Sequence record: NC_070870.1
Source: Escherichia phage phi G17
Length of the DNA: 64,000 nucleotides
Strand: one strand, 5' to 3'
Shown in pieces: positions 1 through 64,000 of the stretch. Numbering within the stretch: the stretch's first letter is position 1; each line of letters starts with the position of its first letter. The position numbers and the translations under genes were made by a program. The notes beneath the pieces were generated by a model. It searched no databases. It saw only the letters and a program-made list of their open reading frames with translations, and had not been told where the DNA came from.

Positions 1-2
1 CA

Positions 3-1058
3 AATGGGCAACGTGGTTATCCTAAAGGGATGTTGGATACATTGAACCGTCGTCGATATGACGATGGGCAAGACTATGAATACAACCCAATGCAGGGTAA
101 TCCTAGTCAGTCCATTATGGAACATAAGTTCCCTGAGCTACCACAGTCGGCAATAGTAATGACCCAGATGCAAAACCAGGAAGCAGAATCACTAACTGGT
201 GTTAAAGCATTCTCCGGTGGTGTAACTGGTTCAGCTTATGGAGATGTGGCTGCCGGTATTCGTGGTGCACTTGATGCAGCATCTAAACGTGAGATGGCAA
301 TCCTTCGTCGATTGGCTAAAGGTATGGCAGACATTGGTACTAAGATTTGTGCAATGAATGCTGTGTTCTTATCCGAGAAGGAAGTAGTACGTATTACTAA
401 CGAGCAGTATGTAGAGATTAACCGTGAAGACCTTAAAGGTAACTTCGACATCGAGGTTGATATTAACACTGCTGAAATTGATAACCAGAAATCCCAGGAC
501 TTGGGCTTCATGGTTCAAACGTTAGGTAACACAGTTGACCAAAGTATTACGTTATCTCTCGTAGCTAAGATTGCAGAACTTAAACGTATGCCTGACCTTG
601 CACATGAGTTACGTACTTGGCAACCACAACCAGACCCTATGGAAGAACAACTTAAGCAATTGGCAATTCAGAAAGCACAGCTTGAGAACGAAGAGTTGCA
701 AAGTAAGATTGCACTCAATATGGCTAAGGCTAAAGAGGCTGCTTCTGCTGGTGACCTTAAGGACCTGGATTATCTGGAACAAGAATCTGGTACTAAACAT
801 GCTCGTGATATGGAGAAACAAAAAGCACAATCTCAAGGAAACCAGAACCTTCAGATAACTAAGGCATTGACAACACCTACCAAAGAAGGTGAAACTACCC
901 CCAACATATCTGCTGCTGTTGGATATAACACTTTGACTAATGGGAACTCTCCGCAAGAACGTGACCTAGCTGCTCAGCAAGACCCAGCTTATTCACTTGG
1001 TTCCCAATACTATGACCCTAGTCAAGACCCATCATCGGCTCTTGGCATGAACCTGTAA
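3..1058 (+). CDS. Putative portal protein, C-terminal portion (ORF is open to the window start, 5' end lies outside the window)
   Basis: No in-frame stop between position 3 and 1058; sits upstream of scaffold-like and capsid genes as in N4-like late modules; Q/E-rich C-terminus. Confidence 0.4.
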
Positions 1059-1071
1059 GGCAGACCTTCAC

Positions 1072-1416
1072 ATGAGTAAAGAACTAACAATTGCTGGACT
1101 GGAACATCGACTGGAAGCTGCTAAAGGTGCAGTGGCACATGCAGAAGAAGTACGTAAACTGCTTGAGAACCCACTGTTCCGTAAAGTAATCCTTCGCCAG
1201 TTCTGTGTAGAAGATTGTGCACGTTACGTACAAGAGTCTGGTGACCCACTGCTTGAAGCTAACAACCGTGCAGATGCATTGAACATGGCCCAAGCTGCTG
1301 GTCACTTACGTCGTTGGCTGGACCTCGCCATTCGTATGGGTGAGCGTGAAGCTGATGTTATTCTACAGGTACAAGATGAACTCGATGTAGTTCGTGCTGA
1401 ACCTGAAGACGAATAA
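1072..1416 (+). CDS. Hypothetical head-morphogenesis protein (114 aa)
   Basis: Tightly packed between putative portal and scaffold-like gene on the same strand. Confidence 0.5.
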   Translation: MSKELTIAGLEHRLEAAKGAVAHAEEVRKLLENPLFRKVILRQFCVEDCARYVQESGDPLLEANNRADALNMAQAAGHLRRWLDLAIRMGEREADVILQVQDELDVVRAEPEDE

Positions 1417-1435
1417 TTAACCGGAGATATTCCCT

Positions 1436-2656
1436 ATGACTACGGAAGCTGCAACCACAGCTTCCGACATTCTCGCAATGTCGGATGATGAGATTCTGAA
1501 TATGGAAGCCCCAGCAGTTATTGCTGAGGAAGATACTTCCACTCAGAACAACCCAGAAACCAACGGCGTACAGACTCCTGATGAAGAAGTTGACACTCCT
1601 GCTGTTGAAGACCTACCAACCGAAGAAACCTCCACCGAAACCGAACCAGATGAAGAAGATGCAGCAAATCCTTTAACTTCTGATAAAGTTGATGATACAG
1701 TTGTCGACACAGAAGTTGATAGTAACGGTAAGCCGATTACTAAAGCTGAACCTTCTACTACTGAACCAGGCCAGGAACAGAAAGAAGAAGGCAAACAGTC
1801 TGAAGGTCTGCCTGCTGACTTCAACTATAAAGAAGGTTACGAGAAGTTGATGGCTCCGTTCAAAGCTAACGGCAAAATGATTACTCCCCGTTCACCGGAG
1901 GAGGCCATTAGCCTGATGCAGATGGGTGCTAACTATACTCGCAAGATGCAAGAACTACAGCCTTACCGTAAGGTAATGCTGATGTTACAGAACAACGGTT
2001 TGATGGATGAGGATAAACTTTCTTACCTGATTGACTTGGATAAGAAGAATCCTGAGGCCATTAAAAAGTTGTTGAAAGACTCTGGTACAGACCCTCTGGA
2101 CTTTAACCCAGATGAGGAAATTAACTACCAGGGAGGCAATCACCGTGTTACCGACACCGAAGCAGATTTTGCAACCGAGATTGACGACTTAAAGTCTACT
2201 CAAGAAGGACAAGCTACATTAGGTGTTATCGGCTCGACATGGGATGCTGCCAGTAAAGATGCTCTTTACCAGAATCGTGGCTTACTTCAGACTATTCACG
2301 AACAACGTGAGAATGGTATTTATGACACCATTGCAAATGAAGTGAACCGTCTTCAGATGTTAGGTCAGATTCCGGTTGGTACTCCGTTCATTCAGGCTTA
2401 TAACCACGTTGGTAATCTCCTTGCACAACAAGGGGCATTTAACCAAGTGGCTAAGCCAGAACCGGTACAAGCAGTTAAACCAGTGGTTCAGCCGGTAGTG
2501 CGTGTAGCACAACCTAAGCAGACTCTGGCTAACAGTGAGCAAGCTAAAGCAGCTTCCCCTAGTCGGGCTGCTACACGTAAAGCAACACCTATTGTAAACC
2601 CACTCGCTATGAGTGATGAAGATTTCGCTAAACTCCCAGTACCGGGTAGTCTTTAA
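1436..2656 (+). CDS. Putative scaffolding protein (406 aa, strongly acidic D/E/T-rich N-terminal third)
   Basis: Position immediately upstream of major capsid gene; acidic low-complexity N-terminus. Confidence 0.4.
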   Translation: MTTEAATTASDILAMSDDEILNMEAPAVIAEEDTSTQNNPETNGVQTPDEEVDTPAVEDLPTEETSTETEPDEEDAANPLTSDKVDDTVVDTEVDSNGKPITKAEPSTTEPGQEQKEEGKQSEGLPADFNYKEGYEKLMAPFKANGKMITPRSPEEAISLMQMGANYTRKMQELQPYRKVMLMLQNNGLMDEDKLSYLIDLDKKNPEAIKKLLKDSGTDPLDFNPDEEINYQGGNHRVTDTEADFATEIDDLKSTQEGQATLGVIGSTWDAASKDALYQNRGLLQTIHEQRENGIYDTIANEVNRLQMLGQIPVGTPFIQAYNHVGNLLAQQGAFNQVAKPEPVQAVKPVVQPVVRVAQPKQTLANSEQAKAASPSRAATRKATPIVNPLAMSDEDFAKLPVPGSL

Positions 2657-2672
2657 ACAGGAATAAGATGAT

Positions 2673-3875
2673 ATGTTAAACTATAACGCTCCAATTGACG
2701 GTCAGAAATCTAGTATTGATGGTGCTGGTTCCGACCAGATGAATACCTTTTACTGGCTGAAGAAAGCTATTATTCAGTCTCGTAAAGACCAGTACTTCAT
2801 GCCACTGGCTAACACCATTAACATGCCGAAGAACTACGGTAAGACTGTTAAGGTGTACGAGTACGTTCCACTGCTTGATGATAAGAACATCAACGACCAG
2901 GGTATTGATGCTAATGGTGCTACCATTGTTAATGGTAACCTGTACGGTTCTTCTAAAGACGTTGGTAACATCACCTCTAAACTGCCTCTGCTGACAGAGA
3001 ACGGTGGTCGTGTTAACCGTGTAGGCTTTACCCGTCTGTCCCGTGAAGGTTCTATCCATAAGTTCGGTTTCTTCTACGAATTTACCCAAGAGTCCCTGGA
3101 CTTTGATTCTGATGACCAACTGAAAGAACACCTGTCTCGTGAACTGATGAACGGTGCTGTACAGTTGACTGAAGCTGTTCTCCAGAAAGACCTGTTGGCT
3201 GCTGCCGGTACTGTACTGTATGCAGGTGCTGCTACCTCTGATGCTACCATTACAGGTGAAGGTTCTACCCCGTCTGTAGTTTCTTATAAGAACCTGATGC
3301 GTCTTGACCAGATTCTTACTGAGAACCGTACCCCGACTCAGACTACTATCATCACTGGTTCTAAACTGACTGATACCAAAGTACTTGGTGGTACTCGTGT
3401 AATGTACGTTGGTTCTGAACTGGTTCCAGAACTGAAAGCGATGAAAGACCTGTTCGGTAATAAAGCATTCATCGAAATTCAGCACTATGCTGATGCTGGT
3501 ACTCTGATGAATGGTGAAGTTGGTTGTATCGACAAGTTCCGTATTATCCAGGTTCCTGAGATGCTGCATTGGGCAGGTGCTGGTGCTCAAGCTACTACTA
3601 ACCCGGGTTACCGTTCTTCTATGGTTGGTGGCCAAGAACACTATGACGTGTTCCCGATGCTGGTAGTTGGTGATGACTCCTTCTCTACCATTGGCTTCCA
3701 GACTGATGGTAAGTCTGTTAAGTTCACCATCATGACTAAGATGCCGGGTAAAGAAACTGCTGACCGTAATGACCCGTATGGCGAGACTGGTTTCAGTTCT
3801 ATCAAGTGGTACTACGGTATTCTGGTTAAACGTCCAGAACGTCTGGCTCTGATTAAGACTGTTGCTCCTCTGTAA
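2673..3875 (+). CDS. Major capsid protein (400 aa)
   Basis: ATG at 2673 with AGGA upstream; size and position match N4-type coat protein; followed by GC-rich hairpin; codon bias strong enough to leave a long stop-free antisense frame. Confidence 0.7.
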
Positions 3876-3893
3876 TAGTCCGAAATAAAACAA

Positions 3894-3911
3894 GGGGGAC
3901 TCATGTCCCCC
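3894..3911. terminator. GC-rich hairpin GGGGGAC-tcat-GTCCCCC downstream of capsid gene (terminator or RNA-stabilising hairpin)
   Basis: Perfect 7-bp stem with 4-nt loop; the U-tract is weak on the plus strand and better on the minus strand. Confidence 0.45.
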
Positions 3912-3942
3912 TCTTAACAAAACTAAATGAACCACAGGAAAT

Positions 3943-4584
3943 ATGAACATGAGCATTAACGATAAACCGACCGCTGACGTAGAACTGAACGTACAGGGCA
4001 ACGAAGATACCGTTAACGATATTGCAATGCCTAGCGAACTTGAAGTTCTTAAGCAACGTGCAACGTTGATGAATATTAAGTTCTCTAACAACATCTCCGT
4101 TGAGAAACTCCGTGAGAAGATTGAAGCTGCACAAGCAAGTGATGAACCAGAGGTAGCAGAATCTGCAATTAACCCTTTGGGTGAAAAACAAGAAGCTGGT
4201 GTTAAGAAGATGACCCTGGGCCAGAAGATTCGTGCAGAACAGACTCGACTGATTCGTGTACGTATTCAGAACCTTGACCCTAAGAAGAAAGACCTGCCGG
4301 GTGAGATTATCACCGTAGCTAACGAATATATGGGTACTGTACGTAAGTTTGTTCCATTCGGTGAGGTAACCGACAATGGTTATCATATCCCGTACTGTAT
4401 TTATGAATTCCTTAAAGAGCGTAAGTTCATCAACATTACGACTCGTAAAGGTAAGAATGGCTTACCGGATATCCGTGCAACTGAGGCACGTGAGTTCTCC
4501 ATTGAAGTATTGCCCCCACTGACTGAAGCAGAATTGGCTCAACTGGCTCAAGCACAGATTGCTGCTGGTAGCCTGAACGATTAA
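3943..4584 (+). CDS. Hypothetical virion protein (213 aa)
   Basis: ATG at 3943; in late operon downstream of capsid gene. Confidence 0.5.
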   Translation: MNMSINDKPTADVELNVQGNEDTVNDIAMPSELEVLKQRATLMNIKFSNNISVEKLREKIEAAQASDEPEVAESAINPLGEKQEAGVKKMTLGQKIRAEQTRLIRVRIQNLDPKKKDLPGEIITVANEYMGTVRKFVPFGEVTDNGYHIPYCIYEFLKERKFINITTRKGKNGLPDIRATEAREFSIEVLPPLTEAELAQLAQAQIAAGSLND

Positions 4585-4654
4585 CGTATAAGCTACAGTT
4601 CAACACGGCTCACTGGGGTAACTCCGTGGGCCGTTTCTTTTTGAACCAAGAGGA

Positions 4655-5497
4655 ATGATTATGTCTTGTTCTGCTGAGGTAGAAGCTAACCGACTCCTAG
4701 AAGAGTTGACTAAGGGTGATGACTTTACCCTTCCTGATATTGATATGTCCGGCCCTGAATGGGATATCCCAGGTGGGGATGATTCCCCAATCTTTGGTGC
4801 TATTACCAAAGTAACTAATGAATCCCTTACTACCCGTGAAGTAGGGGGTAGTGGTACGTTCGATGCATTAATGGAATCTGCACACAACCATCTTAAAGCT
4901 GAGTTTAAAGCTAACCGTATTACCGGTGGTGAATATACCAAGGCATATATTGCTATGATGGAATCTTGCATGGGTAATGCTGTTCAGTTCTTACTTGGTC
5001 GTGACCAAGCATACTGGGCTGCTGCTATGGCACAGATTCAGGCAGTTACTGCACGTGTTCAACTGGCAACTTCTAAGGCACAGTTTGTACTGGCTAAGAT
5101 TCAGGCACTGTCTGCTAAGAGTGAATATGCCCTTACTAAGATGAAGATTGCTACCGAGTCTGAAACATACTGTGCTGCATTGTTTAATGCTAATCAGATG
5201 TTACCTCAACAGCTTAAGCTGATTACAGAACAGACCGAAGCACAACGTGCACAGACTCTGGATACCCGTACTGATGGTACTGCCGTTAAAGGTTCTGTAG
5301 GTAAACAGAAAGAGTTGTACACCCAACAGATTACTTCTTACCAACGTGATGCAGAAGTTAAAGCATCTAAGCTGTTTACTGATGCATGGATTACACAGAA
5401 GACTATTGATGAAGGCTTGAACCCACCTAATGGTTTCACTAACGCAAGTATTGATACCATTCTGACCAAGCTGAAGTCTAACAACGGGCTGAACTAA
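4655..5497 (+). CDS. Hypothetical virion protein (280 aa)
   Basis: ORF in late operon. Confidence 0.5.
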
Positions 5498-5498
5498 T

Positions 5499-8141
5499 AT
5501 GGGCTTATTCAGTGGGAAGACCAAAGTATACGTAGCATCCTCTGTCTATAACATGGCAGGGGATATACAGAAACGTCCAAACTATATGAAGACTGTAGTC
5601 ATAGGTAAGATTGTTGCTGATACAGGATTCACTATGGCAGACACTATCTCCGATAGTTATCTGAATGGGCCAGGTATTCGTATGCGACTGTTCTCTAGCT
5701 GGAGTAAGAACCACTATGACTCAGTAGTTGGTATGGCAGGTTCTTCATTAGGTGTACTAGCTAAGATTGACCCTACTGTTATAGAGGGACAAATTACCCC
5801 ACCTGCTGGAGAATCTGTATATGTTCAGGCAGCAGAGATTGGCTTTGCTGACTTTGAACAATGGTGTGACCAGTATCTTTATGAGAATGCCCCTAGTCGA
5901 ATCATGGAACGATTCGACGTAGACATTGACGAAGATACCAATGAAATTACTATGACCTCCTTAGATGGAGGTTCTACTATTACATTCACACCTGCTAACT
6001 TTGAACCAGGTGCTTTGTATCTCTATGCTGATTACACATTCTATAAGTCTCCATCTACCAATCCACCGGTAGTAGGGCCGACTACTGTATATGATAATGA
6101 GGATGACTTACCGTCTACTTTATTGTGGACTACCATTTCAAGTGATACGACTGCTAATACAACCAACCTTACTAAGACTATACAGACTCATTCTGTTTAC
6201 TCTGATGGTAGGCCGGATGAAGACAGTACTGTTACTGAACCAAGTGTGGATAACTGGAACTCCTACGTTAAGGTTTATCGTAGAGGATTCACTGAGAAAC
6301 CTGATGATGTAACTGTAGTTGTATCCGACAGGGTAATGACTCATACAAAGTTTGGTGAGATTCAAACCAGTACTGCTGTAACTACCAATGTTGTTGATTT
6401 AGGTGGGGGTGTTACCCGTACTGACACAATCACTACAACTACAGAGACGCTGGTTCGTAAGTACTCATCCCAGACTACCCGTACTGATACTGAGATGACT
6501 GCTGTTGGTACACCTAAGATGCTTATCTATAAGCAGAACTCTGGTAACGTTGCACTTGATTCACTGTTTGAGACTGAAGCTACCGATAACCGATTCTACC
6601 CATTCATTCCAATCAGGAATGATAAACAATGGGTAGAGAATGACCCAATCTACCCATACTGTAAGAAGGCTCTCTTTAAAGCTACCGGTGGTAAAATCAA
6701 TACAGTAATGACAGAGCTTAAGAAGAACGATGACATAGATGATATTCAGTACATCTATGGTTCATTCGGAGTATCTCTTAATACTCCAGAGGATACTGCT
6801 AAGGAATACATCTACCGTTTCTTTCAGATGGCTACTGAAGCATTTCCACCTGACCCAACCTACCCTACATTGGAAGCAGTGATTGCAGGTTATCAGGCAG
6901 CAAATGATGCAGTTGATGAATATGTAGAATGGTGGAACAGACAGGAAGGTCAGATTGTTGGAACACCTCCACCACTCCCGGAATACCCTGTCATACCTAA
7001 ACGAGAGTTTAGGGTACATAGTAATAAGCAGTACAAGTACGACATGACTATTGGCTGGAACTATGTATCTGAAACTACTCATTCAGGTGAAGCATGGTCT
7101 GGTGCTAAGCAGGGACAACTTCGAGCCAGATATGCAGGAGATATAACTCTTACTCGCAAGAACATACGTACAGGTGCTAACAACAAACTGGAAGTTACTA
7201 CTACGTTTTACTCTATGCAGGAGTACGAGTTACTTTGGCAGGATGGTAATGACACTTACCGTAAACTTAGAGTACTGGGTCTAAATCACAATAACAGGGT
7301 ATACAAAAATAAATCAGTAAGTATTGACGTTGCCGAAGCAATGGGTGATGCAGAAGAGAGTGGTTTCATTATTCCACTGCACACTAACATCTACCGTTCA
7401 ATGTCACTGGTTCGTAGTACCCAATTGTCTACTGCTTGCTCTTACTTAGTGATGAACTCATATAAGAAGGTTAAGCAGAAATGGTATACATCATCAGCCT
7501 TTAAGATTGTGGTTGTTGTAGTTGCTGTTGTTGTATCCGTATTCACTATGGGTGCTGGTGGTGCAGGTATTCTTGGGGCATATGGTGCAGTTGGTGCATC
7601 ACTTGGTTTTGTTGGATTAGCTGCTGTAATAGTGGGTGCTGTAGCAAACGCCATTGCTGCAATGATTCTGGTATCCATCATCACTAAAGTATCCACTTCA
7701 CTGTTTGGTGATAAGCTGGGCTTTATTGTTGCAGCTATTGCTTCAATGGTGGCTATGAACGTTGGTACTGCTATGTCTACTGGAACATCCTTATCCACCT
7801 TAGCTGGTGAAATGATGAATGCCCAAAACATCATGCAGCTTACTAGTTCAGTAGGTAATGGTATTAGTCAGTATATTAATGCATCCACGGCTGCTACTAT
7901 TCAGAAAGCAGAGAGTGTAATGCAGCAGTACAATACTGATATGATGGCAATCAATAAGCAGTATGAAGAAATGTTTGGTACTGCTGGTCAAGGTGTAATT
8001 GACCCTATGCAATTCGTGTCAATGGAGTCGATGGATTCTTTCCTCTCACGTACTCTCATGACTGGTTCAGATATAGCTGACATGTCCCTTAACATGGTTG
8101 GAAGCTACTCTGATATGACTCTTAATACTGACCTCGTTTAA
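5499..8141 (+). CDS. Large virion protein (880 aa) with Thr-rich middle and C-terminal Gly/Ala/Val-rich hydrophobic segments; candidate ejected membrane-inserting protein
   Basis: ATG at 5499 two nt after upstream stop; hydrophobic runs such as VVVVVAVVVSVFTMGAGGAGILGAYGAVGASLGFVGLAAVIVGAV. Confidence 0.55.
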   Translation: MGLFSGKTKVYVASSVYNMAGDIQKRPNYMKTVVIGKIVADTGFTMADTISDSYLNGPGIRMRLFSSWSKNHYDSVVGMAGSSLGVLAKIDPTVIEGQITPPAGESVYVQAAEIGFADFEQWCDQYLYENAPSRIMERFDVDIDEDTNEITMTSLDGGSTITFTPANFEPGALYLYADYTFYKSPSTNPPVVGPTTVYDNEDDLPSTLLWTTISSDTTANTTNLTKTIQTHSVYSDGRPDEDSTVTEPSVDNWNSYVKVYRRGFTEKPDDVTVVVSDRVMTHTKFGEIQTSTAVTTNVVDLGGGVTRTDTITTTTETLVRKYSSQTTRTDTEMTAVGTPKMLIYKQNSGNVALDSLFETEATDNRFYPFIPIRNDKQWVENDPIYPYCKKALFKATGGKINTVMTELKKNDDIDDIQYIYGSFGVSLNTPEDTAKEYIYRFFQMATEAFPPDPTYPTLEAVIAGYQAANDAVDEYVEWWNRQEGQIVGTPPPLPEYPVIPKREFRVHSNKQYKYDMTIGWNYVSETTHSGEAWSGAKQGQLRARYAGDITLTRKNIRTGANNKLEVTTTFYSMQEYELLWQDGNDTYRKLRVLGLNHNNRVYKNKSVSIDVAEAMGDAEESGFIIPLHTNIYRSMSLVRSTQLSTACSYLVMNSYKKVKQKWYTSSAFKIVVVVVAVVVSVFTMGAGGAGILGAYGAVGASLGFVGLAAVIVGAVANAIAAMILVSIITKVSTSLFGDKLGFIVAAIASMVAMNVGTAMSTGTSLSTLAGEMMNAQNIMQLTSSVGNGISQYINASTAATIQKAESVMQQYNTDMMAINKQYEEMFGTAGQGVIDPMQFVSMESMDSFLSRTLMTGSDIADMSLNMVGSYSDMTLNTDLV

Positions 8142-8154
8142 CAGGAGAATCCTC

Positions 8155-8598
8155 ATGGATTTGTCATTCTTAACAGGCAACCAAACCCCACAGCCAGCGG
8201 CTATGTCTTGGATGTCTAATAACAACCAGAACTTTAATACCCCAGCTATGAGCTATAACCCAGGTGCAGCTATTGGTATGGGTGCAGATACAGGAGTAGC
8301 CTCCCCTACTTCTTTCTTGTCTGGTTCAGCTAATCAGTTGGGCATGAACGTACCTACCTTCCAACTAGGACTGGGTGCACTTGGTTCATTAGCTAATATC
8401 TATGGTGGTTTCCAGGCTAACAAGTTAGCCAAAGACCAGCTGAATTTTACTAAGAGTGTTACTAACACTAACCTGAATAATCAGATTAAGTCTTATAACA
8501 CTGCACTGGAAGACCGTGCTCGTAGCCGTGCTACGGCAGAGAACCGTGACCAGACTTCGGCTGATGCGTACATTGCAGCTAATAAACTAACTCGTTAA
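8155..8598 (+). CDS. Hypothetical virion protein (147 aa)
   Basis: ORF in late operon. Confidence 0.5.
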   Translation: MDLSFLTGNQTPQPAAMSWMSNNNQNFNTPAMSYNPGAAIGMGADTGVASPTSFLSGSANQLGMNVPTFQLGLGALGSLANIYGGFQANKLAKDQLNFTKSVTNTNLNNQIKSYNTALEDRARSRATAENRDQTSADAYIAANKLTR

Positions 8599-8610
8599 TA
8601 GGAAACCATC

Positions 8611-10566
8611 ATGAGCCAGATAACATGGAGAAATGTTGATGCACCTAACTTCTCTGGAGTTGGTGACAGCATTCGCACATTTGGCAGCATGATTGGTAAC
8701 GCTACCTCCGGCTTGAGTGATGCACTGGGTAATTTCCAGAACGCTGCCAAGCAGGAGGCCGGCAATGCCGTCATGATGAATGCTATGCAATACCAAGACC
8801 CGAATGAGTACCGTAATGCTTTAGCATCCGGTGCATTGTTTCAGGGGGTTGACCCTTCACTAGTAAACCAGCGTACTCTCCAGAATCTGGATGAACGTGC
8901 AGGTACATTACTGACTCAACAAGGACAGCAGGGAACCAATGACTACAATGCCTATCGCTTTGGTCGTTTACAGGATACTAACTCTGCATTAGATAATGCT
9001 TCCCCTGCTATTCGTTTGCTGTCTGAGGCTTATCAGTCCGGTGACCAGAGCCGTATTAATGCAGCATTGGGACAGACTCGTGAGGCACTGTCTGCTCTCC
9101 CTGCTGACCAGCAACTTGAGATGCTGGGTCGTCTGCAAGGGCAAGGTGGTCAGGCTATTGGTCAGGCACAGAACCGTTTTGATTTGGGTGTTGCTCAACG
9201 TAATGATGCTGATAGTCAGGCAGCTATGGGTGTAATGTCACAGATTACCCGTGGTGCTGAGAACCCTAATGATGCTCGTCTGTTGGCTGAAGCATACAGT
9301 AAGAACCTGTCTCCAGTTGCACAAGCACGTTTGCAGGGATTACTGGCTAGTGCTTACCCGGGTGTATACGGTAACGGTGTTGGTGCTGCTTCTGCACCAG
9401 GTACTGCTGGTACTCGTCAGGGTTCTCCTTATGATGTTACTTACCAGTTTGCTGGTACATCCACTCCTATTACTCAAATGAGTATTGGTGATGTAATCAA
9501 ACACCAGGAAGGTATGAAGACGAACCAAGGTGCTTCACCTGTTGGTGCATTCCAGATTAACCAAGCTACCCTACAAGACTTCGCTCCCAAAGTTCTTGGT
9601 TCAGATTGGCAAAGCCAGCCACTCTCTGCTGAGAACCAGGATAAGATTGGTAAGGCTATCTTCGAACAGCGTAAGAATGGCAACCTTAAAGATACTTGGG
9701 CTGCACTTCCTAATGCTGGTGTTGGTGCTTATAAAGACATGACATGGGAAGAGATTAAACCAATCATTGCACAAGCAGAAGTTGGTGCTAATCCATTGGC
9801 TATGCGGCAGACTGCACAAGGCAACCAAGCCGTATCTACCTTGGCTCAAGGTATGATTGGTACTCGTTCTATGCAGGATAACACCGGCAGTCTTAACACT
9901 GACTTCCTTGGTACAGTCACTGATAATACCCCGGTAGGTGAGATTACTAACCGTCTGTTGGAAGGTGACTTTAAAGGTGCTGACCGTAACTGGGTACTGA
10001 ACCGACTGACTGATATTTCTCAACGTGGGAATATGTCACCAGCTATGGCTGCTGCTGTTATGCAACGTGCACAGACTGGCGTACCGGAGGGTTGGATTAG
10101 TCGTGCCATAGATGGGGTTAACCCATTCATTACTAATGAAGCTGGTAATGGTATGCGTCTTAATGACCGTCAGGTAGAACAGTTAATTGAAGGTGTAAAA
10201 CGAGGTGAACCACTGGAAGGTAGTGTACGTAACCTTGGACGTGCTCAAGCTGCACAGAGCATTCAGGCAGCACAGACTGCTTATGATGCTGCTGTAGCTG
10301 CACTGACTAATACCCAGAACAAGATTAACACTGGACAGAGTGGTCTTACTGCACTGTTACCTGCACGACAGGAAGCTGTTACTAGAGCTGCTGCAATGCT
10401 CCAGGCTGCACAGGCACAAGTACAAGCTGACCCAGCTAACCTGGCTCCAAGAGGTTTCCAGTCACAGTCTAGTGTGGACCGGGCACGAGCTAAGGAAGAT
10501 GAAGAACGTGCTGCACGGTACTTACGTCAGGCACAAGGTTTACCTGAGTATATGCAACCTCGCTAA
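8611..10566 (+). CDS. Virion protein (651 aa), Q/A-rich with coiled-coil-like C-terminus
   Basis: ATG at 8611; lies immediately upstream of the giant polymerase gene; followed by a strong terminator. Confidence 0.55.
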   Translation: MSQITWRNVDAPNFSGVGDSIRTFGSMIGNATSGLSDALGNFQNAAKQEAGNAVMMNAMQYQDPNEYRNALASGALFQGVDPSLVNQRTLQNLDERAGTLLTQQGQQGTNDYNAYRFGRLQDTNSALDNASPAIRLLSEAYQSGDQSRINAALGQTREALSALPADQQLEMLGRLQGQGGQAIGQAQNRFDLGVAQRNDADSQAAMGVMSQITRGAENPNDARLLAEAYSKNLSPVAQARLQGLLASAYPGVYGNGVGAASAPGTAGTRQGSPYDVTYQFAGTSTPITQMSIGDVIKHQEGMKTNQGASPVGAFQINQATLQDFAPKVLGSDWQSQPLSAENQDKIGKAIFEQRKNGNLKDTWAALPNAGVGAYKDMTWEEIKPIIAQAEVGANPLAMRQTAQGNQAVSTLAQGMIGTRSMQDNTGSLNTDFLGTVTDNTPVGEITNRLLEGDFKGADRNWVLNRLTDISQRGNMSPAMAAAVMQRAQTGVPEGWISRAIDGVNPFITNEAGNGMRLNDRQVEQLIEGVKRGEPLEGSVRNLGRAQAAQSIQAAQTAYDAAVAALTNTQNKINTGQSGLTALLPARQEAVTRAAAMLQAAQAQVQADPANLAPRGFQSQSSVDRARAKEDEERAARYLRQAQGLPEYMQPR

Positions 10567-10584
10567 AATACTTCATACTAATAA

Positions 10585-10606
10585 AAGCCCTCCGGGGCTT
10601 TTTTCT
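10585..10606 (+). terminator. Intrinsic terminator AAGCCC-tccg-GGGCTT + TTTTCT
   Basis: Hairpin followed by T-run 19 nt after the stop at 10566. Confidence 0.7.
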
Positions 10607-10669
10607 TACACTGGCTTACTGTAGAGTAGGCTTCCTATATACGATATAAGTTTGAACAGGAAACATGCT

Positions 10670-13600
10670 ATGTCAACATTTGACCGTCTGGCAGGTTTCG
10701 CAGACAGCATCACTAATGCTAAGCAAGTCGATGTCTCTACTGCAACCTCTCAGAAGCAAGCTGCTCAAGGGCAAAGCCCTTTCCAATTAACCCCAGAGAA
10801 TGCTTACAATCTCCAGACTGGACGAGTAGGTAATCTTGGAACTGGTGCATTCGAACCAGGTTCACTTCAGGCTGATTTCACTCAAGCCTCTCCATTAGAA
10901 ATTATTAATAAGTACGGTAATGAGCAAGGTCTACAGATTCTTAATAGCCGAGCTAATGCTGCTGATGTTGTACGTCAGGACTTATCTAAACAGCGTACTA
11001 ACGCAGAAGCATTTGGCGATACTCTTTCTGGTGTTGGTCTTGGTGTTGCTAATACCCTTGGGGGCATTGCTGCTCTTGGCACAGGTCTGGTCAATGATAA
11101 TGCCGGGGCATCCATTGCTTCCGGGATGGATTGGCTGAATGAAGGTGTACGCAATCTCCAGTCTGATGCACTGAACGCTAATCGTAATGTTGTTCAGAAT
11201 CAGAACCAGATTACTGCACAAGAGAACCAGAAACTTTACGAACAAGATATTAAGAATGGGGAGAATGACTTAGTTGCCTCCTTGTCTCGCATTGGTCGTG
11301 ACGCTTTTGATTCTGTTGCTAATACACTTGATAATGGTATGGCTGCTTCCGATGGACTGAGTGAAGGCATTGGTTCCCTCTTTACCGGTGGCCCACTTAT
11401 CCGTGGTGTATCTGCACTTGGTAAAGTAATGGTAGGAGGTGATAAAGCTGTTAAGGGTATTACCTTAGCTGCTGAGTTAGGTTCACGTCCTGCACAGGTT
11501 GCACTGTCTGCCGGTCGTGTTGCTGCACCTGCTGTAGCAATCGGTGGTATGGAAGCTGGTGGTGCATACCAACAGACTGCTTCTGAAATCATGAAGATGT
11601 CCCATCAAGAATTGGCAAGTAAGTCTCCTGTTTACCAACAACATATTGCTGATGGTTTATCTCCTGATGAAGCACGTCGTCAGACTGCATCTGAAACAGG
11701 TATCACTGCTGCTGGCTTAACTGCTCCAGTTGCTGCTGCCACCGGTCCACTGGTATCTCGCTTTGAACTTAACCCACTTAAGGTAGGTTCACTGGCAGGT
11801 GCTGGTTCTAATATGCTGCGTGAAACAGTTGAAGAAGGTATTCAATCCGGCTTCGGACAGTTCGCACAGAACACTGCAATCAAGGAAAATGTTGATGCAT
11901 CCCGTGATACCCTCAAAGGGGTCGGTGAACAAGCAGGTCTGGGTGCACTCTATGGCTTCGGTAGTGCTGGAGTTGCTCAAGCTCCAGGTGCAACTGTTAA
12001 AGCTGCTGGTGCTGCCGTTGCTCCTGCTGTACGTACTACCCTGGCTGGTGCTTCTCTGGTTGGTAATGCATTAGCAAAAGCTGCCTCCCCTATTACTAAC
12101 ATCTTGGTTCAACGTGGCGAAGAAGTTGCTAAGCGTAATGAACAAGCGTCCCCTGTAGCAGATGCTACGGTTAGTGCTGCTGCACAGGAAGCTACTGCTC
12201 AGTCAGAACAAGCACAAGCAACTGTACAGGAAGCAGTAGATGCAATGGACATTACTCCTGAAGAGAAAGCTGCTGCTACTCAATATGCTTCTGACTTAAC
12301 ACAGGCAATGAACTTTGACCCAGTAGAAATAGAACAAGCTAATCCAGCAATCCGTGAAGCTGTTTCTGGTTCCACTAACCGTGTAGAAGCTATTCAGAAG
12401 ATGGCTGACTTGGTTAATACTGCTGAAGACCCTAACGTTCAAATGGAAGCTGCAATCCAGATGTATGACAATATTATGTCCATGGATAGCTTCATTAACC
12501 GTGACCCGGGTGCTCTGGCTAATCTGGAACAAGGTTCTCCTGCTGCTGCAATCGTAGACCAGTTCTCTGGCTTGATGGCTAACGTACAGAATACACCGAA
12601 GGTACTTCGTGCATTCCGTGCTATCCATTCCATGATTCAGGAACAGGCTGAAGCAGGTAAACTGAAAGCTACTGAAGAAGCTAACCAAGCCCAAGCAAAC
12701 AACATTGCTATGGCTGCTGATGTATCTCCAGAAGTGCTGGATGCTGATTCAGTGAACATGGTTCTGAAACACGCTAGCGAAGGTAAGATTACTCTGGGGA
12801 ATCGTCAACGTGCTGCCCTGCAATCGGCTGCTGCTGTCTTACAGGGTGCACGCGAGTTCGACGCTAAAGCAGAAGAACTAGGCTTACGACCTCAAGACAT
12901 TGTTAGTAAACAGATTAAGACCGACGAGTCTCGCTCTAATGAAGGCCAGTACTCTGCGTTGCAACATGCGAAACGCATTCGTTCTGCGTACAACTCTGGT
13001 AACTTCGATTTGGCCTCCGCTTATCTGAACGACTTTATGCAGTTCGCCCAGCACATGCAGAATAAGGTCGGAGCGTTGAATGAGCATCTGGTTTCGGGGA
13101 ATGCGGATAAGAATAAGTCTGTTCACTATCAGGCTCTCTCGCCTTCCCGTGAATGGGTACGTAGTCGTACTGGCCTCGGTGTCAATCCTTACGATACCAA
13201 GTCTGTTAAGTTTGCCCAGCAAGTAGGACTGGAAGCCAAGACCGTAGCTGATATTGCTAACGCACTTGCTACGGCTTACCCGGAGCTTAATGTTTCTCAT
13301 GTGAATGTTACCTCGTTGGATTCACGTCTGGACAAGCCAGCTGCCCAGGTAGTTAAAGAGTTCCGTCAAGGTGGTCTTGATGCCACTCAGTCTCAACAGA
13401 CTAATGAACCAGTGAATCAGGTTGATGAAACTCCTGCACCAGTGCAAGAGACTGCCCCCACTGTACAGCCTAAAGCTGAGCCGGTGGTAGAAAATAAACC
13501 TGCTCCTACTAAGGATACTAGTTCAAAAACAGAAGAAGTCTCTACTACTAAGTCTGAAACAGTGGATGCTACCCTCACTAATGAGGATACCACCCAGGAA

Positions 13601-16600
13601 GTAGCTGAAACTAAAACGGAAATGGAATCAGTGTTCCCTGTCTATAACAATGAAAAAACACCGAACCAGTTCCTGAAAGCATTTACTCTGCCGGAAGAAC
13701 CTAAGTCCCGTACCATTGGTTCTGAATCTCCTTTGACTGATGTTAAGCAAGCACTGTCTTCTGCTGCTCGCTTTGAAGCATTCACTCAAAAAGAAAATAA
13801 CGCTCTCACAGGTGATGTGATGAAACGTTATCAGGACTTGATGGACTTTGGTGAAACACTGAAGACTACTTTGTCTGACCGTCTGGCTAAGTTCCTTGCT
13901 AACAAGAATGTTGGTAAACGTTTTGCAGAAGGTACTGAAGCTAACCGTTGGGTAGGTGGAAAACTGCTGAATATCGTTGAGCAAGATGGTGATACCTTTA
14001 AGTTCAATAACCAGTTGTTAGAGACTGCTGTACTTGCTGGTCTGCAATGGCGACTGACTGCTACGCAGAATGCTGCCGTTAAAGATATGAAAGACGTAGC
14101 TGCTATTACTGGTGTAGAAGCATCTCTGTTACCAGAAGGTATTCTGGCTGAGTTTGAGAATGCTCAGACTCTGGTTGAAGCTACTAACTCACTGGCTCAA
14201 AAGATAGAATCCTATTGGGGTTTGAATCGTAATGCTAATGCACCACTGGGTTATACCAAAGGTATCCCAATGGCAATGGCTACAGAGATTCTGTCTTCCC
14301 TTATTGAGATGGGTGAAGTTAAAGAGTCTATGCTGGATGTGTCTGAAATTGACCCAGCCTCTAATAAGACTGTTGGTCTGTATACCATTGAAAAGCTGGA
14401 TGACAACGATGCTATTAACAAATTCCCTACTGCTATTGAGGAAGCTGTCCTCTTAGAACCAGAAGAGAAAATGTACTTTGGTGATGACATTCCTTCCGTG
14501 GCTCAAACTCAGTTACGTAACCCTGCTGTTAAGAATACCCCTGAACAGAAAGCTGCACTGAAAGCTGAACAGGCTACTGAGTTCCGTGTACACATGCCGA
14601 TGGTTAACTTCTATGAAGCAATGGGCCGTGAAAACATTCTGGAACTGATGGGTGCTGGTACTCTTAACCCTGAGCTACTGAACGTGAATACTGCTAAGTC
14701 ACTGGAAGGTAAAAACCTATCCGTGTCTATGGCATATGATTCTCTGTTCGGTGTTATCAGTCAGGTACGGGAACAAGAAGCAGGACTGGATACTCCTATC
14801 CATTATGGTTACAACATGACCCGTGTCGGTCGTATGCAGATGCTTGGCAAGAATAACCCACAATCCAGTAAACTGGTTCGTGAAGCAATTCTGCCAACCT
14901 TCTCTACTATCGACTTGAGTAATGAAAACAGCCAAACGTTCTCTGACTTCCAGTTAGGTCTGGCTCAGGCATTAGGTATCAAGGTACATAACATGTCCCG
15001 TGAAGCTATGTCTGAAAAGTTGACCAAGGCTCTGGAAGGTAATCTGAAACCTGCTGTTGATATGATGGTTGAGTTTGATAAGTCTGGTCACTTACCTACT
15101 GATGCAGTAGATATTCTGAAGACTTCTCTGGGTGGTGATAAATCCTTCGTAGCTCTCATGGCTCTGATGGAATATGCCCGTTACCTGAACAGTGACGACC
15201 GTGCCAACTTTAATACCCCACTGTACGTTGAAGCTGATGGTGTAACCAACGGCCCAATCAACGCAATGGTATTAATGACTGGTGGTAAGTTCACTCCAGA
15301 CTGGATTAAGAACACTGCTAAAGGTGGTCTTTTCTTTGATAAAGCTGGTAAGACTATGAACGAACATCGTTCACAGGATGACAGTGTTGACTTGTATGAA
15401 GCATCTACCAATGGTCTGCAACAAGCACTGAATGAGTTACGTACTACTTACCGTAACAACGTTCCTGTTATGAACCAGATGAATCATCTCCAGAAGATAA
15501 TGGACCTGTTCATTAAAGACTTTAACCTGAATGAAGACGGTACTCTGGACCTGAAACGTGGTATCGCTAAGAACCCACTCACCATTACCATCTATGGTTC
15601 TGGTGCACGTGGTATTGCTGGCAAGATGGTTAGTGCAATTACTGATACCATCTATGAACGCTTCAGCGACGTTCTGCAAGCACGTGCTGCTGACCCTAGC
15701 ATTTCCCCAGCTATGGCAATGTTTGGTAAGGAGGCTGCGTCTGAGGCCGATGCTCAGGCTATGCTGGATACTTTCCTTACTTCTATGGAAGCACTGACAG
15801 GTAATGTTCCAGTTATGCGTAAGGGTGAATTGTCTATTCAGCAAGCAGAAGGTGCACTGACTGGTAAGTTAGACCCTCAGAAGTTTACTGTATCTGGCAA
15901 TGCTCTGAAGAACTTACAAGAGAACATGCTCCACCTGTTCGTTGAACCAATGCGTACCGGTATCCAGAATACTGTTGGTGAAGGTCTGATGCACTCTACT
16001 GAGAACTTGCAGAAGGCTACCCAGATTCAATCTCTGGTATTGCAGGATATGTTCCAACAAGCAGTACAGGCTAAGCTGGCAGAAAAAGAAAATGACCCAA
16101 CCTGGAAGAAGGGTGATTTCTTAACTCAGAAAGAACTGAATGAAATCCAGGAATCATTATCTCCACTGGCCCCAATGATTGAGACTGGTTCACAGACTTT
16201 CTACATTGCTGGTAGTGAGAATACTGATGTTGCTAACCAAGTACTGGCTACCAACTTAGATGACCGTATGCGTGTGCCAATGAGCATCTATGCTCCTTCA
16301 CAAGCAGGTGTTGCAGGTATTCCATTTATGACCATCGGTACTGGTGATGGCATGATGATGCAGACTCTTTCTACTATGAAAGGTGCTCCGAAGAATACCC
16401 TGAAAATCTTTGATGGTATGAACATTGGTATCAATGACATCACTGATGCAAGTCGTAAAGCAAATGAGGCTGTATACACTTCTTGGCAGGGGAACCCTAT
16501 CAAGAATGTTTACGACTCCTACGCTAAGTTCATGAAGAATGTAGACTTCAGCAAACTGTCTGATGAAACTAAACAGGCTATCGCTAAGTCTGCTCTGGAA

Positions 16601-19600
16601 TATGACCAGCGTGAAGGTGCTACAGATGACCTGTTACGTGTAGGTGCTGAGCAGATTGAACGTAACCTGCGTAACATTGCTCTGGGTGTAGATATTCGCC
16701 ACAAAGTAATGAACCAGGTACAGACCACTGTTGACCAGATGGCTGCTGTAGGTGCTCCTTATGTGAACAACGGTAAAATCTCTCTGGAAGGTCTGACGGT
16801 AGACCAGCAAGTAGCTAAGCTGAACGAACTGTTTGATGCTGAATTAAACAAGCGTCGTGATGCAGTACGTGCTGCTAAAGCAGAACCAGTGAAAGAAGTA
16901 CCGGCAATGGAACAAGTTGGTCGTGTGCTTAAGTCAGGTGTACGTCTGCTGTCCAATACTGCCATTACTAAACTGGCTAAAGAGATGTCCCCAGAACAGC
17001 AAGCAGTATTGAAAGAAGTACAGAACTCCCTTGCTGCTAAAGACTACAAGGTTGTTTATGGTACTCCTGCTCAACTGGATGCTTATGCTATTGAGAAGAA
17101 CATTACTCGCCCAGCACCGGAAGATATTGAAGCTGCTGAAGCAGGTAATGCATACGGCTGGACTAACTTTGATGATAAGACTATCTACTTAGTTACCCCT
17201 TCCTTAGAGACTCTGGTTCATGAATTGGTACATGCTTCTACTTTTGAATCTGTACTGGCTCACTACGAGGGTACTCCTAATGAAGCAGTCCAGAATATTG
17301 AAGACTTGATGAACCAGTTCCGTGCTCTGGATGTTAAGGATGAATCCCCGGCAGTACGTGAAGCATATGCTGATGCACTCAATACCATTAACGGTCACTT
17401 GTCTAATGGTTTCATTGAGCCAGCAATGTCTAAAGCTGCTGCACTGAATGAGTACATGGCATGGGGCTTAACCAACCGTGAACTGATTGGTAAGCAGAAG
17501 AAGACCACTGCACTGAAAGCTATGGTTCAGTCTGTGTATGAAGCAATTAAGCGTCTGGTATTTGGTCGTAAGAAAGCACCTGTTAATGCAGATGATATGT
17601 TCTCTGGCTTACTGTTTAACTCATCTGTAGTTATGCGTGGACAGGCTCCTACTGCTGCTGTATCCAAGGACACTACCTTGTTCCATAGCAAAGCATATGG
17701 TGACAATACTCGTCTGGAAGAGTTAGGGCAGACCTTTGATAAGCTGATTACTAACTACATTGGTTCTGAACCAGTACAGCAAGTAATCCGTAAAGGTAAG
17801 TTTTCTGATGCAGTAGTGAATGCAACTAAAGTAACCCGTGATGTTCAGGCTCATGGCTTTACTATGAATATGCAGGAACAGCGACTGTTCACTAATATTG
17901 TTGCTGCTTTGGCTACTGAAGCTGCTATTAGTCCGGCTGCTCTTTCTCGTGCACAGGAATATTATGCACATGTTACTAAGAATCTGACTGTTGAAGCATT
18001 CATGACAGACCCGGATAGTACTAACCCTGCTGACCGTTATTATGCACAGCAGAAGTTCGATACCATCATGGGTGCTAATAATATTGAGTATGATGCACAG
18101 GGTCGTTCTTCCTTACTGCCTACCTTTGTGGCTCTGGCAATGGTAAGTGAAGATGTACGTAATGTACTGGCTGACATTCCTGTTATGAAAGCAGATAAGC
18201 AATCCGGTAATACCGTTGATGCAATGCTGACTAACATTGGTACTGCTGCAATGGCTAGCCTGAATGCTCGTGTAGCAGGTGACACTAAAGCTACTAACGT
18301 ACAGGAAGGTATGGATGCACTGGCTCAGACAATCATGCAGACTAGTCTTAATGCACAGTCATTCTATGATTCCATTGCTACCCCTAGTGGTAATGCTATC
18401 GACCGTGCTAACCAGTATCTGGTGGACTCTATTGATGTACTGTCCACCCGTGCTTTAGATGGTGCACGTGAGGTTGCAGCTAATACCAAGAATCCGTTGG
18501 TTAAGGGTGCTGCTCATGCTGCTCAACTGGTAGCTGCCATTGCTACAGAGAAGAATGGTGCAATCGTAGCTGAAGGTGTTATGGCTGCAATGAACCAGGG
18601 TAAAGCATGGCAACCTTTCCATGACCTGGTTAATGACTTAACCGGTCGTACTAAGAGCAATGCTTCTGTGTATGATTTAATTAAAGCAGTTCGTGCACAG
18701 GTACAGGCTGACCGTCAACAGTTCCGTGAACATCTGCCTACCACTATCGCATCTAAGTTCAGCCGTAAGCTGACCAATGATGAATGGAAAGCAATGCACA
18801 CTGGTATGGGTAAAACTGATTTGGCTGTTCTGCGTGACACTATGTCTCTGGCTGAAATCCGTGACTTGCTGACTGACCAGAAGATTGTTGACCGTGAAGT
18901 GAATAAGCTGGAAGCAGATTTGCAGAAGCAAGCTGGTCGTAACTGGCCCCTGATTAATCGTAAATCTAAGCAACTGGCTCAGTACATGATTAACGGTACA
19001 GTCGGTAATAACCTGCTGCGTAATGCTACTGCAATCTCCCGTATGCTGGGTGAACGTCAGGCTGCTCGCTCTACCGTAGATGTAGCTCAACTGGATAAAC
19101 TGATTACTCTGTATGCACTGGAAGCAATGAACAAGAAAGACCGTGAGATGTTATCTTCACTGGCTCAATCAGAAGTTGATGGAATGGACTTTGTTACTTC
19201 TTATCTGGTTGGTCAGCGTAAAGATGAAATGGCTAAAGCCAAATCTGATATGCGTGCAACCCTGAACCAGTACAAAGGGCATATCCCTAGCGAGAACAAA
19301 CAGGGTGTTAATCTGATTGTTGCTGAAGATAGTCAGTTTGCTGATTTGATTGAGAAGTCTTATGTACGTCTGGGTACTTATCAGGGTAGCTCTGCTAACC
19401 GTGGTCCGGCACGTAGCTACTACTTCGCACCAGTACAGGCACAGGCTCCATTCTCACAGGGTATCCTACAGAACGTTCGTAATACTGCTGGTGGTGTAGA
19501 CCTCGGCACAGGTTTTACGATGGGTTCAATGGTGGCTGGTCGTATTACTGACAAGCCTTCTGTAGACCGTATTACTAAAGCACTGGCTCGTGGTGAGCGT

Positions 19601-21022
19601 GGTAATGAACCACTGCTGCCTGTATATGATGACAAAGGTAATGTGGTTGCCTATGAGCAATCAATTGACCCTAACATGCTGAAGCACATTGAAGGCGAGA
19701 ATCACCTTGCCCGTGCAATCGGTGTATGGCGTGGTCGTCAGGTTGAAGAAGCTAAGGCACAGCGTTTCAACGATATGCTGATTGAGAACCTGCATAGCAT
19801 GTACGAGAACGACATTAAAATGTCTGCCTCTAATAAGTCCCAGTACGTGAACCTTCTTGGTTCTAAACTGGACCCAGTAACTGCTGATGCGCTTAAGCTG
19901 ATGAACAGTGAAACTCGTCAGAAAGCAGAGAGCCTGTTTGGTGAGGGCGAACTATGGGTACGTCGTGACATGCTGAATGATGCACTAGGTTATCGTGCAG
20001 CTTCAGTTGGTGATGCATGGTCTGGTAACTCTCGTTGGTCCCCGGAAACTCTGGATACCTTCAAGAAAGCTATGCTGGGTGTATTCGGCAACCGTGCTTA
20101 TAAGTACACAATGGGTGGAGAGAACCTGGTTCAGAACTTAGTTAAAGAAGCCAAGACTCTGATTGTAGTTAAGTCAGTAGTCGTACCTGCTGTTAACTTC
20201 TTGGCCAACCTTTACCAGATGGTTGCTCGTGGTGTACCGGTTAAGAACATTGCTAAGAGCATTCCACAGAAAACTGCTGAGATTAACCAGTACCTGAAAT
20301 CTCGTCTGCGTCAGGTGGATGCAGAAGCAGAATTACGTGCAGCTACTAACCCGAACCAGATTCGTAAACTTAAGGCTGAGATTCAGTCCATCTCTGATAG
20401 CCATAAGCGTATGAGTATCTGGCCCCTGTTGGAAGCTGGTGAGTTCTCTTCAATTGCAGATGCTGGTATTGGTCGTGATGACATCCTGATTACTGAGGGT
20501 AAGATTCACGAATACATGGATAAGCTGGCTGATAAGTTGCCCAAGTCTGTACGTACTGCTGGTCGTTATGCACTTATCACTAAGGATACTGCTCTGTTCC
20601 AGGGCATCCAGAAGACGGTTGAGTACTCTGACTTTATTGCTAAAGCAATCATCTACGATGAACTGACCCAGCGTAAAGGTAAGACTCGTGAAGAGGCACT
20701 TGGTCGTGTAACGGAAGAGTTCGTTAACTATGACCGTCTGCCTGGTCGCTTCCGTGGATATATGGAAAGCGTTGGTTTAATGTGGTTCTACAACTTTAAG
20801 ATTCGTTCTGCAAAAGTTGCAGTATCCATGATTCGTAATAACCCAGTACATGCAGCAATGGCTATGTTGGCTCCAACTCCTACCATGTTTGGTAATGTTG
20901 GCTTACCTATTCAGGACAACATCTTCAGCATTGCAGCACAGGGTAACATGGGTTACTCGTGGGGCTTTGGTCAGGGACTTCGTGCTCACAACCTTAACCC
21001 TTGGCTGAACTTAACTAACTAA
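10670..21022 (+). CDS. Virion-encapsidated RNA polymerase (vRNAP, about 3450 aa)
   Basis: Giant ORF; central region carries T7-like motifs: VEADGVTNGPINAM (motif A-like), RGIAKNPLTITIYGSGARG (motif B, R/K...YG), KIFDGMNIG (motif C-like); track start at 10652 is TTG, an ATG at 10670 has AGGA 9 nt upstream. Confidence 0.85.
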   Translation: MSTFDRLAGFADSITNAKQVDVSTATSQKQAAQGQSPFQLTPENAYNLQTGRVGNLGTGAFEPGSLQADFTQASPLEIINKYGNEQGLQILNSRANAADVVRQDLSKQRTNAEAFGDTLSGVGLGVANTLGGIAALGTGLVNDNAGASIASGMDWLNEGVRNLQSDALNANRNVVQNQNQITAQENQKLYEQDIKNGENDLVASLSRIGRDAFDSVANTLDNGMAASDGLSEGIGSLFTGGPLIRGVSALGKVMVGGDKAVKGITLAAELGSRPAQVALSAGRVAAPAVAIGGMEAGGAYQQTASEIMKMSHQELASKSPVYQQHIADGLSPDEARRQTASETGITAAGLTAPVAAATGPLVSRFELNPLKVGSLAGAGSNMLRETVEEGIQSGFGQFAQNTAIKENVDASRDTLKGVGEQAGLGALYGFGSAGVAQAPGATVKAAGAAVAPAVRTTLAGASLVGNALAKAASPITNILVQRGEEVAKRNEQASPVADATVSAAAQEATAQSEQAQATVQEAVDAMDITPEEKAAATQYASDLTQAMNFDPVEIEQANPAIREAVSGSTNRVEAIQKMADLVNTAEDPNVQMEAAIQMYDNIMSMDSFINRDPGALANLEQGSPAAAIVDQFSGLMANVQNTPKVLRAFRAIHSMIQEQAEAGKLKATEEANQAQANNIAMAADVSPEVLDADSVNMVLKHASEGKITLGNRQRAALQSAAAVLQGAREFDAKAEELGLRPQDIVSKQIKTDESRSNEGQYSALQHAKRIRSAYNSGNFDLASAYLNDFMQFAQHMQNKVGALNEHLVSGNADKNKSVHYQALSPSREWVRSRTGLGVNPYDTKSVKFAQQVGLEAKTVADIANALATAYPELNVSHVNVTSLDSRLDKPAAQVVKEFRQGGLDATQSQQTNEPVNQVDETPAPVQETAPTVQPKAEPVVENKPAPTKDTSSKTEEVSTTKSETVDATLTNEDTTQEVAETKTEMESVFPVYNNEKTPNQFLKAFTLPEEPKSRTIGSESPLTDVKQALSSAARFEAFTQKENNALTGDVMKRYQDLMDFGETLKTTLSDRLAKFLANKNVGKRFAEGTEANRWVGGKLLNIVEQDGDTFKFNNQLLETAVLAGLQWRLTATQNAAVKDMKDVAAITGVEASLLPEGILAEFENAQTLVEATNSLAQKIESYWGLNRNANAPLGYTKGIPMAMATEILSSLIEMGEVKESMLDVSEIDPASNKTVGLYTIEKLDDNDAINKFPTAIEEAVLLEPEEKMYFGDDIPSVAQTQLRNPAVKNTPEQKAALKAEQATEFRVHMPMVNFYEAMGRENILELMGAGTLNPELLNVNTAKSLEGKNLSVSMAYDSLFGVISQVREQEAGLDTPIHYGYNMTRVGRMQMLGKNNPQSSKLVREAILPTFSTIDLSNENSQTFSDFQLGLAQALGIKVHNMSREAMSEKLTKALEGNLKPAVDMMVEFDKSGHLPTDAVDILKTSLGGDKSFVALMALMEYARYLNSDDRANFNTPLYVEADGVTNGPINAMVLMTGGKFTPDWIKNTAKGGLFFDKAGKTMNEHRSQDDSVDLYEASTNGLQQALNELRTTYRNNVPVMNQMNHLQKIMDLFIKDFNLNEDGTLDLKRGIAKNPLTITIYGSGARGIAGKMVSAITDTIYERFSDVLQARAADPSISPAMAMFGKEAASEADAQAMLDTFLTSMEALTGNVPVMRKGELSIQQAEGALTGKLDPQKFTVSGNALKNLQENMLHLFVEPMRTGIQNTVGEGLMHSTENLQKATQIQSLVLQDMFQQAVQAKLAEKENDPTWKKGDFLTQKELNEIQESLSPLAPMIETGSQTFYIAGSENTDVANQVLATNLDDRMRVPMSIYAPSQAGVAGIPFMTIGTGDGMMMQTLSTMKGAPKNTLKIFDGMNIGINDITDASRKANEAVYTSWQGNPIKNVYDSYAKFMKNVDFSKLSDETKQAIAKSALEYDQREGATDDLLRVGAEQIERNLRNIALGVDIRHKVMNQVQTTVDQMAAVGAPYVNNGKISLEGLTVDQQVAKLNELFDAELNKRRDAVRAAKAEPVKEVPAMEQVGRVLKSGVRLLSNTAITKLAKEMSPEQQAVLKEVQNSLAAKDYKVVYGTPAQLDAYAIEKNITRPAPEDIEAAEAGNAYGWTNFDDKTIYLVTPSLETLVHELVHASTFESVLAHYEGTPNEAVQNIEDLMNQFRALDVKDESPAVREAYADALNTINGHLSNGFIEPAMSKAAALNEYMAWGLTNRELIGKQKKTTALKAMVQSVYEAIKRLVFGRKKAPVNADDMFSGLLFNSSVVMRGQAPTAAVSKDTTLFHSKAYGDNTRLEELGQTFDKLITNYIGSEPVQQVIRKGKFSDAVVNATKVTRDVQAHGFTMNMQEQRLFTNIVAALATEAAISPAALSRAQEYYAHVTKNLTVEAFMTDPDSTNPADRYYAQQKFDTIMGANNIEYDAQGRSSLLPTFVALAMVSEDVRNVLADIPVMKADKQSGNTVDAMLTNIGTAAMASLNARVAGDTKATNVQEGMDALAQTIMQTSLNAQSFYDSIATPSGNAIDRANQYLVDSIDVLSTRALDGAREVAANTKNPLVKGAAHAAQLVAAIATEKNGAIVAEGVMAAMNQGKAWQPFHDLVNDLTGRTKSNASVYDLIKAVRAQVQADRQQFREHLPTTIASKFSRKLTNDEWKAMHTGMGKTDLAVLRDTMSLAEIRDLLTDQKIVDREVNKLEADLQKQAGRNWPLINRKSKQLAQYMINGTVGNNLLRNATAISRMLGERQAARSTVDVAQLDKLITLYALEAMNKKDREMLSSLAQSEVDGMDFVTSYLVGQRKDEMAKAKSDMRATLNQYKGHIPSENKQGVNLIVAEDSQFADLIEKSYVRLGTYQGSSANRGPARSYYFAPVQAQAPFSQGILQNVRNTAGGVDLGTGFTMGSMVAGRITDKPSVDRITKALARGERGNEPLLPVYDDKGNVVAYEQSIDPNMLKHIEGENHLARAIGVWRGRQVEEAKAQRFNDMLIENLHSMYENDIKMSASNKSQYVNLLGSKLDPVTADALKLMNSETRQKAESLFGEGELWVRRDMLNDALGYRAASVGDAWSGNSRWSPETLDTFKKAMLGVFGNRAYKYTMGGENLVQNLVKEAKTLIVVKSVVVPAVNFLANLYQMVARGVPVKNIAKSIPQKTAEINQYLKSRLRQVDAEAELRAATNPNQIRKLKAEIQSISDSHKRMSIWPLLEAGEFSSIADAGIGRDDILITEGKIHEYMDKLADKLPKSVRTAGRYALITKDTALFQGIQKTVEYSDFIAKAIIYDELTQRKGKTREEALGRVTEEFVNYDRLPGRFRGYMESVGLMWFYNFKIRSAKVAVSMIRNNPVHAAMAMLAPTPTMFGNVGLPIQDNIFSIAAQGNMGYSWGFGQGLRAHNLNPWLNLTN

Positions 21023-21029
21023 ATAAAAA

Positions 21030-21058
21030 AGCCCCTCTAATGAGGGGCTTTGCTTTTT
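21030..21058. terminator. Bidirectional intrinsic terminator AGCCCCTC-taat-GAGGGGCT flanked by A-run and T-run
   Basis: 8-bp GC stem, T-run on plus strand (ttgcttttt) and T-run on minus strand (ttttttattt); sits at the convergence of vRNAP and minus-strand genes. Confidence 0.7.
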
Positions 21059-21072
21059 AAAAGTCTGGGTGT

Positions 21073-21276
21073 TCATCTTTCATTAGGAAGTTTTCCTGTT
21101 TCGATAATACTTCTCAGAGTTTCCTCTGTAGGGAACCACAGAAATGAGAAGTAGAGTTTCTTAGCCACGTAACGAGTTACTCCCAGCTTCTCTGCGATTT
21201 CATCGAATGAATATGTACGGACGGTATTGTTGAGAATGGCTTCACGAACAACAGAGGTAATAGATACTTGTGTCAT
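21073..21276 (-). CDS. Small putative HTH DNA-binding protein (67 aa)
   Basis: ATG at 21276 with AGGAAA upstream; helix-turn-helix-like segment FDEIAEKLGVTRYVAKK. Confidence 0.45.
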   Translation of the reverse strand: MTQVSITSVVREAILNNTVRTYSFDEIAEKLGVTRYVAKKLYFSFLWFPTEETLRSIIETGKLPNER

Positions 21277-21300
21277 AATAGTTTCCTACAGATATGAGAA

Positions 21301-21330
21301 AGCCCTCACTAGGAGGGCTTGTTTTGTTTT
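21301..21330. promoter_or_regulatory. Hairpin AGCCCTC-actag-GAGGGCT followed by GTTTTGTTTT (terminator-like, strand ambiguous)
   Basis: 7-bp stem; lies about 25 nt upstream of minus-strand gene start 21276; shares stem/loop core with hairpin at 43732. Confidence 0.35.
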
Positions 21331-21400
21331 GGCTTCTAGAGCCTTACCACATGTCGGGTAGTTCAGTACCTTTCGGTAAAAACTACCTTACACCTGTTTG

Positions 21401-21793
21401 TTAAATTGTGCAACCACCACCGTCACATGTGTTGTTTTCTGCAAAGGAAGCCAGTGCCTTAGCAGTCTCCTCTTTCTCATGCAGTGCCTGACGTAGCAGG
21501 TAACCTTCTAATTCCCAAATCTTATTGAATGCATTTTCATATGCATAACGACGACCTACCCACTCATCGTAGATAGCTGGGTCAACACAGGCAGATACGC
21601 CTTCAACTTTGAAGCCATTTTCCAGGATGATAGTGCAATAGGTTACTAGGCTCAGATTAGCCAAATCATCTTCCGGGATTGCAGAAGGGTTAGCGAATCC
21701 AGACTTCACTGCATCAGCACCATTGAAATAGTAGACGCTTTTAATTTTAGCTTCGATTGATTCTTTACTTACTGTTGCCATTATTAGCCTCAT
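21401..21793 (-). CDS. Hypothetical protein (130 aa)
   Basis: ORF, minus strand, downstream of terminator 21950..21976. Confidence 0.45.
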   Translation of the reverse strand: MRLIMATVSKESIEAKIKSVYYFNGADAVKSGFANPSAIPEDDLANLSLVTYCTIILENGFKVEGVSACVDPAIYDEWVGRRYAYENAFNKIWELEGYLLRQALHEKEETAKALASFAENNTCDGGGCTI

Positions 21794-21923
21794 AGAGTGG
21801 TTTGAGTTTGTACTTAAACATGACTGCGTTGTTATAGGCTACGCTACCTGCAAACACCAAGGACTTACGTCCTCGGTTATCCGTTACCTCATAGGCATAC
21901 GGGGTTAAGATTAGGTCAATCAT
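21765..21923 (-). CDS. Possible small ORF (about 52 aa from the ATG at 21923; track start 21950 is TTG inside the terminator T-run)
   Basis: Weak: short, overlaps next gene start. Confidence 0.2.
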   Translation of the reverse strand: MIDLILTPYAYEVTDNRGRKSLVFAGSVAYNNAVMFKYKLKPLYEANNGNSK

Positions 21924-21949
21924 CTTGGATGTCCAATTAACAATATTCA

Positions 21950-21976
21950 AATAAAAAAGTCCCTCCGAAGAGGGAC
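21950..21976 (-). terminator. Intrinsic terminator (minus strand) GTCCCTC-ttcg-GAGGGAC + TTTTTTAT
   Basis: Perfect 7-bp stem, UUCG-type loop, 6-T run on minus strand. Confidence 0.7.
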
Positions 21977-22135
21977 TTAGTAGCTTTTAATAGATAGCTG
22001 TATTTGAGCATTATAGTCTGCTCATACTCACACTCTTCTGTCGAAGAATATGTTTACAATATCTAGAGTGCCGGACTGTCTTACCGGCATTGTCTTTAGA
22101 GTGCTAAGCAATCAGGACTATGTTCTCTATTAATG

Positions 22136-22211
22136 GGTGCCCACTACTGGATTTGAACCAGTGACTTTCCGATTATTAGTCGGTTGCTTTCCCCGTCTAA
22201 GCTAAGTGGAC
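22136..22211 (-). tRNA. tRNA gene (minus strand), apparent anticodon AAT (Ile-like?), CCA not fully encoded
   Basis: By-eye cloverleaf: acceptor GTCCACT/AGTGGGC (one G-T pair), D-stem GCTT/AAGC, anticodon stem CCGA/TCGG with loop CTAATAA, T-arm ACTGG-TTCAAAT-CCAGT, discriminator A. Confidence 0.6.
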
Positions 22212-23260
22212 ATAATAGGGTGAGTCATGCCAGGCTCTAACTGGCTCCTTCTTCGCAATCCTTACATACCCCTACATAATTATTGCGTTAAGCTTTTTTG
22301 TTTAAGTTTAAGTGAAGGTGTTCTTGCTGACTCATAATACTTTCAATTCAGAGTAGCACTCACACAGGATTGTGCCTTTGAATACCGGGAAGTATAAACG
22401 AGTGCTACTTTGAATTGGTTCCCCGTTTCTAATACACGGACGGGGACACTCCATGGTCGTTTGATAATCAGGACGACTCACTCCTGACTGAGGTTACGCT
22501 GTTAGGCGACCATCAGATACGCTTCTTCGTTTGCATTTATGTTATTGGTTCGTTTCTAAAAAACCGCATAATCGCTACGAAAACTATCGGGGAGTGCACT
22601 AGCTCTGGGCCACGCTCGTGGACATCGACCTTCCTTCCACAGCTAATCAACTAATACACTCCCCTGTTAGGAAGCTGCCAGGGATTCCACCTGGCTCCAT
22701 CTGTTTTTAAAGTCACTCAGATATCGTCTGGACTTCCCATTGCCGTGGGATGTTGATAGAAATGAGAGGTTCTATCGGGGAGTACACTTACTCGACTGGT
22801 TAAACTATATCTATCCAGCTCCCCAGCAAATGTACTCCCCGATAGTCCATAATAGGAGGGAGGGGACGAATCCTCCCTTTATACCCTATGTTGCATGTAA
22901 GATCTAACAATTCGATGCTGTAGATAGCGATACTATCCGACATTAAACCCAGCCCCTGGGGGCTTGTGTGATTATAATGCTCAACATTGAGCGGTTAGTT
23001 GATAAGGGATCTGAAGCCTTATCCCAAAGATAATAACCTTTGGGATATAGCCTAAGATTCAGAAATGGCCCCTATATGGAGAGGCCATTGATTAACCCGA
23101 ATGTTGCTTTACATTTGCTGTGATAACCAGTTCTTAAAATAGTCTGTCTGACGGATGGGGAGCCACCCCTAGCGTCAGTGCCATACGGCAAAGATTAAGT
23201 TAAGAAAGGTTATGATAGGAGTTCCTATCTCAAAGGATTCTGACAGAACCCTTCACGATA
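22212..23260. other. ORF-free, highly structured region with repeated motif CTATCGGGGAGT(G/A)CACT and multiple long inverted repeats
   Basis: No ORF of 60 aa or more on either strand for about 1.05 kb; 15-bp perfect inverted repeat 22772..22786 / 22831..22845; paralogous copy at 22584..22600 with partner CACTCCCC at 22657..22664; many further stem-loops. Confidence 0.5.
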
Positions 23261-23431
23261 TTAACTACTCTTCTTCAGTGCTTCTACTTCACCATCTTTA
23301 TACCAGGCATATGGTATCAAGACTTTGCAGCCTTCTGAATCAATGTGGAATGCTTTGTTTCCTTCAACGGGTTCTCCACCCAGAAAAGAACTAACCTTTC
23401 CATTGTGCCAGTGAATAGTAAATTTGTTCAT
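23261..23431 (-). CDS. Small hypothetical protein (56 aa from ATG at 23431; track start 23527 is GTG)
   Basis: ATG with GAGG upstream. Confidence 0.35.
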   Translation of the reverse strand: MNKFTIHWHNGKVSSFLGGEPVEGNKAFHIDSEGCKVLIPYAWYKDGEVEALKKSS

Positions 23432-23662
23432 ATTAACCTCGGTTGAACCAATGGACTGGGGAGAGTATTCCAATCCACTGGTTCGGTTGTTGTTATTCTG
23501 GCGGCTTGTCACCACCGTGTTTACCACTGCATTTCCACAGGATAATGACAGTGATGATAAAAGCTATGTATGGAGCCGACACGTCTATAATCCTGACTAG
23601 TAGTAACATCAGGACTATAAACACTACCACACCTAGCAGCAGCTTCTGAGCCACCTACCAGA

Positions 23663-24163
23663 TTAACTACGTTTCAGGCCAGCGAACAGTGAAGGTTTCG
23701 CAGCAGGTTTCTCTGCTGGTTCTTCAACCTTAACTTCTTCCTGCACAGCTTCTTCGTGTGCATCTGGTTCAGTTGTTGCTTCTTCTTCTTCAGCAACTTC
23801 TTCTTCAGGTTCCGGCGTAGAACTCTCGTTCTGACCACCAACTGAGGTCGGGGCATCTACTTTCAGTTCCAGAGGTGCTCCCTCCTTTACCGATTCGGTA
23901 ACAACTTGTTCACCAACCTCAGGTTCTGGGGTTGAGTCAACAGGACGATGTTTGGCTTCTTGTGGATTCTTGCGAGGACGGCGGGTCTTCTTCTCTACCA
24001 CGGGTGGAGTGTCATCATCATGACCGACCTCTTCATTGATGCCAACGGAGGCAGTACCATCTGAATTCACCAGGATACTAATGTCCCCGGCAAGATTAAC
24101 TTGTTCATTTACGTAAGCTTCAATAGCAGCTTCTACTTCGGACTGATTCAGGACGATTTGCAT
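23663..24163 (-). CDS. Hypothetical protein with about 40-aa N-terminal domain and long acidic P/E-rich tail (166 aa)
   Basis: ATG at 24163; C-terminal two thirds are low-complexity E/P/K/V-rich. Confidence 0.5.
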   Translation of the reverse strand: MQIVLNQSEVEAAIEAYVNEQVNLAGDISILVNSDGTASVGINEEVGHDDDTPPVVEKKTRRPRKNPQEAKHRPVDSTPEPEVGEQVVTESVKEGAPLELKVDAPTSVGGQNESSTPEPEEEVAEEEEATTEPDAHEEAVQEEVKVEEPAEKPAAKPSLFAGLKRS

Positions 24164-24164
24164 A

Positions 24165-24719
24165 TTATGCCTTTATTAATTTAATGAGGTTCTGGAAAGC
24201 TGGGAGATTTACACCAGCGTGAATTGCACCGATTGCATCAGCTAAGTGCTCATTCTTATTTAGAAGTTTGCCTTTCTTATCTGTGAGCCAGTTGGCTTCT
24301 GGATAGATGGCATGAGCAGCACGAATCATCGTGTCTTTGGATGCAGTTTTATCTCCGACCAGTGCAAGTTTGTTTTCAATTGGGGATACTTCAAAGATTG
24401 GACAACCCAATGCACGGAATGCACCGATTAATCCTACGCATACGCCATAGGATTTCATACCGTTAGCAGACTGAGAGCCTACTGGTACTTCTACGAATAC
24501 TGCTTTAGCAGACCGTAACCATTCCTCACAACCAAGAAACAAATCATAAGAGGCTTGTATATCTTTGGAGTTGGTTCGAACTTGCTTGTTGTGGTCAACT
24601 TCAGTTTGAACCAGTTTAAGTTCGACTTGCTCGAAGACGCCGGACTCAATGTCCAGCATCCCACGAGCTAATCCCCAATTGCGGAGACTAATGTCTGCAC
24701 CGACAATTGGGATTTTCAT
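24165..24719 (-). CDS. RuvC-like Holliday-junction resolvase (184 aa)
   Basis: N-terminal IVGADISLRNWGLA and C-terminal EHLADAIGAIHAG resemble RuvC catalytic motifs. Confidence 0.55.
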   Translation of the reverse strand: MKIPIVGADISLRNWGLARGMLDIESGVFEQVELKLVQTEVDHNKQVRTNSKDIQASYDLFLGCEEWLRSAKAVFVEVPVGSQSANGMKSYGVCVGLIGAFRALGCPIFEVSPIENKLALVGDKTASKDTMIRAAHAIYPEANWLTDKKGKLLNKNEHLADAIGAIHAGVNLPAFQNLIKLIKA

Positions 24720-25516
24720 TAACGTTTACCGAACAGAGATTTACCACCTGCCGGAGCAGAACTTGTACTAGCACCTGGTTTAGGAGGCAAGCCACCTTTA
24801 CCATTACCACCAGTAGAACCCTTGGTCTTATCGCGGGTTTTACCTTTGTTCTTTTCCAGCCATGCTGCATAGAATACAGCCAGTTCTGGGGTCAGTTCTT
24901 TCTCAGCCTTCTCTGCTTCCTGAGCCTCGACGACTGTGACCAGCAGTTCCGGGTGAAACACTTTCTGAATCTCGTTTACTTCACGAGTTTCACCAGAGTC
25001 AACGTAACCGTTGTCACCCTTAACCTGCTTAGCTTCCAGAACCTTTTCCAGAGCGAAGGTAACAGTCTGACCAACCAGATCAACTGGAACCATGACGGAC
25101 TTGTTGGTTTCTGCTTTTAGGTCAAAGTCATAGACTTTAACAATCTTCTCTTCGAAGTCTGCATCCGGTAGTTCATTACCAGTAGCCATCAACATCATGT
25201 CGTTAATGACAGTGTAACCAGGCAGGAAGTATTCTTTACCGTTCTTCTCATAAGTCGGCTTATTGCCTTTAGCATTACCAGAAGTGAAGTACACCTGAGC
25301 ACGGAACTCACCGGCACTATTGCCAGCAGAACCTTTCAGGTCTTCAATGATTAACTGCATCCAGTCTGCACCAGAGTCTGCTTTACCTACGTAAGCCACT
25401 TTGACAGTACCGGTGTAGATATCAGATTCTTTAGCGCCGAAGCCACCACCACCAAGGGAGTCTTTAGCAGCTTCAACGTTTTGGGTTTTTTCTTTCAAGT
25501 TACCGAACAGTGACAT
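24719..25516 (-). CDS. Putative single-stranded DNA-binding protein (265 aa)
   Basis: Size and position match N4-type SSB; Gly-rich N-terminus and Gly/Pro/Lys-rich C-terminal tail; AGGAAA upstream. Confidence 0.5.
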   Translation of the reverse strand: MSLFGNLKEKTQNVEAAKDSLGGGGFGAKESDIYTGTVKVAYVGKADSGADWMQLIIEDLKGSAGNSAGEFRAQVYFTSGNAKGNKPTYEKNGKEYFLPGYTVINDMMLMATGNELPDADFEEKIVKVYDFDLKAETNKSVMVPVDLVGQTVTFALEKVLEAKQVKGDNGYVDSGETREVNEIQKVFHPELLVTVVEAQEAEKAEKELTPELAVFYAAWLEKNKGKTRDKTKGSTGGNGKGGLPPKPGASTSSAPAGGKSLFGKR

Positions 25517-25557
25517 AATATTTTTTCCTAATAAGTGATTAACAACCAGGCAAACGC

Positions 25558-26310
25558 TTAAGCGTAGTATTCAGCCAGATGGTCTAAAAGTTTTTGAGCG
25601 TCATTATCAATGTACGTCTCGGATTTATCGAACATACCCATCGGTGAACGTAAGCGTTTACCAACAGACTTCTTGGTTGGGCGAGTCTGGAATACATGCT
25701 TATAACCTAAGTCACGCTCTTCTTCAGTAATTTCAAGCATCTTGTTGCCATACTTCTCCAGTTCCTTGATGTCTACACGCTCAGCGTAAACCACTGTAGA
25801 GAAATAAGCCTCAAGGCCATTGTTCTTCAGGGAGCCTTTGACCGGGATGAATGTTTTCATCACACCGGCAGCTTCATCGAGTTCATCTTTGGCATGGGCA
25901 GTAATGATTACTGGCTTACCAAACTTAACGACTTTCTGTTGCAGCAGTACTTTAAAGAACTGTGCAAAGTCTCCCCAGGCTTTCTGGGTATTAGCAGATG
26001 GTAATACATACTGGGATTCCAGCATGTCCATCATGAAGGTAGCAGAGTCGATAATGATGCCATCAACATCGTCTGCCATTTCACCACCTGGAGATGCAAC
26101 ATCGAATGCTTCCCAAATCTGATATGGGTCTTCAATGTTGTAGGTGTTGAACTTATTACGGAAAGGCAGTCGCTTACCTGCTTCTGTATTCAGATACAGC
26201 CAGCGTTCCTGGTTCCTGATATTACGCAGTGATGCTGATTTACCACTCGCTGAGAATCCTGCAATCAGGATTAGCTGAGTGTTCATATCGTTGGAGATTT
26301 CTTCGGACAT
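25558..26310 (-). CDS. P-loop NTPase (250 aa), possibly RecA/Sak4-like
   Basis: Walker A-like LILIAGFSASGKSAS near N-terminus. Confidence 0.45.
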   Translation of the reverse strand: MSEEISNDMNTQLILIAGFSASGKSASLRNIRNQERWLYLNTEAGKRLPFRNKFNTYNIEDPYQIWEAFDVASPGGEMADDVDGIIIDSATFMMDMLESQYVLPSANTQKAWGDFAQFFKVLLQQKVVKFGKPVIITAHAKDELDEAAGVMKTFIPVKGSLKNNGLEAYFSTVVYAERVDIKELEKYGNKMLEITEEERDLGYKHVFQTRPTKKSVGKRLRSPMGMFDKSETYIDNDAQKLLDHLAEYYA

Positions 26311-26366
26311 TATTTTTCCTCGTTTAGTTTAGGAGTCCTTCAAACCAAAGAAAGACTCCTGTTTGC

Positions 26367-28520
26367 TTATTTGCCAGCGAAGCGTTTAGCCACGGTGACC
26401 ATTACGGTTGCATTCAATTCATCATCTGGTAATGGATTAGCCAGTTTCTTATTGAACGAGTAGACGGCTTGCTGTACTTGAGCAAAGTCCCAACCACTGT
26501 CTACTAATGCCAGTGCGTACTTAATCATTTGATTATTACGATTACCGGAGGCAATACGACCAGCGAACCAACGCTCCAGATTGTCTAACGACTGTACTTC
26601 CTTCATCTGGTTCTGGAACTGTTCGTTCTTACTGGTACGAGGAATAAAGTCACGTACATCCAACAGATTCGCATCAAGGTTGTAATGATAGGAACCAGTT
26701 TCACAGGACATCCACTTCTTGGCTCGTTGGTTAGCAGACTCATCCGTTTCGAATGGTAGCCAAGCCATAACGTTATTCATGAACTCTTTGTATTCCACAG
26801 TGTCGAGGTGCAACTCATAGTTCATTGGGATAATCAGACGGAAGCGGTTCTCTTCGTCGGAATGACGCTTAGTGGTATAGGTCATGAACTTATATTCCTT
26901 CATCAGTTCATGGCACGTATGCAGTGGTACTCCACCATCACAGTCAATAACAATCATGTTAAATCCTGGAATCACGTTCTCTTCAGAACGATGTCCATTC
27001 TTCATGTGATGGTTTACCCAGTGCATACCGGGAGCTTGGGTTAATACATGTAGCTGGTCAAACGGTACACGTTCACCAACATAGTCATAAGCAAAGCTAT
27101 CACTATAAGCCACCAGCATCTCATTGGTGTCAGTCTCTTTCAGAGTCTCACCACGGAAGAACTCAATACCTTCATTGAATGTCTTCTTAATAATGATGTG
27201 CTGTTTGTAACCCCATGCTGTAGCAAGAGTCATCATCTCATTACGAGCTGCATTGCCACTCTTATAGAACGGCAGTGACTCCAGTAAGTCAGCATGAGTC
27301 ACTTCTTTGCCTACGGAAGCAATGTACTTAGCCAGCTTAACATAGGCTTTCTCACGATTAAGGATAGTCTGGAAAGCTGCCCCGGATTCTTCTACGAGCA
27401 GGATTGCTTGTTTAAGATGAGCCATCTCAATGAATGAACTCTGGTCAACAAACGCCAGTGCACCTGCCAGCTTAAGAGCTTTGAAGTAACGGTGGGAGAT
27501 TTCAGCTTTACGAATTTCTTCGTGGTCTGCCATAGCTTCTGCTTGTTTCTCACAATCAATTTTGTAAGTAATCAGAGCAATACCCACTGCATCTTCCACA
27601 ATCATCTTAAAGCCAAACAGGTTTGGGTCAGCCAGACTATGAAAGTGGTTAGCCCACTTGCCAAGAGACTGAACGTTATCCTGCTTAATCAGGTTACGGT
27701 AGATTTCTTCCGGGGTCAGCGTTGCATGTGCTCGCTTGTCTAAGTGCCCAATGGCAAACAGACAACGACGTGCATACCCCGTATCAAGGAAGTCATAGAA
27801 CTGGTCTTCAGTCTGACCACCATCCAGCAGCTTACTCGGAGTACCGAATAGCAGCAGGTTAGCGGGAGTCTTACCATCCAGTTCTTCACCACGTACACTT
27901 TCAGCAGTGTTCTTGGTTAACTTCTGTTTTACTTTCCCTTGGTCATACAACTCAAGGAACAGGTTAAGTACTTCAACGTTGGCAATGAGGTTGGAACCAA
28001 TCTCATCAATCTGTAAGTTGATGCCACCACAACCAGCCATAAGCAGTTTGTGACGAAGTTGCTTTACAGCAGGTGCTGTACCAGAGTCGAACGTGAACGG
28101 GAATGCCCCAGCACGCTTATACTCTGCTTCAACTTTATCGAACTCTTCTTGCTGGTCAGTACCCTGACGTGCAGAACGTTCGTTAGCAATCTTCCACAGA
28201 CGGTCATTTGCAATGACGGGCATGGTGTCTTCCATAAAACGTTTACGGAAGCCAGTCATGAATCCGTCTTCAATGATATTTACCGAGTGACCTTTACCGA
28301 AACCAGATGTAGCCAACGCCATAGCGTAGATGTTTACTGGCAGGTCACCACGGTCTTTAGTTACGATGGTTGCACCCATGCAGGATGCCATTTTAGCCAA
28401 GAAGTAGGCCACTTCGACACGGAAAAATCCCCGGTCGTTATTCTGGGTTTTATTGCAGAGCACATCTACGATTTCTTCAATCGCCGGATGGTGCACTACT
28501 CCGGTAAGGTCAATACTCAT
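26367..28520 (-). CDS. Large replication-associated protein, possibly primase (about 717 aa from ATG at 28520; track start 28577 is TTG)
   Basis: ATG at 28520 overlaps upstream stop (ATGA); location between nuclease and SSB block; no catalytic motif confidently recognised. Confidence 0.35.
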   Translation of the reverse strand: MSIDLTGVVHHPAIEEIVDVLCNKTQNNDRGFFRVEVAYFLAKMASCMGATIVTKDRGDLPVNIYAMALATSGFGKGHSVNIIEDGFMTGFRKRFMEDTMPVIANDRLWKIANERSARQGTDQQEEFDKVEAEYKRAGAFPFTFDSGTAPAVKQLRHKLLMAGCGGINLQIDEIGSNLIANVEVLNLFLELYDQGKVKQKLTKNTAESVRGEELDGKTPANLLLFGTPSKLLDGGQTEDQFYDFLDTGYARRCLFAIGHLDKRAHATLTPEEIYRNLIKQDNVQSLGKWANHFHSLADPNLFGFKMIVEDAVGIALITYKIDCEKQAEAMADHEEIRKAEISHRYFKALKLAGALAFVDQSSFIEMAHLKQAILLVEESGAAFQTILNREKAYVKLAKYIASVGKEVTHADLLESLPFYKSGNAARNEMMTLATAWGYKQHIIIKKTFNEGIEFFRGETLKETDTNEMLVAYSDSFAYDYVGERVPFDQLHVLTQAPGMHWVNHHMKNGHRSEENVIPGFNMIVIDCDGGVPLHTCHELMKEYKFMTYTTKRHSDEENRFRLIIPMNYELHLDTVEYKEFMNNVMAWLPFETDESANQRAKKWMSCETGSYHYNLDANLLDVRDFIPRTSKNEQFQNQMKEVQSLDNLERWFAGRIASGNRNNQMIKYALALVDSGWDFAQVQQAVYSFNKKLANPLPDDELNATVMVTVAKRFAGK

Positions 28521-29569
28521 GATGGAAAATATCTCTCTCTTTGTTTGCAAATGGACGCGACAGGGCAATATAAACAACGTTTAACCTGCCCCTCCACGAC
28601 TTTGATAGCACCCTTGCCACCTTTTTCAGCCATGAAGATACGAGCAGATGCCATATCATCAAAGTTTTTGGTACTTCTGGCTCCGGGCATATCTACCTTA
28701 GAAGCATCAGAGAAGTATTTAAACTGTGGCTCTGTTCGCCACAACTCCTCGTCAGTACATTCAGGGATTTCCTCTTCAGGTGCATCCCAGTACTTTTCGA
28801 TTAAGTGAATCTTCTCTTCCACCCAACGTTCAGTCTTCTCAGCAGACAGCAACGGAATATCCTTATGCATAATACGATTAGCAGGATAGTTCGGATTGCT
28901 ATTAGCCATGTGTTTCATGAAGTCGGTGAAGATGTAGTTAATACGGATTACATCCTCGGTAATGATGTCGTTGTGAATCCAACGGTACAAGCTGCCTTGC
29001 ATCTTATGTTCATCATCACGGGAACCAGCAACCCAGGAATAGGTTGAGGTAGACTTGAAGTCTTGTAACAGACCTTCCGTTACGATGTCGAACTTACCAC
29101 CGATGGTCCAACCCTTAACTACCTTGGTTCCACGTTGTTCAATGTAGATTGGGATAAGGTCTGGGTTAGCAGCAAAGTCTGCTTTGGTTGGGTTAATGAC
29201 TACTGCATCAATTACTCGCTGAGGATAACCCAGCTTCTTCAATGCAGTCTTATGACCTAGCTTCCAGGCTTTCTCGATAGAGTCATGTAAGCCAGTTCCC
29301 ATTGATGTGGAGACGAAATCCATAACATCAATAGACTGGTCACTAAAATCTACACGATGTTTCATGACTATTTGCTTAAGTGGTTTAAGCAATGTAGTAG
29401 CAGACAGATACTTAGGATTGTCTACGTAATCATACTCATCATGTAATAGCCATACAGCCAGAGCCAGCGAGACATCATGATTGTTGGTTATCTTCATTAG
29501 TAAGTAATCCTGTAACGATAAATATCTGCCCACCTGATAGATTGGAAATGTAGTTCTCCTGGAAAGCAT
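28517..29569 (-). CDS. PD-(D/E)xK-type nuclease with C-terminal Cys cluster (Cas4/RecB-like exonuclease, 350 aa)
   Basis: GKFDIV...LQDFKST nuclease-like core; C-terminal CLYCPVASIC plus upstream Cys suggests a 4-Cys cluster. Confidence 0.5.
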   Translation of the reverse strand: MLSRRTTFPIYQVGRYLSLQDYLLMKITNNHDVSLALAVWLLHDEYDYVDNPKYLSATTLLKPLKQIVMKHRVDFSDQSIDVMDFVSTSMGTGLHDSIEKAWKLGHKTALKKLGYPQRVIDAVVINPTKADFAANPDLIPIYIEQRGTKVVKGWTIGGKFDIVTEGLLQDFKSTSTYSWVAGSRDDEHKMQGSLYRWIHNDIITEDVIRINYIFTDFMKHMANSNPNYPANRIMHKDIPLLSAEKTERWVEEKIHLIEKYWDAPEEEIPECTDEELWRTEPQFKYFSDASKVDMPGARSTKNFDDMASARIFMAEKGGKGAIKVVEGQVKRCLYCPVASICKQRERYFPS

Positions 29570-29970
29570 GTGTACGTTTTACAATGGTTTATGTACTCAT
29601 ACTCAATCTTCTTCCACTTACACATGAAGGATGGTCTTTCATTACTGTAAACCCAATCGGTACTGGATTCTTCCAACTTATCTATTTCACCACTATCCTT
29701 AGAATCAATATAAGCTTTAACAAGTAGACGATTAGCGTAATGAACTAGCTTCTCACAGTCATAGACTGTAGTGTTTCCAGGTTTACCATTACCCATACGG
29801 GCAGCAGCATTTCGCCATAGAGCCTTAAAGGCACAACCTTCATCGAAGGTCATGCCCAGTGCTTGGATAATATCTTCACACTCTGCTTGGTATGGCTCTT
29901 GCTCTTTCCGTTGGGGATTCTTAATCGGAACTACATAGTAGTTATTAAGACCACCGGAGAGCTTAGTCAT
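29497..29970 (-). CDS. Hypothetical protein (157 aa)
   Basis: ORF; overlaps downstream gene start. Confidence 0.4.
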   Translation of the reverse strand: MTKLSGGLNNYYVVPIKNPQRKEQEPYQAECEDIIQALGMTFDEGCAFKALWRNAAARMGNGKPGNTTVYDCEKLVHYANRLLVKAYIDSKDSGEIDKLEESSTDWVYSNERPSFMCKWKKIEYEYINHCKTYTCFPGELHFQSIRWADIYRYRITY

Positions 29971-30275
29971 TATTCCCCCTTGGGAACCATGTTTGCTTGG
30001 AACTCAGGTTCAGACATCAGGCCCAGGTTGTTGATAGACAGATAAACAATATCTTTCAGGTCAACCGAGGTGTCGAAACGCTGGTCCAGACTAATCTTCA
30101 GAGAGTGATTGGCACGGGCCAAATCTTTATAGGTCACATGAGGTTCGGCAGTGAGCAGCATTGTATTCATGGTAAGCAGGGAACCATCATCAGCTTTAGG
30201 AAGCTGGAAGATTACCTGTGCTGCTACCATCCAATGATATTTTTTGACGACGGTTTCTTTAGTACTTTTAGTCAT
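29970..30275 (-). CDS. Hypothetical protein (101 aa)
   Basis: ORF between DNA polymerase fragment and 157-aa ORF. Confidence 0.4.
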   Translation of the reverse strand: MTKSTKETVVKKYHWMVAAQVIFQLPKADDGSLLTMNTMLLTAEPHVTYKDLARANHSLKISLDQRFDTSVDLKDIVYLSINNLGLMSEPEFQANMVPKGE

Positions 30276-31243
30276 GCGAATGCCTTTTGAATTGTTTGAT
30301 TAACTTCTTCAGGGGTAGCGTGATTTGGAATCTCAATCTCGTTAGCCCACGTTGGGTAGAACAAGGACAGTTCCCCACCCAAACCAACTTCTGGATGAGC
30401 AATATCGGGATGGTCTTGCCAGTTAACGGCTTCAACCAAATGCTTGTTCGTGTACTGCAAGGTATCCATGTTGTCACGAATCATGAAGTACTGAGCATCA
30501 TGAATGTGAATACTAGGACGTATATCTAATCTGAACTCACTGGTTCTGACTTTACGCATAAATTCTGAGCCAGCACGGTTATTCAGTAGACACCAGCTTT
30601 GCCCTAAGGCATTGCCAGCAGTTCTACCTTCAGCCTCTGCTTCATATGGAGTCTTACATGTCCCACGTAAAACCTGAGCCAGTAAAGGAGTACGCACTCT
30701 TAAACCAAATGCAGCAGTTACATAACCAGTCTTAGCAGCCTCGTCTAGCTTAGCCTGAACCCAGGCATCACTAACTGTATACATCTCATGGTATCTGGAC
30801 TCGATTAACTTAGCCTTCTCTTCAGAGAAGCCACAGTTTTTCATCAAGCCCATGTAAGTCCCACCGTAGGTCAGTAGGAAAGTGGGTGCTTTTGACTCAC
30901 TACGTAAAGCCTTATACTTTTTCTGTATAGAGTTGATGCCTTCCACAGAGTCATCAATATCCGGCATTTGTTCACCGAAATAAAATTTAGCTCTGAGCGA
31001 ATGCCCGTCGAACCCGTCAGTATAGACGCGCAATTTATTAGGGTCTTTGGTTGTTAGGGCTGATATACGATCCTCTAAGGACGCAAAATCGAGGCCACAG
31101 AACAACCAACCTCCCTCATAGTTAAAGCATTCTGATACTTGTTCCTGCATGCCATATTTACTAGCCAATTGCATTAACTCGTCATAATCATCCAGGGTTA
31201 CTCTATCTTTTATGCTAACTAATTTATTTAATAAGTCCTGCAT
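30272..31243 (-). CDS. Family-A DNA polymerase, C-terminal (palm/fingers) fragment carrying motifs A, B, C
   Basis: LDFASLEDRISA (motif A, compare DYSQIELR), RSESKAPTFLLTYGGTYMGL (motif B, R..K...YG), IHIHDAQYF (motif C HD); track start 31267 is TTG, ATG at 31243. Confidence 0.65.
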   Translation of the reverse strand: MQDLLNKLVSIKDRVTLDDYDELMQLASKYGMQEQVSECFNYEGGWLFCGLDFASLEDRISALTTKDPNKLRVYTDGFDGHSLRAKFYFGEQMPDIDDSVEGINSIQKKYKALRSESKAPTFLLTYGGTYMGLMKNCGFSEEKAKLIESRYHEMYTVSDAWVQAKLDEAAKTGYVTAAFGLRVRTPLLAQVLRGTCKTPYEAEAEGRTAGNALGQSWCLLNNRAGSEFMRKVRTSEFRLDIRPSIHIHDAQYFMIRDNMDTLQYTNKHLVEAVNWQDHPDIAHPEVGLGGELSLFYPTWANEIEIPNHATPEEVNQTIQKAFA

Positions 31244-31880
31244 TACGAAGTACCTTCTCCTGTTCAACCATGTTATTAGCTAATACATAGGTAATAACTG
31301 CATTCATAACAGTATCTAGATCTCTATCTACTAGGATTTCCACTCTCTTACCTAAATGGGTAATTCTACCTACCCATTTATTTTTCGACTTACTGTAACT
31401 AACATAAGGAGTTGTACTCCAAACCCTTTTGTTAGTTTGTTGGGTACTCCTATTTGCCCATCTACAATTGTCTGGAGAGTAGTCTTTGTAGGCGTCAATC
31501 CTGTCAATACTCAGTCCTATTTCATAGCCGGAAGATAATGCCCAATCTCGGAAATTTTCATATGAATTTTTCCACTCATCACAAACATTTATGCCTTTGG
31601 CCCCATATTTGTAATAAGTGGAACATTTTTCATTATGACAGCGGTCTAGCATACCGTAGTAAACCTTGTATAGAGGCTCTTTTGAACGCCCATCCTTGTA
31701 ATTACGAGGGCATTCTTTGTACAAGCAACCACAGCTTCTTGTATGACCACTTTTTAATTTTTGAATATTGACCACAGTGGTATTACCACAGTCACACAGA
31801 CATACCCAATGCTTTGCATAGTATTTGTCTTTGTGGCTGAATCTCACTACGGTCAATCTATTAAATTTCTTTCCAATCAT
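31224..31880 (-). CDS. HNH homing endonuclease inserted between the two DNA polymerase fragments
   Basis: Cys-rich N-terminal region (WVCLCDCGN...SGHTRSCGC) and LSIDRIDAYKDYSPDNCRWA HNH-type motif; ATG at 31880 overlaps stop of upstream polymerase fragment (ATGA). Confidence 0.65.
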   Translation of the reverse strand: MIGKKFNRLTVVRFSHKDKYYAKHWVCLCDCGNTTVVNIQKLKSGHTRSCGCLYKECPRNYKDGRSKEPLYKVYYGMLDRCHNEKCSTYYKYGAKGINVCDEWKNSYENFRDWALSSGYEIGLSIDRIDAYKDYSPDNCRWANRSTQQTNKRVWSTTPYVSYSKSKNKWVGRITHLGKRVEILVDRDLDTVMNAVITYVLANNMVEQEKVLRNAGLIK

Positions 31881-33694
31881 TTGGCACCACCAATTGTATT
31901 TTTCAGGGACTGGATTAATGTATCCAGCTTGTCCCTGTTTGGCAAGTAACAACTGGGTGGGGCTTCGAAGCATTTCTTAATCTTCTTGGCGTATTTAGAA
32001 CCGGATGGAATTGTTTGTAGATTGGGCTCTGAAGCCGATAGCCTACCGGAGACTGTGCCTCCCAGATTGAGGTTGCCGAACAGATAGTGCCAGCCATCCG
32101 GCCCCGGTTGGGCATTCCTGAAAGCTGGTATAAAACTAGTGATAATCTTATCCACGAGTTTATAGTCGATAAGTGCATTGAGCAGTTCCTTAACATCTTC
32201 ACTCTGCGTATGTGTACGCAGTGCTTTAATAGTGTCACCGTCAGTAGCAGGTTGCTTGCTCTTAGTAAGACCAAGAACCGGTAAGCCAATGTAATCAAAT
32301 AACAGTTTCTGTAACTGTGGACCGGAGTTAGGATTAAACTCTATGTCACAATCAGCCAGTGTTACTTGCTTCTTCTTGAGCTTAGCATTCTTATCGTCTA
32401 CCCATTCCTGACGAAGCGTCAGGGTGAAGTTCTTCATGAGCTTAGACTCACGAATAGTTTTCAGAGCCTGGTTCCTGTCAGTTTCCATCTCTTCAGCTAC
32501 TTGGTTAACGGTTTCCATATTCATGGGCATACCGGTTAACTGCATCTGAATAATGTCTTCACAGGCTGGTTTAAAGATGTTGTTGTAAACATCCAGTTGG
32601 TCATCAGCAATGAGAGTATCCCAGTGCTTCTCGTAGGTGTACCACGTACACAAACCATCAATGAGGTTGTAACGTAACAGTTGCTCATTAGGAATAAGAC
32701 AAATGTCTTTAATATCATCCTGAGCATAGTTACCGGCATACTCCTGAGCCTGGTCTTTCAGACTAAGGTGATTACCAGCACAACTGTTAGTAGCCAAGTA
32801 GGTGATTAACTTAGTACAGTCCCAATTACGCAGCATGATTTCCATGCCATGTAGTAAGCCTTCTGTATCAATCAGGTTATCCATGAATAGCTGATAGATA
32901 AGTATGTACACGTCATAGCTAATGTTGTGATACATCTGCCGTTGAGTGTACTTAATGAAGAACTCACGTAACAGGTTACGAACAATATCGTTCCTGTTAA
33001 TGCGCCCATAGGGTGCTTCAGTAGCCCCCTTAATCGGCTCGTAGTCCACATTAAAGGCTATGCCTTGTGTCTTACTCCAACAGAACGTAATCGTTCCTAT
33101 ACCTGCGTTATAGTGCTTTAAACCGAAGGATTCGATGTCTATAGCCAGAGGCTTATTCATCTCAAGCAACTGGTCTAACCAGGCTTTAATCTTTTCGGGT
33201 GTGTCTGGATAGGCTTCAAACTCAATGATTCCCTGCCCAGGTTCAGCATACTGTCCTCGAATGTGGTTAAGTAATGCATCCATACCCTGAGCAATCTTGG
33301 CTCTCACTACAGGTGGGTCATAAAAGACCTGTCTGTAGTTAGGTGTATAGATAACCTTCTGCTTACCCCATACTGAGTCACAAACATAGCCGAGGTTAGC
33401 CTCTGCTTTAGCTTCTTTAGTCAGTATTTTGAAGTAGTCAGAATCGGTACAGATAATGTACTGAGTCTCTGCGTCATCCAGTACTTGTTGCAGTTCCTGC
33501 TGTATGAACTCTTTAATCTCCCTTGCAGGAGTCTTCTTCTTGCCTGGGGCAGAATGAAGTTCAAGGAAGATGAAATCTTCCATGCTTAGGTCATAAGGCA
33601 GCAGGTAGGTTTTAATCATCTCCTCCCTTCGGATTTGATGACCGAGGATAGCAATAGGATACTTACCCGTATCCTGAGAGGTGATGTAACGCAT
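31877..33694 (-). CDS. Family-A DNA polymerase, N-terminal fragment (3'-5' exonuclease-like plus thumb region, 605 aa)
   Basis: LAIDIESFGL (Exo I DxE-like), Y...D motifs; adjacent to the fragment carrying motifs A-C. Confidence 0.6.
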   Translation of the reverse strand: MRYITSQDTGKYPIAILGHQIRREEMIKTYLLPYDLSMEDFIFLELHSAPGKKKTPAREIKEFIQQELQQVLDDAETQYIICTDSDYFKILTKEAKAEANLGYVCDSVWGKQKVIYTPNYRQVFYDPPVVRAKIAQGMDALLNHIRGQYAEPGQGIIEFEAYPDTPEKIKAWLDQLLEMNKPLAIDIESFGLKHYNAGIGTITFCWSKTQGIAFNVDYEPIKGATEAPYGRINRNDIVRNLLREFFIKYTQRQMYHNISYDVYILIYQLFMDNLIDTEGLLHGMEIMLRNWDCTKLITYLATNSCAGNHLSLKDQAQEYAGNYAQDDIKDICLIPNEQLLRYNLIDGLCTWYTYEKHWDTLIADDQLDVYNNIFKPACEDIIQMQLTGMPMNMETVNQVAEEMETDRNQALKTIRESKLMKNFTLTLRQEWVDDKNAKLKKKQVTLADCDIEFNPNSGPQLQKLLFDYIGLPVLGLTKSKQPATDGDTIKALRTHTQSEDVKELLNALIDYKLVDKIITSFIPAFRNAQPGPDGWHYLFGNLNLGGTVSGRLSASEPNLQTIPSGSKYAKKIKKCFEAPPSCYLPNRDKLDTLIQSLKNTIGGAK

Positions 33695-33703
33695 ATCTTT
33701 ACC

Positions 33704-34234
33704 TTAGAAAATCAGATGAGAAGCTGCATAGTACTCAATGGAAGGTAGAATCTTCTCATACTGTTTGATTGCCATAGCATCACCAGCAAGAGTCCAAGCC
33801 GCTTCACGAGTACGCTGTAGCCCTTTGTACTGACCAGTCTGGTCTTGTGCTACCAGACATTCAGGCAGAGCATCACGTACATCCTGATAGGACATACAAC
33901 CACGAACCAGTCGATATACAGTCTGGTTCACAAGATGTACTTCCATAATCAGACGACTGGAGGCTTTCAGATACTTGTCCATTGCAGGCCATAGTTCTGG
34001 ATTAAGCGTCAATCGTTCACCGTAGGTTGGAGGCCTAGTAGCGTTAGAACGCTGATAGAACTCCCCTTGGTAAAGAAATCCAGCCGATACATCTACACCA
34101 TTGATACGGTCGTTCTTATCAATGATACCGTTTAACACACCATCAAGACGAACCAGTTCTGCTAAGAACAGGTGCTTGACTATCTCACTACTATTGGCAA
34201 CCTGACCAATAGTCGTTGAACCAATCTGAGGCAT
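33704..34234 (-). CDS. Hypothetical protein (176 aa)
   Basis: ORF between helicase and polymerase. Confidence 0.45.
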   Translation of the reverse strand: MPQIGSTTIGQVANSSEIVKHLFLAELVRLDGVLNGIIDKNDRINGVDVSAGFLYQGEFYQRSNATRPPTYGERLTLNPELWPAMDKYLKASSRLIMEVHLVNQTVYRLVRGCMSYQDVRDALPECLVAQDQTGQYKGLQRTREAAWTLAGDAMAIKQYEKILPSIEYYAASHLIF

Positions 34235-34244
34235 ATACCCTCCC

Positions 34245-35555
34245 TTAGAAAGTTAGACCACCATACTTACTAGCAAGATTGCCATAGAACACTACACGCT
34301 TACGAGCACGAGACACAGCGACGTAAAGCAGTCGAGCAACCATATCAGGTTGGCGACAGCTTGAGAGGTCATCTGCATCAATGAATATTGTGTCGTAAGT
34401 AGAGCCTTGTGATTTATGAACAGTACATGCATGAGTAGCACGAAGGTCTGGAATGGTTTCTTTAAGACGGAAATATGGTTCCCAGTTCTTCTCTTTACCT
34501 AACCACTTAACCAAACGATTGAAGTAGTCTGGGTCGGTAGGAATTGGGACTTCACTAACAATACCACCATAACCAAGGTCTAGGGTACTATCACGGACTT
34601 CTAGTTCCAGGTCGCCTGTAACTTTAATCATGCGAGTACTACTATCTTGGTCAATGAGTTTTACGTCTTGTTCGATAGACAGACGGTCTTCCACACCTAA
34701 GCGAACGGCTGAGTTAGAGACTAATTGTTCGCCAATGGAGTATTCTCCCACGTAGCCGTTAGCTTCACGAATGTAGTTATTGTAATTGATAACCTGGTCA
34801 TTGGTGTAAGCAACAATACGGCTATTGGTTGGTTGAGTGAAGTGACTGAGAACCAGTTTCTCCATCTCTTCTCCTTGTACCCAGTCAATAATTCCTGGGA
34901 TACATTTAATAGGCAGGAAGCCTGTCTTACCTTCCACCGTATCACGCAATTGCTGGTGCAACGCTTTGAGTTCCGGTGTATCGGTACGCATCTGTTCAGT
35001 CAGATAGTGTGTTGGGATATTGCCTGCATACACTGGAGACTTATTCTCTTTAACAGGTAGAAGCTGAGAAGCATCACCTACGAATACCAGTTTGCACTGG
35101 TGAGTACCTTCACGAGCATACTTAAGTAACTGACGGTCAATCATGGATGCTTCGTCTACGAAGATGATTTTGTTCTTCTTAATGGCGAACGATTTAGAAG
35201 GTACGACGTTAGCCTCACCAGTCTTAAAGTCATTCTTAACAATCAATCCCTGGAAGGAATGATAGGTAGAGGTTGGACGTCCAGTAGCTTGAGCCAGAAC
35301 TTCAGCAGCCTTGTTCGTGGTCGCAGTCATTACGACTTCATTATACAGAGGCTTGGTTCCCATCAGAGAGCAAGTTTCCATATATGCAGGCATAGTGTCA
35401 TCAATGAGGTGCGACATCAGGAATGTCTTACCAGTTCCCCCAGGGCCACTGATTCCAAATTCTGAGGCATTAGGGTCGAGCAGGAAGTCGAAGAACTCCT
35501 TCGCAACCGCTTCTTGCCCCTGGTTCAATGGGGCTTTGGTAGGTTTGGAAAACAT
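34245..35555 (-). CDS. SF1 RecD/Dda-like DNA helicase (436 aa)
   Basis: Walker A GISGPGGTGKTF; C-terminal TVHKSQGSTYD motif typical of RecD-like helicases; GGAG upstream of ATG. Confidence 0.7.
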   Translation of the reverse strand: MFSKPTKAPLNQGQEAVAKEFFDFLLDPNASEFGISGPGGTGKTFLMSHLIDDTMPAYMETCSLMGTKPLYNEVVMTATTNKAAEVLAQATGRPTSTYHSFQGLIVKNDFKTGEANVVPSKSFAIKKNKIIFVDEASMIDRQLLKYAREGTHQCKLVFVGDASQLLPVKENKSPVYAGNIPTHYLTEQMRTDTPELKALHQQLRDTVEGKTGFLPIKCIPGIIDWVQGEEMEKLVLSHFTQPTNSRIVAYTNDQVINYNNYIREANGYVGEYSIGEQLVSNSAVRLGVEDRLSIEQDVKLIDQDSSTRMIKVTGDLELEVRDSTLDLGYGGIVSEVPIPTDPDYFNRLVKWLGKEKNWEPYFRLKETIPDLRATHACTVHKSQGSTYDTIFIDADDLSSCRQPDMVARLLYVAVSRARKRVVFYGNLASKYGGLTF

Positions 35556-35572
35556 TTAAATCTCCAGTAAAA

Positions 35573-35590
35573 AACCCTCCGTAGAGGGTT
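35573..35590 (-). terminator. Possible terminator hairpin AACCCTC-tacg-GAGGGTT + TTTTTAC (minus strand)
   Basis: 7-bp stem, moderate T-run; overlaps stop of upstream ORF. Confidence 0.4.
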
Positions 35591-36050
35591 AGATGTAAGG
35601 TTTTAAATCTGGGGGAGTGTAATCTTTCCCCTTCATGACTTTCTTATTCTCGTTGAAGATAGGTTCCCCATCTTCGAACTTAGAATAGTTTGAGCGATTG
35701 ACTTCAGCCAATGCTCCCGGGACATTCATCCCAAGGAAAGTACCGACGCCTGTTGCTGTAACAATCTGATCAGCAAGGCTATCAAGGATAGCTAAACGAT
35801 GGCTGTTCGGTGCATATACCTCTTTGTCATCTTTTTTCATTAAATCAGACAGTTTAGTTAATGCTGTAATAGCATTATGAAGAGTATTGTAAGCATCTTC
35901 TGAGTTAGAAACTAACTCGTCGAGCATCTCAACTACTTCTTCCAGATGGCAACCAATCTGGGTACTAATATTCTTACTCGTCGGATTCGATACGGCTTTT
36001 AGAAACCATTGCCGTGTGTTTTCCAGCGTACAAACGGATGAACTTGTCAT
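35589..36050 (-). CDS. Hypothetical protein (153 aa; true start may be the internal ATG at 35927)
   Basis: ORF; overlaps upstream gene. Confidence 0.4.
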   Translation of the reverse strand: MTSSSVCTLENTRQWFLKAVSNPTSKNISTQIGCHLEEVVEMLDELVSNSEDAYNTLHNAITALTKLSDLMKKDDKEVYAPNSHRLAILDSLADQIVTATGVGTFLGMNVPGALAEVNRSNYSKFEDGEPIFNENKKVMKGKDYTPPDLKPYI

Positions 36051-36369
36051 GCTCGCTCTCTTGGTTAAGGTGGCGATTATTATATGCCTCCAGAATCAAG
36101 TCCCTTACATATGAGCGAATCTCATAAGCAGGACCAACTTGCTCTGATAGCCAATCTGCCACATGGGTTGGTAATGGTCGGAGTACATTCTCCATGAACG
36201 TCCGACGTGTGTCGGCTGGTTCAATGTTTAAAGAACGCAACCGTAAGGTCACGGTCGTTGGGTGAACACCCAATGTTTTAGCAATGGTTGCCAGAGACAA
36301 TCCAACAGCATTCATTCGAATGATGTCTTCATCAGTAGCCTTACGGTTTACACGATATACATTACTCAT
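35974..36369 (-). CDS. Putative HTH DNA-binding/regulatory protein (131 aa from ATG at 36369)
   Basis: GAGGAAA upstream of ATG; helix-turn-helix-like LSLATIAKTLGVHPTTV. Confidence 0.45.
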   Translation of the reverse strand: MSNVYRVNRKATDEDIIRMNAVGLSLATIAKTLGVHPTTVTLRLRSLNIEPADTRRTFMENVLRPLPTHVADWLSEQVGPAYEIRSYVRDLILEAYNNRHLNQESEHDKFIRLYAGKHTAMVSKSRIESDE

Positions 36370-36431
36370 AGTACATTTCCTCTTCAAATTTACCCTCACT
36401 TTATTACAAGTGAGGGCATTTGAACAGGCTA

Positions 36432-38477
36432 TTACTTAGCAGCTTTGGTCAGCTTGGTAGCTAACTTAGCTTCTTCTTCAGTCAGACCCATTGCAGTGAA
36501 TGACTTCTTAGCAGCACGCTTGTAGTCTTGCAGAGCATGGCCTTTCTGATAGTCGGAGTACGACGTATCGTTCAGGATGCTACGCAGGTTATCAGCGTGT
36601 TTACCAGACGGTGCTACCTTGGTGGCAGTAGCCGAGCGAGAAACCTTAGCTTTCTTCGCTGGTTCAGTCTTTGGTGCAGGTGTACGGGTACTACGAATAG
36701 CAGCAATAGCATCCACAACATCATTGTTAACACCGAAAGCAGCCCAAGGCTTACGAGCTTTACTTCGCAGTTCCACCAGTAGGTCGGCAACAGGCAACGC
36801 ATCTTCCAGTGTAGTTGCAGCTTTGAACTCTTCAACGAGTTCCCGGATTTGTTCTTTCACAGTAGGAGCCTTCTTAATAACAGGTTTAAGGTCAGTAGCC
36901 TTCACTGGTTCGGAAGCTACAGCTTCATTCAGTGACTCTTCCATATTCAGTGCTTCTTTGTTAGCAACAGTACGGAATTGTTCTACGGAACCAGATGAGA
37001 GATTGGTGTATTTGAGGTTAGTTCCACGATGCCCACCAACCATAACAAGTGTGGTAGGTGAACTATGGTTCCCAACGATGACATCATTGAGTAACTTCTT
37101 GCCTACTTCTGTATTAGACAGATAGATACCATTGTTAACGTTATTACGTTCCTCTTCCGGCAGTTCAGCAATAATGTGATACGCAGCTACACGCATCTTA
37201 TTGGTGTTGTATTCAGGAACAGCAAATACATCTTCTGGTGCTACTTTACCGAGGATAGTTACATCACCGCTGAAGGTGCGGATATAGCTCATGGATGCTA
37301 CATGCAGACCATTGGAGCAGTCCTGACGGCGGTCGGGGTCTACCAGGTCTTCGCGTACCTGTACTTTACAGCCTACCCACTGACGGATGTTGCCTGAGTG
37401 ACAGTCAACATATACACGTTTACCATCTTCCGTACCTTTAGACCGAAGGCGTTTCAGGAACAGGATAGAGCCATCATCAGCAATAGGTAGTTCAGCTGTT
37501 TCCATGAACTTCATCAGGTCTTCCACTGAATGCAGACGGTCTTTAATAACCGGAGCCAGACGCTCAAGGAACCTGGTAAAGCCCTTGTAGTCCTTCAGCT
37601 TGGCAGATTGACGCAAGTGACGTTGCAGGTTCTCAACTCCAGGGATAACCCCATCGTTGGTAACAGCAACAACCACTTCATCTTCCTTCACATCAGTGTG
37701 GAAGTTGGCGTCATCGGTACTAATAGCCCCCAATGCAGTTAGCTTCTCAGAAGCAGCAGCCAGTTTATCCTGGTTCGTAACTTTATCCTCTTCTACGTAA
37801 GGTAGAGGGGTTTCCTCACGATTGGTAAATACAATTTGTACGCCTTTGATGTTCCGGGCTTGTTTAGCAAACTCACCCATTTCATCATCAGATACCCCAC
37901 GAATTGCAATAGGCCATTCCTGTGCAAGAATGTTGTTGGTGTGGTAATAACCCCAACCCAGCACATCGTTAATAAAACGAACCAGTGCAGTATGGTTATG
38001 GTCTTTATCCCAGCCGGTAACCCACATCAGATTGTCGCGTTTGTCACGCCAACCCTCTGATACAGTTACTACTGGTTCATTAGCCTGTACAGCCAGGAAG
38101 GTATCCATAGCGTTAGACACTAATGTCTTAGTGGGACTGCCAAGCTTAATATCTGAAACGATACGGGTAGGAGGAGTACCCGTGCCATCTTCGAAGAACT
38201 CTTTAAGTTTAGCTTTAGCTACTTTAAAGAAGCGGACGAACCCATTAGTGCTCTTCTCTGCTTCCAGATATTCAGTACGCAGATCTACTTCTGGTGCAAT
38301 GTTTACTTCTATCAGGTCTTGGGTAGTTCCCAGACCTTTGATTTGTGCTTCAGATACAATACGAGCAACCCGTGGGTCGCTCTGAGGATATACAACTGTG
38401 GAGCCGTCAGGCTTCCACAATGTGAGGTTACGACTGTCAACTGCCAGTGCGATGATAGAAATCAGCTCGATTTTCAT
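36432..38477 (-). CDS. rIIB: rIIB-like protein (681 aa)
   Basis: Large protein immediately downstream of GHKL-ATPase (rIIA-like) gene; K/A-rich C-terminus; assignment by gene order. Confidence 0.4.
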   Translation of the reverse strand: MKIELISIIALAVDSRNLTLWKPDGSTVVYPQSDPRVARIVSEAQIKGLGTTQDLIEVNIAPEVDLRTEYLEAEKSTNGFVRFFKVAKAKLKEFFEDGTGTPPTRIVSDIKLGSPTKTLVSNAMDTFLAVQANEPVVTVSEGWRDKRDNLMWVTGWDKDHNHTALVRFINDVLGWGYYHTNNILAQEWPIAIRGVSDDEMGEFAKQARNIKGVQIVFTNREETPLPYVEEDKVTNQDKLAAASEKLTALGAISTDDANFHTDVKEDEVVVAVTNDGVIPGVENLQRHLRQSAKLKDYKGFTRFLERLAPVIKDRLHSVEDLMKFMETAELPIADDGSILFLKRLRSKGTEDGKRVYVDCHSGNIRQWVGCKVQVREDLVDPDRRQDCSNGLHVASMSYIRTFSGDVTILGKVAPEDVFAVPEYNTNKMRVAAYHIIAELPEEERNNVNNGIYLSNTEVGKKLLNDVIVGNHSSPTTLVMVGGHRGTNLKYTNLSSGSVEQFRTVANKEALNMEESLNEAVASEPVKATDLKPVIKKAPTVKEQIRELVEEFKAATTLEDALPVADLLVELRSKARKPWAAFGVNNDVVDAIAAIRSTRTPAPKTEPAKKAKVSRSATATKVAPSGKHADNLRSILNDTSYSDYQKGHALQDYKRAAKKSFTAMGLTEEEAKLATKLTKAAK

Positions 38478-38481
38478 CAGA

Positions 38482-41046
38482 TTAGTTACCTTTCAGTTTA
38501 TTTAGACGATTACGGTAGAGGGACTTAAACCCAGGAATATCCTCTGGGTGTTTCTTGAGATACCTGACTAAGCTAGTCAAGTCCAGGTTTTGCAGGATGT
38601 CATCCTGTTTCCAGCTATAACAAAATAAATTTTTGTACTTGCTGAGTATTTCGTAATGTTTATGATTATGTGGGTTAGTCATTGTCATGTATGGCACTAA
38701 GTCTTCCTCTGACTTAATGTACCCCATTTCAATGAGCTTCCTCTCTTTACTCCGATGATTTCTTAGGAAATCATACGCCCATTCATACTCTGGATTAAAA
38801 ATCAGATTTTGTAGTGGTTTGAATGTTAGACCAAGAATATCGAGGATTTCCCAATACTCTCTGTCATCCAATCCTGTGTGCTCAGTAATACCAATACGCT
38901 GTTCAGTGACATACTTCTTGAATCCCTTACTGGTAATAACCGACATCAGTTCACTAAAGCGAACATCGTCAATGTGAATAGCACCACGTCGTTTAGCCTT
39001 GTTAACTTCGATTTGATTGCGACAGACAACAGTCTCTGCTTTCATCTCATCGGACAACTCATACCATTTCCACATGGTTCCAATTTGGGCATTATCTGGT
39101 CTACCAGAACCAACCTGATTGGCTAGTACGTAGTACTTAGGCATCTCCACTTCAACGAATCGAGGTTCTGCATGGTATCTTGGGTCAGCAAATTCACTCT
39201 GAATGTAAGGTTTAGTTTCCCAATCACCATTACTATTTCGTACAGGAGTAGTACCAAGTACAGCATTCAATGAAACCAGGGCATTAGTTTTACCACCTGC
39301 TTTGGTTTTATTTTCAGCTATAGTTTTAGCCCGTTTAGCAGCAGCTATTTTAGCCTGTTCCTTACGGAAGTTAGTTGGCTTGTCCCACTCATTATATTGA
39401 GTAAGGTCAATTACCCGATAACCCATAGCAGTGAACTTAGCTACAGCTTTTTCTGCTTCGCCTTTCTTAGGACTAACCACATGAACAAAAGCTGTACGCT
39501 CCAAGTCACCTCGATTGTATTCAGGGAAGTACGAGAAAGAATCTGCACAGTCAGATAAACGTCTGGTAACTACAACGTTTTTGGTAGTGAATATGCCAAT
39601 ACCTTTATGGCAGTCGTAATCCGTCTTAAAGTAGGTAACAAGATTGCTCTTCTCTAAGCTAACACAGTTACCTTGGTTCATGATGTAGCCAGACCACTTA
39701 ACACCAGATGCTTTTAATTTAGCAAGCTGAGGTAAATGCAAATGACGATACACCAATTCCTGGAAAGGATAGTATGTACCCTCTTCACGCGTTTCCTTAA
39801 GAGCACTCATGGCTTTACCATACAGTTTCTTAAGACCTGCATATTCAGGACGAGCCAGTAATGTTTTATTGGATAGGTTACGCCAATGCTTAATATAATG
39901 CTTACGCTGCTTAGCCCACAAGCTAGAGGACATATAGTGTTGAACAGTTCTGTCTGTAACAGCACGCAGGAAAGATGGATATTCCCAGTAACGAGTAGAA
40001 GATTCGGAGGCATATTCTTCAACCTGCTTAATAGCTTCAGGAATCTTAGCCTTAATCTCTTTCTCCATACGGTCTACTAAATCTACACATAGAGTAGTAA
40101 TACCATCGTCGGTTAACTTCTGGTTAGACAAAGTTTCTCGACTAGGAGCAATAGCTAAGGTATCTGGTGCAGCCTGAACTACTAAAGTGCCAGCACCAAT
40201 GATATTCATGAAGTTGAGGATAAGACCTACAGCCTCTTCACTAGCTGGGCTGGATACTACTGGGTACATTACATTACCGTAGCGAACAAAGATGTTACTG
40301 TTGCCCATATAGTTCTGATACCAGCTATCAGACAAATCATATGAACCAGGTTCGAATGACATACCTAATGTACCCAGAAGAGTGTAGTCACCCTGTGTAA
40401 TACTATTACCTGTTTCAACCCGATTGAGTTTAGGAGTACTAAGTTCAGCCTTAATCTCACCGTTAAATACGATGGATTTAATGTACTGAATAAAGGTATC
40501 TAAATCTCGCTTACCTAACTGGAATTTAACTTCCAGACCGGATTCCTTAGTTGGAATACCAGTAACAATAGGAATAATACCCGGTTTGCCGTCATTCTCA
40601 ATTGCAGCCTTAGCTACGTTATATACCGACATCTTTCCTTGGTTCCATGAAGTAACCTGGAAGCTATCTGTATAAGCGAATGGGGACTTACATCCCAGAC
40701 CAAATCCACCAGTAACACTACTGTTGGACTTCTTGGTAGATGCACCATAGACACCATAAATGGAACCAATGAGTTCATCTGGGATACCGTTACCAAAGTC
40801 ACGGAAGGTAATAAAGTGGTCTGTATCAATGGTAATACGGATAGGAATATCAGTCTTACCTGCTTCAATATGAGCATCCCAACTGTTACAGATAGTCTCA
40901 CGGACTACTGCCAGGGTAGGATTGTTATATAGGGAAGTACTTAATACGTGAAAGAATGCCGGGTCATCAGAGATGCCAAAGGCGATTGCTTCTTTACCAC
41001 CCAGTGTCGCTGAAGTGGCTGATTGATTGGTATCTGCAACTAACAT
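38482..41046 (-). CDS. rIIA: rIIA-like protein with N-terminal GHKL (histidine-kinase-like) ATPase domain (854 aa)
   Basis: N-terminal motifs RETICNSWDA (N-box-like), DFGNGIPDE (DxGxG), GGFGLGCKS (G2 box). Confidence 0.55.
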   Translation of the reverse strand: MLVADTNQSATSATLGGKEAIAFGISDDPAFFHVLSTSLYNNPTLAVVRETICNSWDAHIEAGKTDIPIRITIDTDHFITFRDFGNGIPDELIGSIYGVYGASTKKSNSSVTGGFGLGCKSPFAYTDSFQVTSWNQGKMSVYNVAKAAIENDGKPGIIPIVTGIPTKESGLEVKFQLGKRDLDTFIQYIKSIVFNGEIKAELSTPKLNRVETGNSITQGDYTLLGTLGMSFEPGSYDLSDSWYQNYMGNSNIFVRYGNVMYPVVSSPASEEAVGLILNFMNIIGAGTLVVQAAPDTLAIAPSRETLSNQKLTDDGITTLCVDLVDRMEKEIKAKIPEAIKQVEEYASESSTRYWEYPSFLRAVTDRTVQHYMSSSLWAKQRKHYIKHWRNLSNKTLLARPEYAGLKKLYGKAMSALKETREEGTYYPFQELVYRHLHLPQLAKLKASGVKWSGYIMNQGNCVSLEKSNLVTYFKTDYDCHKGIGIFTTKNVVVTRRLSDCADSFSYFPEYNRGDLERTAFVHVVSPKKGEAEKAVAKFTAMGYRVIDLTQYNEWDKPTNFRKEQAKIAAAKRAKTIAENKTKAGGKTNALVSLNAVLGTTPVRNSNGDWETKPYIQSEFADPRYHAEPRFVEVEMPKYYVLANQVGSGRPDNAQIGTMWKWYELSDEMKAETVVCRNQIEVNKAKRRGAIHIDDVRFSELMSVITSKGFKKYVTEQRIGITEHTGLDDREYWEILDILGLTFKPLQNLIFNPEYEWAYDFLRNHRSKERKLIEMGYIKSEEDLVPYMTMTNPHNHKHYEILSKYKNLFCYSWKQDDILQNLDLTSLVRYLKKHPEDIPGFKSLYRNRLNKLKGN

Positions 41047-41179
41047 TTATTTACTCTCCAGTTTAAATGTTGCTTATAGGAAAAGACTTAATACAACTAC
41101 GGAAATACCTATGGCTGTACCGTATGTACCTAATAATTCATTAAGTAAGTAGGGTAGAGCCATGAAATAGTTGAATACT

Positions 41180-41512
41180 TCAGCCATTGCGTTTACTTGC
41201 CATTGCTTGAAGGACGAATACAGCTATATCACTTGCAGTGTCATCAGTAAGTTCCTCCACTGAATAGTGACTTTCACCATCAAGTTCACCATTTTGCCAT
41301 TCATCCAGCATACGCTGCACTTCAGCTAATCCAGCCTGAATCATTTCCTTGCTTGGTTCCAGCCATAATTTACGTTCCTCTGCCAGTGCAGCAATGCACA
41401 TACACAGTGAAGCGATGTTAGCCGGACAAGCAGCAATATCACCAGTGAGAGCTATCTCACTTAAAGGTTTAGATTCCCCAGTTTGGGCCAGTATAACTTC
41501 AGGATTAATCAC
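41180..41512 (-). CDS. Hypothetical protein (110 aa)
   Basis: ORF. Confidence 0.4.
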   Translation of the reverse strand: MINPEVILAQTGESKPLSEIALTGDIAACPANIASLCMCIAALAEERKLWLEPSKEMIQAGLAEVQRMLDEWQNGELDGESHYSVEELTDDTASDIAVFVLQAMASKRNG

Positions 41513-41720
41513 GTATTTGCTCCAGGTTATGAGTAGGAATAGGGAAGAACGGATAGTCCCCAGTAGGGTCTAAGGTTACGGACACATGATGAATACCAGT
41601 AATCTGGGACATGCTAATAGCAGTGTCGAAATCATCCTGTGTACAGGCGTAAACAACATCACCTTTATTGACTTGTGGGTCCATTACAGGTGTGTCTTTG
41701 ATACGGTATTTAGCAGGCAT
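41505..41720 (-). CDS. Hypothetical protein (71 aa)
   Basis: ORF. Confidence 0.4.
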   Translation of the reverse strand: MPAKYRIKDTPVMDPQVNKGDVVYACTQDDFDTAISMSQITGIHHVSVTLDPTGDYPFFPIPTHNLEQIRD

Positions 41721-41729
41721 ACTATTTCC

Positions 41730-41954
41730 TTATTTTTTATAAATAAAAGGATTTCTGTAATCCCAGGCTCTATTAAGTTTTTCCAGCTTAAACCCTGCAT
41801 AACCTGATTCTTTAGACAGGGTTTCTTCTGCAATATCTACTGCGTTAATCGTGCATAAACGCCCATCTATACAGATGTTTTTGAAACTGCCAGTGGATTC
41901 CCTGTATAGTCCATTGGAATCTTTCTCCAACATAGTTGCATACCAACTTGCCAT
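41730..41954 (-). CDS. Hypothetical protein (74 aa from ATG at 41954; track start 41984 is TTG inside the terminator T-run)
   Basis: AGGAGG upstream of ATG at 41954. Confidence 0.4.
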   Translation of the reverse strand: MASWYATMLEKDSNGLYRESTGSFKNICIDGRLCTINAVDIAEETLSKESGYAGFKLEKLNRAWDYRNPFIYKK

Positions 41955-41980
41955 AAGTCCTCCTGGGGCAGTAATTGAAA

Positions 41981-42008
41981 CCAAAAAAAGACCTCCCGGA
42001 GGAGGTCT
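41981..42008 (-). terminator. Intrinsic terminator (minus strand) AGACCTCC-tccg-GGAGGTCT + TTTTTTT
   Basis: 8-bp stem, 7-T run. Confidence 0.6.
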
Positions 42009-42013
42009 TAGGT

Positions 42014-42253
42014 TTACTTACGATTCCGTCCTACGAAGAATTGTAATAGACGTTCCTCAGCATCATCCTGTTCCTTGGTGGCTACATAGTCGCGTGCATA
42101 GTAATACACACACCATAAGCCAAGAACACATGCAGAGAAACGGGCTACTACGAAGAACATCTCTTCCAGGCTCTGTGCACCATGTAGTGCAAATACAAAT
42201 TCCAGAACCAGGATGATACTTATAATCATTGCTTGGATAGCTAAACGTTTCAT
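42014..42253 (-). CDS. Small membrane protein (79 aa, two predicted TM helices)
   Basis: Hydrophobic segments IQAMIISIILVLEFVFAL and VVARFSACVLGLWCVYYY. Confidence 0.45.
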   Translation of the reverse strand: MKRLAIQAMIISIILVLEFVFALHGAQSLEEMFFVVARFSACVLGLWCVYYYARDYVATKEQDDAEERLLQFFVGRNRK

Positions 42254-43194
42254 TCTGTAATTGTTTCTCCGGGTATTAGTTTCCTAAATTGGATGAAATC
42301 CAGTAAGTTGCCTGAATACAGCTTACCTTCACGATCCATTGAAGTAACACCCTGTTCCCAGGTTAATGGGTTCTGGTTGTTAATGAACTTATCACCGAAC
42401 AGCATAGGAGTTGCCTGGTGTTCAGTAGGGGATGCATGAATAGGTTGGTCTTCAACTAACTTAGCAAACAATCCTAAGTCCTCTTCAATAGTAGAAGGAC
42501 GGCCTTCGAAATTGTTGTAAGAAGCACGAGCACAGCGAGCAGCACTTACTTTAAGAAGTAAGCCATACACTTCTGTAGCACTTGGTTCATCACGAGTAAT
42601 TCGTTGATGTTTGCAATGAGAGTAAGCAGCACTACGGTCAGGAAAGCCGATGTAAGGCAGATGCCACTCACCTTGGGACAGCTTAGATGGAACACTTTCA
42701 TTATGAGCCTTACGCATTGCTTGAGCCAATTCACGAATCTCTGGCTGTGCATCCTTATGGTCACGCAAGCCATAGAAGTTAGCCCAGCTAGTTGAGGTTA
42801 CCACTACACGGATATGTGTGAATGGCTCCAGAATACGGTTAACAATCTGCTTATGTACTTGCCCACGACGTAGTTGTTCAGCATATACAGCAGCAGCAGA
42901 TGCAGCGTTATCCCAGATAAACTTAGCATCCTCAATCTCCATAGGAGTGAGTTCTTCATCTGCTTGCATACCTTTCTGGTTCTTGCCCCAGTGACTTGGC
43001 ATCACTGGTTCATTACGAACCTGTTCAATGAATTTAGAAGTAGGAATAGCACGACTGCTTGAAGCATTACGGTTGAATACACGGTGGGTCATAAACTCAC
43101 TGTGGATGAATCGGGGATAGACCAATTCAAAGGTAGTAATACGAGTACCCGTTGCATGATGAACGGAATCTGCAATGACAGTTGCCTTAATCAT
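42250..43194 (-). CDS. thyX: ThyX-like flavin-dependent thymidylate synthase (314 aa)
   Basis: Segment HSEFMTHRVFNRNASSSRAIP resembles the ThyX RHR...S signature. Confidence 0.5.
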   Translation of the reverse strand: MIKATVIADSVHHATGTRITTFELVYPRFIHSEFMTHRVFNRNASSSRAIPTSKFIEQVRNEPVMPSHWGKNQKGMQADEELTPMEIEDAKFIWDNAASAAAVYAEQLRRGQVHKQIVNRILEPFTHIRVVVTSTSWANFYGLRDHKDAQPEIRELAQAMRKAHNESVPSKLSQGEWHLPYIGFPDRSAAYSHCKHQRITRDEPSATEVYGLLLKVSAARCARASYNNFEGRPSTIEEDLGLFAKLVEDQPIHASPTEHQATPMLFGDKFINNQNPLTWEQGVTSMDREGKLYSGNLLDFIQFRKLIPGETITE

Positions 43195-43637
43195 TAGAAT
43201 GACCTTAGATAGTTGGTAATACCACTACGGTTTTCTGTAATCCTCTTGGCCTGAACATATACCAGCTTAAACTCACTACGGGGTAGTTCCTGTAATACTG
43301 CTATACCTTCAGTAAGAGCCACAGAACACGCTACAGCGGTTTCTTCTTTAAAGGAGTACAAGTCTTCATACATGAGGGCTTCATACTCTTTACGGAGCAT
43401 ACAGAGAGCATCTCTTGCCTTATCACTTACTTCTTGTGAACCAGCAGACATAGCTAAGCTGTATATGATAAAGACTTGTTCGAAAACAAAGTCCAGTAAT
43501 CTATCAGGGGTGTTAGTACCCATGAATAATTTTGTTGTGTAGGAACGAGCTTTACGGTTGAGTACATACTCATCCTCTATGCCTTTCTTATAAAGAACAG
43601 GGTTTCGTTCCCTTTTTCGTAGGAATGGAATACGCAT
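43194..43637 (-). CDS. Hypothetical protein (147 aa)
   Basis: ORF; stop overlaps thyX-like start. Confidence 0.45.
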   Translation of the reverse strand: MRIPFLRKRERNPVLYKKGIEDEYVLNRKARSYTTKLFMGTNTPDRLLDFVFEQVFIIYSLAMSAGSQEVSDKARDALCMLRKEYEALMYEDLYSFKEETAVACSVALTEGIAVLQELPRSEFKLVYVQAKRITENRSGITNYLRSF

Positions 43638-43654
43638 TAGTAAGTCTTTCCTAG

Positions 43655-43685
43655 TAAATAAAAAAGCCCACGGGTTAGGTGGGCT
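43655..43685 (-). terminator. Intrinsic terminator (minus strand) AGCCCAC-ctaaccc-GTGGGCT + TTTTTATTT
   Basis: 7-bp stem and T-run. Confidence 0.55.
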
Positions 43686-43765
43686 TGGGTTAGGAGATGG
43701 ATAAGCAATGAGCTGGAAGTAACTTCCACAAATAGCCCTACTAGAGGGCTATTCAGGTAAGTTAC

Positions 43766-43972
43766 TTATTCAGCTTCTGCTTCAGGCTTAGCTCCAGACA
43801 GTGCTTTAGCTACATTACGACGAACAGAGTCGTAACCTACTTCAGTTCGTAGAAGAGAGCCGTCAACAAAAGCAATATCTGCTTTTCCGTCATCGCTGCA
43901 TTGTACTGTTACTACGTTTGCTGCAACTACTGTAAACTTACGACCATTTGCTTTGGTAGTGAATACTGACAT
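43766..43972 (-). CDS. Hypothetical small protein (68 aa)
   Basis: ORF. Confidence 0.4.
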   Translation of the reverse strand: MSVFTTKANGRKFTVVAANVVTVQCSDDGKADIAFVDGSLLRTEVGYDSVRRNVAKALSGAKPEAEAE

Positions 43973-43981
43973 GTTGTTTCC

Positions 43982-44488
43982 TTATTTACTGCTTCTCGCA
44001 GCTACTGGTTTGTTTTCCTGGTTATTGTACTTGCCTGTGTATGTGGCAGGTTCTTGAACCAGATGAAATAGTACTTGAGCTATCCCGGAACCAGCCGGGA
44101 TATGTAATTTCTTACGCCCGTGATAGACCAGTTCAAGGGTAAGATACCCTTTCCATCCTGGTTCTATTACGGTATTGAACACTGATAGTGCACGTCTTGC
44201 CCATGTAGACTTATCGTGAACGATAGCTACACAGGACGGGGACATGTTGAACTTCTCAATTGCTGAAGCCAATGCGAATTTACCAAGATGGTGTGATATT
44301 TGTTTTCCATCAACGACTTTCACCATTGGAATCAACCCAAATAAGCGATAGAAGGTAATGTCCTGCTTTATGCGTATGTCGTAACCAGCTTCACCCAATC
44401 CATAGCTTACACCATGCTCGGATACCTTATGGTCTGGGACATCCAGCAACTGAGATGAACGATATAGAGAATTACCATTAACAACCAT
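43982..44488 (-). CDS. dcd: dCTP deaminase (dUTPase-fold) family protein (168 aa)
   Basis: STWARRALSVFNTVIEPGWKGYLTLEL and GIAQVLF resemble dCTP deaminase core motifs. Confidence 0.6.
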   Translation of the reverse strand: MVVNGNSLYRSSQLLDVPDHKVSEHGVSYGLGEAGYDIRIKQDITFYRLFGLIPMVKVVDGKQISHHLGKFALASAIEKFNMSPSCVAIVHDKSTWARRALSVFNTVIEPGWKGYLTLELVYHGRKKLHIPAGSGIAQVLFHLVQEPATYTGKYNNQENKPVAARSSK

Positions 44489-45663
44489 TATTTCATTCCT
44501 TTAGGGATATGAACTACCTCCCCAAAAGGTACGGTAGCACTAGGGTTATTCAGAACACACCAGATGATTGGAATATCAAACGGGAGTTCTTCCATTGGGC
44601 GAACGTACATATCAGAGAATATGATTGCAGCGGTTGGCTTATTCTTAATAATCCATTCGCGTACTGGTTCAAGGTTTGTACCACCACGACCAGTAATCTT
44701 AATCTCTTCAAAAGTATCTTCTTCAGTGATGTCTATTTCTTCTTGGATAATATCGTCGAAGGTAATAAGGGACATCTTCTTAGGATTGAACTGGCTCTTA
44801 ACGTAGGCAACCTCTGAGTTAAAACGCAGAGAGTCAGCACTACTGATAGAACCAGATACATCCTCAAAGTATGCTAAATGTCGTAAACGTCCTTCATCAT
44901 CTTCCAGGGATGGTAGATAGATGTCAGTGAAACGACGGTTAGGTCTGGCCCACGTATAGCGTGAGTCATCAATGTCAGTGAAGAAGTCCATAAGGACTTC
45001 CTGCCAAGGAACCACTGGTTTAAGGAATTGGGTAATAACCTCTTCCATATGACCAGCACCTTTACCTGGCATCACTCCACCAGCCATCTTCTGGCTTTGC
45101 ATTGCACGTACTACGTTGTTGACAACAGCACCCTGGGACTGCCCCGAAGAGGGAGCTTTCATGTCGCCAGCAAGACCTGCTCCGGCACCCCCTGACGGCT
45201 GCTGCCTTTTCTGTGGGTTCTTCATCAGGTCATCGTAGATGTCTTCTTCGACCCATCCTTTATATTGAGGGTCTTTGCAAATACCTTCGTCGATACCAGT
45301 GAACTTGTAACCATCTTCCTCTAACTGAAGGTTAATGAAGTGGTCACATGCCTGGTTCCAGACTTCTGGGTCACGGCTTCCACAACGGATGCCATGCAGA
45401 TATGCCACATGCCAGAGTTCGTGCATTAGCACTGTTTCTCTTGCATCAGGACACATCCAGATAAAGAAGTCTGGGTTGAATCGTAGTTCTATCCCATCGG
45501 TACATGCAGTAGGACAATCCTCACGATTCCATGAGAACTTAAGACTACACAGCAATGAACCAAAGAAAGCAGCACTCCTGCCCAAAAATGCCTGTGCTTG
45601 AATACGGTCATACTCACGCATGAGTTGTTCATCACTAAGTGTGTGCTGAGGTATCTGGTTCAT
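44488..45663 (-). CDS. VWA-domain protein with N-terminal HExxH metallopeptidase-like region (391 aa)
   Basis: MHELWHVAYLHG (HExxH); MIDAS-like DVSGSIS; immediately downstream of MoxR-like ATPase. Confidence 0.55.
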   Translation of the reverse strand: MNQIPQHTLSDEQLMREYDRIQAQAFLGRSAAFFGSLLCSLKFSWNREDCPTACTDGIELRFNPDFFIWMCPDARETVLMHELWHVAYLHGIRCGSRDPEVWNQACDHFINLQLEEDGYKFTGIDEGICKDPQYKGWVEEDIYDDLMKNPQKRQQPSGGAGAGLAGDMKAPSSGQSQGAVVNNVVRAMQSQKMAGGVMPGKGAGHMEEVITQFLKPVVPWQEVLMDFFTDIDDSRYTWARPNRRFTDIYLPSLEDDEGRLRHLAYFEDVSGSISSADSLRFNSEVAYVKSQFNPKKMSLITFDDIIQEEIDITEEDTFEEIKITGRGGTNLEPVREWIIKNKPTAAIIFSDMYVRPMEELPFDIPIIWCVLNNPSATVPFGEVVHIPKGMK

Positions 45664-45670
45664 GATGTAA

Positions 45671-46723
45671 TTATCCGTGAATGTAGCGGGAGATATTGGC
45701 AGCAGCCTTACGCCATTCAGGGGTAGCCTGAATTTCTGGTAATGCTTTGCCTACTGTACGGAAGTACAGAATCTTATGGGTGAACGTTTTAAAGCGTTCA
45801 ATGTACTGAAGAACATCAGCGAAGTTATCTTCAGTGGTCTTGTTAGCCAGATGGTTAACGGTAGCCCAACACAGGTTATTATCTTCCGGCAGTGCACAGC
45901 CCATGGGGTCTTTGACTACCTTCTCAATCGTAATCATACGATTGTATACCTGAGTGAACTGTACAAACTCCACAGCTTTACCCGGTGTAACAAATCCACT
46001 GTAGTAAAGGGAATCTTCATCAGGCAGTGCCCCTTCGGGGCAGTTATGTAAGTCCTTGTTAATGAAGTCCCATGTTCTCGGACACGCGAATGTTTTGTTC
46101 TTATGTGCTGGGTCGAAGTCATGCAGGTAGCCTGGGTTAGCATGTAAGAATGCAACCAGACGTTCATCCCACTCATATGGAATCATTACGTCTTCAACAA
46201 AGATGTCGAAGTTAAGTTCCATTTCGAAGTGTACAACACGAGACTGCATTGCAGTACCCAGTGGGTTAACGATGGCACGGTCAGTAGCTTTGTTACCGGC
46301 ACAGACAATCATCACATTGGGGTGAAGTTTCTTCTGACCGGTCATACGGTCAAGAATCAGCTTGTATGCAGCAGCTACTACTTCTTTCTTAGCTGAGTTG
46401 AACTCATCCAGGAACAGGAGCCAGCCATTATAACCTTCAGGGATTTCATCCCCTTCAATAGGGAACAGGTCAGCGAATGGAATAAATTCTGCACGGTCAC
46501 CATTACGGAATGGTAGACCGGACAAGTCTTCAGGAGCAGAAGTAGACAGACGATGGTCAATCAGCTTCATGCCAAATTCCTCTGCAACAGAACGAATGAT
46601 CGCAGACTTACCCATGCCTGGTGATGAAGTCAGAAACGGAACGTTACCTGCTTGCAAGGCACGGATGATAAAGTTACGGGCTTGACGTGTATTACATACG
46701 GTCAAGGAGTCAATGCTCGCCAT
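45671..46723 (-). CDS. MoxR-like AAA+ ATPase (350 aa)
   Basis: Walker A SSPGMGKSAI, Walker B LLFLDEF, sensor-like CAGNKATDRA; AGGAG upstream. Confidence 0.65.
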   Translation of the reverse strand: MASIDSLTVCNTRQARNFIIRALQAGNVPFLTSSPGMGKSAIIRSVAEEFGMKLIDHRLSTSAPEDLSGLPFRNGDRAEFIPFADLFPIEGDEIPEGYNGWLLFLDEFNSAKKEVVAAAYKLILDRMTGQKKLHPNVMIVCAGNKATDRAIVNPLGTAMQSRVVHFEMELNFDIFVEDVMIPYEWDERLVAFLHANPGYLHDFDPAHKNKTFACPRTWDFINKDLHNCPEGALPDEDSLYYSGFVTPGKAVEFVQFTQVYNRMITIEKVVKDPMGCALPEDNNLCWATVNHLANKTTEDNFADVLQYIERFKTFTHKILYFRTVGKALPEIQATPEWRKAAANISRYIHG

Positions 46724-46757
46724 TTACTTACTCTCCTAAAGTTAATGGAATTGCTAA

Positions 46758-47087
46758 TTAAGATTTAACGCAAGGGTATGCTTTGTGGATTGCCACATTA
46801 ATCATGTCAGCAGGATGGTTCAGTTTTTGGATAGTTGCATCCAACAGAATCTCATCTGCTACTTTGTGAAGTACATGCTTAAGCTGGATACCTTCTGGTA
46901 CGCAGTTATCGGTAATATCCACAGCCATGGATACCATACCCATGTAATAACCTTGGCTCGTATAATCAGGTGTATCGTACTTGTAGGCTTTGGCAGCAGC
47001 TTCCAGCAAGGTTGCACGACTAGATGCTTGAGCACCGAATGAAAGAGCTGATAGAACCACTACAGCAACAGCAATTAAAGTTTTCAT
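46758..47087 (-). CDS. Small secreted/periplasmic protein (109 aa) with signal peptide
   Basis: N-terminus MKTLIAVAVVVLSALSFGAQA (AXA cleavage-like). Confidence 0.5.
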   Translation of the reverse strand: MKTLIAVAVVVLSALSFGAQASSRATLLEAAAKAYKYDTPDYTSQGYYMGMVSMAVDITDNCVPEGIQLKHVLHKVADEILLDATIQKLNHPADMINVAIHKAYPCVKS

Positions 47088-47273
47088 TTAGTTACCTTTT
47101 AACTCGTTGAGTTGAAGTACTCCGGTAGGGGTTAATGACCACCCAAGACCGGCATTGAACTGTACTAAGCCCAGCTTCTTAAGAGACTGTGCGGTTTTGT
47201 TATTACGGTTGCTGGTGGCAGAACCACCTTGAACCATGCGAATGAAGATTACTTGGGACTGGGTAAGTTTCAT
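47088..47273 (-). CDS. Hypothetical small protein (61 aa)
   Basis: ORF. Confidence 0.4.
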   Translation of the reverse strand: MKLTQSQVIFIRMVQGGSATSNRNNKTAQSLKKLGLVQFNAGLGWSLTPTGVLQLNELKGN

Positions 47274-47458
47274 TTTTTCTCCGGTACGAACTGCATTACG
47301 CAGTTTTGATTACGAGGGATACTCAATTCACATTCATGCTTGAGGGTTTGCGTTACAGAATTTGGTGTAGGACCAAAGTAGTTATTATTAATAGCTACAA
47401 TTCCTGCACCAATGAACCCACCTAGTACGAATGAGAAGAATGCAATCTCTTTGTACAT
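47270..47458 (-). CDS. Small membrane protein (62 aa, one TM helix)
   Basis: IAFFSFVLGGFIGAGIVAI; GGAG upstream. Confidence 0.45.
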   Translation of the reverse strand: MYKEIAFFSFVLGGFIGAGIVAINNNYFGPTPNSVTQTLKHECELSIPRNQNCVMQFVPEKK

Positions 47459-47482
47459 TTCCTGGCTCCAGTTTGTTTAAGT

Positions 47483-47512
47483 CAAAAAAAGACCTCCTAT
47501 TTCTAGGAGGTC
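47483..47512 (-). terminator. Intrinsic terminator (minus strand) GACCTCCTA-gaaa-TAGGAGGTC + TTTTTTT
   Basis: 9-bp stem, 7-T run. Confidence 0.65.
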
Positions 47513-47561
47513 AAACTTGAGGGTTTCGTGTCAGGGTTTATAACCCCAAATAAGAACTCAA

Positions 47562-48158
47562 TTACAGAGCAGAGTAGGCTAATTGTAGCGTAGTAGATAC
47601 ACCATCTTTGGTAATAGTCAGTTCTGCATCATAAACCCCAGGGCTTGGCTCAGTGCCCCACTTATAACTGATTACCCCGTAACCTAAGGTTGGTTCCAGT
47701 TTAATATCATAGGAAGCTGCTGCTTCCCCTTCCACAGCAAGGGTGATGGTTCCAGTTGAACCAGTAGGCTTAGGTACTACACGGAGGTAGCGTACACCTT
47801 CATATACATCCAAAGTCTCCCCGTCTTGGTACAGGCGGGAAATTTCCTCTGTTTCCGGGTCATAGCGATAAACATCAAACCCAACTGGTACAGGGTCTGA
47901 GCCGGGAACTACTTCATAGATATCCCAGTCGTTAAGGTTGGTCAGGTTGTCCGGGAAGAATGCAGTCTGAGCTACATTTCCACCGTTACGGAAGTAAGCA
48001 ATCTTACGGATACCGTGCCAGATAACATAACTATCCGGGTAGGTAGCATCAGGGTGTTCAAATGAACCGATAGCTACAAAACCATCCTCCATAGAGGGAG
48101 AGGTTGAGTAGTTAATTTTCTTGGTAGATTGTTGAGCAGATACATATACAGTTGGCAT
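47562..48158 (-). CDS. Hypothetical beta-rich protein (198 aa)
   Basis: ORF; part of the terminator-flanked two-gene cassette. Confidence 0.5.
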   Translation of the reverse strand: MPTVYVSAQQSTKKINYSTSPSMEDGFVAIGSFEHPDATYPDSYVIWHGIRKIAYFRNGGNVAQTAFFPDNLTNLNDWDIYEVVPGSDPVPVGFDVYRYDPETEEISRLYQDGETLDVYEGVRYLRVVPKPTGSTGTITLAVEGEAAASYDIKLEPTLGYGVISYKWGTEPSPGVYDAELTITKDGVSTTLQLAYSAL

Positions 48159-48159
48159 C

Positions 48160-49401
48160 TTAGATTTCCTCTTTGTATGACATGCCTAAGTTGGCAGCGA
48201 AGCCCATATTATTGAACTGAAGGTTAATGTTACCACCAACTGGTTGCATATCCACAACGTCGGGTGATGCCAGCATTACTGTAGTTAGGGAGAGGCTATC
48301 AGCCAGTATCTGTACATTTGACAGAGTACAATTCTCATTTGATGAGATTCTGATTGAGTGGTAATACGCACCACTCGCAGAAGATTCAATCATTACTTCT
48401 TGGTCTGTTATTGGTCCCATCAGGATATGTGTACGAGATGCCCCATTAGGACTCATAAACTTAATAACCATAGAACCTGCTTGAGAAAGGGTAGTTGTGA
48501 ACCGGATGGCATTGTACTTACTAGAATCAGTTGCTCCACCCGGATAGGTTAATTCCAGGTATTCATTAGCATCATCATTACCACCGGTATACGTAGCAGT
48601 ACCTGCTGAGTAAGTCCAGGTAGCTTTAGAAGCAGAAGCTGTAGGAGTAGCTGGAGTACCTCCCATAATGCGTTTATAAGCTAGCAGGTCTACTGGAGTA
48701 CCACTGGTTCCAACGTAGTCCTTAAAGCCTCTGTAACCTATCAGGAAGCGTAAATACTTCTGCTCAGGTAATTGCTCAAACTTCAGGGAAAACACACTGG
48801 AGTTCTCTGTATTGGATACAAACTCTGCATCCACAACAGGATGTTCTTTATCAATGATACGACCAATCAGTGGTGTAATTGGTTCATCTGCTTCCACTAT
48901 AAGGTCTGCCTCTTCCAGAGTGAGGTTGGAACCAATGAAGATAGCTGCCCAGCATACCCAGTCATTAGCCTGAGTATAGTAAGCCAACTGGAGAGGCTCA
49001 CCTCCATGCGTTGCACGTAATCCTTGTAAACCTTGGCTCATTTCTTTACGACCTGTAACCATAAGGATGCAGTTCGGATAGGCCATAGTGTAAGGCACAG
49101 TGTATGAGGTCAGTCTGCTCTCGCTGGTATTGAAATCCATTGGACCTGGTTCCAGTGGCTCAGGGCCAGATTGAATCATACGGATAGGATAGTTCATTGC
49201 ATCATCTTGCCCATCTCTGTACAGGAGGTCTTGAACGTGATGGAACATGACATGGTTAAGCGGATTGCCTAAAATATCTTGTCCTTCTTCATGATGGTAT
49301 TCCCCAATAGGTACATACCCATCAAGACCGGCATTCACCTCATAGGGAACTACGGCTATAGCTTTAGGCTTATCTGATTTAAACACTTTACGGTTTGGCA
49401 T
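48160..49401 (-). CDS. Hypothetical protein (413 aa), T/S/G-rich beta-rich C-terminal half
   Basis: ORF with GAGGG upstream; stop abuts next start. Confidence 0.5.
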   Translation of the reverse strand: MPNRKVFKSDKPKAIAVVPYEVNAGLDGYVPIGEYHHEEGQDILGNPLNHVMFHHVQDLLYRDGQDDAMNYPIRMIQSGPEPLEPGPMDFNTSESRLTSYTVPYTMAYPNCILMVTGRKEMSQGLQGLRATHGGEPLQLAYYTQANDWVCWAAIFIGSNLTLEEADLIVEADEPITPLIGRIIDKEHPVVDAEFVSNTENSSVFSLKFEQLPEQKYLRFLIGYRGFKDYVGTSGTPVDLLAYKRIMGGTPATPTASASKATWTYSAGTATYTGGNDDANEYLELTYPGGATDSSKYNAIRFTTTLSQAGSMVIKFMSPNGASRTHILMGPITDQEVMIESSASGAYYHSIRISSNENCTLSNVQILADSLSLTTVMLASPDVVDMQPVGGNINLQFNNMGFAANLGMSYKEEI

Positions 49402-49448
49402 ACTTCGTACCCTCTTTTAGTTGTATATGCACGAGAGAGTATACAGTG

Positions 49449-49485
49449 GAAATAAAAAAGCCCCACACTGTTTAGGTGTGAGGCT
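49449..49485 (-). terminator. Intrinsic terminator (minus strand), 10-bp stem + UUUUUAUU
   Basis: AGCCUCACAC / GUGUGGGGCU stem with one G-U pair. Confidence 0.6.
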
Positions 49486-49489
49486 AGTT

Positions 49490-49672
49490 TCAGCTGTTGA
49501 TGCAGTATATCCAGTAACCTATCCATCCTGCTAATACAAAACAAGCAGCAGAGTAAGCACCATAGTATTGCAATGGTTCCTTCTCTTCGTGTGCTTTAAC
49601 GATTGTTATCAATACAATGCCTGATAAAACTATCAGGATTACCTTAGTAATTACTTCATAAGTAAATGGCAT
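49490..49672 (-). CDS. Small membrane protein (60 aa from ATG at 49672, two TM segments)
   Basis: GGAGG upstream of ATG; hydrophobic ITKVILIVLSGIVLITIV and AACFVLAGWIGYWIY. Confidence 0.45.
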   Translation of the reverse strand: MPFTYEVITKVILIVLSGIVLITIVKAHEEKEPLQYYGAYSAACFVLAGWIGYWIYCINS

Positions 49673-49690
49673 GTTGACTACCTCCAAGCA

Positions 49691-49728
49691 AAAAATAAAA
49701 GGCCCCACTCCCGAAGGAATGAGGCCAG
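49691..49728 (-). terminator. Intrinsic terminator (minus strand), 11-bp stem with UUCG loop + UUUUAUUUUUU
   Basis: GGCCUCAUUCC-uucg-GGAGUGGGGCC. Confidence 0.65.
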
Positions 49729-49859
49729 TTTATTAACACACTTTCACAGTCCAGCCTTTGTAAGCATCTATAAAGGCAATCCAGTCATCTTCTGCCCATA
49801 GTCTAGAACAAACTCCTGGGGCTTTAAATCTATATAAACCTTGTCTATAAGCTTCTTTT

Positions 49860-51077
49860 TTAGCTAAGGGCATAATCGGTCTCCAGAATGTCTTGCCAGA
49901 GGCTGTCATCCAGCTTACCAGCAGAGAACTCTTGTCCCAGTACCTGAGACAGAATGAAGCCTAGCAAGTCACTCTTAGCAATGTCAGACAGAATCTGATT
50001 GTACTGACGACGCAAGTCATTGCCATAGTTAGGATGGCAACGGAAGCAGTCATGTACGGTCATTACAGGGAATGATTTCTTAGGCATGGTATTGAGCATA
50101 GCCATGATTACATCCGTATCAACCAATGCAATTGTTTCTGAATCCAGGTAGTCAAAGATACGAGTAGACAGGAAGCCTGACTTCTCATAGCTAGCCCACA
50201 GTGTGTTAACCATTTCATAGTTATCATCAGAACCAACCATGTAATCACTAGTTCCTTCACAGAGTGACTTAACATAGCTCACCTGGTTCATGTCGAAGTT
50301 ACAACGACGCAGCATCTCACGTACCACCATCCCATCAATAGAGTGGGTGATGTTAGCAGAGAGCATACGAGTCTTCTCTTCAGTACCCTGAACCATACGA
50401 GTGATGTCGAATGGTTTACCTAAGAAGTTAACAGTCTGTACTTCAGGAACCATGACCTTAATGACAGCATGATAGTTGTCAGGCAGTACCCATACGTATC
50501 GGTTAGCATCCGGGTTACCACATTGCAGTAAGAACTTGTTCAATGCCCAAGGCCCACTAGCAACAGTTTCCATTACATTCTCAAAAGTCTTGAGACGGAT
50601 ACCTTCTCCGAATACTTCTTTAGGCTTAGCTTCTGAGCCATAGAACGCAGTCATAACTGCCTGCTTAGTGTCACTACGTTTGATGCGAGATGCTTCGCCA
50701 AGGATATCCAGCATCTTGTGGTAGATAACTGTATAAGCATCACGGCGTAATGGCTTACCATTTTCTCCCATGTAGTTAACTACGTTACACAGTTCGGCAG
50801 CAGAACGATCACCAGTCAGACAGGCTAATAACTGTAAGCCAGATGATGTAGCATCCAGAGCTACGGTATAGCCAATAGGCTTACCTGCTTTCATATCTTT
50901 CCATGCGTTTACACCTGCATAGAACAGTGCAGATTCTTCAGCCTCATCTACCAGATTAAGCAGATTAGCTTCATTCTCATCGAACCAGCTAATACGTTCA
51001 TCCCATGTCTTCTTATCTAAGCCATAGTTGTTAGCAATATCTACTTTCAGGTATTCACGGGCAGTTAACAGTTGCAT
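49860..51077 (-). CDS. T7-like single-subunit RNA polymerase, catalytic (C-terminal) subunit; N4 RNAP II large-subunit-like (405 aa)
   Basis: ALDATSSGLQLLA (motif A, compare DGSCSGIQH), RSDTKQAVMTAFYGS (motif B, compare RSVTKRSVMTLAYGS), VMTVHDCF (motif C). Confidence 0.85.
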   Translation of the reverse strand: MQLLTAREYLKVDIANNYGLDKKTWDERISWFDENEANLLNLVDEAEESALFYAGVNAWKDMKAGKPIGYTVALDATSSGLQLLACLTGDRSAAELCNVVNYMGENGKPLRRDAYTVIYHKMLDILGEASRIKRSDTKQAVMTAFYGSEAKPKEVFGEGIRLKTFENVMETVASGPWALNKFLLQCGNPDANRYVWVLPDNYHAVIKVMVPEVQTVNFLGKPFDITRMVQGTEEKTRMLSANITHSIDGMVVREMLRRCNFDMNQVSYVKSLCEGTSDYMVGSDDNYEMVNTLWASYEKSGFLSTRIFDYLDSETIALVDTDVIMAMLNTMPKKSFPVMTVHDCFRCHPNYGNDLRRQYNQILSDIAKSDLLGFILSQVLGQEFSAGKLDDSLWQDILETDYALS

Positions 51078-51132
51078 TTTATGTTCCTTAGCGTCTTGAG
51101 CCTATTGGCTCGCATAGTGGATTAATAAGTGG

Positions 51133-51951
51133 TTAGTCTTCGTTTACTAATTCTTTATCAGCGAACTCCAGTACAGCTTTGTTGTAACTGGTTCCTTGAT
51201 AGTTGATGTGATAGCCCTGAGCGTAAGTACGCCCACGTTTATCGAATTTGTGACCTAGTGAGAAGTTATTACCCTCTTGGGTCACTAACTCCATTACTTC
51301 CTTAGCAGTACGGCTGTACTTCTCAAAGGCTTTGACACGTTTCTCATAGTCCTGACGGGTTTCACCCTCTTTAGGTTTATCCATGTTAGGACGGGAGTCT
51401 TTTACATAGTTAGCAACGTCCCAGTTAATACAGAGACGTTGGTTGTTCATACGGTTGATGTGGTCAAGACAGACATCCATCTCATGATGGTTCTTCTTGA
51501 GGATGATTGAGCCTTTGGACTCATAGTAACCAGTATCCCGGTTAGTCAGGACAGGCTTAGGTTTACTTACGATAGGCAATGGATACTGGAATGCCTCCAG
51601 TTCCATCTGAACATCTTCACTAATCTCATAGATAACACCGAACTTGTCGATGGTAGGGTCATAGTTGAAGCAGTCATTCTCTGCCATCTTATACAGACAG
51701 TCAGCGATATACTGAGCATCATCTGAGTGACTCATGAGAGAGCCAATCATAGTCTGAATGTCAGCACGTTTATGTAGGGCAATCTGCACCATTGCATCAA
51801 TGAGCAGCTTATAATCAATTTCCAGGTAGGCAGCGAATGCCTTAAAGTCAATTTCTTTGGATTCCTCGAACTCTTTCCTCATGCGAGGCAAAAGTTGATT
51901 CTTATTAAATAGTTTTTCGAGGGTTTTCTGGTGCTCAATGGATGCGTACAT
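51133..51951 (-). CDS. T7-like RNA polymerase N-terminal-half homolog; RNAP II small-subunit-like (272 aa)
   Basis: HKFDKRGRTYAQG resembles the T7 RNAP DWRGRVYA motif; directly upstream of the catalytic subunit. Confidence 0.75.
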   Translation of the reverse strand: MYASIEHQKTLEKLFNKNQLLPRMRKEFEESKEIDFKAFAAYLEIDYKLLIDAMVQIALHKRADIQTMIGSLMSHSDDAQYIADCLYKMAENDCFNYDPTIDKFGVIYEISEDVQMELEAFQYPLPIVSKPKPVLTNRDTGYYESKGSIILKKNHHEMDVCLDHINRMNNQRLCINWDVANYVKDSRPNMDKPKEGETRQDYEKRVKAFEKYSRTAKEVMELVTQEGNNFSLGHKFDKRGRTYAQGYHINYQGTSYNKAVLEFADKELVNED

Positions 51952-52001
51952 AGCTTCTTTCCTTTAATGAGTTAATTACCACAAGGTGCGGAGCACCCTT
52001 C

Positions 52002-52349
52002 TTATGACCAGTAGTTGTAATCGTCACCTAAGTACGGTTTCCATTGTTCAGGGAGCAGTACATTACCGGTGACATTAATGAATTGATGTGGAAGTAGGTC
52101 TTCCGAGATTGCTACTTTGAAATCCCATTGAGGATTCATAGAGGCATAAGCAATAAATCCATTAATGAATTTCTGCACATCCTCTTGGTTCAATAAACCA
52201 TCACGACCTTGCGTAGGAATAGCAAAGCTATTTCCGTATTGACCATAGGCCATACCCCAACGAGCACCATGCTTCTTATAAGCCAGCTTGGCTGAGTCAG
52301 ATGAGTGCTGGCCCATAAAGTTAGATGTGAATACGAATATCTCTTTCAT
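52002..52349 (-). CDS. Hypothetical protein (115 aa)
   Basis: ORF. Confidence 0.45.
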   Translation of the reverse strand: MKEIFVFTSNFMGQHSSDSAKLAYKKHGARWGMAYGQYGNSFAIPTQGRDGLLNQEDVQKFINGFIAYASMNPQWDFKVAISEDLLPHQFINVTGNVLLPEQWKPYLGDDYNYWS

Positions 52350-52353
52350 GTTA

Positions 52354-52674
52354 TTAACCCTTTGGTTTAAGTACTTGGAATGCGAATACAGGACGTTTAC
52401 TACGCCATTGGTTCATAGCTAGTTCACTGGTATGTGAGCCGTCATGTAAGTCGTATATGAATGTAATCATATATTCTGGTTCTTCTGGGAAGTTCTCTGT
52501 AGAGAATGGAAGACCAGCTTCCTTTAATACAGGAACCAGTGGTGATTCAGCTACGCAGTAGATAATGAACTCTTCACTGAATGCTTTACTACTCTGAGAT
52601 ACGTAATCAATATTACGCATCATCTTATCGACATCAGTAAATGTATTATCATGTACTACTACAATGCTATTCAT
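52354..52674 (-). CDS. Hypothetical protein (106 aa)
   Basis: ORF. Confidence 0.45.
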   Translation of the reverse strand: MNSIVVVHDNTFTDVDKMMRNIDYVSQSSKAFSEEFIIYCVAESPLVPVLKEAGLPFSTENFPEEPEYMITFIYDLHDGSHTSELAMNQWRSKRPVFAFQVLKPKG

Positions 52675-52928
52675 ACTTTCTCCAGTGTACTGTAGATTGA
52701 ATCTTTAGTGGGTTTATAGTGCGTATTAAGCCCTATATCTTCTTGCTTACCTTTCTTACTAACCCATATTCCATGGTCAGTTAGTTTAGGTTTATGACTG
52801 AATCCAATTAAGGTTGAACTCTTAGTAAATGTATTTGGAAGCAAAGCAATGTAATTAACCCATAAAGGGACATCGACAGTGCTTCCCATATATTCAACCA
52901 TCTTGTGAGTAGGATAGGTAATAATCAC
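52671..52928 (-). CDS. Hypothetical protein (85 aa)
   Basis: ORF with overlapping stop/start. Confidence 0.4.
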   Translation of the reverse strand: MIITYPTHKMVEYMGSTVDVPLWVNYIALLPNTFTKSSTLIGFSHKPKLTDHGIWVSKKGKQEDIGLNTHYKPTKDSIYSTLEKV

Positions 52929-53146
52929 TTCTGGTATCCTTGTATATAGTTAATACGACGAATACGTTGAGTAGATGCCTTAACAGCCATCTGTTGATTC
53001 TCTTCTTTGTGCTGATTTTCCAGCACCTTAGCCCATTCTTCCTGGTTCCGTTGTTTCTGTAATATACGACTACAACGTTTATGATTGGCAACTCCACGTC
53101 CTTTCTTACAGACTGGGCAAATACCATAATCGCTTGTGTACATCAT
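52925..53146 (-). CDS. Small Cys-containing protein (73 aa), possible zinc-ribbon
   Basis: CPVCKK...HKRC; chosen over overlapping 77-aa frame. Confidence 0.4.
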   Translation of the reverse strand: MMYTSDYGICPVCKKGRGVANHKRCSRILQKQRNQEEWAKVLENQHKEENQQMAVKASTQRIRRINYIQGYQK

Positions 53147-53451
53147 TGGCTTAAAGCCTCCATTAATATTTTACGAATAACGTTAACATCAGATTCAGTA
53201 CCAATTAAACCAACAGGTTTCTTAGTACCATCAGTGACAAAGGATGCAATCCTTTCCATCTCTGCTGTAATTAATTTGTCACCACTAATAAGACGATTAC
53301 GAAGGTAAGCTTCATAAGCTACCTCTACATCTTCTACCGTGGTTCTTTCATTACGAGTGAATGGATTACTTAATGGGAAGGGTAAATGTACCCGTATATT
53401 CCTGTCAGCTACCTTAGCTAGGTGAGGAAGTATACATACTATTTCATTCAA
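53143..53451 (-). CDS. Hypothetical protein (102 aa, TTG start)
   Basis: AGGAG 8 nt upstream of TTG. Confidence 0.4.
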   Translation of the reverse strand: MNEIVCILPHLAKVADRNIRVHLPFPLSNPFTRNERTTVEDVEVAYEAYLRNRLISGDKLITAEMERIASFVTDGTKKPVGLIGTESDVNVIRKILMEALSQ

Positions 53452-53488
53452 GGTTCTTTCTCCTATTTAAATACATATCTAACTATTC

Positions 53489-53527
53489 AAAAATAAAAAA
53501 TAGGAGCCTCCTATTGGAGGACTCCTA
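53489..53527 (-). terminator. Intrinsic terminator (minus strand), bulged double stem + UUUUUUAUUUUU
   Basis: UAGGAG-u-CCUCC-aaua-GGAGG-CUCCUA. Confidence 0.6.
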
Positions 53528-53584
53528 GTTCTACTAATGCACCATAGGTTAACAGTGCACACATAATTAATGTTATAGGCCAAT

Positions 53585-53797
53585 TCATATAAATGGGTAT
53601 AGGTAGTTGACTACACAATAATATACGAACCATAAACCATAGCCTATGCTCAATCCCTTAGTTAATGCAGTAACATAACCAAATATTGCAAAACCTCTGG
53701 CATCATTATTAGTAACAAAGGTTTTAGTGATATTACCAGCTGCATTAGTGAGCCAAACGTTCAGGTATAGTAATACTATAAAGATTATAAAGTACAT
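53585..53797 (-). CDS. Small membrane protein (70 aa)
   Basis: Hydrophobic FIIFIVLLYLNVWL and LSIGYGLWFVYYCVV. Confidence 0.45.
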   Translation of the reverse strand: MYFIIFIVLLYLNVWLTNAAGNITKTFVTNNDARGFAIFGYVTALTKGLSIGYGLWFVYYCVVNYLYPFI

Positions 53798-53799
53798 TA

Positions 53800-53931
53800 T
53801 TAATTTCCTAAGATTGGATGATTGAAGGTAACAATCTTACGTACTGGTTCAGTTGTCTGTTGCTTAGCAGCCAGACGCTCTTTCATCTTTTGTACGTCAG
53901 CTTTGGTTCCCATGATTAATGACTTACGCAT
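53800..53931 (-). CDS. Possible small ORF (43 aa), below the 60-aa ORF track threshold
   Basis: ATG overlaps stop of upstream small ORF (ATGCGTAA); translated by hand. Confidence 0.25.
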   Translation of the reverse strand: MRKSLIMGTKADVQKMKERLAAKQQTTEPVRKIVTFNHPILGN

Positions 53932-54094
53932 GTTTGGTACTCCACATAAAGTTAAAAGGTTTATTGTTACGTACAATTCTTACAGCCATTTGATGACCAT
54001 TGATTTGCACAACACCATAGTGTCGTTTCTGGTCACCAGTGTGATATCTACGATAGATACACTCTTCAATGGCATCCTCAATGTTAGTGAACAT
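53924..54094 (-). CDS. Possible small ORF (56 aa), below the ORF track threshold
   Basis: ATG overlaps upstream stop (ATGA); translated by hand as MFTNIEDAIEECIYRRYHTGDQ... Confidence 0.3.
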   Translation of the reverse strand: MFTNIEDAIEECIYRRYHTGDQKRHYGVVQINGHQMAVRIVRNNKPFNFMWSTKHA

Positions 54095-54336
54095 CACTGG
54101 TTCCTCTTTGCATAGTCTTCTGCTTCTTTAGCCCAGAGTTGCTTACGAACTTCTTTGGCTATGATGGAAGCAAACAGACACTTAACGAATACAACTGGTA
54201 ACTTAACAATGAGGATAGTCTTAGTGACTACCCACTTAACTAATTTCAGTGCAATGAATCTCACTCGGTAAGCCACATAGAAGATGAACAACCATGTAGC
54301 AACAGAGATTAAATAGCCTAATTCGTATACAGACAT
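54094..54336 (-). CDS. Small membrane protein (80 aa)
   Basis: Hydrophobic LISVATWLFIFYVAY. Confidence 0.45.
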   Translation of the reverse strand: MSVYELGYLISVATWLFIFYVAYRVRFIALKLVKWVVTKTILIVKLPVVFVKCLFASIIAKEVRKQLWAKEAEDYAKRNQ

Positions 54337-54439
54337 AGTACATATCCTCTTCTAATATAAATCTATATCTAACTGGTTACTGTTTCAGTACCCTTCGTCT
54401 AAAGATACTCAAAAAGTAGAAATAGCTTATCGCATAGTT

Positions 54440-54469
54440 AAAAATAAAAGGACTACCCGAAGGTAGTCC
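54440..54469 (-). terminator. Intrinsic terminator (minus strand) GGACTACC-ttcg-GGTAGTCC + TTTTATTTTT
   Basis: 8-bp stem, UUCG loop, T-run. Confidence 0.65.
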
Positions 54470-54478
54470 AGTTGTTGA

Positions 54479-54862
54479 TTAGAAAGTCAGTTTACGAGCA
54501 TATTTATTCTCGTCTGCTGGGATGTCAGCAGCCTCTGCTTTCACACGACGAAGTTGAACTTGCAGGTTAATGATACCTTCTTCACCTGGTTCCAGGTTCT
54601 GAGCATATTCGATTAACTGTTCCAGCAAATCGTTCTGTGCACAACGCATAGCACGGAAGTCAGCATTGCTGCTGTTAGTAGGCAGTGCTTCCTGAGTATC
54701 CAGTGGAATACCAGTAGGCAGAGAGATGAACTTCTCTTCTTCAGAGCCTTCGTTAGCAACATAACCAATGTTCAACCAGAACTGAGCCTTAGGCTTAGCA
54801 GCTTTAGTTTCAGTGGTAGCAGCAGCGTTAGATTGACCGAAAGTGAATTTTTGAATAGACAT
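54479..54862 (-). CDS. Hypothetical early protein (127 aa from ATG at 54862; track start 54961 is GTG)
   Basis: GGAGAG upstream of ATG. Confidence 0.45.
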
Positions 54863-54992
54863 TTTGTACTCTCCAGATAAATGATTGTTTGATTTATGGG
54901 TTTGTCTGTCGGTGACTAAACCCAAGAAAAGACTTAAGATTTCAATGATTAGTGGATTCACATGAATCCTTTAGACGCGGAGCGTCTGGTTT

Positions 54993-55286
54993 TTAAGACA
55001 AGCGTTTAAGCAACTCTGCTCTAGCAGATTCGTAGTCAGAACTATTCTGTCTTACTGCATCTTCGAAGCGAGCCAGTAGTTCTTCCTTATCAGGACCAAC
55101 AAGTTCTTCCCATTGCCATACATAACCAGTTAATGGAACAAGTTCTCCTTTCTGGAAGTAAGGATATTGTCCAAGTAGAACAGTAGAATCTTTAGTGAGA
55201 ACTATCGTTTCTCCACTAAGTTCTCCTTCAATAATTGTTCCAACAGGAAGTTCAGAATTGCCTTTGATACAACGGAATTTAGTCAT
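54993..55286 (-). CDS. Hypothetical early protein (97 aa)
   Basis: ORF. Confidence 0.45.
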   Translation of the reverse strand: MTKFRCIKGNSELPVGTIIEGELSGETIVLTKDSTVLLGQYPYFQKGELVPLTGYVWQWEELVGPDKEELLARFEDAVRQNSSDYESARAELLKRLS

Positions 55287-55376
55287 GATTTTCTATCCTT
55301 AAAGTAGATAAATATCTACTTAGACTATCTATCTAATCTTTATAAAAGGAGACTCCGAAGAGCCTCCTATATTGAT

Positions 55377-55700
55377 TTAGTCTTTAGTCAGGATGTCGAT
55401 TACTTTTGAATATTCTGCGTTATAGATACGAGCGTTCTCAGAATCTTTGCAGAATTCTTCGATACTTTTCTTACGCAGAGTTTCGTTCATAGCTGTTTCT
55501 TCAGCTAATTTGTTTACGAATGTATGCATTTCTAATTTAGTACGGATGGCTTGTTTCTCAGCCATAGTAGATACATATGAGTTAAGCATACCAACTGCTT
55601 TAGTAGCTGTGCCGAATGTATCAGCAACAGTAGTAGCAGCAGAGTTAACAGTACCAAGTAAAGTTCCTGCGGTCATACGTACAGTAGCGGTAGTAGTCAT
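55377..55700 (-). CDS. Hypothetical early protein (107 aa)
   Basis: GGAG 8 nt upstream of ATG. Confidence 0.5.
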   Translation of the reverse strand: MTTTATVRMTAGTLLGTVNSAATTVADTFGTATKAVGMLNSYVSTMAEKQAIRTKLEMHTFVNKLAEETAMNETLRKKSIEEFCKDSENARIYNAEYSKVIDILTKD

Positions 55701-55849
55701 GATGATAGCTCCAAGGTTAGATGATAGGACGACATGTCCATAACATGCGGAGCATGTGTAACGTGTAAGGTGGGGTAGGGCAGTGGCTACACGGTCAACA
55801 TACCGGGGGGGATGGTTGAGTGTAAGGGTGTAGCCCCAGCCACACCACT

Positions 55850-55900
55850 ACAGCTATACATAGCTATCAATATTTTGATATGCAAAAATATCATAGCTAT
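55850..55900. promoter_or_regulatory. Candidate operator/promoter element: direct repeats of CATAGCTATC flanking an AT-rich inverted repeat
   Basis: CATAGCTATC-aatattttgatatgcaaaaatat-CATAGCTATC read directly from plus strand; in 205-bp gap between early genes. Confidence 0.35.
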
Positions 55901-55905
55901 CTCAC

Positions 55906-56193
55906 TTATAAGCAGTTAAATAGGAGGTGAGGGGTTTGGTAGCTATCTGTATTCACATGCCACGGGGAGGACATGCTTCCCTCCCACGGGAGTACCTTTC
56001 CTGGTTCAAGTACCCTTACTATAAGTTTCTTACCTGCTATCAGTGCCAAGCCTTGTAACTCATGAAGGGTATCTTCATCGGGGACCAGAACCAGTGTGGC
56101 TTTAGCTAGCTTTAGATCTTGGAAGTCTATCTGTCTTTTTACAGAGTCGGGTCTATACCCTTTAAGAGGAATACGCGTGATAATCATAGTCAT
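55906..56193 (-). CDS. Small early protein, member of the tandem paralog family (95 aa)
   Basis: Shares LVLVPDEDTLHELQGLALIAG core with neighbours. Confidence 0.45.
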   Translation of the reverse strand: MTMIITRIPLKGYRPDSVKRQIDFQDLKLAKATLVLVPDEDTLHELQGLALIAGKKLIVRVLEPGKVLPWEGSMSSPWHVNTDSYQTPHLLFNCL

Positions 56194-56552
56194 ACGCCGT
56201 AGTCTATCTTAACCAATCTGCCTTTGTAGTAGCCAAAGTTCTTGGGAAAGGCATCATATTCGTAGAACTCTCTGGATAACTCACAAGAGTGGTATAGGGA
56301 TTCTAACTCACACCAGAATAACCCCTCATTGTTAACTTTACTGGCTCTAGCCATGACAACCAGTAGGCCAAATCTATTCGAGTAATGGATTGGACATAGA
56401 TGCTTGTCTGGGTAATCTTTCCATTGACCCTCTGTAAGGTTGCTAAGCATACCCTGTACAAAGGTCTTCCATGTCTTGGGGATAGGGAACTTAATAGCAT
56501 ACTTACGTGTTAATAGTACCCATCTGGTTCCACCTGATTTAATCAGTCTCAT
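56190..56552 (-). CDS. Hypothetical early protein (120 aa)
   Basis: ORF. Confidence 0.4.
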   Translation of the reverse strand: MRLIKSGGTRWVLLTRKYAIKFPIPKTWKTFVQGMLSNLTEGQWKDYPDKHLCPIHYSNRFGLLVVMARASKVNNEGLFWCELESLYHSCELSREFYEYDAFPKNFGYYKGRLVKIDYGV

Positions 56553-56756
56553 GGTTTTAGTAACCTCAGTATAAGTTTAAACATTACCAGTTCTATAAGA
56601 TGGTGCTTTGGTGATTATACGGATAGTTCTGAAGGAGTTACCTTCTCTTACCGTACCGGTCGGAAGTACACGGTAACTTTATTCCGGGACATTAAACCCC
56701 AGCGTGGGTTGAATATTTCCTGGGTAGATACCCCTCCTTCAAACATCATGAATAGT

Positions 56757-57071
56757 TTAAGGTTCATACTTCAGTACCTGATTAAGAAGACTATCCATGT
56801 AATAGCAGTATGCCTCGGAGGATTCGTCATTAATAGGAAGACCAATTAAGCCAAAGGTGTATATGCAGAAGTGATTGAGTTCATGAACCAAGGTGATAGG
56901 GTCATTATCTTTTGCATAGATGAGTACCGAACCATTAGGGAGTAGTGAGGTTATACCTTTGCTTCCATCCTCTGGTTCAATGCCTTTAGCCTTCTTATAT
57001 TTCTTAGAGAAGGTAGACCAGTCATGTACTACTTCTAACTGTACTGGATAGGGGGATGTGTTTAGTTTCAT
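56757..57071 (-). CDS. Small early protein, paralog-family member (104 aa)
   Basis: VVHDW...ITLVHELNHF matches family core; the HELNH is more likely the family HE(L/V)xG-type motif than a true metalloprotease HExxH. Confidence 0.45.
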   Translation of the reverse strand: MKLNTSPYPVQLEVVHDWSTFSKKYKKAKGIEPEDGSKGITSLLPNGSVLIYAKDNDPITLVHELNHFCIYTFGLIGLPINDESSEAYCYYMDSLLNQVLKYEP

Positions 57072-57391
57072 TAGATACTCTCGTCGCTAGATAAATATGA
57101 GGTAGAAGGATAAAGGGTAATCAGTCTACCGGTAAGGGTAGTAGCTACCATAGGTTCACAAGTAGATAGGATGTATACACCTTTATTCTTAGGTACTTCG
57201 ACAGGGGTATCTATCTTAATAAAAGTAACTGGTATACCTAACATTAAGCATGTACCAAGGAATTCATCAGCTTCTTGACTAGGTTCATACAGGACTGTAG
57301 TAGTCTTAGCCTTACCGTTGTACCAATCCTGCTTTGTTATGCTGGATAGATAGCAACTATCACTGTAGTTAGCTAAACAATAGAAGTGCAT
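57071..57391 (-). CDS. Small early protein, weak paralog-family member (106 aa)
   Basis: ORF; EPSQEADEFLGTCLMLG weakly matches family core. Confidence 0.4.
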   Translation of the reverse strand: MHFYCLANYSDSCYLSSITKQDWYNGKAKTTTVLYEPSQEADEFLGTCLMLGIPVTFIKIDTPVEVPKNKGVYILSTCEPMVATTLTGRLITLYPSTSYLSSDESI

Positions 57392-57394
57392 AGC

Positions 57395-57709
57395 TTACTT
57401 CCTTACATAGTAGTAACGGTATTCGTCATTCTCATAACGACTATCCCATTGGTATTCATCAGATACCAGCATGTATGGGATAGGATCATTAGCACTGTGG
57501 TTTGTATAGACGGAAGGGGGAACAAGACATACAACCTTACGGTCATTACTTGCCAAGAAGAGTTGACCCCTTACTTCATGGTAATCCTCTAAGGTAGGAA
57601 CCAGGATTACTTGATGTGGGTTACTGTTCATGACCTCTTCTAAAGTGAAGTCAGTTGTGTACATAGACACCCTTTCAGCAAAACTGGGGATGGTCATTAT
57701 AAATTTCAT
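57395..57709 (-). CDS. Small early protein, paralog-family member (104 aa)
   Basis: VILVPTLEDYHEVRGQLFLAS. Confidence 0.45.
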   Translation of the reverse strand: MKFIMTIPSFAERVSMYTTDFTLEEVMNSNPHQVILVPTLEDYHEVRGQLFLASNDRKVVCLVPPSVYTNHSANDPIPYMLVSDEYQWDSRYENDEYRYYYVRK

Positions 57710-58073
57710 GATTGGTTCTCCTTCCTTTAGGAAGAGGTCTGAAGTAAATGGAAAGTGTTTTATTAAAGACGTTATGGTCAGCTATCAATTCCCAACCGTC
57801 TATCTTATAGAAGCGTACACCGGGGAAGAACTCATTGAATCCTATATAGCGGGTAAGGTCATACACCTTTGGTTCAGTAAGTATCTCAGTGTTAAGCTGA
57901 AGGTTGTATAAGAAAAGAGAACCAATAACCTCATGGGACTCTTCGCAGTCAGGTAAGAATACTGATTGCCATGGAGCAATGAACTTACTTACTGCTTCTG
58001 GTTCCCCAAGGTAATAGGGTTCCTGCTTATGAAGTACTCCAGTAATATCAATATCAAAACAGTAGATGCTCAT
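57675..58073 (-). CDS. Small early protein, paralog-family member (132 aa)
   Basis: VFLPDCEESHEVIGSLFLYN; GGAGG upstream of ATG. Confidence 0.45.
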   Translation of the reverse strand: MSIYCFDIDITGVLHKQEPYYLGEPEAVSKFIAPWQSVFLPDCEESHEVIGSLFLYNLQLNTEILTEPKVYDLTRYIGFNEFFPGVRFYKIDGWELIADHNVFNKTLSIYFRPLPKGRRTNHEIYNDHPQFC

Positions 58074-58087
58074 AATTGCATACCTCC

Positions 58088-58125
58088 AGAAAAAGAAATG
58101 GGGTAGAGCCTCTCGACTCTACCCC
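58088..58125 (-). terminator. Intrinsic terminator (minus strand) GGGGTAGAG-8 nt loop-CTCTACCCC + ATTTCTTTTTCT
   Basis: 9-bp stem and T-rich tract directly before the RBS of the next gene. Confidence 0.55.
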
Positions 58126-58161
58126 TTACCGTTTTCAATCACGGGTCAGTTCATCCCCCTA

Positions 58162-58269
58162 GGTACTTATGTACCGTTAGACCAACTGGGTTGGCAAAGG
58201 AGCCGGGGAACCCTGACTGTAGAAGTTATTAACTCTTTACGAGTACCGCCACTGTCTACTAGGCGGTAT
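58162..58269. promoter_or_regulatory. Cluster of three short hairpins in early-region gap (GGTAC-ttat-GTACC, CCAAC-tgg-GTTGG, TACCGCC-12 nt-GGCGGTA); candidate promoter/regulatory hairpins
   Basis: Read directly; 5-7 bp stems with 3-4 nt loops, the architecture reported for single-strand hairpin promoters of N4-type virion RNAP, but no consensus could be verified. Confidence 0.3.
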
Positions 58270-58275
58270 GACTAA

Positions 58276-58593
58276 TCACATCGTCACCGTCATCCGAACG
58301 CTATCGTTGCTTCGTTTGATGGAGACACTATGAGGTAATTTTGTGAAGAACACAAGAGATGAAACAGACTTTTCTAAAGAGTAAGTTTCTTGTGGTTCTA
58401 AGATGGTAACACCGGGACGATTCTCTAATAACATCATTCCAGATAACTCATGGAAAGAATCCCAGTCATGGGTAACAACTATGTCACCCTTCATTAAGCC
58501 AGCCTTGGTGTGGCTTACTTCAAAGTATTTGTCTCCGGAGTCTTGGACTCTCATAAAGATTCTCAAGGGGTACTCCTTGGGGAATAAGGTCAT
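58276..58593 (-). CDS. First minus-strand early gene, paralog-family member (105 aa)
   Basis: IVVTHDWDSFHELSGMMLLEN. Confidence 0.45.
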   Translation of the reverse strand: MTLFPKEYPLRIFMRVQDSGDKYFEVSHTKAGLMKGDIVVTHDWDSFHELSGMMLLENRPGVTILEPQETYSLEKSVSSLVFFTKLPHSVSIKRSNDSVRMTVTM

Positions 58594-58736
58594 CGGAACA
58601 TTACATACTATTTAGTATCATGAACTTTTTCTATATCATGACTAAAGTGTAACTGTGTGGTAGAGTTTCTTCAAGGGGTATCTCACCCCAAGAAAAGAAT
58701 CTTCGTTAATAGACATAACTTTGTAGAGAGATAAGT

Positions 58737-59426
58737 ATGAGTGAACTAACTAAGCAGCAGATTGTTAATGCCTTACCTGCTAACTTCAAGAACAGTGTGA
58801 GCCAAGAGTTGGTAGACACGATTAACAACGTAACCCAGGACCAATTGGTTGCTGAGGCATTTCGTGAAAACTTCATCTCTTACTCTGGTGTCATGAAGGA
58901 AGGCAAGTTTAAGACACAGGACTACATGAATGCAGTTCAGTATGTAACTTACAAACACATGGGCTACTCGAATAAGGAAGCCTACTTCAAGACATTCCCC
59001 AACCGACAAGCAGAACTAGTAGCACGAGGAACCAGTGAGAAAGATATTAGTGCTTACGTATCTGCTTATCACAGAGGTAAGTTAGTTAACCTAATCATGG
59101 AACAAAGTTTGGTTCCAGTGTGGATTGTGAACCAAGACAATTATCAGAAGGCAATCAACGTACAGGTTGAACTAATGAATACGGCTGTTAGTGAGAAGGT
59201 TCGTTGCGATGCAGCTAACTCTATCCTTACTCACTTAGCTAAACCAAAAGATCAGGTAACGAATATCAATCTGGACTTGAGAGAGAACTCCGGGTTGACT
59301 GACCTCAAGGCAACACTTGCTGCATTGGCTGAACAGCAAATTAGTGCAATCAATAGTGGTGTACCTACTAAAGAGATTGCTGGTTCTAAACTCGTACGTG
59401 CAGATGAGGACATTACAGATGTCTGA
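58737..59426 (+). CDS. First gene of plus-strand late block (229 aa), possibly terminase small subunit or packaging accessory
   Basis: GAGAG upstream of ATG; stop overlaps terminase start (ATGTCTGA). Confidence 0.4.
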   Translation: MSELTKQQIVNALPANFKNSVSQELVDTINNVTQDQLVAEAFRENFISYSGVMKEGKFKTQDYMNAVQYVTYKHMGYSNKEAYFKTFPNRQAELVARGTSEKDISAYVSAYHRGKLVNLIMEQSLVPVWIVNQDNYQKAINVQVELMNTAVSEKVRCDAANSILTHLAKPKDQVTNINLDLRENSGLTDLKATLAALAEQQISAINSGVPTKEIAGSKLVRADEDITDV

Positions 59427-61008
59427 GTTAATTAAACAGGAACTAGATGAATGGCTAGACCAGGTGGATTACTCCCACCTTAATTCTTCTAACTATGTTC
59501 CTAGTCAGTTTGCTCTTACCTTTGCCAACTTCATTAAGTTGGTTAATGGCAAAGAGGGCGAATCAAACAAAACACCTCCAGTTCACCTGAAGATGTTGGA
59601 TAAGATGATTAGCCCTAACCAGTATGTAGTTAACCTGTGTTTCCGTGGTGCAGGTAAGACTGCTGTATTCATGGAATACTTTACTCTGTTCCTGGCAGTG
59701 TTTGGTCACTTACCTAGTTTGGGTAAAGTAGAAGGAATGATTTACGTATCCGACTCAATGGACAACGGTGCTAAGTCTGCACGTAAGAACATTGAGTTCC
59801 GTTACAAGAATAGTGAGTTCCTTCAACAGTGGATTCCCGAAGCTACCTTTACGGATAACCTGTTAGAGTTCCGTAATGCAGAAGGACATCGACTGGGTGT
59901 TAAGTTGTTTGGTGCTAAGACAGGTCTTCGTGGTACGAAGATATATGGTAAACGCCCAACACTCTGTGTACTGGATGACTTGATTAGTGATGGTGATGCT
60001 AACTCTAAGACAAGCATGGAAGCTATTAAGGATACTGTCTATAAAGGTGTGAACCATGCCCTTGACCCAACACGTCGTAAAGTAATCTTCAACGGTACTC
60101 CCTTTAATAAGGAAGATATTATCATTGAAGCAGTTGAGTCCGGTGCATGGGATGTAAACGTATGGCCTGTGTGTGAGAAGTTCCCCTGTAGCGAAGAAGA
60201 GTTTCAGGGTGCATGGGATGACCGTTTCTCGTATGACTACATCAAAGCCCAATACGACATGGCAGTTAAGACGGGTAAGTTGGCAGGCTTCTATCAGGAA
60301 CTTATGCTTCGTATTAGTTCTGAAGATGAACGTCTTGTTCAGGATAGTGAGATTAAATGGTATAGCAGGCAGCAACTGTTAAAGATGAAGTCCTGCTACA
60401 ACTATTACATTACAACCGACTTTGCTACTTCGGAGAAACAAACCAGTGACTACAGTGTCATATCAGTTTGGGCTTATAGTTCTAATGGAGATTGGTTCTG
60501 GGTTGATGGTGTGGCTAATCGTCAGCTTATGGATAAAAACTTTGACGACTTGTTCCGTCTGGTTCAAGAATACCAACCACAAAATGTTGGTATTGAAGTC
60601 ACAGGGCAGCAGGGTGGATTCATCTCACTTCTTCAGAAAGAAATGATTAACCGTAATGTCTTCTTTAACTTTGCATCCTCTGAGGGTGGTAAGCCGGGCA
60701 TCCGTCCTGTAACCTCTAAGCTGTCACGCTTTAACCTGGTAGTTCCATGGTTCAAGGTTGGTAAGATGTACTTCCCAGAGGAGTTGAGAGATACAACTAT
60801 TATGGGTCTGTTCATGGGCCAGCTTAAACTAGCTACCATTAATGGAATTAAAGGTAAGGATGACTGTATTGATACTATCTCCATGCTGGGTTATCTCAAT
60901 CCTTGGAAACCACAAGCAGGTATGACTATGGTGGATAACAAGGGTGACCCGATGTGGGATGAGGAAGAAGAAGATAGTGTTAACCCACTACGTTCATACA
61001 TTGTGTGA
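59419..61008 (+). CDS. Terminase large subunit (529 aa from ATG at 59419)
   Basis: P-loop-like CFRGAGKTAV, Walker B-like LCVLDDLISDGD, C-terminal acidic nuclease-like region; size matches N4-type large terminase. Confidence 0.7.
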   Translation: MSELIKQELDEWLDQVDYSHLNSSNYVPSQFALTFANFIKLVNGKEGESNKTPPVHLKMLDKMISPNQYVVNLCFRGAGKTAVFMEYFTLFLAVFGHLPSLGKVEGMIYVSDSMDNGAKSARKNIEFRYKNSEFLQQWIPEATFTDNLLEFRNAEGHRLGVKLFGAKTGLRGTKIYGKRPTLCVLDDLISDGDANSKTSMEAIKDTVYKGVNHALDPTRRKVIFNGTPFNKEDIIIEAVESGAWDVNVWPVCEKFPCSEEEFQGAWDDRFSYDYIKAQYDMAVKTGKLAGFYQELMLRISSEDERLVQDSEIKWYSRQQLLKMKSCYNYYITTDFATSEKQTSDYSVISVWAYSSNGDWFWVDGVANRQLMDKNFDDLFRLVQEYQPQNVGIEVTGQQGGFISLLQKEMINRNVFFNFASSEGGKPGIRPVTSKLSRFNLVVPWFKVGKMYFPEELRDTTIMGLFMGQLKLATINGIKGKDDCIDTISMLGYLNPWKPQAGMTMVDNKGDPMWDEEEEDSVNPLRSYIV

Positions 61009-61014
61009 GGAACC

Positions 61015-61725
61015 ATGCAGAAATTATCGGAAGTATACCGTGGCTTGGCACTGAGTACCTTGAAGGGTACTGGTTCAGTCACAGATGACAGACTAGGTAT
61101 TGAACCAGATAGTAAGCCGGAGATACTGGCAGCTATTAATGAAGGGCTGGTACGACTACATAGTCGTTTCCCTCTTAAGACTAATAGCTGCATTGTGGAG
61201 ATGAAGGAAGGACGCACTGATTATCCTCTTCAATCCAAATATGCTTACTCCAGATTTACTAAGCCTACTCTTGAGATTCAGTATCCCTACATTATGGATG
61301 GGTTCATGAAACCTTTTCAGGATGATGTTATTAAAATCTTAAATGTGTTTGATAACTCTGGGAATCGACGTAGACTGAACGACGATTCAGACCCTCGTGC
61401 TATCTTCACCCCACGACCTGATACTATTCAGTGTATGCGTCCTCGACACTTCGAGGCACTTAACGTAACGTATCAAGCTAAGCACCCAGTGCTTACGGGT
61501 GATGAAGAACAGGAAGTTGACTTAGCTGATACGCTAATGACAGCACTTCATAACTGGGTGGGTTATCGTTACCACACTGGTTTGAATACTCCTGAAGCTA
61601 ACGCTAAAGCAGCAGAGTATCTGCAAACGTATGAAAGCATCTGTGGTGAGGTTGTTGATTACGACCTGGCTAATGGAAGTATTTCAATTACCGAAACTAA
61701 ATTTGAACAACGAGGATGGCGATGA
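61015..61725 (+). CDS. Hypothetical virion/tail protein (236 aa)
   Basis: ORF following terminase. Confidence 0.5.
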   Translation: MQKLSEVYRGLALSTLKGTGSVTDDRLGIEPDSKPEILAAINEGLVRLHSRFPLKTNSCIVEMKEGRTDYPLQSKYAYSRFTKPTLEIQYPYIMDGFMKPFQDDVIKILNVFDNSGNRRRLNDDSDPRAIFTPRPDTIQCMRPRHFEALNVTYQAKHPVLTGDEEQEVDLADTLMTALHNWVGYRYHTGLNTPEANAKAAEYLQTYESICGEVVDYDLANGSISITETKFEQRGWR

Positions 61726-62852
61726 ACGCACATACCCCCTTTGATGCAAATAAGGATTGGACCAATCCTTACTGTCAGAACAGTTCCAATGACCCAATGG
61801 TAGATGCACTACTTGGTAATGCTTACCATGTAGTTCGTACTGTCTACTGTAACTTGGGTAATCTGAAACTTATCTACGATTTCCTGAACCAGTATGGGAT
61901 GGTTCTTGGTGTACAGTCTGAAGCAGAACTTAAGGCTTTAACTACTAAAGCTACCTTTGCTCGTATCTATGATAAGACTCCTGCTGGTGACCGACAGGTT
62001 ACTGATTACTTGTACGTGGAAGGTGACCGTACTGGTATCACTCCCGATGATACTGCTGCTACTGGGTCGTGGATTAAAGTAGCAACATCTAGCCAGGAAG
62101 ATGGTAATAACGGTAATGCATCTACATATGTAGTTTGGGGATACACTGCTACCGGTGGAGAAAATACCATTACAGTCCCAACTGATACGGTAGGTGTAGC
62201 CTTCATAACCGTGAACGGATTTACTCAAACAAATGGCAAGGGTTACAGTTTTAATGCTGAGTCTGGTGTAGTTACTCTAGCCCAATCATTGGAAGCCGGT
62301 GAAGAAGTTCTAATGTTTCTTACTGGAATGCCAGCTGTACCGGACACCCTTAGTATTGATAACTGGCGTGTAGTTAACTGGCTCTATAATCAAGGGGCTG
62401 CTGTTGGTGGTGAGCAGGTTATTAATATCCCATTCGTATTTGCAGACGTATCAGCAGTTTACGTAAACGGTTCACGTTTATACAAAAACCTCAGTAATAT
62501 GTCTTATGAAATTGATGTGCCTAACAGAAGGATTTTCCTAACAGAACCACTGACAGTAAATGACAGGGTTATTCTTACTATTGGTGGTACAGAGGAAACT
62601 ATTCAGGTATCTGACAGGACTTTGCAAGAAGTTGCTCGTGGATTTAACCTGAAGGATTCAGAGGTTATTCTGGATAGTGATCATACAACTTTCCTGAACA
62701 ATAAGAAGGTTGTATATGTTAGCAATCAGCAGAAGTCCTATAAGTTACCGACCCTCCCTCCGAATGTAAGTATTGCTGGTGTAGTTGGTGACCAACTAAC
62801 CTATGTTCCAGGGAACATTACTGTTACTTTGCTCCCTATTACTATCATCTAG
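61716..62852 (+). CDS. Hypothetical tail protein (378 aa)
   Basis: ORF, overlapping start; T/G/V-rich beta-rich composition. Confidence 0.5.
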   Translation: MAMNAHTPFDANKDWTNPYCQNSSNDPMVDALLGNAYHVVRTVYCNLGNLKLIYDFLNQYGMVLGVQSEAELKALTTKATFARIYDKTPAGDRQVTDYLYVEGDRTGITPDDTAATGSWIKVATSSQEDGNNGNASTYVVWGYTATGGENTITVPTDTVGVAFITVNGFTQTNGKGYSFNAESGVVTLAQSLEAGEEVLMFLTGMPAVPDTLSIDNWRVVNWLYNQGAAVGGEQVINIPFVFADVSAVYVNGSRLYKNLSNMSYEIDVPNRRIFLTEPLTVNDRVILTIGGTEETIQVSDRTLQEVARGFNLKDSEVILDSDHTTFLNNKKVVYVSNQQKSYKLPTLPPNVSIAGVVGDQLTYVPGNITVTLLPITII

Positions 62853-62913
62853 TAACTCATCCCCCTTTCAAACAATTGAAGAGGGGTTTACTTAGAAAAA
62901 TAATGAGGTTTTT

Positions 62914-64000
62914 ATGAACGAAATGTTCTCTCAAGGCGGTAAAGGTTCAACTGGAATCTTAACCAATAAACAAGCAATAGCCCGTCACTTTGGGGTTAAA
63001 CAATCTGAGGTTGTTTACTTCTCGGTGGGTGCTCTACTTACTGGTTACAAAGTCATCTATGACAAAGTGACACAGCGTGCTTACTCATTACCTGCTGATA
63101 TTGGTTCAGGTGTTACTGCTGTAAGCCTTAGTCCTGCTGGGGTGTTAGTTCACTCTGCCGGTAATGTGGATCTGGGTGAGTTAGCAGTATCTCGCGAAGA
63201 GTATGTAACCTTACCGGGTTCATTTGATACTGGCGTAACAGTTAATACTAAGAATGAACTGGTTGTCTTTACTGATGGTAAATACCGTTGGGATGGGGCA
63301 TTACCTAAAGAAGTGCCTACTGGCTCAACACCTGCATCAACCGGTGGTGAGGGTGCCGGCAAGTGGCTGAGTGTTGGTGTTGCAGCATTGCGTAGCAATT
63401 TATCATCAACATCTGGCGCTACGTTAATTGGCACTGGTGACGGCTCTACTTTACAGGAGTATGTTGACAATTGCCAATATGTAGAATCCTTTCAATCGGC
63501 AACTGCATTATCATCTGTAAGACCTGAAGTTAAAAAAATTGTTACATTAAGGTATTATGCTTCGTTACCATCTGGTGCTTTTCACACTCATTATTCAGGT
63601 AACACCTTTATCCGTAGTGGAACAGGAACCCCAGGCGAAACAGATGGTGGTAGCTATTTTGTGCTTTCAGATGGGTCTAAGTGGGTTACTTGTTTACCTA
63701 TTCATGTAGACAGATTTGGTGCATGTGGTGGCGTAGCCCCAGTTACATTTGATTCTGGTCCCGCATTCCAGAAAGCTGTAATTGCTGTAGGTAAAAGTGC
63801 GTATTCATCTTCTGGATTGGTTCATATGGACGGTCCGGTATACAATATAAATACTAAGGTGTTATGGCCTTCTAATGTAACTTTTGTGGGTAATCAGACC
63901 ACAATCGTATCCTCATCTTCTAATTATATATTTGAGAGCGGTTACTTTAGTTCAGGGGATCTGGTAACGAACTGGGGTCTTGATGATACTACCTTGGTTG
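62914..64000 (+). CDS. Tail fiber/tailspike-like protein, N-terminal part (ORF open to window end, at least 362 aa)
   Basis: ATG at 62914 with GAGG upstream; translated by hand with no stop to position 64000; G/S/T-rich with repeated VxxxG beta-like segments. Confidence 0.5.
   Translation, partial: MNEMFSQGGKGSTGILTNKQAIARHFGVKQSEVVYFSVGALLTGYKVIYDKVTQRAYSLPADIGSGVTAVSLSPAGVLVHSAGNVDLGELAVSREEYVTLPGSFDTGVTVNTKNELVVFTDGKYRWDGALPKEVPTGSTPASTGGEGAGKWLSVGVAALRSNLSSTSGATLIGTGDGSTLQEYVDNCQYVESFQSATALSSVRPEVKKIVTLRYYASLPSGAFHTHYSGNTFIRSGTGTPGETDGGSYFVLSDGSKWVTCLPIHVDRFGACGGVAPVTFDSGPAFQKAVIAVGKSAYSSSGLVHMDGPVYNINTKVLWPSNVTFVGNQTTIVSSSSNYIFESGYFSSGDLVTNWGLDDTTLV

What the first reader, a model, noticed from the sequence alone, without database searches (positions are those of the whole stretch)
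55850..55900. Direct 10-mer repeats flanking an AT-rich palindrome in an early intergenic region
CATAGCTATC occurs twice, 33 bp apart, bracketing an AT-rich inverted repeat (aatattttgatatgcaaaaatat). The arrangement resembles an operator or factor-binding site, possibly for a phage early regulator, or an origin-type element. A G-rich tract (ggtggggtagggcagtgg ... ccggggggg) lies about 50 bp away at 55769..55810.
Basis: seen in the sequence. Interest (0 to 1): 0.45.

Follow-up and report, generated by a model that had tools for sequence, protein, structure and literature searches.

The report
Conserved DNA signal beside phage genome end
The repeat-and-palindrome motif is real, but it is not an ordinary early-gene operator: it lies 16-58 bp outside the point where this N4-like phage's DNA is cut to make its left end, and part of it is conserved in distant relatives, so it is most likely part of the DNA-cutting and packaging signal.

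Summary
CATAGCTATC occurs at 55859-55868 and 55892-55901, flanking the AT-rich imperfect palindrome 55869-55891. A 10-mer repeated this close is not beyond chance on its own. The core ATAGCTAT is itself a palindrome, so the whole of 55860-55900 is a 41-bp dyad, and that is rare by chance.

The window is a G7C-like (Gamaleyavirus) N4-type coliphage, and the standard map runs on the window's minus strand. Published end mapping of relatives (N4, IME11, Mimir124, G7C) places the direct terminal repeat at 55442-55843. The element therefore sits just outside the left-end cut, in the unique sequence ahead of the right terminal repeat. It is not in an ordinary early intergenic region.

The box nearest the cut (GATAGCTATG) is the best conserved part. 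It is identical in Burkholderia phage HN04 and in a metagenomic relative whose gp1 proteins are only 30-34% identical.

The distal box and the palindrome are lineage-specific. The motif occurs nowhere else in the window.

Best reading (about 0.5): a cos/pac-like recognition region for DNA maturation. Rivals are a junction promoter, a replication origin and an operator.

The parts
55859..55868 (-). Proximal box. Reads GATAGCTATG on the phage's standard (window minus) strand. Its end is 15 nt from the left-end cut.
   Evidence: Exact copy. Best-conserved sub-region: mean identity 0.84 over 22 relatives. Exact in Burkholderia phage HN04 and IMG/VR contig L044, and 7/10 in Achromobacter phage JWDelta.
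55869..55891 (.). AT-rich imperfect palindrome. Standard strand: ATATTTTTGCATATCAAAATATT, a T5 tract followed by an A4 tract.
   Evidence: Mean identity 0.70. The T-tract (TTTT) is nearly invariant. The A-tract is present in most relatives but lost in Mimir124 and several Klebsiella phages. No compensatory changes are seen.
55892..55901 (-). Distal box, GATAGCTATG on the standard strand.
   Evidence: Exact copy. Kept only in the G7C-type lineage (0.8-1.0 identity). Elsewhere it is replaced by other (T)AGATAG-type or unrelated sequence, giving a bimodal mean of 0.55. Its spacing to the proximal box varies from 33 to 49 bp between lineages (sequences).
55860..55900 (.). A 41-bp imperfect dyad formed by the two palindromic boxes plus the AT-rich centre.
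   Evidence: the repeat finder I2: 18-nt arms, 78% complementary, 5-nt centre. Such dyads occur at 8 loci against 1.3 in shuffles. The fold is weak.
55844..55858 (-). Cut-proximal motif TATAGCTGTAGTGGT (consensus TAYGRCTRYAGTG), which ends at the left-end cut.
   Evidence: Mean identity 0.72. The core TGCAGT/TGTAGT is kept even in Pseudomonas phages LUZ7 and LIT1 (..TGCAGTACTT|CAGT..), whose ends were found by run-off sequencing.
55843..55844 (.). Inferred left-end cut. The first base of the packaged genome is window 55843, read on the minus strand.
   Evidence: The IME11 read-start peaks GTGGCTGGGG / TGTGGCTGG / TGGCTGG map to 55843, 55844 and 55842. The start of the N4 reference (TGGTGGGGCTAC) aligns to 55842. 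The boundaries of the Mimir124 DTR feature and the G7C repeat feature map to about 55844.
55442..55843 (-). Direct terminal repeat (402 bp). It holds 143 bp of non-coding leader plus the first 259 bp of gene 1.
   Evidence: IME11 has a 401-bp DTR with its right-end peak at AATCTTTGCAG, which is window 55442. Mimir124 has a 403-bp DTR.
55902..55930 (-). Conserved block A, CCTCCTATTTAACTGCTTATAAGTGA. It marks the outer edge of the conserved junction block.
   Evidence: Similarity to relatives stops at about 55927-55931, and identity beyond that point is 0.29. The 12-mer TAAATAGGAGGT is present in inverted orientation in the N4, Klebsiella and pSb-1 types.
55865..55880 (.). Two overlapping perfect matches to the IHF consensus WATCAANNNNTTR, one on each strand.
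   Evidence: They are 2 of only 4 perfect matches in the window. A match with at most 1 mismatch at the same place occurs in 12 of 27 junctions, including JWDelta and HN04 but not N4 or the Klebsiella phages.
55890..55919 (-). Sigma-70-like hexamers TTAACT-18-TATGAT. The -10-like hexamer overlaps the distal box.
   Evidence: Consensus scan gives 9/12, and the number of such sites in the region is no higher than in shuffles. A TAnAAT-like hexamer sits in front of the T-tract in most lineages (TATAAT in G7C and N4). The -35 is not conserved.
55803..55811 (-).
   Evidence: Invariant in the alignment. Present in LUZ7, LIT1, JWDelta, HN04 and L044. It lies 44-48 nt from the proximal box in every lineage that has the box.
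55939..55947 (-). A third GATAGCTA box (GATAGCTAC) in the window-specific region upstream.
   Evidence: the repeat finder D2 and I3. It is not conserved in relatives.
55738..55750 (-). Context: a virion-RNA-polymerase-type hairpin promoter (CATGC-TCC-GCATG, then TTATGG) upstream of gene 1.
   Evidence: The template strand folds with a 6-bp stem and a GGA loop. The stem covaries with GTTGC..GCAAC in G7C, N4 and Klebsiella phages. It matches the described N4 promoter architecture.
55377..55700 (-). Context: the ortholog of N4 gene 1.
   Evidence: 64% amino-acid identity to N4 gp1; phrog_5020.

Best explanation
The element is the outer half of a bipartite cis-acting site for DNA maturation at the left-end boundary of the terminal repeat. 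It plays the role that cosB/cosN or a pac site plays in other phages.

Shown: the window is a G7C-like N4-type phage, and its terminal repeat maps to 55442-55843. The proximal box GATAGCTATG ends 15 nt outside the left-end cut. The invariant C7GG run lies 32 nt inside the cut. The box-to-C-run distance stays at 44-48 nt across lineages whose intervening sequence has diverged. The motif is unique in the window.

Inferred: the phage terminase recognises the proximal box together with the cut-proximal TAYGRCTRYAGTG motif and the C-rich motifs inside the repeat, and makes the precise left-end cut between them. The terminase would be the large subunit at 59317-61008, acting with a small-subunit-like partner; the gp69-like ORF 58737-59426 is the positional candidate. 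The bendable T-tract/A-tract centre (a perfect IHF consensus in this phage) and the distal box would then be lineage-specific accessory parts that help assemble the nucleoprotein complex, as R sites and the I1 site do in lambda cosB.

The left end is injected first, so it is presumably packaged last. This cut would therefore be the sequence-specific termination cut. The same sequence also sits uncut about 400-460 bp from the right end of every virion genome.
For: 1. Position. Four independent lines place the left end at 55842-55844. These are the start of the N4 reference sequence (aligned), the IME11 high-frequency read starts (mapped through), the Mimir124 DTR feature and the G7C repeat feature. 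In addition, many GenBank records start exactly there.

2. Conservation. A sharply bounded non-coding block (55700-55930) straddles the cut, and similarity collapses to 0.29 beyond 55930. The proximal box scores 0.84, above the 4-fold sites of the adjacent gene 1 (0.56-0.77).

3. Deep conservation. The box is exact in HN04 (TerL 70% identical, gp1 34%) and in L044 (TerL 69%, gp1-like 30%), and 7/10 in JWDelta.

4. Geometry. The box-to-C-run distance is fixed at 44-48 nt in all lineages. The TGCAGT motif just outside the cut and the C7GGT inside it persist even in LUZ7 and LIT1, whose TerL is only about 52-53% identical.

5. Uniqueness. The motif has a single location in 64 kb.

6. Modularity. 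Klebsiella phage KP8 carries a tandem duplication of the whole unit.

7. Literature. N4-type termini are treated as a class of their own, no recognition site is described in the papers held, and the IME11 authors state that they did not analyse binding sites.
Against: No binding or packaging data exist. The termini were mapped in relatives, not in this phage.

The spacing between the two boxes varies from 33 to 49 bp, which argues against a rigid two-site protein complex.

N4 itself has a diverged proximal box (CATAGTTACT, 6/10), and some Klebsiella phages have lost the ATAG core (CTCATGTATG).

Box conservation tracks phylogeny, so it correlates equally well with presence of gp1 and with the N4-type transcription apparatus as with terminase type.

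The gp69-like protein has no recognised DNA-binding or small-terminase domain.

Whether N4-type phages package from concatemers is an assumption here, not something shown.
Confidence: 0.5

Rival explanations
1. A promoter that fires rightward across the junction into the terminal repeat and gene 1, used by host sigma-70 RNA polymerase or by the phage's middle RNA polymerase II. It might also supply a replication primer, as the T7 promoter phiOR does near the right end of T7.
For: A TAnAAT-like hexamer lies directly in front of the conserved T-tract in most lineages. It reads TATAAT in G7C and N4, TATGAT in the window and TAAAAT in HN04. The consensus scan reports TTAACT-18-TATGAT, 9/12. N4 middle promoters are described as AT-rich from -7 to +2, with thymidine the preferred start. 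The B and C modules are found only in lineages that have gp1, which is reported to be needed for middle-promoter use.
Against: The number of promoter-like sites in the region equals the shuffle expectation. The -35 is not conserved, and block A is inverted in the N4 type. The motif is single-copy, whereas middle promoters are many. In virion DNA the transcript would run off after about 450 nt. AT-rich DNA yields -10-like hexamers easily. Nothing in a promoter model explains the fixed 44-48 nt distance to the C-run.
Confidence: 0.2
2. A replication origin or end-replication element. Iteron-like GATAG boxes flank an easily unwound or cruciform-forming AT-rich dyad near the genome end.
For: The 41-bp AT-rich dyad is rare by chance. 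GATAG or AGATAA boxes are repeated upstream in several lineages; L044 has three AGATAATC boxes and the N4 type has TAGATAGATA. In the papers held and searched here no N4 replication origin is described. A terminal inverted repeat spans the left end close by.
Against: The dyad and the distal boxes are not conserved outside the G7C type. The hairpin energy is weak, z -1.5 to -2.3. No initiator protein is known. The best-conserved features are those nearest the cut and their spacing to the C-run, which suits a cleavage site better than an origin.
Confidence: 0.12
3. One reading: an operator for a phage early or middle regulator (for example the HTH protein encoded at 35974-36399) that controls transcription near the left end.
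For: The boxes are palindromic and 8-10 bp long, as expected for a dimeric HTH protein. ORF 35974-36399 has weak HTH matches (HTH_38 E=3e-4). GATAG/CTATC-containing palindromes also occur in the gene 1-gene 2 intergenic region of N4 and of the window.
Against: There is no other copy of the box at any promoter in the window. In the injected genome the site lies at the far right end, about 70 kb from the early genes it would regulate. Conservation extends to phages of other subfamilies and hosts, and it follows the geometry of the cut site.
Confidence: 0.1
4. No function of its own: a chance repeat in a block that is conserved only because it hitch-hikes with the neighbouring terminal repeat. 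In other lineages the corresponding position holds a transcription terminator.
For: The 10-mer repeat is within chance expectation. The N4, Klebsiella and pSb-1 types have a hairpin of -11 to -14 kcal/mol before the T-run, which looks like a terminator.
Against: The window and the G7C type have no such hairpin (-5.6 kcal/mol, z -0.1). The box is exact at 30-34% gp1 identity, where the flanking DNA cannot be aligned. The box-to-C-run spacing is constant.
Confidence: 0.06

Closest known systems
Lambda cos (cosN nicking site plus cosB with R3-I1-R2-R1)
   Same: A precise cut site is flanked on one side by short repeated protein-binding boxes and an IHF-type bend site. The site is unique in the genome. 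It lies on the side of the junction that belongs to the DNA packaged first in the next round.
   Different: Lambda makes 12-nt 5' cohesive ends and has no terminal repeat. N4-type genomes have a roughly 400-bp direct repeat, 3' extensions and a heterogeneous right end. The boxes share no sequence with lambda R sites. The IHF match is perfect only in this phage. No terminase binding has been shown.
T7/T3 concatemer junction (direct terminal repeat, short repeat arrays, CJ pause site, phiOR promoter, palindrome left of the junction)
   Same: Both are podoviruses with short direct terminal repeats that must be duplicated during maturation. Both have conserved short repeats inside the repeat (here CCTTACAC twice) and a promoter-like, palindromic region just left of the right-hand repeat. 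In both, the left end enters the cell first.
   Different: There is no sequence similarity. The T7 elements lie hundreds of bp from the repeat, whereas this one lies within 60 bp. T7 uses a single phage polymerase whose pausing is linked to processing, and nothing comparable is known for N4. These T7 details are recalled from established literature and were not checked here.
pac sites of headful phages (P22, SPP1)
   Same: A small-terminase recognition site directs a series of nearby cuts. The N4-type right end is heterogeneous in a similar way (several ends in N4; minor ends about 9-13 bp apart in IME11).
   Different: N4-type genomes are not circularly permuted, and the left end is precise. 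The element described here is next to the precise end, not the variable one.
N4 virion-RNA-polymerase hairpin promoters (P1-P3)
   Same: These are cis elements of the same genome region that depend on inverted repeats. One lies 95-105 bp away, inside the repeat (55738-55750).
   Different: Those promoters have a 5-7 bp G+C-rich stem and a 3-nt purine-centred loop followed by TTATGG-like sequence. The element here is AT-rich, has 18-nt arms and a 5-nt centre, and lies outside the repeat.

Membership tests
Terminase recognition/cleavage region (cos- or pac-type cis site) | Lies at or next to a mapped physical genome end | tested here: met
   The proximal box ends 15 nt outside the left end. That end was mapped through the N4 reference start, IME11 read-start peaks, the Mimir124 DTR feature and the G7C repeat feature. 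The mapping is by homology, not on this phage's own DNA.
Terminase recognition/cleavage region (cos- or pac-type cis site) | Single location in the genome | tested here: met
   ATAGCTAT, the 23-mer cut-proximal pattern and the 17-mer T-tract pattern occur only here in the 64-kb window. About 8 kb of the genome lies outside the window and was not seen.
Terminase recognition/cleavage region (cos- or pac-type cis site) | Conserved among phages that share the terminase, with fixed geometry relative to the cut | tested here: met
   The box is exact in HN04 and L044 and 7/10 in JWDelta. The box-to-C-run distance is 44-48 nt in all. LUZ7 and LIT1 (TerL about 52-53% identical) keep only TGCAGT and C7GGT.
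Terminase recognition/cleavage region (cos- or pac-type cis site) | Bound by terminase subunits and required in cis for cutting and packaging | not testable with these tools
   Needs footprinting and plasmid-transduction or mutant-phage assays.
Sigma-70 promoter | -35 and -10 hexamers with a 16-18 bp spacer, conserved in relatives | tested here: inconclusive
   TTAACT-18-TATGAT scores 9/12, but the number of such sites is no higher than in shuffles. The -10-like hexamer recurs in relatives and the -35 does not.
Sigma-70 promoter | A mapped transcription start | not testable with these tools
   No transcript data are available for this phage group. The supplement of the LUZ7 study is not held.
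N4 virion RNA polymerase hairpin promoter | A 5-7 bp stem with a 3-nt loop in the template strand, plus conserved flanks | tested here: not met
   The element has AT-rich 18-nt arms and a 5-nt centre. A true example lies at 55738-55750.
Intrinsic transcription terminator | A stable G+C-containing hairpin immediately followed by a T-run | tested here: not met
   The scan finds none in the element. The RNA fold of the window sequence ahead of the T-tract is -5.6 kcal/mol, z -0.1. The N4, Klebsiella and pSb-1 types do have a hairpin there.
IHF binding site | Match to WATCAANNNNTTR next to an A/T tract | tested here: met
   Two overlapping perfect matches at 55865-55880, out of four in the whole window.
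IHF binding site | Conservation of the match in relatives, and actual IHF binding | tested here: inconclusive
   At most 1 mismatch at the same position in 12 of 27 junctions. Absent in N4 and the Klebsiella phages. Binding cannot be tested here.
Operator of a phage transcription regulator | Dyad-symmetric sites placed at the promoters of the regulated genes, usually in several copies | tested here: not met
   Dyad symmetry is present, but no copy lies at any other intergenic region. In virion DNA the site is at the opposite end from the early genes.
Iteron-type replication origin | Several repeats at regular spacing next to an AT-rich unwinding element, plus an initiator gene | tested here: inconclusive
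   Three or four GATAGCTA-like boxes at spacings of 46, 33 and 10 bp, with an AT-rich centre. The spacing is irregular and not conserved (33-49 bp), and no initiator was identified.
Known RNA family (Rfam) | A covariance-model match | tested here: not met
   There is no hit in 55300-56300 apart from a chance CRISPR-repeat match at 56118, E=0.64.

The most novel reading that the evidence does not exclude
The box-cut-C-run arrangement is the so far undescribed packaging and maturation signal of the N4 family (Schitoviridae). The proximal GATAGCTATG box and the C7GG run would be the two arms of one recognition complex that sets the precise left end.

A bolder variant is possible. A near-copy of the box (ACAGCTATGA, 55487-55496, inside gene 1) lies 55 nt upstream of the right-end cut, and the distal copy ATAGCTATGA lies 57 nt upstream of the left-end cut. 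The same recognition event might therefore set both ends, so that the 402-bp repeat length would be encoded by the 404-bp spacing of two boxes.
Probability: 0.4. Interest if true: 0.55.

Novelty: new member of a known kind. Interest (0 to 1): 0.4.

Why it matters
N4-type phages are usually listed as a separate class of genome termini: a precise left end, a variable right end, a repeat of about 400 bp and 3' extensions. No recognition sequence for their terminase is described in the literature I could search.

A defined, conserved, single-copy candidate site would make that mechanism directly testable. The site is the box GATAGCTATG, 15 nt, the cut, 32 nt, then C7GG. It would also let annotators place the physical ends of the many N4-like genomes deposited as arbitrarily opened circles. 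And it would guide engineering of these therapeutic-candidate phages, for example packaging of plasmids or synthetic genomes.

If the element is instead a junction promoter or an origin, it would be the first cis element assigned to the right end of an N4-type genome.

Tried and rejected
1. Small ORFs across the element (55787-55894 minus, 55812-55919 plus; short CDSs are annotated here in some relatives). Rejected. The start codon is absent in G7C, single-base indels and variable C-run lengths break the frame, third positions are invariant, and the ORF would be split by the genome end.

2. Known RNA families: none.

3. Intrinsic terminator: none in this lineage.

4. Virion-polymerase hairpin promoter: the architecture does not fit.

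5. A dispersed middle-promoter motif: the T-tract and box patterns are single-copy. My recollection of an AAGACCTG middle-promoter block could not be verified. The 8-mer is over-represented but lies on both strands and inside genes.

6. Hairpin covariation in the AT palindrome: none, only a partly kept T-tract/A-tract.

7. A fixed two-box spacing: rejected, since it ranges from 33 to 49 bp.

8. Literature. Willis 2002 is not held and the LUZ7 supplement is not held. The reviews and the 2026 N4 structure paper say nothing about sequences beside the ends.

9. The Possum repeat boundary comes from read depth only, and the JWDelta record start is inexact, so neither was used to place cuts.

10. 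The pattern scan of IMG/VR for box plus C-run gave three unrelated chance hits (L042, L043, L045) besides the true relatives.

Full report
**1. Observation**

CATAGCTATC occurs at 55859-55868 and 55892-55901 and nowhere else in the window. The 23 nt between the copies, aatattttgatatgcaaaaatat, form an imperfect AT-rich inverted repeat. The G-rich tracts are at 55769-55786 and 55803-55811.

A 10-mer repeated within 50 bp is not remarkable on its own. The window holds five such loci, and first-order shuffles give 3.4 hits.

Three further points make the site unusual:
- The core ATAGCTAT is an 8-bp palindrome whose only two copies in 64 kb are these.
- Because of that, the whole of 55860-55900 is one 41-bp dyad, with 18-nt arms, 78% complementary, around a 5-nt centre.
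- Dyads of that quality occur at 8 loci in the window against 1.3 in shuffles.

As single-stranded DNA the dyad folds only weakly, at -7.3 to -7.5 kcal/mol with z -1.5 to -2.3.

**2. What the window is**

The region matches G7C-like N4-type coliphages (genus Gamaleyavirus, Schitoviridae) at 88-96% identity. ORF 59317-61008 is the large terminase, 98.8% identical to that of PhAPEC5. ORF 55377-55700 (minus strand) is the ortholog of N4 gene 1, at 64% amino-acid identity. The phage's standard map therefore runs along the window's minus strand.

**3. Where the element sits**

Four lines of evidence place the physical left end at window 55842-55844:
- The N4 reference sequence begins TGGTGGGGCTACACC and ends ..CATAGTTACTTGTGAGTTCAGTATT. 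In the alignment its first base falls at 55842.
- For IME11, which is 92.5% identical here and collinear with the window, published read-start peaks lie at GTGGCTGGGG, TGTGGCTGG and TGGCTGG, and at AATCTTTGCAG, giving a 401-bp repeat (PMC3896407). Through the coordinates these map to 55843, 55844, 55842 and 55442.
- The Mimir124 record annotates a 403-bp DTR whose boundary maps to about 55844.
- The boundary of the G7C "contains terminal repeat" feature maps to the same place. Many GenBank records also simply start there.

The terminal repeat is therefore 55442-55843.

In virion DNA this is about 400-460 bp from the right end. In any head-to-tail junction it is immediately upstream of the left-end cut. 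It is not an ordinary early intergenic region.

**4. Conservation among close and moderately distant relatives**

Similarity to relatives runs from gene 1 through the cut to about 55930 and then stops. Upstream of that point the genes differ between phages.

I aligned 23 distinct junction sequences from GenBank and IMG/VR. Mean identity to the window by sub-region was:

| Sub-region | Mean identity |
|---|---|
| Proximal box | 0.84 |
| Non-coding part of the repeat | 0.81 |
| 15 nt between box and cut | 0.72 |
| AT palindrome | 0.70 |
| Block A (55902-55930) | 0.59 |
| Distal box | 0.55 |
| Beyond 55930 | 0.29 |

For comparison, four-fold degenerate sites of gene 1 show 0.56-0.77 identity in the same comparisons.

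The distal box is bimodal. It is kept in the G7C type and replaced elsewhere by (T)AGATAG-type or unrelated sequence. The distance between the two boxes varies from 33 to 49 bp.

Within the palindrome only the T-tract is nearly invariant. The A-tract is usually present. There are no compensatory changes. The half nearest the cut is the constrained part.

**5. Deep conservation and geometry**

- Burkholderia phage HN04 has a TerL 70% identical and a gp1 34% identical. Its junction reads ..AAAATTTTGCAAGGGCAGAATTTTGATAGCTATGTTCCACAGTAGGGTA TGGGGG..CCCCCCGGTATG.
- The metagenomic contig L044 has a TerL 69%, a gp69-like protein 54% and a gp1-like protein 30% identical. It also carries an exact GATAGCTATG.
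- Achromobacter phage JWDelta has TTGATAGGTACTTCCCATTGCAGTG.
- In every lineage the box lies 44-48 nt from the C6-7GG run, even though the sequence between them has diverged.
- Pseudomonas phages LUZ7 and LIT1 have a TerL only about 52-53% identical, and LUZ7 is reported to lack a gp1 homolog. They lack the box but keep ..TGCAGTACTT|CAGT.. and C7GGT 28-32 nt inside the end. The LUZ7 ends were determined by run-off sequencing.
- Klebsiella phage KP8 has a tandem duplication of the whole unit.

**6. What it is not**

- It matches no Rfam family.
- The short ORFs across it are not conserved and would be split by the genome end.
- It is not a virion-polymerase hairpin promoter. A genuine one, with covarying stem, lies at 55738-55750.
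- It is not an intrinsic terminator in this lineage, although the N4, Klebsiella and pSb-1 types have a hairpin in front of the T-run.
- It is not a dispersed promoter motif, because the patterns are single-copy.

**7. Mechanism**

The position next to the cut, the uniqueness in the genome, the conservation that follows the terminase-bearing lineages and the fixed spacing across the cut all fit a maturation site best. Under this reading, terminase recognises the proximal box and the TAYGRCTRYAGTG motif on one side and the C-rich motifs on the other, and cuts between them.

The left end is injected first (PMC4496689). By the general rule for tailed phages it is therefore packaged last. On that inference this would be the sequence-specific termination cut. 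The heterogeneous right end would be the initiation cut.

The AT-rich centre contains two overlapping perfect IHF consensus matches, two of only four in the window. A match with at most one mismatch is kept at the same place in 12 of 27 junctions, but not in N4 itself. This recalls the I1 site of lambda cosB. It is only a consensus match, however.

All protein-DNA contacts are inferred. The gp69-like protein that some annotators call the small terminase has no recognisable domain. I put this explanation at about 0.5.

**8. Rivals**

- *Junction promoter, about 0.2.* A TAnAAT hexamer precedes the T-tract in most lineages, and the scan reports TTAACT-18-TATGAT. Against this, the -35 is not conserved, the site count is no higher than in shuffles, and a promoter does not explain the spacing to the C-run.
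- *Replication origin or end-replication element, about 0.12.* It would fit the boxes and the AT-rich dyad. But those are the least conserved features.
- *Operator of an early regulator, about 0.1.* It lacks any second site, and it lies at the wrong end of the injected DNA.
- *Pure hitch-hiking or chance, about 0.06.* This is hard to reconcile with an exact 10-mer surviving at 30-34% gp1 identity.

**9. Comparison with what is known, and novelty**

Functionally the closest models are lambda cos (cut site plus repeated boxes plus an IHF site) and the T7 concatemer junction. There is no sequence similarity to either, and the end structure differs.

The papers I could search describe N4-type termini but no recognition sequence. 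The IME11 study explicitly did not analyse binding sites. I therefore rate this as a new member of a known kind, of moderate interest. The value of the result is a concrete, testable candidate for the N4-family packaging signal.

Noticed in passing
window 55738-55750 (minus strand) and about 51975-51992 (minus strand): These are virion-RNA-polymerase-type hairpin promoters: CATGC-TCC-GCATG followed by TTATGG upstream of gene 1, and GGTGC-TCC-GCACC followed by TTGTGG upstream of the RNA polymerase II small-subunit gene (51133-51951). The first covaries with GTTGC..GCAAC in G7C, N4 and Klebsiella phages. HN04 has GATGC-TCC-GCATC.
   Followed up: partly
window 55774-55792 and 55828-55846: A 19-nt inverted repeat (79% complementary, 35 nt apart) spans the exact left terminus. 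The first roughly 16 nt of the genome can therefore pair with sequence about 50 nt inside. G7C- and Jgk1-type phages keep an inverted repeat here, but in a shifted register (TACACCC/GGGTGTA).
   Followed up: partly
window 55487-55496 (minus strand, inside gene 1): ACAGCTATGA, a 9/10 copy of the box plus its next base, lies 55 nt upstream of the right-end cut (55442). The distal box ATAGCTATGA lies 57 nt upstream of the left-end cut. The two copies are 404 bp apart and the repeat is 402 bp. The copy encodes T-A-M of the conserved EETAM motif. It is kept at the nucleotide level in all relatives except N4 and its close relative BEU5 (ACTGCAATG).
   Followed up: partly
window 55441-55456: The nucleotides around the right-end cut (GAATTCTGCAAAGAT, encoding E-F-C-K-D) are almost invariant across 21 gene 1 sequences, synonymous positions included. 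The unverified Jgk1 record contains ..TGCAAAGATT joined directly to unrelated sequence at this point, which looks like an assembly artefact at a true end.
   Followed up: partly
window 55763-55770 and 55820-55827; 55803-55811: On the standard strand CCTTACAC occurs twice, 57 bp apart, with a C7GG run between the copies. All are invariant in the E. coli and Klebsiella relatives. The C7GGT run is also present 28-32 nt from the left end of Pseudomonas phages LUZ7 and LIT1.
   Followed up: partly
window 55326-55336, 54362-54372 and 53472-53482 (minus strand): TTAGATA(G/T)(A/G)(G/T)A occurs exactly three times, always in early intergenic regions shortly before a ribosome-binding site. The N4-type junction carries the same TTAGATAGATA in place of the distal box. 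In N4, AACTATCT(A/T) is enriched in intergenic regions.
   Followed up: partly
window 55907-55930 compared with loci L006, L007, L008 and L026: The 12-mer TAAATAGGAGGT, which looks like a strong ribosome-binding site, is on the rightward strand in the N4, Klebsiella, Moo19 and pSb-1 types. It appears as its reverse complement (CCTCCTATTTA) in the G7C type, including the window. In the pSb-1 and Klebsiella types it pairs with a downstream ACCTCC to form a hairpin.
   Followed up: partly
locus L019 (Klebsiella phage KP8 / IMGVR_UViG_2974612693_000001): The whole junction unit (T-tract, A-tract, box and TAYG motif) is tandemly duplicated just outside the left-end boundary. The copy next to the cut has lost the ATAG core (CTTATCTATG).
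   Followed up: no
window, whole: The 8-mer AAGACCTG occurs 12 times against 2.6 expected (0 of 100 shuffles reach 12). The copies are on both strands and mostly inside genes.
   Followed up: no
window 35974-36399 (minus strand): This 141-aa ORF has a weak N-terminal helix-turn-helix (HTH_38 and HTH_23, below the Pfam cut-offs). It also has a weak match to the N-terminal part of a small-terminase PHROG (phrog_141, E=4e-4), although it lies in the middle-gene region.
   Followed up: partly
window 55960-55990: The direct repeat CCACGGG occurs twice, flanking the inverted repeat GGGAGG..CCCTCCC, inside the 3' part of ORF 55906-56193. This gene is not shared with most relatives.
   Followed up: no
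window 22134-22212 (minus strand): A tRNA-Ile (anticodon AAT) lies in the long non-coding stretch between the middle and late gene blocks. N4 has several tRNA genes at the corresponding place.
   Followed up: partly

What the first reader, a model, noticed from the sequence alone, without database searches (positions are those of the whole stretch)
55906..58593. Tandem array of paralogous small early genes sharing a conserved core
At least five adjacent about-100-aa ORFs share the core pattern hydrophobic-LVP-x-(D/E)(D/E)-x-HE(L/V)-x-G-x-L-x-L: FHELSG, SHEVIG, YHEVRG, LHELQG and VHELNH. Local tandem duplication and divergence of early genes is a hallmark of host-interaction/arms-race loci. The function is unknown.
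Basis: seen in the sequence. Interest (0 to 1): 0.6.

Follow-up and report, generated by a model that had tools for sequence, protein, structure and literature searches.

The report
Right-end paralog array of N4-like phage

Summary
The window is an N4-like coliphage (Gamaleyavirus, essentially phi G17). On the minus strand, 55906-58593 holds seven small genes, A to G. A, B, C and G carry the beta-strand/acidic turn/HE(L/V)xG core. They are significantly related (profile-profile E 1e-5 to 5e-8). They are orthologues of N4 gp70/gp71 and G7C gp70, gp71 and gp71.1. All seven genes are under purifying selection, so they are real genes, but they change 5-30 times faster at the protein level than the neighbouring core genes.

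The family is ancient. It occupies the same place, after terminase gp69 and before the terminal repeat, in phages of Escherichia, Shigella, Achromobacter and Pseudomonas putida.

"Early" is not supported. The array is the last DNA to enter the cell, and it has no N4-type hairpin promoter.

H and E are replaced in many members, so the motif is a structural core and not an active site. The AlphaFold model (pLDDT 87) only weakly resembles helicase RecA2 domains. Function remains unknown; my best guess is a set of diversifying binding proteins.

Between A and B lies a covarying, pseudoknotted RNA of about 190 nt that ends in a terminator. It matches no Rfam family.

The parts
58567..58736 (.). Divergent intergenic region between terminase small subunit gp69 (+ strand, starts 58737) and gene A. 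It is nearly invariant among Gamaleyaviruses. The motif GTTACACTTTAG at 58640-58652 (minus strand) is shared, as TTAG(A/C)CTTTAG, with N4, JWDelta and Zuri directly upstream of the first array gene. Presumed promoter or control region.
58276..58566 (-). Gene A, 96 aa from TTG 58566 (the ORF list gives ATG 58593, 105 aa). It is the orthologue of N4 gp70 / G7C gp70, belongs to phrog_7213, has core ...DIVVTHDWDSFHELSGMMLLENRPG..., and is a family member.
58087..58275 (-). Conserved structured non-coding RNA element between A and B. It has eight helices plus a pseudoknot (P1 loop GUAGA with downstream UCUAC). Its last hairpin is the intrinsic terminator.
   Evidence: no Rfam match
58100..58125 (-). 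Intrinsic terminator hairpin GGGGTAGAGTCGAGAGGCTCTACCCC followed by ATTTCTTTTT, about 15 nt before the ribosome-binding site of B.
   Evidence: the same arrangement is annotated in JWDelta
57675..58073 (-). Gene B, 132 aa. It is the orthologue of N4 gp71 / G7C gp71, belongs to phrog_9160, has core ...SVFLPDCEESHEVIGSLFLYN..., and is a family member.
57395..57709 (-). Gene C, 104 aa, overlapping the end of B by 35 nt. It is the orthologue of G7C gp71.1, belongs to phrog_11661, has core ...VILVPTLEDYHEVRGQLFLAS..., and is a family member.
57071..57391 (-). Gene D, 106 aa.
56757..57071 (-). Gene E, 104 aa, phrog_1365, contains HExxH (LVHELNHF). It is not a family member; the shared 'HEL' is coincidental.
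56190..56552 (-). Gene F, 120 aa, phrog_4301, basic (pI 9.4). It is not a family member.
55906..56193 (-). Gene G, 95 aa, phrog_16338, with core ...LVLVPDEDTLHELQGLALIAGKK.... It is a family member and carries a 10-aa in-frame deletion relative to its orthologues.
55442..55843 (.). Region homologous (92%) to the 403-bp direct terminal repeat of Mimir124, marking the physical genome ends. It contains the first N4-type hairpin promoter (centre 55750) and the 5' part of gp1. It bounds the array on its downstream side.

Best explanation
This is the right-terminal accessory module of an N4-like phage genome. It encodes four certain members (A, B, C, G) and one probable member (D) of a single ancient family of 90-130-aa, single-domain, soluble alpha/beta proteins whose prototypes are N4 gp70 and gp71. 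Two unrelated small genes (E, F) are interspersed. These points are shown. The shared pattern, a hydrophobic strand ending in Pro, an acidic turn, HE(L/V)xG and then hydrophobic residues, is the junction between the third strand and the only helix of the fold. It is a structural core and not a catalytic site: only the Gly is universal across the wider family, and H and/or E are replaced in N4 gp70 (HY), N4 gp71 (HA), the D type, the phrog_12606 type and the Achromobacter and Pseudomonas relatives. The rest is inferred. The proteins are most likely non-enzymatic binding modules built on one scaffold, with paralog-specific C-terminal halves. Each would bind a different host or phage macromolecule once the right end of the genome has entered the cell, which makes them middle-phase rather than early. 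Transcription would start in the ultra-conserved gp69-A spacer. A would be made first. The conserved pseudoknotted RNA with its terminator would then limit or regulate read-through into B-G.
For: Paralogy rests. No further member lies elsewhere in the window. The genes are real and fast-evolving: dN/dS is mostly 0.11-0.54 and dN 0.03-0.6, against gp69 at dN 0.006-0.017 and omega 0.03-0.05. In the 12 Gamaleyavirus loci examined (11 genomes, since L001 and L008 are both G7C), the A-B-C-D core is constant (D is split by a frameshift in L009). The distal part varies, drawing on the 12606 types, the M76/G type, E and F. A natural chimera, P0141, joins the N-terminal half of A to the C-terminal half of G exactly at the motif. 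Motif residues are replaced in clear relatives. A4 is the alignment of family homologues returned by the protein searches. In it only H, E, G and one Pro are nearly invariant, and in the wider family only G survives. The AlphaFold model of A has pLDDT 86.6 and pTM 0.75, with eight strands and one helix that carries the HE..G. The G model shows the same strand-helix-strand core. The proteins have no enzyme, defence or other family hit in Pfam, NCBIfam, PADLOC or PDB sequences. They show no charge extreme and are hydrophilic on average. The same fold and position recur in other N4-like genera. The position at the right end and the absence of hairpin promoters rest, with PMC4496689. In LUZ7, transcripts captured mid-infection cover the rightmost ORFan cluster. 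The RNA element and terminator rest.
Against: No partner, phenotype or expression datum exists for any member, so 'binding module' is argued by exclusion. H and E are more than 90% conserved within the Enquatrovirinae members, so a function for them in that clade cannot be excluded. The A and B types persist in phages of Escherichia, Shigella and Achromobacter, which fits a conserved phage-internal or universal target better than a host-specific arms race. Average dN/dS is below 1, and site-wise positive selection was not tested. The promoter and temporal class are inferred from position and from a different phage, LUZ7, whose right-end genes are not homologous.
Confidence: 0.45

Rival explanations
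1. The family serves a phage-internal function at the genome end. Its members would be regulators or accessory factors of middle or late transcription, replication of the terminal repeats, or packaging, rather than host-targeting proteins. In particular, A could be an RNA-binding factor acting on the structured RNA immediately downstream of its own gene to control termination before B-G.
For: The array abuts the terminase genes gp69/gp68 and the terminal repeat. The A-B-C-D core is syntenic in all Gamaleyaviruses examined. A- and B-types are retained in phages of unrelated hosts. The RNA element was found in all six lineages that have a clear A-type gene, always directly after it. It was not found in Zuri, LUZ7 or LIT1. 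The weak fold resemblance is to helicase RecA2 domains, which bind nucleic acid. The LUZ7 authors suggest a replication-related role for that phage's right-end cluster.
Against: N4 manages with two members while Moo19 has seven. Distal members come and go. Protein divergence is far higher than for core genes. The proteins are neutral to acidic and not basic. No nucleic-acid-binding family matched.
Confidence: 0.3
2. The proteins are small enzymes that use the conserved His-Glu pair (with the preceding Asp/Glu) as a catalytic or metal-binding site.
For: H and E are more than 90% conserved in the A4 alignment of family homologues, and acidic residues precede them. They sit at a strand-to-helix junction, a common ligand site in alpha/beta folds.
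Against: H and/or E are replaced in bona fide relatives: N4 gp70 HY, N4 gp71 HA, Moonfish gp76 YE, D type DE, phrog_12606 types, and most Achromobacter and Zuri members. No enzyme family matched by sequence, and none matched convincingly by fold.
Confidence: 0.1
3. One reading: these are early genes, expressed immediately on infection, that neutralise host defences.
For: The genes are small, fast-evolving and of unknown function, and their content varies between genomes. They have the same polarity as the early and middle genes.
Against: They lie on the last-entering end of the genome. No vRNAP hairpin promoter precedes them, whereas three are found at the left end. They had no match to defence-system protein models; PADLOC holds models of defence proteins, not of anti-defence proteins, so this null is weak.
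Confidence: 0.1
4. The shared motif is a chance resemblance, or the ORFs are non-coding.
For: Pairwise identities are low at 18-34%. One of the five motif instances, E, is indeed coincidental.
Against: Profile-profile E-values are 1e-5 to 5e-8 against controls of 0.06-0.9. All four HE[LVI]xG instances in 64 kb fall in this array. There is purifying selection and conservation in hundreds of phage contigs. The two models show a consistent fold.
Confidence: 0.02

Closest known systems
Escherichia phage N4 gp70 (YP_950548) and gp71 (YP_950549); G7C gp70, gp71, gp71.1, gp71.2
   Same: They are direct orthologues of A, B, C and D. They have the same position after gp69, the same orientation, and the same A / long spacer / B layout.
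   Different: Nothing is known about their function, and all are annotated 'hypothetical'. PHROGs splits them into six unlinked families (7213, 9160, 11661, 12099, 16338, 12606). N4 has only two members, the window has five, and Moo19 has seven.
Pseudomonas phage LUZ7 right-end cluster of 29 small ORFans (gp87-gp115)
   Same: It occupies the same genomic slot, immediately after the gp69-like gene and running to the right end. It is also a tandem array of small paralogs of unknown function. Transcripts captured mid-infection cover it.
   Different: It is an unrelated sequence family of about 65 aa with a shared ..KY.KE.. motif. None of the 34 LUZ7 and LIT1 right-end proteins scores against the gp70/71 profile, with a best E of 0.2.
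C-terminal RecA-like domain (RecA2) of SF2 / DEAD-box helicases
   Different: Z lies at the margin of significance. The family has one helix and eight strands in 96 residues, against about 150 residues and several helices in RecA2. No Helicase_C match or helicase motifs were found. This is a resemblance, not membership.
Terminator-containing cis-regulatory leader RNAs (riboswitches, protein-dependent attenuators, HK022 put-type elements), compared only with the A-B spacer
   Same: The spacer is a structured, covarying, pseudoknotted RNA that ends in an intrinsic terminator placed about 15 nt before the ribosome-binding site of the next gene.
   Different: It matched none of the 4227 Rfam families. 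No ligand or protein partner is known, and no conserved alternative (antiterminator) pairing was found. It could equally be a stable 3'UTR or an sRNA.

Membership tests
N4 gp70/gp71 family (PHROGs 7213, 9160, 11661, 16338; probably also 12099 and 12606) | Significant sequence relationship to the orthologous PHROG and to the other subfamilies | tested here: met
   A, B, C and G hit their PHROGs at 1e-27 to 1e-64, with cross-hits C to 16338 and G to 7213. hhalign between subfamilies gives 1e-5 to 5e-8. D reaches only 6.5e-4 to 2.8e-3.
N4 gp70/gp71 family | Position: a rightward-transcribed array between the gp69 (terminase small subunit) gene and the right terminal repeat | tested here: met
N4 gp70/gp71 family, membership of ORF E (VHELNH) | Core strand-Pro / acidic turn / (H)(E)xxG in register, with profile similarity above the controls | tested here: not met
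   E lacks the Pro, the acidic turn and the Gly. hhalign E-values of 0.057-0.13 equal those of the controls F, gp1 and I. E belongs to a different PHROG, 1365.
N4 early gene class | Preceded by a vRNAP hairpin promoter (5-7 bp stem, 3-nt loop) and located at the left, first-injected genome end | tested here: not met
   Hairpins of the type stem-TCC-stem occur only at 55750, 54980 and 51991. The array maps to the right end. The rule comes from PMC4496689. Actual timing is not testable here.
SF2 helicase RecA2 domain | Helicase motifs IV-VI or a Pfam Helicase_C match, with a full RecA-like alpha/beta sandwich | tested here: not met
Zinc metallopeptidase (HExxH), for ORF E only | HExxH plus a third ligand within a recognisable metallopeptidase fold or family | tested here: inconclusive
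   HELNH is present. There is no Pfam, NCBIfam or PDB match. No structure was predicted.
Cupin (considered from sequence patterns such as ...IPYGDYAHVF in phrog_12606 members) | Double-stranded beta-helix without an intervening long helix | tested here: not met
Any Rfam family (for the A-B spacer RNA) | Covariance-model match | tested here: not met
   cmscan of 55300-58900 on both strands, E<=1, gave 0 matches.
Transcription-attenuating leader / riboswitch (for the A-B spacer RNA) | Conserved structured domain with covariation, an intrinsic terminator just upstream of the regulated ORF, and mutually exclusive antiterminator pairing responsive to a ligand or protein | tested here: inconclusive
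   The first two features are met. A candidate alternative pairing (UCUAC with GUAGA in the 5' arm of the terminator) exists in the window and in N4 but not in Moo19 or Axy13 (read). The ligand is not testable here.

The most novel reading that the evidence does not exclude
The right end of Enquatrovirinae and Rothmandenesvirinae genomes would be one regulated module. A new class of pseudoknotted RNA, always placed directly after the gp70-type gene and ending in a terminator, would act as a switch that gates transcription into a diversifying set of gp71-like paralogs. The switch might respond to the RecA2-like gp70 protein itself, or to a metabolite or an RNA polymerase. The paralogs would be host- or defence-targeting binders built on a helicase-domain-like scaffold.
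Probability: 0.2. Interest if true: 0.7.

Novelty: new member of a known kind. Interest (0 to 1): 0.45.

Why it matters
N4-like phages (Schitoviridae) are abundant, are used in phage therapy, and are a classic model of phage transcription. Yet the genes beyond the terminase at the right end have no assigned role. Showing that six separately catalogued 'hypothetical' PHROGs are one ancient family, present in 2-7 copies per genome across several genera, gives a defined and compact target set for deletion, toxicity and interaction screens. It also corrects the expectation that these are early genes. The structured RNA between gp70 and gp71 is conserved more strongly than the surrounding genes, with compensatory changes and a covarying pseudoknot. 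It is a concrete candidate for a new phage riboregulator. It also offers a direct handle on how the array is expressed.

Tried and rejected
1. I read the HE pair as catalytic. Rejected because both residues are replaced in clear relatives.

2. I suspected a cupin fold from sequence patterns in phrog_12606 members. Rejected by both AlphaFold models.

3. I tested E as a fifth paralog, or as a chimera with the N-terminus of A ('VVHDWSTF' against 'VVTHDWDSF'). Only 9 aligned columns resulted, at E 0.058, which is not significant.

4. Pfam, NCBIfam, PADLOC, PDB-sequence and PDB-profile searches of all seven proteins found nothing meaningful.

5. An exhaustive HMMER search of 1.84 billion representative proteins returned only 10 clusters, all from the same coliphage arrays, with no fusions or distant homologues to give functional hints.

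6. I read F as a mini protein kinase by eye. No database supports this.

7. A degenerate DNA pattern for the RNA's first hairpin, scanned over IMG/VR, returned 30 unrelated contigs, and none matched the covariance model.

8. I considered an antiterminator model in which UCUAC pairs alternatively with the 5' arm of the terminator. Moo19 and Axy13 do not preserve it.

9. I asked whether the motif upstream of A is a general middle promoter. It is unique in the window.

10. Literature searches for N4 gp70/gp71, right-end paralogs and Schitoviridae non-coding RNAs found no description.

11. The sigma-70 consensus scan found no promoter upstream of A or B, so the promoter type is unresolved.
Full report
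**What the window is.** The region matches N4-like coliphages of the genus Gamaleyavirus (G7C, IME11, Moonfish and others) at 86-89% nucleotide identity. Gene A is 100% identical to PP764_gp75 of Escherichia phage phi G17. Gene G is 100% identical to a phi G17 protein in BFVD. The window is therefore essentially phi G17. The terminase genes gp69 and gp68 run on the + strand from 58737. The flagged ORFs run on the - strand away from them.

**The ORFs.** I label the minus-strand ORFs A to G:
- A, 58276-58593
- B, 57675-58073
- C, 57395-57709
- D, 57071-57391
- E, 56757-57071
- F, 56190-56552
- G, 55906-56193

Next come gp1 (55377-55700) and gp2 (54479-54961). G7C annotates the homologues of A-D as gp70, gp71, gp71.1 and gp71.2, followed by the region containing the terminal repeat. 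N4 has gp70, gp71 and a tiny gp72.

**Checking the observation.** HE[LVI]xG occurs four times in the six-frame translation of all 64 kb, each time in A, B, C or G. BLASTP already links B-C (8e-6) and C-G (8e-4). I built separate ortholog alignments for each type from database hits and related loci and compared them with hhalign:
- B-C 1.2e-5, C-G 7.9e-6 and C-M76 2.2e-7. M76 is the Moonfish gp76-type branch of G.
- A-G first scored 1.7e-19. That value was inflated by P0141, a natural chimera with the N-terminal half of A fused to the C-terminal half of G exactly at ...TLHELQG....
- Without P0141, A-G is 9.2e-8 and A-M76 is 5.4e-8.
- Negative controls (E, F, gp1, ORF I, gp2 against each other and against the family) give E 0.004-0.9 and probabilities of at most 8%. 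The single low outlier is B against I at 0.0041.

The paralogy of A, B, C and G is therefore real.

It has no Pro, acidic turn or Gly, and it sits in another PHROG (1365). Against the merged family it scores 0.057-0.13, which is indistinguishable from F (0.06-0.16) and I (0.1-0.23).

It aligns in register over about 70 columns at E 2.8e-3, or 6.5e-4 when the Moo19 orthologue is added; that orthologue actually reads AHEFIG. D also shares a C-terminal ...LYPS.SYL... tail with many G-type proteins. I count D as probable, not proven. The phrog_12606 type, found in other genomes but absent here, reaches 1.2e-4.

**Are they genes?** Pairwise Nei-Gojobori dN/dS against orthologues in up to 12 related genomes is 0.11-0.54 for all seven ORFs. 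The exception is the closest A pair (dS 0.034), which gives 0.92. The sequence shows Shine-Dalgarno motifs or coupled stop/start overlaps (D/E TAATG, F/G ATGA). A is preceded by AAGGAG 6 nt before TTG 58566. All orthologues are 92-96 aa, so 58566 is the likely start. These are real genes.

They evolve much faster than their neighbours. For the same genome pairs, gp69 has dN 0.006-0.017 (omega 0.03-0.05) and gp1 has omega of at most 0.13. The array genes have dN 0.03-0.6.

**Extent of the family.**
- A profile of the five window proteins, searched against 5.8 billion proteins, found 673 hits. Those listed with long contigs were almost all on phage-sized contigs of about 70 kb, and none had a Pfam domain.
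- An exhaustive HMMER search of 1.84 billion representatives found only 10 clusters, all of these same types.
- An iterative local HMM search of related loci found 4-7 members per Gamaleyavirus genome and two in N4, always inside the array and never in the flanks. No further member lies elsewhere in this window.
- The architecture is a constant A-B-C-D core (D is split by a frameshift in L009) followed by a variable distal set drawn from the 12606 types, M76/G, E and F. Moo19 has seven members.

**More distant relatives, by structure and sequence.**
- Foldseek of the G model against BFVD returned, after the coliphage orthologues, almost exclusively uncharacterised proteins of other N4-like phages. 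These were Achromobacter JWAlpha, JWDelta and the Axy series, Pseudomonas putida phage Zuri (four paralogs) and Klebsiella KP8 (probabilities 0.8-1.0).
- I fetched the right ends of Zuri, JWDelta, Axy12 and Axy13. Each has a rightward array of small genes between the gp69 region and the terminal repeat.
- The proteins in those arrays show the same strand / acidic turn / xxxG / hydrophobic pattern.
- Against a background of 717 ORFs, a core HMM built only from coliphage A, B, C and G types hits JWD_84, Axy12_079, Axy13_071, JWD_87, Axy12_078 and Axy12_080 at 1.4e-4 to 7e-3.
- None of the 34 right-end proteins of LUZ7 and LIT1 scores better than 0.2.

The family therefore predates the split of Enquatrovirinae and Rothmandenesvirinae. 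The duplication is ancient, not a recent local expansion.

**Fold and the meaning of the motif.**
- The AlphaFold2 model of G, from a 55-sequence family alignment, is mediocre (pLDDT 66.7) but places LVLVP in a strand and EDTLHELQGLALIA in a helix.
- The model of A, from a 124-sequence alignment, is good (pLDDT 86.6, pTM 0.75). It has strands 2-6, 14-18 and 29-31, a helix at 35-47, and then five more strands.
- Within the coliphage members, H, E, G and a Pro are more than 90% conserved. H and/or E are nevertheless replaced in N4 gp70 (FHYISG), N4 gp71 (THALLG), Moonfish gp76 (LYELQG), the D type (ADEFLG), the phrog_12606 types and most Achromobacter and Zuri members. Only the Gly persists throughout. 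The motif is therefore best read as the structural strand-helix junction, not as an active site.
- The proteins are soluble and neutral to mildly acidic.

**Are they early genes?**
- The annotated 403-bp direct terminal repeat of Mimir124 maps at 92% identity to window 55843-55442. In the packaged linear genome, the array is therefore the unique right-end segment, followed by the right repeat copy. Gene gp1 begins the left end.
- A scan for perfect hairpins with 3-nt loops finds three N4-type early-promoter candidates on the coding strand: ACATGC-TCC-GCATGT at 55750, AGACGC-TCC-GCGTCT at 54980 and GGTGC-TCC-GCACC at 51991. All are at the left end, and none is upstream of A-G.
- According to Lenneman and Rothman-Denes, vRNAP promoters are constrained to the left end, which is injected first, and late transcripts run leftward (PMC4496689).
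- The only relevant transcript data I found are for LUZ7, where transcripts captured mid-infection cover the rightmost cluster of 29 small ORFans (PMC9163698). That cluster occupies the same slot but belongs to an unrelated family.

I therefore consider 'early' unsupported and middle-phase expression most likely. This is inferred, not shown.

**Control regions.** The gp69-A spacer (58567-58736) is almost invariant among Gamaleyaviruses. It shares blocks, including TTAG(A/C)CTTTAG, with N4, JWDelta and Zuri. The motif is unique in the window. No sigma-70 consensus promoter was found upstream of A or B.

**The A-B spacer is a structured RNA.** A strong intrinsic terminator lies at 58125-58100, and JWDelta has one annotated at the same place. 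The whole A-B spacer turned out to be a conserved structured RNA:
- It is 92-97% identical across 54 Gamaleyavirus records, which is more conserved than the flanking genes. Those records annotate it as nothing or only as 'terminator'.
- It folds with z = -4.05 against shuffled sequences.
- RNAalifold predicts 47 pairs.
- A covariance model built from coliphage sequences finds full-length matches in Moo19, N4, Axy13, Axy12 and JWDelta (E 3e-36 to 6e-12). Each match is directly after the A-type gene. There is no match in Zuri, LUZ7, LIT1 or 30 unrelated contigs.
- On the 14-sequence alignment, 96.4% of cells pair and 31 of 47 pairs show compensatory changes. None of 500 shuffles reaches these values, and slid controls give 37-45% paired. 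One caveat applies: the alignment was fitted to the model.
- A pseudoknot that was not in the model also covaries. The P1 loop GUAGA pairs with the downstream UCUAC. The equivalent pairs are GGAGU:ACUUC in N4, GCGGA:UCCGC in Axy13 and GUGG:CCAC in Moo19.
- Rfam has no match, and I found no description in the literature held.

The terminator ends about 15 nt before B's ribosome-binding site, which is the layout of an attenuator or riboswitch leader. I could not find a conserved antiterminator alternative. A stable 3'UTR or an sRNA is equally possible.

**Mechanism.** What is shown is as follows:
- There is one ancient family, with four members certain and one probable.
- They are real, fast-evolving genes.
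- They sit at the right end of the genome.
- They share a structural core.
- There is no enzyme signature.
- Distal gene content varies between genomes, and a recombinant exists.
- A structured RNA with a terminator lies between A and the rest.

What I infer, at about 0.45 confidence, is that the proteins are non-enzymatic binders on a common scaffold. They would be expressed in mid-infection, with B-G expression limited or regulated by the RNA and terminator.

The main rival, at about 0.3, is a phage-internal role in transcription, replication or packaging. This includes the attractive but untested idea that A acts on the RNA next to it; the two co-occur in all six lineages examined. Catalysis through the His-Glu pair (0.1) and true early anti-defence genes (0.1) are less likely. 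Chance or non-coding ORFs are excluded for A, B, C and G.

**Novelty and score.** The genes are already in databases as hypothetical proteins, split over six PHROGs. Recognising them as one Schitoviridae-wide family is new but ordinary in kind: a multi-copy accessory family at a phage genome end, comparable in position to the LUZ7 cluster. The unexpected element is the RNA. Overall interest is 0.45.

Noticed in passing
window 58087-58275 (minus strand): A conserved RNA of about 190 nt lies between genes A and B. It has eight covarying helices, a covarying pseudoknot and a terminal intrinsic terminator. It is present directly after the gp70-type gene in Gamaleyavirus, Moo19, N4 and three Achromobacter phage genera. 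It has no Rfam family and no annotation beyond 'terminator'.
   Followed up: yes
window 58567-58736: The spacer between gp69 and A is almost invariant among Gamaleyaviruses. It shares blocks (TTAG(A/C)CTTTAG, and a GGGGT...ACCCC hairpin flanked by TTCTT/AAGAA) with N4, JWDelta and Zuri. In this region N4 and the Achromobacter phage JWDelta are nearly identical over about 70 nt, although their proteins have diverged far more. It is likely a divergent promoter or control region. The motif is unique in the window.
   Followed up: partly
L018 8699-14346 (Pseudomonas phage LUZ7 68698-74345): LUZ7 carries 29 tandem small genes (gp87-gp115, about 55-75 aa) in the same slot after its gp69-like gene. 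Many share a ...L..KY.KE... motif, so this is a second, unrelated paralog expansion. The right end of Schitoviridae genomes appears to be a general site for such arrays.
   Followed up: partly
window 56190-56552 (minus strand), gene F: This 120-aa basic protein (phrog_4301) reads, by eye, like a minimal protein-kinase core (YAIKFP ... DAFPKN ... LVKIDYG). No Pfam, NCBIfam or PDB sequence match supports this. Among the loci examined it is present only here and in Moonfish.
   Followed up: partly
window 56757-57071 (minus strand), gene E: This small protein has an HExxH motif (LVHELNHF) and belongs to phrog_1365. Its N-terminal 'QLEVVHDWSTF' resembles 'DIVVTHDWDSF' of this phage's gene A, but the similarity is not significant (E 0.05).
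   Followed up: partly
protein P0141 (JGI metagenome contig, 42.5 kb): This is a natural chimera. The N-terminal half of a gp70-type (A) protein is fused to the C-terminal half of a G-type protein, and the joint falls exactly at the conserved ...HELQG... motif. Paralogs therefore recombine at the shared core.
   Followed up: partly
window 55743-55757, 54973-54987, 51985-51997 (minus strand): Three hairpins with a GC-TCC-GC core, 5-6 bp stems and 3-nt loops lie upstream of gp1, upstream of gp2 and further into the left-end region. They look like the three N4-type virion-RNAP early promoters of this phage.
   Followed up: partly
window 56553-56756: A spacer of about 205 nt separates E and F, whereas in Moonfish the two genes overlap. 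It contains a TATAAT hexamer. Its origin and role are unknown.
   Followed up: no
window 55906-56193, gene G: G has a 10-aa in-frame deletion near its C-terminus relative to all orthologues (...TDSY----------QTPHLLFNCL).
   Followed up: no
proteins P0225 and P0257: Two gp70-type proteins are recorded on a 2.76-Mb contig labelled Enterococcus faecium. This is most likely an assembly or contamination artefact, given that every other hit is on an N4-like coliphage contig.
   Followed up: no

What the first reader, a model, noticed from the sequence alone, without database searches (positions are those of the whole stretch)
56757..57071. Early protein with an HExxH-like motif
The sequence LVHELNHF could be read as a zinc-metalloprotease HExxH, but in context it aligns with the HE(L/V)xG core of the neighbouring paralogs, so the family may be a divergent small metal-binding or nuclease-like fold.
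Basis: inference. Interest (0 to 1): 0.35.

Follow-up and report, generated by a model that had tools for sequence, protein, structure and literature searches.

The report
Stand-alone mini zinc-protease of phages
The 104-residue protein is most likely a minimal zinc metalloprotease of a large, uncharacterised phage family and is unrelated to its neighbour genes; this is a useful annotation, not a surprise.

Summary
The motif is real: ORF 56757-57071 (-) encodes LVHELNHF, with HELNH at 56871-56885.

For a zinc protease:
- The protein belongs to PHROG 1365 (unknown function), a phage family of at least 653 clusters at 50% identity.
- In 149 diverse members the only invariant residues are H63, E64, H67 and E86. 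Y90 is present in 146 of 149.
- That is the gluzincin signature, HExxH plus a Glu 19 residues downstream.
- A confident AlphaFold model (pLDDT 91.8) has the order strand-helix-strand-strand-helix(HExxH)-helix(Glu), the published minimal zincin core.

Against kinship with the neighbours:
- The four HE[LV]xG neighbours are an expanded N4 gp70/gp71 family, related to each other but not to the target.
- Profile-profile probability is 0.5-1.3%, and in a different register.

On "early":
- The window is a G7C-like N4-type coliphage (Gamaleyavirus).
- The gene sits in the right-end cluster just before the terminal repeat, upstream of all three virion-polymerase hairpin promoters. "Early" is therefore unsupported.
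- The gene is accessory: absent from the G7C genome ends and the N4 right end that were searched, and present in P22-like (hkcC), Vi1-like and T7-like phages.

Substrate and activity are untested. It is a new member of a known kind, of modest interest.

The parts
56757..57071 (-). CDS of the 104-aa stand-alone mini-gluzincin (PHROG 1365 member), 11.8 kDa, pI 5.2, with no signal peptide or membrane segment apparent on reading the sequence
   Evidence: ORF list. phrog_1365 at E 1.4e-24. 106 close homologs of 104-110 aa and 653 clusters in the representative search. AlphaFold model pLDDT 91.8. Physico-chemical values.
56871..56885 (-). Codons for H63-E64-L65-N66-H67 (HExxH) on predicted helix 58-75. 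Proposed roles: two zinc ligands (H63, H67) and the catalytic base (E64).
   Evidence: Read. H63, E64 and H67 invariant in 149 of 149 sequences. Helix assignment.
56814..56816 (-). Codon for E86, at the start of predicted helix 85-101. Proposed third zinc ligand (gluzincin 'glutamate helix').
   Evidence: Invariant in 149 of 149. Lies 19 residues after the second His in 134 of 148 representatives.
56802..56804 (-). Codon for Y90, one helical turn after E86 (ExxxY). Family-specific, near-invariant residue, proposed to point into the active site.
   Evidence: Tyr in 146 of 149 sequences. The structural role is inferred.
56913..56927 (-). Codons for residues 49-53 (VLIYA), the predicted strand just before the HExxH helix. 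Proposed substrate-binding edge strand. Most of the family has (V/I)-G-V-F here.
   Evidence: Strand 49-53 in the model. Column frequencies. The role is inferred from the general zincin architecture (PMC5512222).
57071..57391 (-). Upstream gene (G7C gp71.2 homolog, phrog_12099). Its stop overlaps the target's start by one base, suggesting co-transcription and translational coupling within the right-end cluster.

Best explanation
**What it is.** The ORF encodes a free-standing, cytoplasmic, minimal zincin-type metallopeptidase (a 'mini-gluzincin').

**Proposed mechanism.**
- H63 and H67 on the first C-terminal helix and E86 at the start of the second helix hold one Zn2+.
- Y90, one turn after E86, lines the site.
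- The strand at residues 49-53, just before the HExxH helix, docks the substrate peptide as an added strand.

**Biological setting.**
- It is an accessory gene that moves between unrelated phages.
- In this G7C-like N4-type phage it sits in the right-end gene cluster, next to four copies of the unrelated gp70/gp71 family and just before the terminal repeat.
- It most probably cleaves a host protein or another phage-conflict protein during infection.

**What is shown and what is inferred.**
- Shown: the conserved motif set, the predicted order of secondary-structure elements, the family size and distribution, and the lack of relationship to the neighbours.
- Inferred: zinc binding, catalysis, the substrate and the time of expression.
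For: **Motif conservation**
- HExxH is in 148 of 148 representatives.
- A Glu in E-x-x-x-Y/F context lies 19 residues after the second His in 134 of 148, and at 18-20 in 145 of 148.
- In alignment A2 (149 sequences, many at 20-35% identity) the only invariant columns are H63, E64, H67 and E86. G39 and Y90 exceed 90%.

**Predicted structure**
- The AlphaFold model has pLDDT 91.8 and pTM 0.84.
- Its elements are strand 12-15, helix 18-29, strands 39-43 and 49-53, helix 58-75 (HExxH) and helix 85-101 (E86).
- It also matches the ~110-residue mini-zincin scaffolds (PMC3890501).

**Database neighbours**
- Sub-threshold Pfam hits of family members are led by SprT-like (13 of 149) and DUF4344 putative metallopeptidase (7 of 149), with M50B, astacin, M4, M76 and M10 behind them. 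The list also holds single-member hits to unrelated families.
- All 12 sub-threshold PDB profile hits are HExxH zincins or the HExxH region of N4 virion RNA polymerase.
- Structural neighbours among predicted viral proteins are family-like phage proteins, plus ones annotated BepA-like protease, SprT-like and IrrE.
- hhalign against an alignment of the virion-polymerase metallopeptidase region gives 91.8% probability and E 7.5e-7 over 57 columns. Controls gave 0.1-0.2%.

**Accessory, mobile character**
- The family profile finds nothing in the G7C genome ends or the N4 right end that were fetched.
- Verified members occur in:
  - Det7;
  - Possum, between the small and large terminase genes;
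  - a T7-like Pseudomonas phage, between ligase and RNA polymerase;
  - P22-like hkcC, in the ant moron;
  - phage L Orf129.
- These five score E 2e-20 to 4e-32 against the family profile.
Against: - Foldseek against the PDB gave no significant match to any solved zincin (best E 0.24).
- No Pfam, NCBIfam or PADLOC model reaches threshold.
- The profile similarity to the virion-polymerase metallopeptidase domain is mostly carried by the HExxH motif. With the motif masked it falls to 2.1% probability, E 0.022, in the same register.
- I could not inspect model coordinates, so the ligand geometry itself was not measured.
- One homolog cluster (P0099, 10 sequences) has Tyr in place of H63.
- The solved mini-Glu-zincin prototype (provisional MEROPS M95) showed no detectable peptidase activity (PMC3890501), so fold plus motif does not guarantee an active protease.
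- No substrate, expression timing or phenotype is known. Family member hkcC of P22 is listed as 'unknown function' (PMC2629481).
Confidence: 0.8

Rival explanations
1. The protein is a divergent member of the neighbouring HE(L/V)xG paralog family (N4 gp70/gp71-like). The second His is incidental, and the whole group is some other small metal-binding or nuclease-like fold.
For: - The target shares a local pattern with the neighbours, a hydrophobic strand followed by an acidic loop and 'TL-HE-L'. Compare VLIYAKDNDPITLVHELNH with LVLVPDEDTLHELQG.
- It shares an operon, a similar size and an orientation with them.
- Some target homologs and some paralogs carry the same C-terminal tail, SYLTAYK(D).
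Against: - The family profiles A1 and A2, run with all filters off, find none of the four neighbours at E <= 10.
- The neighbour profile A3 finds the four paralogs and N4 gp70 and gp71, but not the target.
- hhalign A1 vs A3 gives 1.3% probability and A2 vs A3 gives 0.5%. The best local alignment pairs the neighbours' motif region with target residues 11-27, not with HELNH.
- BLASTP agrees: target 14-45 against neighbour 40-67.
- The neighbours have an invariant Gly where the target family has an invariant His. They lack the downstream invariant Glu.
- Their model, though poor (pLDDT 60), puts strands after the motif helix.
- The shared tail is better explained by recombination at the genome end.
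Confidence: 0.03
2. It has the zincin fold and binds metal but is not a protease in vivo. It would act as a stoichiometric binder, inhibitor or regulator (a pseudo-protease or latent scaffold), for example by clamping a host protein in its substrate groove.
For: - The prototype mini-Glu-zincins had no detectable activity (PMC3890501).
- The protein is very small, with no accessory domain to provide specificity.
- One natural variant lacks H63.
- The virion-polymerase C1 domain carrying HExxH is reported in a structural and allosteric role, with no proteolysis shown (PMC13434306; PMC5512222).
Against: The catalytic base E64 is invariant in 149 of 149 diverse sequences, together with all three ligands. 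Pure binders usually lose the base first. A cluster of 10 sequences with H63Y is a rare exception among 106 clusters.
Confidence: 0.12
3. It is a zinc hydrolase of the zincin fold acting on something other than a free protein. Candidates are DNA-protein crosslinks (SprT/Wss1-like) or a non-peptide amide bond.
For: - SprT-like is the most frequent sub-threshold Pfam hit (13 of 149, best E 0.0072).
- Spartan appears among the sub-threshold PDB hits.
- SprT-like annotated proteins are among the structural neighbours in the viral library.
Against: - No hit reaches the Pfam gathering score.
- SprT/Wss1 enzymes use a third His ligand and carry DNA-binding parts (my knowledge of those families). Here the third invariant residue is Glu, and there is no extra domain in 104 residues.
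- The protein is acidic, pI 5.2, which is unfavourable for DNA binding.
Confidence: 0.04
4. The HExxH is an iron site of the alpha-ketoglutarate-dependent HExxH hydroxylase type rather than a zinc peptidase site.
For: The N4 polymerase paper notes that HExxH motifs also occur in enzymes fused to radical-SAM domains, the alphaKG-HExxH proteins (PMC13434306).
Against: - Those domains occur fused to radical-SAM domains and have their own distinct fold (reference 29). That they are much larger than 104 residues and sit in peptide natural-product gene clusters is my recollection.
- This is a 104-residue protein with the zincin element order, a Glu at gluzincin spacing, and no such neighbours.
Confidence: 0.01

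Closest known systems
Mini-zincins and mini-Glu-zincins: DUF1025/Acel_2062, and proabylysin/projannalysin (provisional MEROPS M95)
   Same: - Free-standing proteins of about 105-115 residues that consist of nothing but the zincin core: a three-stranded sheet, one N-terminal helix, the HExxH helix and one more helix carrying the third ligand (PMC3890501).
- The target has the same size, the same predicted element order and a Glu third ligand.
   Different: - No detectable sequence similarity. They are absent from the PDB profile hits at E <= 10 and from the top Foldseek hits.
- Those families are cellular (bacteria and archaea), whereas this one was seen only on phage genomes and phage-like contigs.
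- This family has its own ExxxY signature and an N-terminal P-Y motif.
Zincin-like metallopeptidase (MPTase) domains of polyvalent proteins, including the C1 domain of the N4-type virion RNA polymerase (Iyer et al. 2017; N4 gp50 residues about 2124-2448)
   Same: - Same motif set: T-L-[VI]-H-E-[LM]-x-H-A, then a Glu helix (SEAFCY here, NEFMAW in the polymerase).
- hhalign gives 91.8% probability over strand-helix-strand-strand-HExxH helix.
- Both are phage 'conflict' proteins, and a copy of the polymerase domain is encoded in this same window (HELVH at 17219-17233).
   Different: - The target stands alone instead of being embedded in a giant multidomain virion protein.
- It has 19 residues between the HExxH helix and the Glu, where the polymerase has an insert of about 85 residues.
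- The similarity is mostly motif-driven (2.1% probability with the motif masked).
- No Pfam MPTase-type model appeared among the 25 (of 46) member-hit families that one search lists.
SprT-like / Wss1 / Spartan (Pfam PF10263)
   Same: - Small HExxH zincin domain.
- Most frequent sub-threshold Pfam hit of family members (13 of 149).
- Spartan is among the sub-threshold PDB hits.
   Different: - Below the gathering score in every member.
- The third ligand is Glu rather than His, and there is no DNA-binding part.
- The protein is acidic.
N4 gp70/gp71 family: the four neighbouring HE[LV]xG paralogs at 55906-56193, 57395-57709, 57675-58073 and 58276-58593
   Same: Same operon, similar size, and a superficially similar 'strand, acidic loop, TL-HE-[LV]' stretch.
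   Different: - A different family: invariant H-E-x-x-G, no second His and no downstream Glu.
- hhalign probability 0.5-1.3%.
- Different predicted element order, though from a low-confidence model.

Membership tests
Zincin / gluzincin metallopeptidases (MEROPS clan MA, subclan E) | HExxH motif located on an alpha-helix | tested here: met
   HELNH at residues 63-67 lies inside predicted helix 58-75. It is invariant in 149 of 149 family members.
Zincin / gluzincin metallopeptidases (MEROPS clan MA, subclan E) | Third zinc ligand is a Glu on the next helix, some 18 or more residues after the second His | tested here: met
   E86 is invariant and sits at the start of helix 85-101. Spacing is +19 in 134 of 148 and +18 to +20 in 145 of 148.
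Zincin / gluzincin metallopeptidases (MEROPS clan MA, subclan E) | [quoted passage not shown] | tested here: inconclusive
   The order of secondary-structure elements in a pLDDT 91.8 model matches the published description (PMC5512222; PMC3890501). However, Foldseek found no significant solved zincin, and I could not inspect the coordinates or the ligand geometry.
Zincin / gluzincin metallopeptidases (MEROPS clan MA, subclan E) | Binds one catalytic Zn2+ and hydrolyses peptide bonds | not testable with these tools
   Needs biochemistry.
PHROG 1365 (phage protein family, function unknown) | Significant match to the family profile over most of its length | tested here: met
   E 1.4e-24, residues 1-101 against profile positions 6-114 of 127. 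All 149 members of A2 match phrog_1365.
N4 gp70/gp71-like HE[LV]xG paralog family (the neighbours) | Profile match, with the invariant H-E-x-x-G followed by the LEPG and SPW motifs | tested here: not met
   No hmmsearch hit in either direction. hhalign 1.3% and 0.5%. The target has His where the family has its invariant Gly, and it lacks LEPG and SPW.
SprT-like (Pfam PF10263) | Score at or above the Pfam gathering threshold | tested here: not met
   The target has no hit at E <= 1. Thirteen of 149 relatives have sub-threshold hits only, best E 0.0072.
MPTase domains of polyvalent proteins (Iyer et al. 2017) | Zincin-like domain embedded in a large multidomain 'polyvalent' protein delivered with the DNA | tested here: not met
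   The protein is a 104-residue single-domain ORF. Sequence-profile similarity to the polymerase MPTase region exists but is mostly motif-driven.
Mini-Glu-zincins (provisional MEROPS M95, proabylysin) | Detectable sequence or structure similarity to proabylysin or projannalysin | tested here: not met
   They are not among the PDB sequence-profile hits at E <= 10 nor among the 50 best Foldseek matches. The resemblance is in size and architecture only.
N4 early (virion-polymerase-transcribed) genes | Located downstream of a virion-polymerase hairpin promoter at the left genome end | tested here: not met
   The only three GC-GGA-GC 3-nt-loop hairpins lie at 55743-55757, 54973-54987 and 51985-51997, upstream of the gp1, gp2 and gp15 homologs. 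All are downstream of the target on the transcribed strand. N4 virion polymerase transcribes gp1, gp2, gp15 and gp16 (PMC13434306).

The most novel reading that the evidence does not exclude
PHROG 1365 is a phage-restricted family of minimal, stand-alone zinc proteases that spreads as a moron between unrelated phages. Members occur in N4-like, Vi1-like, T7-like and P22-like phages (hkcC in the last). On this reading it acts as a host-directed or counter-defence protease that cleaves a specific bacterial protein, for example an immune sensor or effector. In the one contig that prompted this idea, the gene lies directly after a Tad2-like anti-Thoeris gene (L026). Because P22 and its relatives carry a member, the idea is directly testable in a model system.
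Probability: 0.25. Interest if true: 0.6.

Novelty: new member of a known kind. Interest (0 to 1): 0.3.

Why it matters
- **Annotation.** It gives a mechanistic label (minimal HExxH+E zinc peptidase) to a large family that is blank in PHROGs, Pfam and NCBIfam. The family has at least 653 clusters at 50% identity. It includes genes of well-studied phages, such as P22-type hkcC and phage L Orf129.
- **Paralog count.** It corrects a tempting mis-assignment: the gene is not a fifth copy of the gp70/gp71 paralogs beside it.
- **Possible biology.** If the enzyme targets a host or defence protein, it would be among the smallest known proteases used in phage-host conflict, and a compact scaffold for protein engineering. 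As it stands, this is an expected kind of protein in an expected kind of place.

Tried and rejected
- **Solved structures.** Sequence searches of the PDB gave nothing significant, with the single protein, with the close alignment A1 and with the broad alignment A2. Foldseek of the model against the PDB also gave nothing significant.
- **Curated libraries.** Pfam, NCBIfam and PADLOC scans of the target and of relatives had no hit above threshold.
- **Related loci.** The search for related loci with A2 failed because the alignment is too diverse.
- **Polymerase homologs.** A protein-database search with the virion-polymerase metallopeptidase region returned only two hits. I built that alignment from 11 annotated Schitoviridae genomes instead.
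- **Neighbour fold.** Structure prediction for the neighbour family gave pLDDT 60. That is too poor to search with, so the third fold search was not used.
- **Conserved partner gene.** A context survey across nine metagenomic look-ups and seven annotated phages found no constant neighbour.
- **Literature.** Searches for PHROG 1365, hkcC, and N4 gp70-72 function or timing found nothing beyond 'unknown function'.
- **Readings rejected.** Membership of the neighbouring paralog family, an SprT-type enzyme and an alphaKG-HExxH hydroxylase were all considered and rejected. The reasons are under the rival explanations.

Full report
**1. What the window is**

The region around the finding is 84-88% identical in DNA to G7C-like N4-type coliphages such as IME11, PhAPEC7, G7C and Bp4 (genus Gamaleyavirus, family Schitoviridae).

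Comparison with the two ends of the G7C genome shows that the window runs through the genome ends:
- Window 57089-58999 matches the G7C right end (gp71.2 back to gp69).
- Window 55377-55927 matches the G7C terminal repeat, which contains gp1.
- Window 51221-54986 matches G7C gp2 to gp15.
- The G7C physical left end corresponds to about window 55840.

All genes from 58593 down to 52002 are on the - strand.

**2. The observation**

ORF 56757-57071 (-) starts with ATG, and its start overlaps the stop of the upstream gene by one base. It encodes 104 residues, including PITLVHELNHFCIY. HELNH is encoded at 56871-56885.

By composition, HExxH is expected about 0.003 times in a protein this long. Among the 126 stop-to-stop ORFs of at least 90 residues in the window, only three carry the motif:
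- the virion RNA polymerase, whose N4 counterpart has a published zincin-like domain around its HExxH;
- a DUF2201_N 'putative metallopeptidase' plus VWA protein;
- this ORF.

**3. The family**

The protein matches PHROG 1365, which has no assigned function, at E 1.4e-24. It matches nothing in Pfam or NCBIfam.
- A word-indexed search found 106 close homologs of 104-110 residues on contigs of about 70 kb.
- A full HMMER search of 1.84 billion cluster representatives, using a profile of those homologs, found 653 clusters at E <= 0.001. Nearly all are 95-150 residues long.
- All 149 sequences aligned from that set match PHROG 1365.

Conservation is sharply focused:
- All 148 representatives examined contain HExxH.
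- In 134 of them a Glu in E-x-x-x-Y/F context lies exactly 19 residues after the second His.
- In the 149-sequence alignment A2, where many members are only 20-35% identical to the target, the only invariant columns are H63, E64, H67 and E86.
- G39 (145 of 149) and Y90 (146 of 149) are nearly invariant. C89 is Cys in 87 and Ala in 50. An N-terminal P-Y pair is common.

Two His ligands, a catalytic Glu and a downstream Glu ligand are exactly the set that defines gluzincins.

**4. Predicted structure**

With the close-homolog alignment, AlphaFold2 gave a confident model (pLDDT 91.8, pTM 0.84). Its elements are strand 12-15, helix 18-29, strands 39-43 and 49-53, helix 58-75 and helix 85-101. HExxH lies in the first C-terminal helix, and E86 lies at the start of the second.

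Iyer et al. describe the zincin-like metallopeptidase core in the same terms. [quoted passage not shown] The first C-terminal helix carries HExxH and the second carries the Glu that completes the zinc site (PMC5512222). Trame et al. describe free-standing 'mini-zincins' and a 'mini-Glu-zincin' of about 110 residues with this minimal scaffold (PMC3890501).

Comparison with structure libraries:
- Foldseek against predicted viral structures returned many uncharacterised phage proteins (TM 0.7-0.85). It also returned a few annotated as BepA-like protease, SprT-like or IrrE.
- Foldseek against the PDB returned nothing significant.
- I could not read the coordinates, so the ligand geometry was not measured. 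This is the main gap in the structural argument.

**5. Links to known zincins**

- Pfam scans of the 149 members gave only sub-threshold hits. The list is led by SprT-like (13 members), DUF4344 putative metallopeptidase (7), M50B, astacin, M4, M76 and M10, and it also holds single-member hits to unrelated families.
- A profile search of PDB sequences gave 12 sub-threshold hits. All are HExxH zincins (BMP1/tolloid, M3B, Spartan, peptidyl-Lys endopeptidase) or the HExxH region of N4 virion RNA polymerase.
- I built an alignment of that polymerase region from this window and 11 other Schitoviridae. hhalign against A2 gave 91.8% probability and E 7.5e-7 over 57 columns, spanning the first strand to the HExxH helix.
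- Controls: the reversed alignment gave 0.1%, and the neighbour family against the polymerase region gave 0.2%. With the five motif columns masked, the match kept its register but fell to 2.1% (E 0.022).

The link is therefore real in direction but rests mostly on the motif.

**6. The neighbours are a different family**

The four neighbours with HE[LV]xG are at 55906-56193, 57395-57709, 57675-58073 and 58276-58593.
- They hit each other (BLASTP E 1e-6 to 5e-4 in a seven-protein set, plus PHROG cross-hits).
- Their joint alignment A3 has invariant H44, E45 and G48, plus VPDE, LEPG and SPW motifs.
- The A3 profile also finds N4 gp70 and gp71, so this is an expanded gp70/gp71 family.

The target is not part of that family:
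- Profiles A1 and A2, run with all filters off, find none of the four.
- Profile A3 does not find the target.
- hhalign gives 1.3% and 0.5%.
- The only weak local similarity pairs the neighbours' 'LVLVPDEDTLHE' with the target's residues 11-27 ('QLEVVHDWSTFS'), not with HELNH.
- The neighbour model is poor (pLDDT 60), but it shows strands after the motif helix rather than a second helix.

**7. Position and timing**

Three hairpins with a 3-nt GGA loop and a GC-GGA-GC core stand out on the template strand, at 55743-55757, 54973-54987 and 51985-51997. They lie just upstream of the homologs of gp1, gp2 and gp15. N4 virion polymerase uses single-stranded hairpin promoters and transcribes gp1, gp2, gp15 and gp16 (PMC13434306).

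Position of the target:
- It lies upstream of all three hairpins, in the right-end cluster. The order is gp70, a strong terminator at 58125-58100, gp71, gp71.1, gp71.2, the target, a 120-aa ORF and a 95-aa gp70/71 paralog. The terminal repeat follows.
- The three G7C stretches fetched have no match to window 55928-57088, which holds the target and most of the two genes after it. The family profile finds nothing in the G7C ends or the N4 right end, but does find PhAPEC7, Bp4 and KP8.
- Sigma-70-like promoters are depleted across 51500-58800 (5 found against 21 expected).

'Early' in the N4 sense is thus unsupported. The orientation matches the early and middle genes and is opposite to the late genes. 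My guess of middle-class expression is inference only.

**8. Distribution and context**

Verified family members (E 2e-20 to 4e-32 against A2, with Z set to 1e6) occur in several unrelated phage groups:
- Vi1-like Det7 (gp68).
- Pectobacterium phage Possum, between the small and large terminase genes.
- A T7-like Pseudomonas phage, between DNA ligase and RNA polymerase.
- P22-like phages, as hkcC in the ant moron opposite sieA.
- Phage L, as Orf129, upstream of dec and the terminase.

hkcC is listed as of unknown function (PMC2629481).

In the metagenomic contigs long enough to judge, the gene lies in arrays of small genes on phage-like contigs. It is often within a few kilobases of terminase or portal genes, and once directly after a Tad2-like gene. 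No neighbour is constant. This is the pattern of a mobile accessory gene.

**9. Interpretation**

The best-supported explanation is a stand-alone minimal gluzincin.
- Zinc is held by H63, H67 and E86, with E64 as general base and Y90 lining the site.
- The substrate docks on the strand at 49-53.
- The protein is acidic (pI 5.2), and I saw no signal peptide or membrane segment in the sequence, so a cytoplasmic target is likely.

I put 0.8 on the zincin metal-site assignment. I put about 0.6 on it being an active protease in vivo, because the solved mini-Glu-zincins were inactive in vitro and one natural variant has H63Y. The substrate is unknown. A host or defence protein is the most plausible class, given the accessory, moron-like distribution, but that is inference.

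**10. Verdict**

The motif is real and meaningful. The metalloprotease reading is right, and the paralog reading and the 'early' label are wrong. The protein is a new, unannotated member of a well-known kind (the zincin superfamily, mini-zincin scaffold). Interest is modest. The most useful products are an annotation for PHROG 1365, including P22-type hkcC, and a clean set of point mutants to test.

Noticed in passing
window 55906-56193, 57395-57709, 57675-58073, 58276-58593 (all - strand): Four paralogs of the N4 gp70/gp71 family sit in one cluster, with invariant H-E-x-x-G plus VPDE, LEPG and SPW motifs. Function and fold are unknown: the AlphaFold model reached only pLDDT 60, and there are no Pfam or PDB hits. 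N4 itself has two copies.
   Followed up: partly
window 55743-55757, 54973-54987, 51985-51997 (+ strand, which is the template for the - strand genes): Three hairpins with 5-6 bp stems, a GGA loop and a shared GC-GGA-GC core lie just upstream of the gp1, gp2 and gp15 homologs. They fit the three virion-RNA-polymerase early promoters of N4-type phages. They are the only GC-rich-stem GGA-loop hairpins among the five GGA-loop hairpins in the 64-kb window.
   Followed up: partly
window 10625-21019 (+), HELVH at 17219-17233: The giant virion RNA polymerase ORF carries the known zincin-like domain (LETLVHELVHAST ... ALNEYMAWG). The HExxH helix and the Glu helix are separated by an insert of about 85 residues. 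It is the weak second hit of the target-family profile within the window (E 0.00086).
   Followed up: partly
window 44491-45750 (-), HELWH at 45409-45423: A third HExxH protein of the phage: DUF2201_N putative metallopeptidase domain (E 4e-55) fused to a VWA-like DUF2201 domain (E 9e-34).
   Followed up: no
alignments A1 and A3 (homologs of 56757-57071 and of 55906-56193 in related phages): Some homologs of the target and many homologs of the unrelated 95-aa paralog end in the same tail, (P)SYLTAYK(D). This suggests that whichever gene is last before the terminal repeat is fused to a shared end sequence by recombination.
   Followed up: no
window 56553-56756: A 204-bp gap without a gene lies directly downstream of the target. 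Positions 56593-56660 are 88% identical to the 3' part of PhAPEC7 gp57, the gene that follows the target homolog there. It is apparently the remnant of a deleted gene.
   Followed up: partly
window 56190-56552 (-): This 120-aa ORF matches only the middle of PHROG 4301 (profile positions 40-167 of 225). By eye it contains kinase-like strings (YAIKFP, DAFPKN, KIDYG) and ends right after the last one. It may be a truncated protein-kinase-like gene. No Pfam or PDB support was found.
   Followed up: partly
window 58100-58125 (-): A strong intrinsic-terminator-like hairpin (11-bp stem, 7 GC pairs, T-run) lies between the gp70 and gp71 homologs, only 27 bp before the gp71 start. PhAPEC7 has a terminator annotated at the same place.
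   Followed up: no
window 55906-56193 (-): Compared with its closest homologs (101-109 aa), this paralog has an in-frame deletion of about 8-10 residues near the C-terminus (...NTDSY/QTPHLLFNCL).
   Followed up: no
protein P0099 (homolog cluster of 10 sequences, longest contig 67.7 kb): A natural variant of the target family has Tyr in place of the first zinc-ligand His (TLIYELNHF). It is either an inactivated copy or a sequencing variant.
   Followed up: no
window 51500-58800: Sigma-70-type promoter-like sites are strongly depleted (5 found, 21.3 +/- 4.3 expected from shuffles). This fits a region not read by unmodified host polymerase.
   Followed up: no
locus L026 5729-6570 (metagenomic phage contig): A 189-aa family member overlaps the stop of a Tad2-like (anti-Thoeris) gene. 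This is the only context hint toward a counter-defence role, and it is a single case.
   Followed up: no
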